Positions 1-32,000 are shown, numbered from the stretch's first letter. The stretch: 32,000 bases of DNA from Candidatus Heimdallarchaeota archaeon (GCA_030668875.1 DAOVER010000015.1:1-32000), one strand, 5' to 3'. A program made the numbers and translations. The notes: a model not told the origin generated them from the sequence alone.

Positions 1-1
1 A

Positions 2-904
2 GTTATCTTCACCAACCAACAAGCGCGGATAGTTAACGGTTGGTTGGTTCTACCCAAGAAAGTAGGATACAGTTACAAAACGAGACTAACAGAGCACACA
101 GAATTAAGAGAAGTGAGAATCATCCCTCGCAGACCAGGATATACATTGGAGATAGTTTATAGGAAGAGTTTACCCAAACTCCTGAAGAAGAGGATAAGAA
201 AAGGTGGTGTCGATTTAGGGATGGATAACCTTGCAGCTTTTGTGGATAACCAAGGTGGAAAACCGATTGTTATCAAAGATGCAGGGAAAGGGATAAAGAG
301 CATAACACAGTATTATTTGAAAGAACAGAAAAAACTACAAATGCAATATAGTCAGCAGCAGAGAAAGCAACTGAAAGGAAACAATCGATTGGTATATGGT
401 CAAACTTATTATAAACTGAAGGAGAAGTGGAGGAGGAAATTGAAAGATGGGATTCATAAATTAACGAGTTATTTGGTTGACTTGTGGGTCGAACGCGATC
501 TCCATGAAGTAATTATAGGCTATAACACTCTGTGGAAACAAGGATTACATTTCTGGAAGAAAGTTACCCAGATGTTTGTCACCATCCCTTTTCTAAGAAT
601 TATCAATATTCTAAAGTATAAGGGAGCAGAGAGGGGGATAAAGGTTGAGACCATCCTCGAAGAATACACCTCTAAATGCAGTTTCCTTGACAATGAGTTT
701 CCTAAATTTCACAGGAAGTATAAGGGGAAAAGAATCTATCGAGGGTTGTTCCGAACTGCTCAAGGACACTTGATTAATGCTGATGTCAATGCTGCATATA
801 ATATCTTAATTAAAAGCGATCCGAAAGCCTTGCCTAAACGCACGGTGAACGGGGTAGGAGGATACGTGATGTATCCCCAGAGAGTTAGTATAGAACTACT
901 CTAG
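2..904 (+). CDS. tnpB: TnpB RNA-guided endonuclease (IS200/IS605/IS607-associated), 5' truncated by window edge
   Basis: The frame is open from base 2 (VIFTNQQARIVNGWLVLPKK), so the track start at 44 is not the real start. RuvC-I GVDLG (D codon 212-214), IIGYNxxWKQ in the RuvC-II region, EEYTSKCS, and RuvC-III NADVNAAYNI (D codon 782-784). Confidence 0.93.
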   Translation, partial: VIFTNQQARIVNGWLVLPKKVGYSYKTRLTEHTELREVRIIPRRPGYTLEIVYRKSLPKLLKKRIRKGGVDLGMDNLAAFVDNQGGKPIVIKDAGKGIKSITQYYLKEQKKLQMQYSQQQRKQLKGNNRLVYGQTYYKLKEKWRRKLKDGIHKLTSYLVDLWVERDLHEVIIGYNTLWKQGLHFWKKVTQMFVTIPFLRIINILKYKGAERGIKVETILEEYTSKCSFLDNEFPKFHRKYKGKRIYRGLFRTAQGHLINADVNAAYNILIKSDPKALPKRTVNGVGGYVMYPQRVSIELL

Positions 905-965
905 TTGTATATGCCGACCTCTATGAAACTAGCTCAACCAATGTAGTCTACTATGACTACATGAC
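851..965 (+). ncRNA. Candidate omegaRNA (reRNA) scaffold 3' portion overlapping the tnpB C-terminus; its 5' end is unknown
   Basis: Stems read from the sequence: GGATAC 860-865 / GTATCC 871-876; GAGTTAGT-ATAGA 882-894 / TCTAT-(GAA)-ACTAGCTC 920-935 with one G-U pair; ATGTAGTC 941-948 / GACTACAT 955-962. TnpB omegaRNAs are known to overlap the tnpB 3' end and the transposon right end. Confidence 0.55.
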
Positions 966-1019
966 AAAAACCCATCATTTACAAAGATATATATTATACA
1001 GAATCTAATATGAATCTTG

Positions 1020-2171
1020 ATGGCTTACTTACCTGTTTATCAGATTATACTTCTTCTTATTGGTGTTATTATACTCTTAACGGCTGTGTTACAATTATTC
1101 CTTTCTATGAAGAGGCGTGGAAAGATGAAATTTACTAAATATATAAAACCTCGCGAAATAACACCTAGACACTTGTACTTTCCTGCTGGTCTTCGAACTG
1201 GTCTTGCTATAAGAGAAAGTAGTGAAGCTGATTATTATGAAACTTATTCTGATTATGCTGATTCAGAGTCATATCAAAAAAAAGGTAAGATATATTCAGC
1301 AAGAACTGAAAGTTATGTTAATCCCAACAGTGAATTTAAATCAAAAAACTCTTTGAAATCCAAAATGCTAAGATACCAGGAAATTCTATTTCATGCTGCA
1401 AAAGAGCAAGAAATAGATCAACTTAATGATGAGTTATTTTCCAAATTTGCTTCAGCTCATCCGTGGTTAATAGAAAAGATTCCCTATAGACAAGGCCTGA
1501 TTTTCAATTTTCATCCTAAGAACCCTTTAACAGATGTTAAAGGGTCTCTAATGGCTTTTACAAAAGAGAAGAACTTAATGTATATTGGCTACTTAAAAAA
1601 GCCATTTTCCATGTCATTTGATATTCAAAAGGTAGCAAGCGAGAAAAAGAAATTTGTAAATATTTCTGAGTTTCAGAATATTCTTGGAGATGATCATTTC
1701 ATCCAATCAAACATTCCTGCTGCATTTCTAGAGCTTATTCAAGATTCAGATGTTGGTAAGAAGTTGAAAGAGATTGTTCCTTTTATCATAAGATTAACTG
1801 TTGAGGATGAAATCATTTTTGCAATTATTAACGAGAATGCCCCGGTAAACAATCTAATTGAACTGATTATTTTAATGCAATCTAGATTGAAACAAATAGA
1901 AAAATTTGGGTCCAAAACCTCTTTAGTGAGATGTTATGAATGTGGAAAACTTTTTGCAGCTGCTGAAATGAACTGCAAGAAATGTTCAGCTCCAAGGCCT
2001 ACTTGTGTGGTTTGTTTATTAAATATAGTTCCATCTGAAAAAGAAGGCATCATGAGATTACCTTGTTGCGGTGTTTATGCTCATATTCATCATATTGACC
2101 AATGGCTTGAGAAAAATTCCAAGTGTCCTAATTGTCATCAAAATTTAAACAGAATATTTAGAAAAATGTAA
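1020..2171 (+). CDS. Membrane-anchored protein with C-terminal Zn ribbon and RING-finger (putative E3 ubiquitin ligase)
   Basis: N-terminal hydrophobic helix followed by KRRGKMK. CYEC..CKKC ribbon at 1932-1985. CVVC-x16-CC-x4-H-x2-H-IDQWL-..CPNC at 2004-2135. ATG at 1020 is preferred over the in-frame TTG at 1017. TATA-like TATATATTATA lies about 22 nt upstream. Confidence 0.8.
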   Translation: MAYLPVYQIILLLIGVIILLTAVLQLFLSMKRRGKMKFTKYIKPREITPRHLYFPAGLRTGLAIRESSEADYYETYSDYADSESYQKKGKIYSARTESYVNPNSEFKSKNSLKSKMLRYQEILFHAAKEQEIDQLNDELFSKFASAHPWLIEKIPYRQGLIFNFHPKNPLTDVKGSLMAFTKEKNLMYIGYLKKPFSMSFDIQKVASEKKKFVNISEFQNILGDDHFIQSNIPAAFLELIQDSDVGKKLKEIVPFIIRLTVEDEIIFAIINENAPVNNLIELIILMQSRLKQIEKFGSKTSLVRCYECGKLFAAAEMNCKKCSAPRPTCVVCLLNIVPSEKEGIMRLPCCGVYAHIHHIDQWLEKNSKCPNCHQNLNRIFRKM

Positions 2172-2234
2172 TTGTGGAATATCAAATTTTACTGCTGATT
2201 CTAGATTATCTAACCTTTTTTCTAGCAATTTATC

Positions 2235-2468
2235 TTATTCAAGTATTGATTGAACTCTACCTACTTTCCCACTCTCCAATCTAACCTTGATTCCATGTGG
2301 ATGGCTACCTGAGTTGGTGAGAATAGTTTTTACCACACCTGAGGTTAATTTTCCAGTTCTTTGATTATGTTTCTCAACAATTGATACCTTTGCACCAATG
2401 TGAATACTTTTTCTTTTTATTGAAGGCATTAATTGTATCTTGTTCTCTCTCTTTTTAATATTTAACAT
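2235..2468 (-). CDS. YwbE (DUF2196) family small protein
   Basis: KxNQRTGKLTxGVVKxILTNSxxHPHGIKVRLExGxVGRV is the characteristic YwbE sequence. Confidence 0.85.
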   Translation of the reverse strand: MLNIKKRENKIQLMPSIKRKSIHIGAKVSIVEKHNQRTGKLTSGVVKTILTNSGSHPHGIKVRLESGKVGRVQSILE

Positions 2469-2542
2469 TCTACGTTAAAACTTTGATTATGAAAAGTGCT
2501 GTGCAGAATAAATTGAAAAAATGCTGAAAATTGTAGAAAACA

Positions 2543-3910
2543 CTACCCTGAGGTAGTGTGACCATCAATTGTTAAAGTTGGAGTGTCTATTGGTAAGTAA
2601 GATGGAGTTATGTCTGAACCAATATGAATCAAATCTTTGAGAGATTTGTAGAAGTTACCTGCAATAGAAATAGGTTTGATTGGTTTGACTATTTCTCCTT
2701 TTTCTACGAGAAAAGCGTTAATTGCTTGTATAGAAAAATCACCAGATATGAAATTGCTGTGACCTACTCCCATCAATCCTCCTTCCATGTAAATTGCTTT
2801 ATCAAATTCTTCAATTTGTTCCTCAAGATTCTTTGTTCCTGGTGTCATTACGAATTTAGTTGGGCTAATAGTTGGCAAAGCTTCAAATTCAGCATTTCCT
2901 TGACGATTAGCATTACCAGTACTTCCTATACCAAAGATTTTACCATAGTAATCATTGAATAGAAATGACTTTAGTACTCCATTTTCAATGACTTTTGTTT
3001 TTCTTCTACCAGTTCCTTCATAATCTATAGCTGTAGTTGAAATTTTAGTAGGGTCTTGTCCATCATCAACAAGATTGAGTTCCTTAACTGCTATTTCCTC
3101 ATTTAATTTTTCTCCAAGAGGGTTGCGTTTTTCTACAACAGTTGCACCATTCAGACCTGCTTGTAAAACTGCTCCTAGAAAATTTCCAGCGGTAAGCGGA
3201 TGCCATATTGTTGGAACCTTAATGGTTTCTCCTAACTCTACAGACCCTAAATGCTTCATTGCCATATCTACTGAACTGCTAACAACTCCTGAAATATCTT
3301 GAACAGAACGACCAATTTTTACGTCGAATGCTGTTGAACGCTCTCCTTTATCTAAAACAACAGGATTAGCATAACAGTAATTCAATGTGTTTAAACTAGC
3401 TTCAAAAACTCCATTAGTATTAGCAATAGCATGACCACCCCAAATATTATTTGAAGCGATAGTCATACCGATTAGACGTTCATCGTATTTTTCAGTTAGT
3501 TTAACAGCATCAGAAATTTGACTAAGCATATCTTCGCCAGTATGATCAAGAATACCTTTATCTAGCTCTCCATTTTTACCTGGTTGATTTACTTCAACAA
3601 AACCAGTAAACCTGGGGTCAGCAGGACGATTTTTTGCAATTTTAAAAGCTTGTTCAAGAGTACTTTTGATAGAATCTTCTGCGAAGCCAGCACAAGAAGC
3701 AAAACCAACCTTCTGATTATCAGCTACTTGAATACCAATTCCACTAACAAGACCATCACGACTCTTAACCTTACCTTTAGTATATTGAATCTCTGTCAAA
3801 GATCCTTTAGATACAAAGAATTCAGCGGAAGGAATTTTCATTTCTTTAGCGTATTTCAAACAAGATTCTGCAATAGAAAGCAGTTCATTTTTTAATTCAT
3901 CTAAACTCAT
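2543..3910 (-). CDS. pmbA: PmbA/TldE family metalloprotease subunit (non-catalytic partner)
   Basis: TldD/PmbA motifs DYEG..R, STGNA, SGDFS, PISIAGNF. Lacks HExxxH. Start overlaps the tldD stop (TAATG). Confidence 0.9.
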   Translation of the reverse strand: MSLDELKNELLSIAESCLKYAKEMKIPSAEFFVSKGSLTEIQYTKGKVKSRDGLVSGIGIQVADNQKVGFASCAGFAEDSIKSTLEQAFKIAKNRPADPRFTGFVEVNQPGKNGELDKGILDHTGEDMLSQISDAVKLTEKYDERLIGMTIASNNIWGGHAIANTNGVFEASLNTLNYCYANPVVLDKGERSTAFDVKIGRSVQDISGVVSSSVDMAMKHLGSVELGETIKVPTIWHPLTAGNFLGAVLQAGLNGATVVEKRNPLGEKLNEEIAVKELNLVDDGQDPTKISTTAIDYEGTGRRKTKVIENGVLKSFLFNDYYGKIFGIGSTGNANRQGNAEFEALPTISPTKFVMTPGTKNLEEQIEEFDKAIYMEGGLMGVGHSNFISGDFSIQAINAFLVEKGEIVKPIKPISIAGNFYKSLKDLIHIGSDITPSYLPIDTPTLTIDGHTTSG

Positions 3911-5328
3911 TATTTTTCTCCTCCTACCATTACTTCATCAGCGTAGAGAATCGGTCCACCCATACCTACAGGTAAAGGATATTGACCACCTTTTCCACAG
4001 CCTCCGAAATAGCCTGTGAACATTTCAATGTTTTTTGTAGCTCCTTGGATATGTTTAATGAACTCTAGAATGTTTCCAGTTAGAGCTGCATCTTTGATGG
4101 TTTTTGTTATCTCACCTTTTTCTACTAGGTACCCTCTACTGCATTTAAACAGAAAGGATCCATCCATATCTGCTTGTCCTCCTGATGTACCTACTGCGTA
4201 AATACCGTTGCCCATTAATTCTATAGCTTCTTCTTCTGTAAGATCTCCAGCTCCAAAGAAAGTGTTTTTCATTCTTGGTATGGGATCAAACATGTATGTG
4301 ATTGCTCTTGAATTTCCTGTAGGTTTTGTGTTCATTTTTTTTGCAGAAACTCTGTTGTGAAGATATCCTACCAAAATACCTTTATCAAGAATGACAGTAT
4401 CGTCGGCAGGTATTCCTGAATCATCATAAGGTAGCCACAATCCTCCATTAGGTGTTAATCCAGTATCATGTATTGTTGCATGTTCTGAGCCTAATGTAGC
4501 ACCTATTCGGTCAGCGATTGGACTCATTCCTGACAATACGAAATCTGATTCACTCAAATGCCCAAATGATTCGTGAGCGAGTACTCCTCCTAGGCGAGGT
4601 CCTATCAGTGCTGCACCTTTTCCTGCTGGAGCACTTACTGCACTTTCTTGTTCTTTACAGTACTTTCCAGCATTGATACCAAAGGTTTCCGGAGTATAAG
4701 GTTCCTTTTCGAAGAATTCAAGACCTTGAGATGATCCACATCCATCGTTACCTCTTGCCATAAAACCATTGACTTTTTTGGTTGCTACTGTTCTCATATC
4801 AACAATCATGGGGTTCCAATAAATTTCGCTTCCTTCTGAGTTGACAAAGAATTTGTCTCCCCACAGCTCTCCATATACAGCTGTTGTAGATGTTGGTTCG
4901 ATTTTCTCTTTTATTGAGTCAATACTTCTTTTCAACATCTCAATTTTTTCATCAAATTCAACATCTTTAGGATGTTTGACAACTTTTCTTTCAGCTATAT
5001 CTCTAATTGCATCTCTTTCATCGAATGTTTCCTTTTCCTTGCTAAGAAAAGCTGAAGCTTTAGCAATCTTTGCTGCTCTTTTTGTTGTTTCCTTTATTGC
5101 TTCAGGTGTAAGAACTGGAGTAAAACTATACCCAACTGTATCATCAACATAAACAACTATACCAATACCTTTTCTTTCTCGTGTAGAAGATTCTGTTATG
5201 ATCTCATTAGTATAGTTAATCGTTGTTAGGTTTAAATTATCCATTCTTGCTTCGATGAATGATGCACCAATTTCTTCTCCGTGCTTTACAGCTTTGTGAA
5301 GAAGGTAAAATATAAATTCATTATCCAA
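3910..5328 (-). CDS. tldD: TldD family metalloprotease (catalytic subunit)
   Basis: HESFGH zinc motif, PYDDSG, TGNSRA, PRMKNT, CGKGGQ..PV. TTG start with GGTGAG SD about 7 nt upstream. Confidence 0.93.
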   Translation of the reverse strand: MDNEFIFYLLHKAVKHGEEIGASFIEARMDNLNLTTINYTNEIITESSTRERKGIGIVVYVDDTVGYSFTPVLTPEAIKETTKRAAKIAKASAFLSKEKETFDERDAIRDIAERKVVKHPKDVEFDEKIEMLKRSIDSIKEKIEPTSTTAVYGELWGDKFFVNSEGSEIYWNPMIVDMRTVATKKVNGFMARGNDGCGSSQGLEFFEKEPYTPETFGINAGKYCKEQESAVSAPAGKGAALIGPRLGGVLAHESFGHLSESDFVLSGMSPIADRIGATLGSEHATIHDTGLTPNGGLWLPYDDSGIPADDTVILDKGILVGYLHNRVSAKKMNTKPTGNSRAITYMFDPIPRMKNTFFGAGDLTEEEAIELMGNGIYAVGTSGGQADMDGSFLFKCSRGYLVEKGEITKTIKDAALTGNILEFIKHIQGATKNIEMFTGYFGGCGKGGQYPLPVGMGGPILYADEVMVGGEK

Positions 5329-5366
5329 CTGTTTCTCACCATTCCGTTAAAATTGTTGCTGTGACG

Positions 5367-5460
5367 TTTATAAAAATTACCCTTCCACTTTTCTCTAGAA
5401 AATCCTTAAAAGGATTAATTTGTTTAATTAATTTACCGAAGAAGTAGGAAAGACTTATAA
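5367..5460. promoter_or_regulatory. Divergent promoter region: TATA TTTATAAA (5367-5374, for tldD), TATA CTTATAA (5454-5460, for the 828-aa gene), central palindrome AATCCTT-AA-AAGGATT (5401-5416)
   Basis: Motifs read directly from the intergenic sequence. Function is inferred from archaeal promoter architecture. Confidence 0.5.
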
Positions 5461-5541
5461 CTGTCTCTCAATATAGTGATATTGTGATATATGCTTCGTC
5501 TTCTGTTGAAAATGTCATAAAGGGACATAAAGGTTAGTTAA

Positions 5542-8028
5542 ATGGAGAAAAACATTCAATCAGTACCACGGAATAACGTTTATGCATTTCAGTTGAAGAT
5601 TTTGGCAAGAAGGTTATTTTTTTCGCTCATCATCTTCTTCCTTCTATCTGTCACACTAGCTCTAATTTTTCTTATTGGAGGATTAGACCATTATGATTAC
5701 TTTGAAATAATACTGACTTCAGCTCCATTTCTTATCATAAGTTTGATTTTCGTCCTCTATTTCTTCTTTCAATTACTACTTAAGTTCAGGTTTTTGGGCA
5801 TAAATGAACCATCTGCTAAATACTCAAGTAAGTATTCTATATTGATGGTTATTGGTTTCATAGTTTGTATCAATTCATCGTTCTTTTCATTTGTTGAGGT
5901 TAACGACGAGTGGTACTATTTTCAACATTGTCTAGCAATATTAGGAATAGTACTCCTTTTAACAGGTGCTATCAATTTCTCACTAACTTTAAGTATTTTC
6001 AAAAACAAAAATAAAATTCGATCATCAACAACCACTCACCTGCGTTTTATCTTTCCATTCGTATTTATTTTTATTATAGAGATCATCAATGCAATTGCAA
6101 GAAAAACTATTTTTCTAAATCTAGATTATGATGGCTATCGTTGGAGGACTGCTCAAGCTGAAGCATGTCAAGCTCTTAATTATACAACTTTCTTCATAAT
6201 TTTTTCTTCTGTTATACTCTTTCTTTATGCGCTTTTTGCTATGAGTAAGGCGCTTGGTACCTTAGATCTTTCAGTATCTGAACATTATACTGAACAACTA
6301 CTAGAAACACCTTCAGAAAGAGTAGAACGAATCTGTAAAATGTTATCTACGTTTTTGATTTTTACAACAATCACAGTATCTTTAGTCGTATTATTTGTAT
6401 TATCTGAGATTTACTGGGGTTTTTGGCGTTTTGATGACTATGGGACGATTGTTTTAATTATAGAATTTATTTTCTTGATATCTATTGGAATGACATTAGT
6501 CTATGTTAATACATTCAGATTTCTACTTCAAATAAAAGAATTCTCTAATTACTTTCCTAATCTGAAGAAGATTACTAGTTGGACTATATTCTTAATTGGT
6601 GGAGGTGTTCTGGTGATAACTTTAGCGTGTTACTTGTTTTTCTTGTCATTTGCATTACCTATATTAGATACTCATCAACTCGTATCTAAAATAATCATCC
6701 TCGTTGGTTTGCTTCTTGTAACAAGTGGTATGTTCTGCTTGAGAAGATTCTTTAAGTTCTTTGTAACCAAGGGATATCTCTCAAATAGTCAGTTAACTGG
6801 AAGTAACATCTTATTTTATACCTCGTTGTCTATACCTTTTGTACTCTTAGCTGAGATAATCACCACAAATATTGTTAATGCTAAATTAACAGAACTTCGT
6901 TGTACCGTTTATGATTATTGTCGTGTTGTTCTAACTCCATTAGGTGAATTAATCATGAAGTGGTTATCTTTTTCTATTCTATTTCTTTTCACTCTATTAG
7001 TAATCATCTTCTCGATAGGGTTATCCAAAATAAGTAAAAATCTCCCCCAAATCCATTCAATCTTGGATGAAAAAAGTATTTCTGAAATAAATACAATTTC
7101 TTTAAGAAATAAAATAATTATTGGTTTATTAAAAGGTAAAGATAGAGTTGCATATAACAAAGCTGCCTCCTATGATTTTGTTTTAAGACAAAGGAAGACA
7201 ATGAATTCTTCAAGAAATTTCATAATGCTCTTTTGTGCTGGATTGCTTCTGAACTTACTTGTAAAAATAATAATTATAATTCACGCAACAGATATGTCTT
7301 TTATTTTCTATAATACAGTTGTAGTCAGCCTCAAGTATGGCAGAAGTTTTACCATTATAGCAGCCTATATTTTTCTGTTCATTTTTCTAGAGGAACTACG
7401 CCAAGTAACGAGGAACACAAAAGCAAAATCATTCTCTTTAGGAACTTTGATAACATTTTCTATAGGGATGATTCTTTCCATTGGATTTAGAGAGTTATCT
7501 TTTATATATAGCATGATTTTTGATCTGGATACAGTTTTCTCTATAATTAATATATTTATCAGCTTAAGCTTTGTCCTTGGCTGTGTTTTTCTAATGCTAA
7601 CCTTAAATAAAGCAATTTCAAAAGAGAAAAATCTAATAACTAAACTATCTTATTATGGATTAATATTTTCAAGTTCTTTGATATTACTTAGAACAATTGT
7701 TTTTGCAGTTATGACCCCCATTGATAGCATTAAGACTGTTATTCTACTATATTCTGTAGAAATAGTACTGTCTGCTATTGTCGGTGTATTGATGATTGTT
7801 TGCATTATCAGAATTAGGTCTGGATTGCCTGAGCTTGATCCCTTCCAACTGCAAGAAGTGAAGGAAGGAAAAATTGACCAGAATAGAATTGAAACGGTTC
7901 ATCCATCAGTTGTTTATGATCCTATCAACTCAAAACCTGAAGTTGCTTTCTGCGTTAATTGTGGACAAAGGATAGAATATGATTCGAAATTCTGCGTTTC
8001 CTGTGGAGTAAATATAGAAAGAGAGTAA
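5542..8028 (+). CDS. Large polytopic membrane protein (three similar multi-TM modules) with C-terminal zinc ribbon; function unknown
   Basis: Many hydrophobic segments in three blocks separated by hydrophilic linkers. C-terminus is CVNCGQRIEYDSKFCVSCG. Confidence 0.8.
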   Translation: MEKNIQSVPRNNVYAFQLKILARRLFFSLIIFFLLSVTLALIFLIGGLDHYDYFEIILTSAPFLIISLIFVLYFFFQLLLKFRFLGINEPSAKYSSKYSILMVIGFIVCINSSFFSFVEVNDEWYYFQHCLAILGIVLLLTGAINFSLTLSIFKNKNKIRSSTTTHLRFIFPFVFIFIIEIINAIARKTIFLNLDYDGYRWRTAQAEACQALNYTTFFIIFSSVILFLYALFAMSKALGTLDLSVSEHYTEQLLETPSERVERICKMLSTFLIFTTITVSLVVLFVLSEIYWGFWRFDDYGTIVLIIEFIFLISIGMTLVYVNTFRFLLQIKEFSNYFPNLKKITSWTIFLIGGGVLVITLACYLFFLSFALPILDTHQLVSKIIILVGLLLVTSGMFCLRRFFKFFVTKGYLSNSQLTGSNILFYTSLSIPFVLLAEIITTNIVNAKLTELRCTVYDYCRVVLTPLGELIMKWLSFSILFLFTLLVIIFSIGLSKISKNLPQIHSILDEKSISEINTISLRNKIIIGLLKGKDRVAYNKAASYDFVLRQRKTMNSSRNFIMLFCAGLLLNLLVKIIIIIHATDMSFIFYNTVVVSLKYGRSFTIIAAYIFLFIFLEELRQVTRNTKAKSFSLGTLITFSIGMILSIGFRELSFIYSMIFDLDTVFSIINIFISLSFVLGCVFLMLTLNKAISKEKNLITKLSYYGLIFSSSLILLRTIVFAVMTPIDSIKTVILLYSVEIVLSAIVGVLMIVCIIRIRSGLPELDPFQLQEVKEGKIDQNRIETVHPSVVYDPINSKPEVAFCVNCGQRIEYDSKFCVSCGVNIERE

Positions 8029-8053
8029 GCATTCTACTTTCTTACTTTGCTTT

Positions 8054-8069
8054 AAGAAATTTACTTATA
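8054..8069 (+). promoter_or_regulatory. BRE/TATA-like promoter core AAGAAATTTACTTATA
   Basis: Starts 43 nt upstream of ATG 8097. An identical 16-mer lies upstream of the paralog at 12069-12084. Confidence 0.65.
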
Positions 8070-8096
8070 TAGTAGTTAGATAAATTATATAGGTAG

Positions 8097-9500
8097 ATGT
8101 TTAACATTAAAATCTCCTTAGTGACTTCATCAGGTCTTCTACTAGCTTCTAAACCTGAATCGGTAGACGATACTCAGCAGATTTTAGCTACTGAGTTGAT
8201 GACTGCATTAATTTCCTTTTCCAAAGAAGTCCATCATCGAGAATTACAATCTATTTCTTACCATGATAGAACTATTTCTTTTATCAGACTATTCGATTTT
8301 GTAATAATTATTGAGACTCTAGCTGAAGACGACGCTTTATCAGAAAAACAAATTAGTCAGTTGCTTGAGCATCTACAAAAATGTATCTCTCCTCTCTTAG
8401 AAAATGTGGACGTTGATACTCTCACTGAGGGACAAGCAGAGTTAATTCTTGAGAGCAGTTTGCAAGAGATCTCTCAATTACAATATAGTATTACAGAAAA
8501 ACCGTTTGCAGCGGGAGAGAAGGCCACTTTCAAATTAAACCATCTTTCAAAAGGATGGGAGATACTTGATAAAGAGGGAGAAGGCTCACACATTCCTATT
8601 ATCGCTCTCATGTTGGAAACATTAAAAGTTAATAAAACAATGCAAAATGGCATTAGTTGTATTGTTAATCAGATTCCTAATGAAAACTGTAGTACATTTA
8701 CAATAACCATAACTGAATATAAGATTACAGAAGTAGGTATTCTTAAACTTCCTATAAAATCAGATTTAACGCTGTTTAGATTGTTCCCATTAATGAAGAA
8801 AAACATTGAAAGACTTTATGATGAAGATGAAAGGAATTTTGATTATATTCTTACTTCTCTTATGGATATTGAAGATCCGGGTTCAAGGATTTCTAAATTT
8901 AATCTTGAAGATCTCTCACCTTCTTTCCTTGATAAAACTTTAGGAAAAAATCTTGACAAAGTAATATACAGCACGATTGTTGGTGATGGAATATTAGTTG
9001 TTGGAGATAAGCCAACAGTTAGATTGATTATTGATGCTCTTTCAATCATGAATCAACATCTACATACTACAGTTAATGTCTGGATTAGTCCTACTGATCT
9101 GACTTCAGAAGAAAAATGCATGTTGGAAACTCGTATTTGCGGAATGAATTCTCAGATTTATGACAGAATAAAAGAAAATGAAAAACTCTTAGAAAATATG
9201 ATAATTGTCAACTTAGATACAGGAAAAGTTATAGCAACAAAATCAAGTATTTACTTCAAAAAATTATTTGACACAGTTAAGAAGCTGAAAGTGGATGAGA
9301 TAAGTACAAAAATGAGCCAAGAGTTAGACAAACTCGCATTAGCTGCTTTAACTATTACTTCCTTTGGTCTAATAGGTAAGAATAAGGGAAAAGAGAAACT
9401 TAAAGCGTTTATATCAAGTTCTGAATATCCAGCTAGTTTCATAAAAAAAGCTCTTGAATTAGCAATAAAAATGAATCCGCTTCTAGATTACTTACAGTAA
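8097..9500 (+). CDS. Longin-domain protein with DENN/folliculin-like C-terminal region (paralog A)
   Basis: The N-terminal ~125 aa follow the longin beta-beta-alpha-beta-beta-beta-alpha pattern (SLVTSSGLLLAS / LMTALISFSKE / LQSISYHDRTISF..FVIIIET / helix). C-terminal VIYSTIVGDGILVVG..LIIDALSIM..ICGM..IVNLDTGKV resembles a DENN core. Longin call moderate; DENN call weaker. Confidence 0.65.
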   Translation: MFNIKISLVTSSGLLLASKPESVDDTQQILATELMTALISFSKEVHHRELQSISYHDRTISFIRLFDFVIIIETLAEDDALSEKQISQLLEHLQKCISPLLENVDVDTLTEGQAELILESSLQEISQLQYSITEKPFAAGEKATFKLNHLSKGWEILDKEGEGSHIPIIALMLETLKVNKTMQNGISCIVNQIPNENCSTFTITITEYKITEVGILKLPIKSDLTLFRLFPLMKKNIERLYDEDERNFDYILTSLMDIEDPGSRISKFNLEDLSPSFLDKTLGKNLDKVIYSTIVGDGILVVGDKPTVRLIIDALSIMNQHLHTTVNVWISPTDLTSEEKCMLETRICGMNSQIYDRIKENEKLLENMIIVNLDTGKVIATKSSIYFKKLFDTVKKLKVDEISTKMSQELDKLALAALTITSFGLIGKNKGKEKLKAFISSSEYPASFIKKALELAIKMNPLLDYLQ

Positions 9501-9516
9501 ATAGTCCTTTTTCCTC
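9501..9516 (+). repeat. Left target-site duplication ATAGTCCTTTTTCCTC
   Basis: Exact 16-bp copy at 10521-10536; abuts the TGT end of the IS. Confidence 0.93.
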
Positions 9517-10520
9517 TGTTAACTCCACCCACATTGGTGACAGTTAAATAAGAGGGGTTACAGTGGGCATGTGACCAAACATGAACCCAAACAGTAACCC
9601 GATGCTTATAAGGAAACGTGTAGTTAAAAAGGCTTTGAAAAGAATACCAATCACCCACATAGCAAGACAACACATGGTGTCAAGGAAATTCGTCTACAAG
9701 TGGATTAGACGGCATAGTGAAAATCCTGAAGGAGAATGGTGGGAAGAACGCTCTCGGCGACCAAGGAGAATAAGGAGAAAGGTAACACCACAGATAAGAG
9801 AGAAGATCATCAAGCTCAGGAGAGCTTATGGCTTGAACATCATGCAGACTGAACAATGGTTCAGGAGGAAGGGACTAGTGCTCTCCCACACCACCATCTG
9901 GAAGACCCTCCAACGAGAAGGAGAACCCCCTTGGAGAAAGAAACCGTACAAGAAGAAGGCGAGAAAGAGATTCGAACGCCCACGTCCCAATGACCTCTGG
10001 CAACTGGATATCAAAGGTCCCTTCTGGGTAGAAGAGCAGGGACAACACCTCTACCTCTTGACGGTGATTGATGACCACTCCCGCTTCCTGCTGGAGAGTA
10101 GACTCTACCCCCATCCTATCAGTCAGCAAGAGATCTTGACAAGGTTACAGCAGTGCTTCCAGCTTTATAGTCGTCCCAAGCAAGTTCTAACAGACAATGG
10201 TGCACAGTTCCACGCTATGCGAGGGGGGACAAGTACCTTCACTCGAGTGCTCGCTCAGGAAGGAATAAAACATATCCGCAGCCGTGTCTTCCACCCTGAG
10301 ACTTGTGGGAAGGTCGAGCGTCAGCATGGTACAACTGTCAGAGAGCTGAAGAGGTTAAGATTAAAATATTGTAATGCCGACCTCCGGCACTATAAGGACT
10401 ACTACAACTTCTTCCGTCCTCATCAAGGAATCAACCTCCAAACTCCAGGTGAAAGATTTATGAACCAAGCTCCCAAAGATATCCTGCCCAAAAGTGTAAC
10501 CGATCTTAGTTGAGTTAACA
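9517..10520 (+). mobile_element. IS481-family insertion sequence, 1004 bp, apparently intact
   Basis: 5'-TGT...ACA-3' ends. 26-bp imperfect terminal inverted repeats match at 20/26 positions, with the first 9 (TGTTAACTC) identical. Single DDE transposase, 16-bp TSD, visibly GC-richer than the host. Confidence 0.93.
9581..10513 (+). CDS. IS481-family DDE transposase
   Basis: N-terminal HTH (IARQHMVSRKFVYKWIRR), WQLDIKG, IDDHSR, LTDNGAQF, GKVER, YNFFRPHQGI. The stop codon lies inside the right TIR. Confidence 0.93.
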   Translation: MNPNSNPMLIRKRVVKKALKRIPITHIARQHMVSRKFVYKWIRRHSENPEGEWWEERSRRPRRIRRKVTPQIREKIIKLRRAYGLNIMQTEQWFRRKGLVLSHTTIWKTLQREGEPPWRKKPYKKKARKRFERPRPNDLWQLDIKGPFWVEEQGQHLYLLTVIDDHSRFLLESRLYPHPISQQEILTRLQQCFQLYSRPKQVLTDNGAQFHAMRGGTSTFTRVLAQEGIKHIRSRVFHPETCGKVERQHGTTVRELKRLRLKYCNADLRHYKDYYNFFRPHQGINLQTPGERFMNQAPKDILPKSVTDLS

Positions 10521-10536
10521 ATAGTCCTTTTTCCTC
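10521..10536 (+). repeat. Right target-site duplication ATAGTCCTTTTTCCTC
   Basis: Exact copy of 9501-9516. Confidence 0.93.
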
Positions 10537-10597
10537 CAATAAGCTTTTAAATCTATTAAATTTTAATATCTTTTGTTAATTGAAAAAGTGATTAGAG

Positions 10598-12040
10598 ATG
10601 ATAGCAACGCCAAAGGAGATACAAGAAGAAAACAAACCCAAAATGAAAAGAATAGCTTCTTTAGATTTTCAAAGAGGTTTGGCGATATGGATGATGGTTT
10701 TCTTACATGTTTTCGATCACATATGGGACTTCTCAAGTGTCGGACTTAATGATCTTTTTACAACCTTAAACTTTGGACTATCTTTAGTCATGGTAATAAT
10801 GGCTTTTTTTGGTGGATTTGCAGGTTACTTTATCTTAATCTCCTCTGTTGTAAACAGTCTAGCAACAACAAAAAGTGCTATAAAAAGAACACCCCCCGGG
10901 AAATTATTATTCAAAAGAATTCTAACTGGCGTTGGTATTTTAATAGCTGGAAGAATAACTGAAACTTTTGGATATTACGGTTATTTTGGAAGAGTACTTC
11001 GTTCTGGTGATTCAATACTTGCAGCTTCAACTTGGACAGATCCTTTTGCACTCTCATTTTTCTGGAGAAGGATATTCATGATGGAAGCCCTCCAGATTAT
11101 AGGCTGGTGTCAAATTATTACAGGTGTAGTAGCTTTCTTCCTTGTTAGGAATGGTGGTGCAAAGAAATTAGCTCGTAACTTGATTATTTACTCTGGTTTA
11201 GCGGTTGTTATTTTAGTGGCAACTCCATTCATGTGGAACTGGATTGATAATCTAAATTGGTCTAATCTTCCTTCTGCAGGATTACTCGCAGATTGGGATT
11301 TAAATAATGCTGATCTTTATCATAACGCGTGGCCTAGCGAAGCTTTACAGTCAGAAAATGCTTCATTTCTAGCATATCTTTGTGTGATATTAACAGGAGA
11401 TTTGTACCCCATTTTCCCATTCTTAGCAACTTCTTTTATAGGCTCAGCATGGGGATTACTACTCGCCAAACCTAAACCTTCGAAAAAACTACCTCTTTAT
11501 GGGGGACTGGTAACTTTAGGTATCTTTGTAATAGGAGCAGTGCTAAATATCATCCTTGGTTTTGATTTAAACTTCCAACGCCCACCTATGCAATACTTCT
11601 TCCTTCTGTTAGGAGCACAATTTGGAATAATGATACTTCTACTATGGTTAGTAGAATATAGAGGAAAAGCACAGAAATTTGGTAACAACATTATTGTGAA
11701 ATATTTCAGGTTATGGGGAACAATAGCTCTCTCAGTATTTAGTTTGCAAATTTGGTCACTTGTGCCGAGAGCAATTTTGAACCCTATCTTCAATATTAAT
11801 CTGATGAATGAGAAGTTTCCACTAAAATATGGCTGGTGGGTTATATTATTTGCAGTGTTGACCATTCTCTGTTATGACCTGTTGTTCTGGTTGTGGGCTC
11901 AAATAAATTTCATTTTCAGTTTCGAATGGTTCATAATTAAATTGGGAAGTTTGCCTACCAAAAGTGTCTCAAGAAGATTAAATGTAAAAGAGATATTGCA
12001 TGGCGTAGAATGGATGGATTATAAAGAAATGTCAGAATGA
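10598..12040 (+). CDS. DUF1624 / heparan-alpha-glucosaminide N-acetyltransferase-like polytopic membrane acyltransferase
   Basis: N-terminal RIASLDFQRGLAIWMMVFLH (RxxxxDxxRGxAxxxMxxxH), EALQIIG and multiple TM helices. Substrate unknown. Confidence 0.65.
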   Translation: MIATPKEIQEENKPKMKRIASLDFQRGLAIWMMVFLHVFDHIWDFSSVGLNDLFTTLNFGLSLVMVIMAFFGGFAGYFILISSVVNSLATTKSAIKRTPPGKLLFKRILTGVGILIAGRITETFGYYGYFGRVLRSGDSILAASTWTDPFALSFFWRRIFMMEALQIIGWCQIITGVVAFFLVRNGGAKKLARNLIIYSGLAVVILVATPFMWNWIDNLNWSNLPSAGLLADWDLNNADLYHNAWPSEALQSENASFLAYLCVILTGDLYPIFPFLATSFIGSAWGLLLAKPKPSKKLPLYGGLVTLGIFVIGAVLNIILGFDLNFQRPPMQYFFLLLGAQFGIMILLLWLVEYRGKAQKFGNNIIVKYFRLWGTIALSVFSLQIWSLVPRAILNPIFNINLMNEKFPLKYGWWVILFAVLTILCYDLLFWLWAQINFIFSFEWFIIKLGSLPTKSVSRRLNVKEILHGVEWMDYKEMSE

Positions 12041-12068
12041 CCCCATTTAGTATTTACGACTAGTAGAA

Positions 12069-12084
12069 AAGAAATTTACTTATA
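12069..12084 (+). promoter_or_regulatory. BRE/TATA-like promoter core AAGAAATTTACTTATA (second copy)
   Basis: Starts 39 nt upstream of ATG 12108; identical to 8054-8069. Confidence 0.65.
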
Positions 12085-12107
12085 GAGATTATTGGTAAAC
12101 ATACTAA

Positions 12108-13505
12108 ATGGATAATATCAAGCTCTCTTTAGTATCATATTCTGGTCTTCTGCTTGCGTCTAAGCCTGAAACAGCTGATGATACTCAGCAGATACTTGCA
12201 TCGGGTCTTATTTCAGCAATAATCACTTATGCTAAAGAGGTGCATCATGAAGATTTGCAATCTATTTCCTATCACGACAGAACAATTTCTTTTGTTAAGT
12301 TTCAGGAATTTGTTTTTATTGTTGAGACCTTAGATAAAGAATTCACATTTACAGAAAGACAATCAAAACAGCTGCTAGAACAAATCAAATTGAGTGCGTT
12401 TTCCCTACTTGATGAACGTAATTCTGACCTAATTTCAGAAGGAGAGGCGCAATTGATACTAGAACACTGTTTTCACGATATTAATAGTTTGAATATTATC
12501 TTAACCCGTTACCCTCTGAAAAATCTTATTCCAGAGATATTTACTATTCAACATAAAGTTAAGGGTGTTGAGTTTATTGAAAATAGTTCAGATAGAGCTT
12601 ATCATAGATCTATTGCTAAGATTATAGATAAAAATATCCTCAGTGTAAATCAAGAAATAAAAGCTCATAGTTTTTTAACTCTAATTCCTGAACATAAAAA
12701 AACATTTTACGTGATTTTTAATACAGACGGTTTTACAACAAAAGTTGGCTATTTTATTATTCCACAAGAATTAGATTATACAATGTTTAGAATCTATTCT
12801 ATGTTAGAGCGATTGATTAAGAGTTACACTGGAAGTAGACAGAATTTTGAGTTTATAGATTTACTTGTAGAATTACAAGAATATGAAGATTCTGGTAATA
12901 AATTTTCTATGATTGATTTGGATGAGATCTCTCTCTCAACACTTTCAAATATGACTCGTAAAGACTTAGATATTGTTTTATTTGCTGCTCTTTCAGGTAA
13001 CCCTATTTATGTTGTAGGAGGTAAATCTGTCTCAAAGTTGCTTGTTGATACACTTTCCATCTTTACTCAACATCTTAGCTTCAATGTTGCCGGCTGGATC
13101 ACAGAGGATGATTTATCCAAAGTAGATTTCAATATATTTCTTCGAGGAATTGTTGGAATGTCTTCGAGTACTTATCAATCGATATTACCCCTTATTCATA
13201 ACAAGGAAATGATAACTGTGATAGATCTTGAAGAAGATGAAATAAAAGGTCCAAGCGCTAGTTCATATTTCATTCAGTTTTTTGATAAAATCAAAAAGAA
13301 AGATCCTACAAAAGCTTCAGTTATAATTTTTCAAGAATTGAAAAAACTTGTATCTTTGGCATATATTATCACATCAATAGGTATGAAGGAAAGAAGAGAT
13401 TATCAAACTCTTTTGAAAGAATTGAGTATTCAATTTCCGTATCCCATTAGTTTCATTGAGAAAGCTCTAAATCTTGCAAAGCAAAGAAACAAGTTTCTGG
13501 AATAA
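12108..13505 (+). CDS. Longin-domain protein with DENN/folliculin-like C-terminal region (paralog B)
   Basis: 52/75 identical residues with paralog A over the N-terminus (manual count). Longin motif GLISAIITYAKE. C-terminal VLFAALSGNPIYVVG..LLVDTLSIF..GIVGM..ITVIDLEED. Confidence 0.65.
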   Translation: MDNIKLSLVSYSGLLLASKPETADDTQQILASGLISAIITYAKEVHHEDLQSISYHDRTISFVKFQEFVFIVETLDKEFTFTERQSKQLLEQIKLSAFSLLDERNSDLISEGEAQLILEHCFHDINSLNIILTRYPLKNLIPEIFTIQHKVKGVEFIENSSDRAYHRSIAKIIDKNILSVNQEIKAHSFLTLIPEHKKTFYVIFNTDGFTTKVGYFIIPQELDYTMFRIYSMLERLIKSYTGSRQNFEFIDLLVELQEYEDSGNKFSMIDLDEISLSTLSNMTRKDLDIVLFAALSGNPIYVVGGKSVSKLLVDTLSIFTQHLSFNVAGWITEDDLSKVDFNIFLRGIVGMSSSTYQSILPLIHNKEMITVIDLEEDEIKGPSASSYFIQFFDKIKKKDPTKASVIIFQELKKLVSLAYIITSIGMKERRDYQTLLKELSIQFPYPISFIEKALNLAKQRNKFLE

Positions 13506-13625
13506 TGTCTTTAGTTTCAATAAGTTCACAGTTATTGCATTATTTTTGAGGAGGAGGTCTAAAGACTTGTATTCTCTTTTTTTAGACACATTTAGTTAAA
13601 TTAATAAGTAGAGAAATGAAATAAA

Positions 13626-13643
13626 GTTTCGGTAAGCCAAAAT
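13626..13643. promoter_or_regulatory. Predicted DtxR-family operator GTTTCGGTAAGCCAAAAT in the sufCB promoter
   Basis: 14/18 identical to the operators at 25005 and 25026. Lies 17 nt downstream of TATA-like TTAATAAG (13601-13608). Confidence 0.7.
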
Positions 13644-13709
13644 TTGTGAAGTCCTTACACTAGGTTTCAAATTTGTATTTACTAAGAAAGAGTGACATTA
13701 GAAATAATA

Positions 13710-14486
13710 ATGGGTGAAATAATGCTAGATATTAGGAATCTTAATGTTTCAGTTGAAGGAAAGGAGATCTTGCGTAATGTGAATATCACTTTACGCGATG
13801 GAGAAGTTCATGCACTTTTTGGTCCAAATGGTAGTGGTAAGACTACATTAATTATGACAATTATTGGTTATCCTCAATTTGAAGTAACTAAAGGTGAGAT
13901 AATCTTTGAAGGAGAAAATTTGCTTGAACTAGAAATTGATGAAAGAGCTAGATTAGGAATTGGTGTAGCTCAACAGAGACCACCCACAATTAAAGGTGTA
14001 AAATTAAGAAATATAATTGATTTCTACTTAAGAAATAATCCTGAGAAGGTAGACTATATTTCTAAACAAATAGAAAAATTTGAAATGCAAGATTTCATAG
14101 ATAGAGAAGTTAACGCTAATCTGTCAGGTGGAGAGATAAAAAGATCAGAAATTTTCCAAATGGTTTTATCATCGCCTAAGTTCTTTATACTTGATGAACC
14201 AGATTCAGGAATCGATCCGGAGTTTTTAGGTAAAATCGGAGCGATGCTTACTGAAATATTACGATCAGAAAAGAAACAAGATCAAATAATTACTAGATCT
14301 TCGGGATTAATTATAACTCACACAGGAGACATATTGAATTATTTTAATGCGGATTTAGCACACTTAATGATGAATGGCACTATTGGTTGTACAGGAAATC
14401 CACAAGAGATGCTGGAACAAATACAACAACATGGTTATGAATATTGTATAAAATGCAATAGAAGGAAAAAAGGGGTTTGTGATTAA
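13710..14486 (+). CDS. sufC: Fe-S cluster assembly ATPase SufC (SmsC type)
   Basis: GPNGSGKT, LSGGEIKRSE, DEPDSG, LIITHTG, C-terminal GYEYCIKC. The start may be GTG 13692, ATG 13710 or ATG 13722. Confidence 0.92.
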   Translation: MGEIMLDIRNLNVSVEGKEILRNVNITLRDGEVHALFGPNGSGKTTLIMTIIGYPQFEVTKGEIIFEGENLLELEIDERARLGIGVAQQRPPTIKGVKLRNIIDFYLRNNPEKVDYISKQIEKFEMQDFIDREVNANLSGGEIKRSEIFQMVLSSPKFFILDEPDSGIDPEFLGKIGAMLTEILRSEKKQDQIITRSSGLIITHTGDILNYFNADLAHLMMNGTIGCTGNPQEMLEQIQQHGYEYCIKCNRRKKGVCD

Positions 14487-15734
14487 ATGTATAATAATAG
14501 ACATAAAAGAGGAATACAATCAAACAAAGAGCAATTTGACATTATAGATCTAGATGAAGAGGATGTTCATAAACTAAAAGAAAATCTTCCATCCGAGATT
14601 CGTTCATTAGATGAAATGAAAGCAAAAGATGTCCAAACCTTGGCAGAGGTAGGAATGTTGATGGATGAAAGTAATCGTTCAGGAACTTATTTGTGTTATG
14701 GACAGTATGGTTTTGTTACTGCACAATTCATTGAGGGACTTGAGTGCATCCCAATAGCAGAAGCATTAGAAAGATATCTTTGGTTGAAAGAAAAATATTG
14801 GTTCAAAGCAATAAGAAAAAATGAAGATAAAATTGTTGAAACCATTTCTAACTCAATTCCAAGAGGCTTTTTCATAAGAGTAAGAAAGGGTTACAAAATA
14901 AAAAAACCCTTCCAAGCTGCATTATATATGACAAGGAGTACTAGGGTACATGGTCTTCATAATATTATAATACTAGAAGAAGACTCAGAATTGACACTTC
15001 TTACCGGATGCACAAGAGCACATGATGCCAAGAAGGGTCTGCACCTAGCTATTTCAGAGATATATATCGGAAAAAATGCTAAACTTGTTAGTACAATGAT
15101 TCATAATTGGGGACCAAACTTTGATATTGAGCCTAGAACCTGTACCATTGTTGAAGAGGGTGGTATATTTATAAATACGTATTGTTCAACCAACCCTCCA
15201 AGAACAGTCCAGATGTATCCATTCACACATTTACAAGGAGATAATTCTTCAGCGAAGTATGCGTCTATAATTTTGGGAACACCTAATACCTATTGCGATA
15301 TTGGGGGAACAATTTTGATGGAAGGGACCAACAGTGGTGCAGAGATATGTGCTAGAGCTGTTTGCAAAGGAGGAAATATTGTTCAAACAGGTTTAATCAT
15401 AGGGAAAGGGGAAAATTGTCGCGCACATGTTGATTGTGCAGGACTTATGATGAGTAATGAAGGAATGATAGAGGCAACACCAGCGTTACGAGCACTCAAT
15501 CCTAATGCTAGAATGAGTCATGAGGCTTCTATTGGACGAATTGCTCCAGGAGAGTTGGTCTATTTGATGTCGAAGGGTTTCACAGAAGAAAAAGCATTAT
15601 CGACAATAATTAGAGGGTTCATAGATCCAGGAATTGAAGGCATATCCCCAGAATTAGATGCTGCTTTAACAGAAGTAGCAGAGATTTCAGGTCATGGTGA
15701 AGAATGGGATGTGATTCCGATTAGAAATAGATGA
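14487..15734 (+). CDS. sufB: SufB/SufD family Fe-S scaffold (SmsB type)
   Basis: Beta-helix-type sequence with HNIII, TGCT, MIHNWG, AHVDCAGL, HEASIGRIA, IIRGF. Immediately follows the sufC stop. Confidence 0.88.
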   Translation: MYNNRHKRGIQSNKEQFDIIDLDEEDVHKLKENLPSEIRSLDEMKAKDVQTLAEVGMLMDESNRSGTYLCYGQYGFVTAQFIEGLECIPIAEALERYLWLKEKYWFKAIRKNEDKIVETISNSIPRGFFIRVRKGYKIKKPFQAALYMTRSTRVHGLHNIIILEEDSELTLLTGCTRAHDAKKGLHLAISEIYIGKNAKLVSTMIHNWGPNFDIEPRTCTIVEEGGIFINTYCSTNPPRTVQMYPFTHLQGDNSSAKYASIILGTPNTYCDIGGTILMEGTNSGAEICARAVCKGGNIVQTGLIIGKGENCRAHVDCAGLMMSNEGMIEATPALRALNPNARMSHEASIGRIAPGELVYLMSKGFTEEKALSTIIRGFIDPGIEGISPELDAALTEVAEISGHGEEWDVIPIRNR

Positions 15735-15778
15735 AAATAACAAAGGTAAGGAGAATAAAAGAAAGGTTGTGATAAGAA

Positions 15779-16339
15779 ATGAATGTAACGATAATAGATT
15801 ATGTAATGTACATGTTGTTGAGAATGAGAGATATCGTTGGTTATCCCTTTAAACCTAAAAAAGAATTGAAAAAACTTAAAATCAGAAAAGATGACACTAT
15901 ACTTGATTTTGGATGTGGAGTAGGGTCTTTTACGATTCCATTAGCACAGATCATAACAAAGGGAACAATCTATGCTTTAGATAAACAGCGATATGCTACA
16001 GAAACTGTTGAAAGAAGAGCAATAAGGAAAGGAATTCAAAATATTGAAACAATAATATCTAATGGAGAAACAAGTCTAGAAAATGAAACTGTTGATGTTG
16101 TTATGCTTTTTGGAGTGTTACCAGAAATTAAAGACAAAGAGAGAGTTCTTAATGAGATGTATAGGATTTTAAAACCCAAAGGTTTTTTATCTACTCGATT
16201 TTGTTTCCACATCTCAAAAGAAGAAATAATTGAATTAATGGAAAAAACAGGCTTATTCACATTTATTGAACAGAAAGGAAAAATCCTCAATTATAGGAAG
16301 AAAGAGATCATAAAAGAAATAGACTTATCTGTTGGATAA
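15779..16339 (+). CDS. Class I SAM-dependent methyltransferase
   Basis: Motif I ILDFGCGVG, acidic residue in YALD, VDVV, LKPKG. Confidence 0.85.
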   Translation: MNVTIIDYVMYMLLRMRDIVGYPFKPKKELKKLKIRKDDTILDFGCGVGSFTIPLAQIITKGTIYALDKQRYATETVERRAIRKGIQNIETIISNGETSLENETVDVVMLFGVLPEIKDKERVLNEMYRILKPKGFLSTRFCFHISKEEIIELMEKTGLFTFIEQKGKILNYRKKEIIKEIDLSVG

Positions 16340-16390
16340 AGTGAATGAATAACATAATCAAGCTTTTTCTTTTAATTCATTTCATTAATA

Positions 16391-18136
16391 CTAAGATTTA
16401 ATTAAAGTCTCAATCTCTTCTATTCTGTAGCATTTGCCATTTCTAAGTTGATAAACACAATCAACATGAGCAAGGCTTGAAAGTCTATGGGTAACAAGAA
16501 TAACAGTTTTATTCTTACATACCTCATTCAAAGTTTTTTGAATGGCATTCTCGTTCAGAGTATCTAAGTTAGAAACAGGTTCATCTAAAATTAGTATAGG
16601 GGTGTTTTTCATTAATGCTCTAGCAATAAGTATTCTCTGTTTTTCTCCACTAGATAATCTGTCCCCAATCTCTCCTATCTGTGTTTCATATCCTCTAGGC
16701 AATGTTTCAATGAAATCATGAATATAAACCATCTTTGCATATTTTATGATTTCATCCATACTTCCGCTAGGATTACCCAATTGTATATTTTCTTTAATTG
16801 TAGTATTGAATAAAAATGAGTCATAAGAGACAACAGCTATCATTTGATAGAGTGTTTTTTGGCAGATATTATTGATATTTCGCTTACCAATAATGATTTC
16901 ACCTGAATCTAAATTCCAAAAACGAAGTAATAACCTCAAAGAAGTACTTTTACCACACCCGCTTTCCCCTACAAGAGCAATAGTAGTTCCTTGTTGCACA
17001 CTCATACTAAAACCATCTAAAACATTCGATTCATTTGGGGAATACCTAAAACACACATTATTAAACTCAATATCATAATCTGAAGGGATTTTTGAAGAGC
17101 ATTCTGGAATGTCTTTAACAACAGGTTTTTCATCAATAATTCTGAATAATCTTTCTGCTGCAGCAAATGTTAAAGCTAAGTAATGAGAAACTGAACTTAC
17201 TGACAATAAAGGACCAAATGAACTGATAGCTATAGCAACAACTATTATTAGTCCCTGAATACTTAATATTCCAGCTTGAAATCCTATTACTGAAACAACA
17301 ACTATTACGATATCTGCAGTTAGAACAATTGCATTTATAATCCCTTTTAGAAAACCTTCAGCTGTAGAATATTTTCCCTTAGCTTTGTTCAATACTAATC
17401 CTTTGTTAGCAATTTCTTCCTTTCTTTTCTTACCATAGTTAAAAAGAAGGATAGTTTTCAATCCTTGTAATGAATCAGTTAAATGAGCGTTATTTTCTCC
17501 AAGGATAGCTTGAATTGTTTGCCCCCTACTTCTAACAATGCGCTCCCAAATAAGAGGAATGATCATTCCTAAAACAAACTGGAAAGGCAATATTACTAGA
17601 GCAATAATACCCCACCATGATGATAGAAAAATAGTTACTGTCAAAGATACTATAGCTGCAATTACAACTGGTGAGATTGTATGAGCAAAAAAAACTTCAA
17701 TTAGTTCTATATCTCCCGAAATAGTTGAAATTATGTCACCACTACGTTTGTTTATTAGCTTTGCTGGAGCTAATGGCTCTAATTTCTTGTAAAGTTTTGT
17801 ACGTAAATTTGCTAATAAACGGAAAGCTACATTATGATTTTCTGCTTGCTCTAGATATGAACTAAAGGATTTAATTAGTGCAAATATAAAAAGTAAAACT
17901 ATTTCCCAAACTGCAGGAGAAGTCTTCAAAACAAATATTTTAGAAATTAACCAAGCTCCCCAACCGATAAGAGCAATGTTAGATAGATTGTTCAAAATAC
18001 CAAAAATAGTTGCAATGGTCATTGGAACAAAGAGTGGTTTAGCCATTCTAAGCAATCTTATAATAATTTGAAATCTGGACATATCTTTTTTACACAAAAC
18101 AGGAGCTGAAGCTTTTTGATACATCATTCTGTGCAT
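16391..18136 (-). CDS. CydC-like ABC transporter half (TMD+NBD)
   Basis: DIELIEVFFAHTISP, Walker A GESGCGKS, signature LSSGEKQR, LILDEP, VTHRL. Confidence 0.85.
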   Translation of the reverse strand: MHRMMYQKASAPVLCKKDMSRFQIIIRLLRMAKPLFVPMTIATIFGILNNLSNIALIGWGAWLISKIFVLKTSPAVWEIVLLFIFALIKSFSSYLEQAENHNVAFRLLANLRTKLYKKLEPLAPAKLINKRSGDIISTISGDIELIEVFFAHTISPVVIAAIVSLTVTIFLSSWWGIIALVILPFQFVLGMIIPLIWERIVRSRGQTIQAILGENNAHLTDSLQGLKTILLFNYGKKRKEEIANKGLVLNKAKGKYSTAEGFLKGIINAIVLTADIVIVVVSVIGFQAGILSIQGLIIVVAIAISSFGPLLSVSSVSHYLALTFAAAERLFRIIDEKPVVKDIPECSSKIPSDYDIEFNNVCFRYSPNESNVLDGFSMSVQQGTTIALVGESGCGKSTSLRLLLRFWNLDSGEIIIGKRNINNICQKTLYQMIAVVSYDSFLFNTTIKENIQLGNPSGSMDEIIKYAKMVYIHDFIETLPRGYETQIGEIGDRLSSGEKQRILIARALMKNTPILILDEPVSNLDTLNENAIQKTLNEVCKNKTVILVTHRLSSLAHVDCVYQLRNGKCYRIEEIETLIKS

Positions 18137-19968
18137 CCCCTATCTTTGCTTCCTCTTCTGTCTCTTGGTTTTCTTGCTGATCCTCCTCCACTAACCGTTG
18201 CATAAATCTTTATCATCTCTTCTTTAACATCTGCAGATTCATGTTCTAGTTGATGATGAACAAGATTAACATAAACACTATTTTTTTCCATTAGTTCTTC
18301 ATGAGTTCCCTCTTCTGAAATAATTCCATTATTAAGAACAATTATTTTATCAGAATCTCTTATTGTACTTAATCGATGTGCTATAATGATTGTTGTTTTA
18401 TTTTTAGAGATTTCCTTTATGGTTTCAATGATTTTAGCTTCATTCTCTCTATCAACATCTGCAGTTGGTTCATCAAGAATTAGAATGGGAGTATCCTTCA
18501 ACAATGCTCTCGCTATACCAAATCTTTGAATTTGACCTGCAGATATGTTTTTCGCATGTTCAACAAGTGAGGAATCTAATCCATTGGGAAGTGATTTAAT
18601 GAAGCAATCAATTCCTGCTTTCTTACAAACTACATATAATTCTTCCTCCGTTGATTCAGGTCTGGCTATAAGTAAGTTTTCTCTAATGGTTCCATGAAAC
18701 AAGTATGTTCTTTGGGAAACCATTGCAATATGTTTCCTTATATTGTTTCTACTTATATTTTCTATATCGTGTTTATCTATGTATATCTGTCCTGAAGTAG
18801 GTTCACACAGTTTTACTATTAAATTGGCAATTGTAGATTTTCCTGAGCCACTAATACCAACTATTGCTGTTATTTGATCAGTTTTCGCAATAAAATTTAC
18901 ACCTTTCAAAACTTGAGGAGTATCAGTTGTGTATGTGAAGTTAACATCACAGAATTCTATATCAAAATTGTCGTTTGAAGATAACATGCTGAAAGGTTTG
19001 CTTTTTTCCAACTTGGTCTTTTGATCGAGAATTTCAAAGATTGATTTAGAAGCTGATATCCCATTCATTGCAACATGGAAAGCAGAACCTAACCTACGTA
19101 AAGGTCTGAACATTTCATAAGATAGAAACAAGACAACAATCGCTCCTGCGAGTGTAATTAAATGAGTGGAAAGATAGGTTATGGCTAATGTGATTCCTAA
19201 AGCAGTTCCCATTAAAGCTATTATATCCATTGTCAATATAGAAACAAGATTAGTGTACAGAAGCTTCATAGTTCTATTACGAAATTCCCAGCTTCTTGTC
19301 CTAATTGTGTTTGTCCTTTGTTCAACTAAATTAAATAGTTTCAAAGTTGTAATCCCTTGTATGGAATCTAAGTACAAACTATTCAAATCCTCATATGTGC
19401 TCCAGTGCATCCTTGAAACATGTCTAATCCAAGCTTGAACAGCACCAACACACAGGGGAATAAGTGGTACTCCTAGAACTAAAGCAAGAGCTATTGTTGG
19501 TTGATATATGCGCAAATAAAAGTATAATCCAAATGGAATTAAGATACTTAAGAATATTTGAGGAAGAAATAACCCAAAGAAGACCTCTAGAGCTTCAACT
19601 CCTTCGATAGAAGTTGTAATGAGTCCACCAGTTTTTTTAATATCTTTATAACTCATTTCAAGATCTAATAATTTGGAATAAATCTTTTCACGCACATTGA
19701 TCTTAATTTTCGCTGAAATTTTGAACGTTATTTTATTAGAAAAAAGTGAAAAAACAAGTCTTAATACTGAAGCAGAAATCATCACACTAATGTTCAAAAT
19801 AAACCAAGAGTCTTTGATCGAATTATTTGTAACAACCATAAATATAGTATGTGCTACTCTATCGATTACAACAACACTAGTACTAACTATTAAGATATCA
19901 CAAAGGGTTTTAATTAGTACTAAACTGGTTTGAACCTTATCTAAAGAAAAAAAAATGTTCCTTCTCAT
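18124..19968 (-). CDS. CydD-like ABC transporter half (TMD+NBD)
   Basis: EGVEALEVFFGLFLPQ, Walker A GISGSGKS, ISAGQIQR, LILDEP, IAHRL. Overlaps the partner gene by 13 bp. AGGAGA SD upstream. Confidence 0.85.
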   Translation of the reverse strand: MRRNIFFSLDKVQTSLVLIKTLCDILIVSTSVVVIDRVAHTIFMVVTNNSIKDSWFILNISVMISASVLRLVFSLFSNKITFKISAKIKINVREKIYSKLLDLEMSYKDIKKTGGLITTSIEGVEALEVFFGLFLPQIFLSILIPFGLYFYLRIYQPTIALALVLGVPLIPLCVGAVQAWIRHVSRMHWSTYEDLNSLYLDSIQGITTLKLFNLVEQRTNTIRTRSWEFRNRTMKLLYTNLVSILTMDIIALMGTALGITLAITYLSTHLITLAGAIVVLFLSYEMFRPLRRLGSAFHVAMNGISASKSIFEILDQKTKLEKSKPFSMLSSNDNFDIEFCDVNFTYTTDTPQVLKGVNFIAKTDQITAIVGISGSGKSTIANLIVKLCEPTSGQIYIDKHDIENISRNNIRKHIAMVSQRTYLFHGTIRENLLIARPESTEEELYVVCKKAGIDCFIKSLPNGLDSSLVEHAKNISAGQIQRFGIARALLKDTPILILDEPTADVDRENEAKIIETIKEISKNKTTIIIAHRLSTIRDSDKIIVLNNGIISEEGTHEELMEKNSVYVNLVHHQLEHESADVKEEMIKIYATVSGGGSARKPRDRRGSKDRGCTE

Positions 19969-19970
19969 AG

Positions 19971-21236
19971 TTAATCTCCTTTCATTAGAGTTTTCATAGC
20001 ATGCGGGTCAGGTTTTTCGAATATTTTTACGTGATATTTGTATATAATAATTACACAAACAACAACTAAACCTAGGAATTCAATGATTCCTGCAATTATG
20101 AATGCTATTACATAATTTTCTGTATTAACAAGTGCTCCACCTATTAAGGGTCCAATTATAATTCCTAAATTTCCTACGAAATTGAAAAAACCCATTCCCA
20201 TCGCTCGATCTTCCTTTCTAATACAATCTCCCACTAAAGCCATGTTTGGTGGAGAAGTGATACCAGAAAAAGTACCTAAAACAAATAGAATAGCGACTAA
20301 GCTTATAAAGCCAAATGAACTAGCAAAACCTACAAAACACATGATGATTCCATAGAAAAAGCTTCCAATGACGAGAGGTTTGAAACGACCTATTTTATCA
20401 CTGAGTTTACCAATAGGGTATTGAAGAAGAATGAAGGGAAGAGCAAAAATACCTAAAGCCATCCCTCTTTTGCTTGGATCTAAACCTAGAACATCAAGAA
20501 TTAATAAAGGTAGAGCGAATAATATAAATCCCATGTGCAATCTGTCAATAAAATTGAAGATACTTGGAATGACAAGTTTGGGATTGTTTTTGACAATTGA
20601 AAGGTTTTGAATAATTGAAGGATTTCTATTAAGGTTTTGTGGTTCTCTTAGAATAACTAAGGCAACAATGAGAACTAAAGCATTCAGAATAACAGCTATA
20701 TAATAGGGAATGAAAATACCTTGTACAGCAAGGAAACCACCAAGCATAGGACCAAGACCCATGGCAAGTGAAAGGAAAACTCCATAAATCCCCATGTTTC
20801 TACCACGGGATTGAGGAGAGGATAAGTCTAATATCAATGTCATAAAGGTCTGCCAGGACAGAACAATGAATGAACCTTGAAAAAAGCGAAAGGTCAACAA
20901 AACAGGATAGTTTGGAGCAATTGTTAACAACCAAGAAAAGAGAGAGGCACCTATACTACCTACTACAATAAATAATTTGCGTTTACCATAACGATCAGAC
21001 AATATTCCAGTGATTATTCCAACAGTTAAATATGAAATATAGATGATTGTGTCATAGAAGGATATCTGGAAATTAGAAATAGAAGGATAAATAAGTTGAA
21101 TAAACTCTTTCTCGTTTGTATGTAAGATACCAACTGAGGTAATTGCAAACATAGCTAGTAATCCGAGTAACAAAACCTGAACAGTATTGTTTTGATTTTT
21201 ATTGTCGTCTATGTCCTTAATACTTTCATAATCCAT
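19971..21236 (-). CDS. Major facilitator superfamily transporter
   Basis: Motif A GILSDRYGKRK and GKLSDKIGRFK, two repeated TM halves. Start placed at the MDYES ATG (21236) rather than the track start 21332, which would overlap the upstream ORF. Confidence 0.88.
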   Translation of the reverse strand: MDYESIKDIDDNKNQNNTVQVLLLGLLAMFAITSVGILHTNEKEFIQLIYPSISNFQISFYDTIIYISYLTVGIITGILSDRYGKRKLFIVVGSIGASLFSWLLTIAPNYPVLLTFRFFQGSFIVLSWQTFMTLILDLSSPQSRGRNMGIYGVFLSLAMGLGPMLGGFLAVQGIFIPYYIAVILNALVLIVALVILREPQNLNRNPSIIQNLSIVKNNPKLVIPSIFNFIDRLHMGFILFALPLLILDVLGLDPSKRGMALGIFALPFILLQYPIGKLSDKIGRFKPLVIGSFFYGIIMCFVGFASSFGFISLVAILFVLGTFSGITSPPNMALVGDCIRKEDRAMGMGFFNFVGNLGIIIGPLIGGALVNTENYVIAFIIAGIIEFLGLVVVCVIIIYKYHVKIFEKPDPHAMKTLMKGD

Positions 21237-21435
21237 TTGAATTAACCACCAATAATTTATTTGTTCTATCAGACAAAAGATATGCTGAAACATTTGTATC
21301 ATAAATCGAATACAGTTCTTCATATATTTCACCAGCGGGTGTTGGATACCACATTGGTTGAAATTTTAAGAAAACGACAATTGTGAGGCTAATAATAATA
21401 ACAATTATTTTTAGTAGTATATAGATAGCTCTCAT
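21226..21435 (-). CDS. Small (69 aa) N-terminally membrane-anchored protein, unknown function
   Basis: GAGGT SD about 10 nt before the ATG, N-terminal hydrophobic helix, 11-bp overlap with the MFS start. Confidence 0.5.
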   Translation of the reverse strand: MRAIYILLKIIVIIISLTIVVFLKFQPMWYPTPAGEIYEELYSIYDTNVSAYLLSDRTNKLLVVNSNGL

Positions 21436-21566
21436 TTTTTAATTACCTCTAGTATTTGTAGAAAAACTGTTATTTCTTCGTTTGTACAATTTCTTCATTA
21501 CACAGTATATTTTCAGTAGTTTCTTTGATTATGGGTGTCTCTAGTCAGATAAACTTCTTATTCTAT

Positions 21567-21899
21567 TCAAATAAGCAACCTTTGTTGTTTTGCAGCTAAA
21601 TGCTCTATAGCTCTTTTTCCCTTTGAAGTTAATATTAAGATTTGATTATCATTCTCAATAAAGGAGCAATTATTAGAGAATGGGCACAGGTTACAAGAAA
21701 GTGATGACAAGCCTTTACTTGATGAGCGATTATCTAGAATTGATTTTTGCTTATCAACATGTTGTTTTTGAAGGTATCCAACAGTTATACAATGATCGAG
21801 TTTAGAATGTAATAAACCAATATCTATGTTTAGTTTTTCTGCAGACTGTTGAACTGTTGTAACCCCTTCATTAATCGCACTTAACACTTCTAATAGCAA
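21567..21899 (-). CDS. FeoC-like winged-helix protein with CxxCPxxxxC motif
   Basis: wHTH-like N-terminus (..AEKLNID..L...GYL), SCNLCPFSNNC, LTSKG wing. GGTGAG SD. Located in the feo operon. Confidence 0.7.
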   Translation of the reverse strand: MLLEVLSAINEGVTTVQQSAEKLNIDIGLLHSKLDHCITVGYLQKQHVDKQKSILDNRSSSKGLSSLSCNLCPFSNNCSFIENDNQILILTSKGKRAIEHLAAKQQRLLI

Positions 21900-21929
21900 T
21901 ATTAACTCACCATTCCTTTATCATTATAT

Positions 21930-22421
21930 CTAACTTTGTAGGACTATTGTCTTTTTCTTTCTAGTAAATATAACTTCTCTATATTTCATAATAAAGAATA
22001 TAGGAATTGGGGATAGAAAGATAATCCATCGCAAACTAGCTAAGATTGTCCAATCTTCATAATCCTCTAGTCCCAAAGCATATGCATTGAAGATATCAGT
22101 TAATAGAATCAAAATGAACAAGAGTATGAATCCTAATGCAATTACGGTACCCACAGAAAGGTATCCATTAGCATTTTGACCTTTTCTAGTTACAAAATAA
22201 CCAACTAACCATATCAAACCAATGAGAAGAACTGCTAATCCAGGAAAAATTCCTGGTGGGAAAGGTATTGCATTAACCCAATGTTCTTCTAGTTCTTTTG
22301 AATCAGTATATATCTTAATAGCTCCTAGTATGATTTCAGCTAGAGCTGTAATTAAGAAAATAAGACTACCTACAAGTAAGGATGTTTTCATATTGTCTGA
22401 AGTATTCTTTGAATTTTCCAT
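21930..22421 (-). CDS. Four-TM hypothetical membrane protein in the feo operon
   Basis: Four hydrophobic segments, PFPPGIFPG motif. ATG 22421 has a GGTGAT SD that overlaps the feoB stop and the track's GTG start at 22430. Confidence 0.75.
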   Translation of the reverse strand: MENSKNTSDNMKTSLLVGSLIFLITALAEIILGAIKIYTDSKELEEHWVNAIPFPPGIFPGLAVLLIGLIWLVGYFVTRKGQNANGYLSVGTVIALGFILLFILILLTDIFNAYALGLEDYEDWTILASLRWIIFLSPIPIFFIMKYREVIFTRKKKTIVLQS

Positions 22422-22430
22422 TTTTATCAC

Positions 22431-24473
22431 CTATAATCCAAATCCCATTAGAGATCCTATTTGAAAAACTGCGAAAGCGAACAACCAAGCGATAACAGTA
22501 CTATAAACTATTGAGAAGATTGTCCACCTCCAACTACCTGTTTCTTTTTTCATTACACCCACAACTGCTGCACAGGGGACATACAGTAGAGTGAAAACCA
22601 TTAAACTCAAAGAATTTAAGGCATAGAAACCCCCATCAGCTAAAATAGCAGATTTAATACCTTCTTCACTTTCACCACCACCGACAATGGTTCCTAATGA
22701 GCCTATTACTAGTTCTTTAGCAATAAAACCAACAATTAAGGCAACAACTATCCTCCAGTCGAATCCAAGTGGTTTAAAGATGGGTTCAAAGAATGTACCA
22801 ACAGCTGCAAGCCATGTATCTGGGCCACCATACTCCACTCCACCAAAAGGCATTGCTGCTAAAAACCACACAAAGACGACACCTATCAGAATTATTGTTC
22901 CTGCTTTCTTCAGGTACATTTTTCCTTTATCCCACATTGCAATTGTAGCTGCTTTTAGTTTTGGTGAGTGGTATGTAGGTAATTCCATAATAAATGGAGC
23001 AGATTTGCCTTTGAAGAATGTCTTTCTTAAAAGAACTGCAGTAAGAATTGCAACAGCTATTCCCAAAACGTATAAAGCAAAAATTACTGTTCCTGCTGAT
23101 GCACCAAAAAATAATCCTGCAAACAAGATAAATACTGGCATTCTTGCACCACAAGACATGAATGGATTTATCAATATTGTAATCATCCTATCTTTTTTAT
23201 CCTTTAAAGCCCTTGTACTCATGATTGCTGGTACATTGCATCCAAAACCTAATAACATCGGAATGAATGAATGACCATGTAAACCAAACTTCACCATTAA
23301 TTTATCCATAACAAATGCTGCACGAGCTAAATAGCCTGAGTCTTCTAGAATTGATAATATGAAAAACATTGTGAAAATGGGAGGTACAAAAATCAATACC
23401 GAACCTACACCTCCAACAATCCCATCACCTAGTAAAGAACCTAACCATTCAATTTGGATATTATCTACTAAAAGTCCCGCTAACCAGCCAAAAAGCATAT
23501 CTATCAATTCCATAAATGGAACTGAAATAGCAAAAACAAATTGAAATGAACCCCACATAATCAAAAGAAAGATTGGTATTCCAAGCCATTTGTGGGTAAC
23601 AACTTTATCTATTAAATCAGAACGGGTTAATTTAGTTTCACCCTTCTTCCAAACCTTTGAGGTAACTTTAGAAATATACTCGTACTTTGAATCAATTATT
23701 TCAGCCTCATAATCTTCTTTACCGAAAGAAGTTAGCTCTCCAATAACAGTATCTTTAACATTCCAACGCTTCAGAAGTGTAGGAATCTCTGTGCTATTTT
23801 GGAGAATTTGTATAGCTAACCATCTCAATTTAAAATTAGTGGGAATTGAAGGTATTGTTGCAAGCATATTTTGAATTTTTGAAAGTGTCTCTTCAACTTC
23901 CTTCGAATATCTAATTCCCATGGGTTTTTGATCCTCTTGATAAACAGCTTCAATTGCGTTTTCAAGATCATCAACACCTATTTTTTTGTTAGCAATCATG
24001 GGGATAATTGGAATATGTAGTTCTTTTGAGAGTTTTTGAACATCAATTGAGGAACCATCCTTTTCTAATAAGTCCATCATGTTTAAAGCTATAATTACTC
24101 TAGCACCTAACTCTTTTATCATGGAAGTTAAATAGAGATTACGTTCTAAATTCGATGCATCCACTATTTGTACAACAATCTCTGGAGTATCATGAACTAT
24201 AAAATCTCTTGCGATTTGTTCATCTAAGGAAGACGCAGACAAAGAATAAGTACCGGGTAAATCAGTAATAGAGAGTTCAAAATTGTTGAAACTTCTTTTA
24301 CCCTCCTTTTTCTCAACAGTAACACCTGGCCAATTTCCAATTTTCTGCTTTAAACCTGTTAAAGCATTAAAGAGAGTGCTCTTTCCAGTATTAGGATTAC
24401 CTATTAATGCAATATTAATTGAAATTTTACTGCCATCAGAAATATCTTTTATGTTTTTAGTTTTAATAGTCAT
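22431..24473 (-). CDS. feoB: Ferrous iron transporter FeoB
   Basis: G1 GNPNTGKST, NWPGVTVE, DLPGTYS, NMMD, gate motifs GFGCNVPA, PFMSCGAR, YVPC. Confidence 0.97.
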   Translation of the reverse strand: MTIKTKNIKDISDGSKISINIALIGNPNTGKSTLFNALTGLKQKIGNWPGVTVEKKEGKRSFNNFELSITDLPGTYSLSASSLDEQIARDFIVHDTPEIVVQIVDASNLERNLYLTSMIKELGARVIIALNMMDLLEKDGSSIDVQKLSKELHIPIIPMIANKKIGVDDLENAIEAVYQEDQKPMGIRYSKEVEETLSKIQNMLATIPSIPTNFKLRWLAIQILQNSTEIPTLLKRWNVKDTVIGELTSFGKEDYEAEIIDSKYEYISKVTSKVWKKGETKLTRSDLIDKVVTHKWLGIPIFLLIMWGSFQFVFAISVPFMELIDMLFGWLAGLLVDNIQIEWLGSLLGDGIVGGVGSVLIFVPPIFTMFFILSILEDSGYLARAAFVMDKLMVKFGLHGHSFIPMLLGFGCNVPAIMSTRALKDKKDRMITILINPFMSCGARMPVFILFAGLFFGASAGTVIFALYVLGIAVAILTAVLLRKTFFKGKSAPFIMELPTYHSPKLKAATIAMWDKGKMYLKKAGTIILIGVVFVWFLAAMPFGGVEYGGPDTWLAAVGTFFEPIFKPLGFDWRIVVALIVGFIAKELVIGSLGTIVGGGESEEGIKSAILADGGFYALNSLSLMVFTLLYVPCAAVVGVMKKETGSWRWTIFSIVYSTVIAWLFAFAVFQIGSLMGFGL

Positions 24474-24751
24474 TTATTCACCTTTCCGTTAATTAATCTT
24501 GTAAGTATTTTCGCTGAAATCCCTCTCCCTAAAGCAAAACGAGTCTGTCCTATAGCAATAATAACAGGACCAAAGGAATTTTTGATGATTGTAACATCTA
24601 TCCCTTTACGAAGACCCATCTCTATAATACGATTGCGGATACGAGAACCACCAATAATGGAAACGATTCTTACTTTCTTACCTTCAGATACAAATCCGAG
24701 GGGAACAAGAGTTTCATCGCTCATAGTTTTAATAACATCCTTGGTTAACAT
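24470..24751 (-). CDS. feoA: FeoA family protein (second copy)
   Basis: RIIEMGLRKG..V..GPVII..TRFALGRG. ATGA overlap with feoB. An alternative start at ATG 24724 is possible. Confidence 0.9.
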   Translation of the reverse strand: MLTKDVIKTMSDETLVPLGFVSEGKKVRIVSIIGGSRIRNRIIEMGLRKGIDVTIIKNSFGPVIIAIGQTRFALGRGISAKILTRLINGKVNK

Positions 24752-24981
24752 TCAACAATCACTTTGCTTGCTTCTTCCTTCCGAAGAGTCAAATTGTAAT
24801 TTCTAAATTTGTACTCAATTGGATCGCCAAGAGGTGCCTTTCCAATTACTCTGATCTCTGTATTTCTTGTTAAGCCCATTTCCATGAGTCTGCGTCTTAA
24901 ATCTCCTGATATGCTAATTTTTACCACCTTAGCTACTTCTCCAACTTCTAGTTGATCCAATGTTATTTCTTTGTTAGTCAA
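24745..24981 (-). CDS. feoA: FeoA family protein (first copy)
   Basis: RRLMEMGL..T.I......PLGDPIEY....Y.LTLRKEEA. TTG start with AAGTGAT SD-like sequence. Confidence 0.92.
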   Translation of the reverse strand: MTNKEITLDQLEVGEVAKVVKISISGDLRRRLMEMGLTRNTEIRVIGKAPLGDPIEYKFRNYNLTLRKEEASKVIVEC

Positions 24982-24999
24982 TTAATCACTTCAATTAGT

Positions 25000-25045
25000 A
25001 TTATATTTCGGTTGACCAAAATTATATTTCGGTTGACCAAAATTA
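25000..25045. repeat. Perfect 21-bp tandem repeat ATTATATTTCGGTTGACCAAA x2 (+ATTA), creating two operator-like quasi-palindromes at 25005-25022 and 25026-25043
   Basis: Read directly. ATTTCGGTTGACCAAAAT pairs with its own reverse complement at 7 of 9 arm positions. Confidence 0.9.
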
Positions 25046-25048
25046 CAC

Positions 25049-25058
25049 TTATATTTAA
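25049..25058 (-). promoter_or_regulatory. TATA box of the feo operon (TTAAATATAA on the minus strand)
   Basis: 5 nt upstream of the first operator copy; A-rich BRE-like ACAAAAT just upstream on the minus strand. Confidence 0.6.
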
Positions 25059-25195
25059 GATTTTGTCTTGTTTTGAGTTATAAACCAAAAGAATTTAAAA
25101 TGTGCAAGAATTTGTTGATTACTAAGTAAAAAAATAACAATCTAATAAATAAACGAGCAATTCAACATTTATATGTTTGATTCTGGTGAACTTAT

Positions 25196-32000: not shown

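Follow-up and report, generated by a model that had tools for sequence, protein, structure and literature searches.

Side-by-side longin-DENN paralogues in a Heimdallarchaeota genome: candidate regulators or platforms for Arf-family GTPases

The Locus and the Elements Between the Two Paralogues

The window analyzed here, i.e., the whole stretch of 32,000 nucleotides from a Candidatus Heimdallarchaeota genome, contains two paralogous genes, referred to as A and B, with an insertion sequence (IS) and a membrane protein gene between them:

8097-9500, + strand: paralogue A, ORF of 467 aa; predicted longin-1 at aa 1-131, longin-2/uDENN at ~141-242, cDENN and dDENN at ~264-466
9500-10536, + strand: IS481-like insertion sequence, inserted at the stop codon of A, with an rve transposase ORF at 9581-10513
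10598-12040, + strand: ORF of a 480-aa multi-pass membrane protein, between A and B
12108-13505, + strand: paralogue B, ORF of 465 aa; predicted longin-1 at aa 1-127, longin-2/uDENN at ~143-241, cDENN and dDENN at ~265-460

The initial annotation had described two paralogs of 465-467 aa lying about 2.6 kb apart, and both ORFs were recovered exactly at its coordinates, with 2,607 bp separating the stop of A from the start of B. The two proteins align over their whole length with 37% identity and 58% positives (BLASTP, E = 1e-92), which is far beyond chance. The C-terminal motifs quoted in that annotation were all located in B: ALSGNPIYVVG at aa 293-303, GIVGM at aa 347-351, and VIDLE at aa 371-375. 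It had also noted the lack of a small GTPase gene in the window; indeed, no Ras-superfamily member is present among the window ORFs of at least 100 aa, and the sole G domain among these ORFs is that of FeoB (22431-24473, minus strand).

The transposase ORF of the IS matches Pfam rve (1.8e-15) and contains HTH domains. A perfect 17-nt direct repeat at 9500-9516 and 10520-10536, representing the target-site duplication, flanks the 29-nt inverted ends (TGT...ACA) of the element, which is not present at the equivalent position in the close relatives L060-L062. The 480-aa membrane protein belongs to no Pfam or NCBIfam family. On the three contigs from the closest relatives, A and B are likewise separated by an equivalent gene of 480 aa (421 aa in one case), and in other members of the genus the position is either occupied by an opposite-strand GNAT gene or empty. 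Because such unrelated genes (the opposite-strand GNAT, the membrane protein, and the IS) often intervene, co-transcription of A and B is not assured.

Domain Architecture and Structural Relatives

AlphaFold2 models of A (pLDDT 84.4, pTM 0.70) and B (pLDDT 82.8, pTM 0.81) both comprise two ββαβββα longin units (~aa 1-130 and 140-242), followed by a βα-repeat sheet and helices (~aa 265-465). When the domains of A were compared with solved structures using VIA-align, aa 1-132 matched the longins of TRAPP and CCZ1 (Z 12.8-13.2), and aa 139-260 matched the longin of Lst4, the FNIP orthologue (Z 10.4, rmsd 2.8). The C-terminal part of A matched the FLCN DENN domain (3v42; aa 272-460, Z 12.0, rmsd 3.4, 174/199 residues), SMCR8 (aa 221-461, Z 12.2, rmsd 3.5), and DENND1A (aa 268-460, Z 12.6), and that of B likewise matched the FLCN DENN domain (aa 273-461, Z 11.6, rmsd 3.9, 177/199 residues). 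Overall, both longins gave Z scores of 10-13, and the C-terminal halves of the two proteins gave Z scores of 11.3-12.6 against FLCN, SMCR8 (11.3-12.2), and DENND1A/B (11.5-12.6), with an rmsd of 3.4-3.9 Å for FLCN and SMCR8 versus 5-6 Å for the DENND proteins.

A Foldseek check, proposed in the initial annotation, also returned the DENN fold. The best matches of B were the Rab35 GEFs DENND1A/B (3tw8, 6ekk; E of 4e-8, and 4.4e-8 for DENND1B in 3tw8), and C9orf72 and FLCN were also matched. In AFDB-SwissProt, aa ~131-463 of B cover the whole uDENN-cDENN-dDENN modules of DENND11, DENND1B, and DENND10, as well as the DENN module of C9orf72 (E of 4e-8 to 1e-6), and these alignments begin at aa ~131-142, which places a longin (uDENN) directly upstream of the DENN core.

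At the sequence level, Pfam SMCR8_C (PF27109) is precomputed on many A-type and B-type orthologues; A and B themselves have no precomputed Pfam data. B orthologues of 80-86% identity carry this family, including P0008 (80% identical to B), on which the match is unmarked, i.e., E ≤ 1e-5. Pfam uDENN, DENN, and dDENN gave no match at E ≤ 1 for A or B, nor at E ≤ 10 for five orthologues. Searches of all PDB chains with B and with the family profile returned nothing, or chance matches to Mdm2 (E of 0.45-1.3), and no solved DENN or longin protein was matched by the family in profile-to-sequence search; these searches yielded no residue-level alignment to FLCN, SMCR8, or DENND1. The similarity to DENND-type Rab GEFs is at the fold level only.

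The models show A and B as proteins with a longin, a second longin (uDENN), a cDENN, and a dDENN, i.e., a FLCN/SMCR8-type DENN module with one extra longin at the N-terminus. All three parts of the architecture suggested by the initial annotation are borne out at this level: an N-terminal longin in each protein, a middle longin occupying the uDENN position, and a C-terminal DENN core followed by a helical lobe.

Known DENN Proteins in Eukaryotes and Asgard Archaea

The DENN fold is used by eukaryotes to switch small GTPases. A study of Asgard DENN proteins by Liu et al. reportedly appeared in Nature in 2021. That work (bioRxiv 10.1101/2020.10.19.343400) describes DENN proteins of Asgard archaea, among them families of paralogues and Heimdall forms that are FLCN-like; these are the same kind of protein as A and B, from the same phylum. 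The protein class of A and B is already published, in agreement with the statement of the initial annotation that longin and DENN-like domains had been reported from Asgard archaea. The linked GTPase described there is Rab-like, whereas the one found here in relatives is Arf-type by Pfam, and the linked block was not found in the genome studied here.

Among eukaryotic systems, FLCN-FNIP1/2 and C9orf72-SMCR8 (3v42, 6nzd, 6lt0, 7mge) resemble A and B in combining a longin with a cDENN/dDENN-type C-terminal domain and in consisting of two paralogous subunits; A and B are likewise paralogues, encoded side by side. They differ in that A and B start with the additional longin and that neither a GP motif in its literal form nor an arginine invariant across the family was found. 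Sequence identity to eukaryotic longin-DENN proteins is only 7-15%, and the duplications are independent. Compared with DENND proteins, A and B lack the Pfam uDENN/DENN/dDENN hits, and their candidate client in relatives is of the Arf type rather than a Rab.

Distribution and Duplication

The family is small and restricted to Heimdallarchaeia. In the phylogenetic tree, the upstream A genes (support 99/98) and the downstream B genes (93/99) form separate orthologue clades. About 15 of the 23 genomes of the genus have two full copies on the same contig and strand, whereas each of the eight other genera with the family has a single copy, two complete genomes included. Since these eight genera are single-copy, the ancestral protein presumably worked without a paralogous partner. 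Within the genus, G010 has kept B, and A was found neither at the locus nor elsewhere in its assembly. B lies on a long branch and is evolving much faster than A, with an end branch of 1.09 versus 0.55 in this genome.

As judged from these gene distributions, the A/B duplication is lineage-specific, being confined to one genus. It is, on the same grounds, an independent parallel of the eukaryotic heterodimers rather than their precursor, and the proposal of the initial annotation that the pair represents such a precursor is not upheld.

Neighboring Arf-Family GTPase Genes in Related Genomes

The initial annotation had left the target of the pair unknown. This can now be improved upon, as relatives place the family beside an Arf-family GTPase, although the gene block concerned was not found in this genome. 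In G023, G016, G020, and G013, the genes are arranged on one strand in the order c7 (164 aa), c6 (Arf family; Pfam PF00025, 1e-40), c9 (a multi-pass membrane protein), [c11], A, [GNAT], and B. The c7-c6-c9 block also directly adjoins the single-copy gene in a different genus (G005), and in G072, which belongs to another family, a distance of 6 kb separates c7 and c6 from the gene. In addition, G030 and G011 each carry c7 on the contig that contains the pair, and in G028 the contig with the family gene includes a fragment of c7. NCBIfam has no name for A, B, c7, or c9. The 480-aa membrane protein in the window was considered as a counterpart of c9 and ruled out, since the two proved unrelated on comparison.

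The small protein c7 might have been a detached copy of either longin. This was ruled out because c7 has no profile-profile relationship to the family (probability 0.15%, E = 0.4). Language-model similarity of 0.75-0.91 offers a lead that c7 could be NPR2/Folliculin-like, at a recognition value below the mark of the tool.

No Arf/c7/c9 block was detected in this genome, or in about ten other members of the genus that keep A and B. Because the pair persists where the block is missing, it appears to be independent of that particular GTPase, and in this genome it would need to act on other Arf-like GTPases, 14 of which are encoded elsewhere.

Residue Conservation and the Question of Pairing

Strictly conserved residues cluster in the cDENN (G304, Q321-H322, W330, G350-M351) and in longin-1 (G13, P20, D57, E73). 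G13, which precedes strand 2, is near-invariant and is followed by L or I rather than P, so that the GP motif of GAP-type longins, whose complexes include FLCN-FNIP, C9orf72-SMCR8, and GATOR1, is absent in its literal form. A residue comparison of A, B, and single-copy forms found no arginine that is invariant throughout the family. The candidates for an arginine corresponding to FLCN R164 or SMCR8 R147 are R48 and R58, each present in 19/19 members of clade A and replaced in clade B by Q/E and by a K/R mix, respectively, and R228, which occurs in all A and B and is R or K in 19/22 single-copy forms. An asymmetric conservation of basic residues is also known between the catalytic and non-catalytic subunits of eukaryotic longin-DENN pairs (PMC12290439).

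Prediction of the A/B complex gave an ipSAE of 0.53 (runs 0.49-0.55; best control 0.00), a value in the weak band that does not separate hetero- from homodimer; at least 82% of contacts recur between runs, and the pLDDT of the partner is 75 or higher. Of 80 solved complexes, 58 attained the mark for this test, as did 2 of 110 mismatched pairs; only 7 of the same 80 complexes passed at a score of 0.60 or lower, together with both of these mismatches, and paralogues of a true partner can also pass. In this genus, A and B may act as a heterodimer, as the initial annotation proposed; the tandem clades and the complex prediction are consistent with this part of its claim. The conservation of the A/B tandem, for which it had suggested a synteny check, is limited to the one genus, and since G010 keeps B without A, an obligate heterodimer is argued against.

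It is possible, if rather unlikely, that A and B do not pair with each other and became independent regulators after duplication, each acting as a homodimer or monomer with different clients or under different conditions. The single-copy state in the other genera, the retention of B in G010, the unrelated genes and IS between A and B, the faster evolution of B, and the 14 Arf-like paralogues available as separate clients all fit such a division. Against it, both clades are found side by side in about 15 genomes of the genus, the predicted complex is compatible with A/B contact, and the basic residues are strict in A and loose in B, as in the eukaryotic pairs.

Proposed Role and Remaining Alternatives

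The explanation that we favor, and consider probable, is that A and B belong to a Heimdallarchaeia family of paralogous longin-DENN proteins that are dimeric candidate regulators of, or platforms for, Arf-family GTPases. They would serve as GEF- or GAP-like regulators or docking platforms, with the longin domains, the DENN domains, or both mediating dimerization. The single-copy ancestor would have formed homodimers, and tandem duplication in this genus would have allowed an A/B heterodimer, with R48 and R58 more strictly conserved in A than in B. In this genome, the pair would act on one or more of the Arf-like GTPases encoded elsewhere.

A bolder version, which we regard as distinctly unlikely, is that, with the genus-specific pair, a prokaryotic lineage has independently repeated the step behind FLCN-FNIP and C9orf72-SMCR8. 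A homodimeric longin-DENN regulator would have been duplicated in tandem to give an asymmetric heterodimer, with the basic residues retained in A and relaxed in B; the ancestral form would have switched an Arf-family GTPase at the membrane in concert with c7, as a small longin of the NPRL2/Lst7 type, and the multi-pass membrane protein c9. If this is true, the pair would be an Arf regulator native to Asgard archaea.

GTPases of the Arf-, Rab-, and Rag-like kinds are numerous in Asgard archaea. To our knowledge, the native regulators of these GTPases are not known, and none has yet been identified experimentally for Asgard Arf proteins. A 2025 study of Asgard Arf proteins reported no convincing GAP or GEF candidates (PMC11914678). 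The family described here has few, clearly delimited members with confidently predicted folds, and in some species its genes neighbor those of an Arf-family GTPase, a membrane protein, and a small protein resembling longins. Its three natural states (a single copy, a tandem A/B, and a pair with or without the GTPase block) make it directly testable whether longin-DENN proteins were GTPase switches before eukaryotes arose, and how a homodimer becomes a heterodimer. The copy in this genome is less useful for such tests, since the candidate client gene is missing.

It is improbable that the proteins are instead non-catalytic scaffolds or adaptors of DENN fold, perhaps tethering a membrane protein or another complex. 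DENND10, a subunit of the Commander complex (8p0v), is among the structural matches of B (Z 10.1), and the lack of a family-wide catalytic arginine, the persistence of the pair in genomes without a linked Arf block, and the recurrence of multi-pass membrane proteins beside the genes would all suit a scaffold. However, two or more genera show linkage to an Arf-family GTPase, a third lineage does so loosely, and the invariant cDENN residues (G304, QH321-322, W330, G350) point to a conserved functional surface beyond the needs of the fold.

Least probable of all is membership in the tri-longin RabGEFs, whose pairs are, like A and B, paralogous proteins of ~450 aa that start with two longins. The two first longins of the dimer would then form the exchange platform, and the C-terminal domain would serve assembly or membrane targeting. 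Two reports state that in such complexes the Rab is bound by the first longins of a pair of paralogous subunits (PMC8833172, PMC12383261); a literature search found no paper joining tri-longin proteins with Asgard archaea. Longin-1 of A matches the first longins of CCZ1, HPS4, and Fuzzy (Z 12.0-12.8, rmsd 2.6-2.8), Foldseek lists BLOC-3, Mon1-Ccz1, and Fuzzy-Inturned for B (E of 5e-6 to 6e-4), and Pfam gives Intu_longin_1 on B (E = 0.072) and Intu_longin_1 (0.0016) and Fuz_longin_1 (0.0043) on P0008. However, these Pfam longin hits all fall under the curated cut-offs (13.8-19.1 versus 23.7-26.1 bits), longin-1 matches unrelated longins equally well (Sec22b, TRAPP subunits, and sigma-adaptins), and the GTPase linked in relatives is Arf-type, not Rab-type. 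Membership was rejected because domain 3 of A and B is not a longin but of the DENN type, its βα-repeat sheet and helices matching DENN at Z 11-12.6.

Domain architecture of paralogues A and B

The initial annotation proposed two neighbouring longin/DENN-like paralogues, and both are open reading frames at exactly the proposed positions, with products that align over their full length (37% identity, 58% positives, E 1e-92); the motifs it quoted are found in B. The two genes and the features that separate or directly precede them are as follows.

5542-8028: multi-pass membrane protein of 828 aa carrying a zinc ribbon at its C-terminus; its gene is flanked by the PmbA/TldD pair and A
8097-9500, + strand: paralogue A, ORF of 467 aa
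9500-10536: intact IS481-like element with an rve transposase (Pfam rve), whose first base is the final base of A's stop codon
between A and B: 480-aa multi-pass membrane protein of no named family
12108-13505, + strand: paralogue B, ORF of 465 aa

The IS481-like element and the 480-aa membrane protein are the two genes between A and B. Other genes in the window, besides that of the 828-aa protein, encode a TnpB-like protein, a RING protein, two PmbA/TldD peptidases, SufC/SufB, a methyltransferase, ABC exporters, an MFS transporter, FeoB, an iron repressor, and sugar-nucleotide enzymes. As the initial annotation stated, no Ras-superfamily small GTPase is encoded among the window genes.

Each protein had been read as an N-terminal longin, a middle region that may be a second (uDENN) longin, and a C-terminal DENN core followed by helices, and all three assignments hold in confident AlphaFold2 models built with family alignments (pLDDT 82.8 and pTM 0.81 for B; pLDDT 84.4 and pTM 0.70 for A). 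Both models contain consecutive ββαβββα longin units at about residues 1-130 and 140-242, followed by a domain that is not a longin, in which a βα-repeat sheet leads into four long helices. The top ranks of a Foldseek search against the PDB were taken by DENND1B-Rab35 (E 4.4e-8), DENND1A, DENND10, C9orf72, and FLCN, with tri-longin GEFs ranking below the DENN-type structures, and in AlphaFold/Swiss-Prot residues ~131-463 align to the entire DENN modules of DENND11, DENND1B, DENND10, and C9orf72.

A DALI-scale alignment was also run domain by domain. The C-terminal half of B matches the crystal structure of the FLCN DENN module (Z 11.6, rmsd 3.9 Å over 177 of 199 residues), DENND1A (Z 11.7), and SMCR8 (Z 11.3), and that of A matches DENND1A/B (Z 12.6), SMCR8 (Z 12.2, rmsd 3.5 Å), and FLCN (Z 12.0, rmsd 3.4 Å). 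The second longin of A aligns with the Lst4 (FNIP) longin at Z 10.4, and the first longin retrieves a wide range of longins at Z 10-13, among them TRAPP subunits, CCZ1, HPS4, Fuzzy, Sec22b, and a lokiarchaeal longin. Independent sequence evidence comes from the Pfam family PF27109 (SMCR8_C), which is precomputed on many A-type and B-type orthologues; for one orthologue sharing 80% identity with B, the match is unmarked (E <= 1e-5). Taken together, the fold models, structural matches, and SMCR8_C matches support a longin + (uDENN-cDENN-dDENN) architecture, nearest to the FLCN/SMCR8 branch.

The extra N-terminal longin of A and B resembles GEF-type first longins. The N-termini gave sub-threshold local Pfam matches to the first longin of INTU/CCZ1/HPS4 and of FUZ/MON1/HPS1, which raised the alternative that A and B are tri-longin RabGEFs; this identity was rejected, as the third domain is not a longin in the AlphaFold2 models and matches DENN structures.

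A and B belong to an already published kind of Asgard DENN protein. The preprint by Liu et al. (bioRxiv 10.1101/2020.10.19.343400) describes DENN domains in Asgard archaea, expanded paralogue families, Heimdall proteins with an FLCN-like longin+DENN organisation, and an operon joining a DENN protein with a small GTPase.

Distribution and duplication history

Clustering the homologues of A and B at 90% identity gives 49 clusters; at 50% identity there are 39 representatives among 1.8 billion proteins. Every homologue carrying a name is from Heimdall-group Asgard archaea. Of 82 genomes from the class, 40 contain a family match; in a set of 250 genomes spanning the phylum, matches are restricted to three families of this class, and the sample's 22 remaining families have none. 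About 15 of the 23 genomes of the window's genus carry two full-length copies that share a contig and a strand, separated by 62-225 bp or by about 860 bp holding an oppositely oriented GNAT acetyltransferase gene. All eight other genera having the family carry a single copy, including two complete single-contig genomes.

In a maximum-likelihood tree, the upstream copies form one clade (99/98) and the downstream copies another (93/99), and the single-copy proteins from sister genera join both in an unresolved polytomy; the window's B sits on a long branch (1.09 vs 0.55 for A). The duplication therefore predates the radiation of the genus and is confined to that lineage. The pair had been proposed as a precursor of eukaryotic heterodimeric DENN complexes, a reading left unsupported because the duplication is genus-specific.

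One member of the genus, G010, keeps B on a 220-kb contig (C75), with no second family match anywhere in the assembly and only ORFs of 71-88 aa between B and the PmbA/TldD genes (L048 9157-10078), suggesting that A was deleted or decayed and B retained.

Predicted association and residue conservation

In a complex prediction that used one alignment for the A type and another for the B type, the A/B pair reached an ipSAE of 0.53 (runs 0.49, 0.53, 0.55), compared with 0.00 for the best of three controls; this is weak support. In calibration, 58 of the 80 solved complexes and 2 of the 110 mismatched pairs attained the mark, and the range at or below 0.60 held just 7 of those 80 complexes plus both passing mismatches. 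The runs share at least 82% of contacts, with partner pLDDT of at least 75. The test is passed by close relatives of a genuine partner as well, so A/B is not separable from A/A or B/B, and the score would indicate at most that family members tend to self-associate. The A/B heterodimer suggested in the initial annotation finds partial support: its score stands above the controls and a heterodimer is possible, and the evidence argues against an obligate one.

In the conservation analysis, no arginine was invariant family-wide and a literal GP motif was not found. A 2025 paper describes Heimdall FLCN/SMCR8-type longins that have both a GP motif and an arginine finger (PMC12290439). The strictly invariant positions are G304, Q321-H322, W330, and G350-M351 in the cDENN core, and G13 and P20 in the first longin. 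R228 is fixed in clades A and B. Clade A is invariant for R48 and R58 (19/19); clade B has Q or E at the first of these positions and a mix of K and R at the second, a mild A/B asymmetry.

Linkage to an Arf-family GTPase in relatives

In four members of the genus (G023, G016, G020, and G013), the genes lie on one strand in the order c7 - c6 - c9 - (c11) - A - (GNAT) - B, where c7 is a small longin-like protein of 164 aa, c6 an Arf-family GTPase (PF00025 1.1e-40 vs Ras 6.6e-14), and c9 a 277-aa multi-pass membrane protein. The GLDDAGKTT P-loop, the DLAGQE switch II, and the hydrophobic/basic N-terminus of c6 are features of Arf proteins. In addition, c7 is on the same contig as the A/B pair in G030 and G011, and a c7 fragment is on the contig of the family gene in G028. 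The association extends beyond the genus: c7-c6-c9 directly abuts the single-copy family gene in G005, from a different genus, and c7 and c6 lie 6 kb downstream of the family gene in G072, from a different family. This linkage supports a GTPase-related role for the family. According to another 2025 paper, no convincing GAP or GEF was found for Asgard Arf proteins (PMC11914678).

Within the genus, c6 and c7 orthologues are 78-92% identical. The window's genome, which is 92% complete, has 14 Arf-like paralogues, of which the best match to c6 is just 38% identical; neither c7 nor c9 was found there. A c7 orthologue (E < 1e-80) was likewise not found in the assemblies of some ten further members of the genus that have retained A and B. 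Given these absences, the A/B pair is independent of the specific c6 GTPase.

Language-model features of c7 resemble the NPR2, C9orf72, and Lst7 longins, which is a lead only; c7 shows no profile similarity to the family's own longins. A c7-type protein (about 165 aa) is present in up to nine copies per genome in G070-G081, members of a sister family, and is absent or single-copy across most of the window's genus.

A derived and disrupted locus in the window

The window's locus is a derived, disrupted form, with an insertion sequence at A's stop codon, the 828-aa gene upstream, a ~12-kb block downstream, and the Arf block missing. The IS481-like element is bounded by a perfect target-site duplication of 17 nt (9500-9516 and 10520-10536), and its inverted ends (TGT...ACA) are 29 nt long. 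Its insertion is recent, because the closest relatives (L060-L062) lack it at this site; their A-B gap holds a 480-aa membrane gene (421 aa on one contig). Upstream, the 828-aa gene has no counterpart at that position in relatives, and the PmbA/TldD genes directly precede A in L060-L062 and several genomes of the genus.

Downstream of B, the window carries a ~12-kb block of iron genes (SufC/SufB, methyltransferase, ABC exporters, MFS, FeoB, and iron repressor; window 13600-25700, compared with L060:11407-12350). In the closest relatives, the genes directly after B encode an ABC ATPase, a 12TM_1 membrane protein, and an epimerase, the counterparts of window 25814-29480 as judged by gene order and Pfam content only. 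On that basis, the block is an insertion or rearrangement specific to the window's lineage. Close relatives thus lack all three features (insertion sequence, 828-aa gene, and iron block) at those positions.

Other DENN- and longin-like genes are present in the window's genome. On contig C47, the C-terminal part of a 327-aa protein matches the family cDENN/dDENN (L003:321-1301, + strand; E 5.2e-9); ~3 kb away is the gene of a 318-aa protein in which an Arf domain (PF00025, 1.9e-35) is extended at the C-terminus (L055:1087-2040, - strand), possibly a second DENN-Arf neighbourhood. On contig C19, a 609-aa protein (L004:1396-3222, - strand) combines TPR repeats with a C-terminal region that gives weak matches to first longin domains (Fuz_longin_1, E 0.0018) and to the family's first longin (E 1.1e-4).
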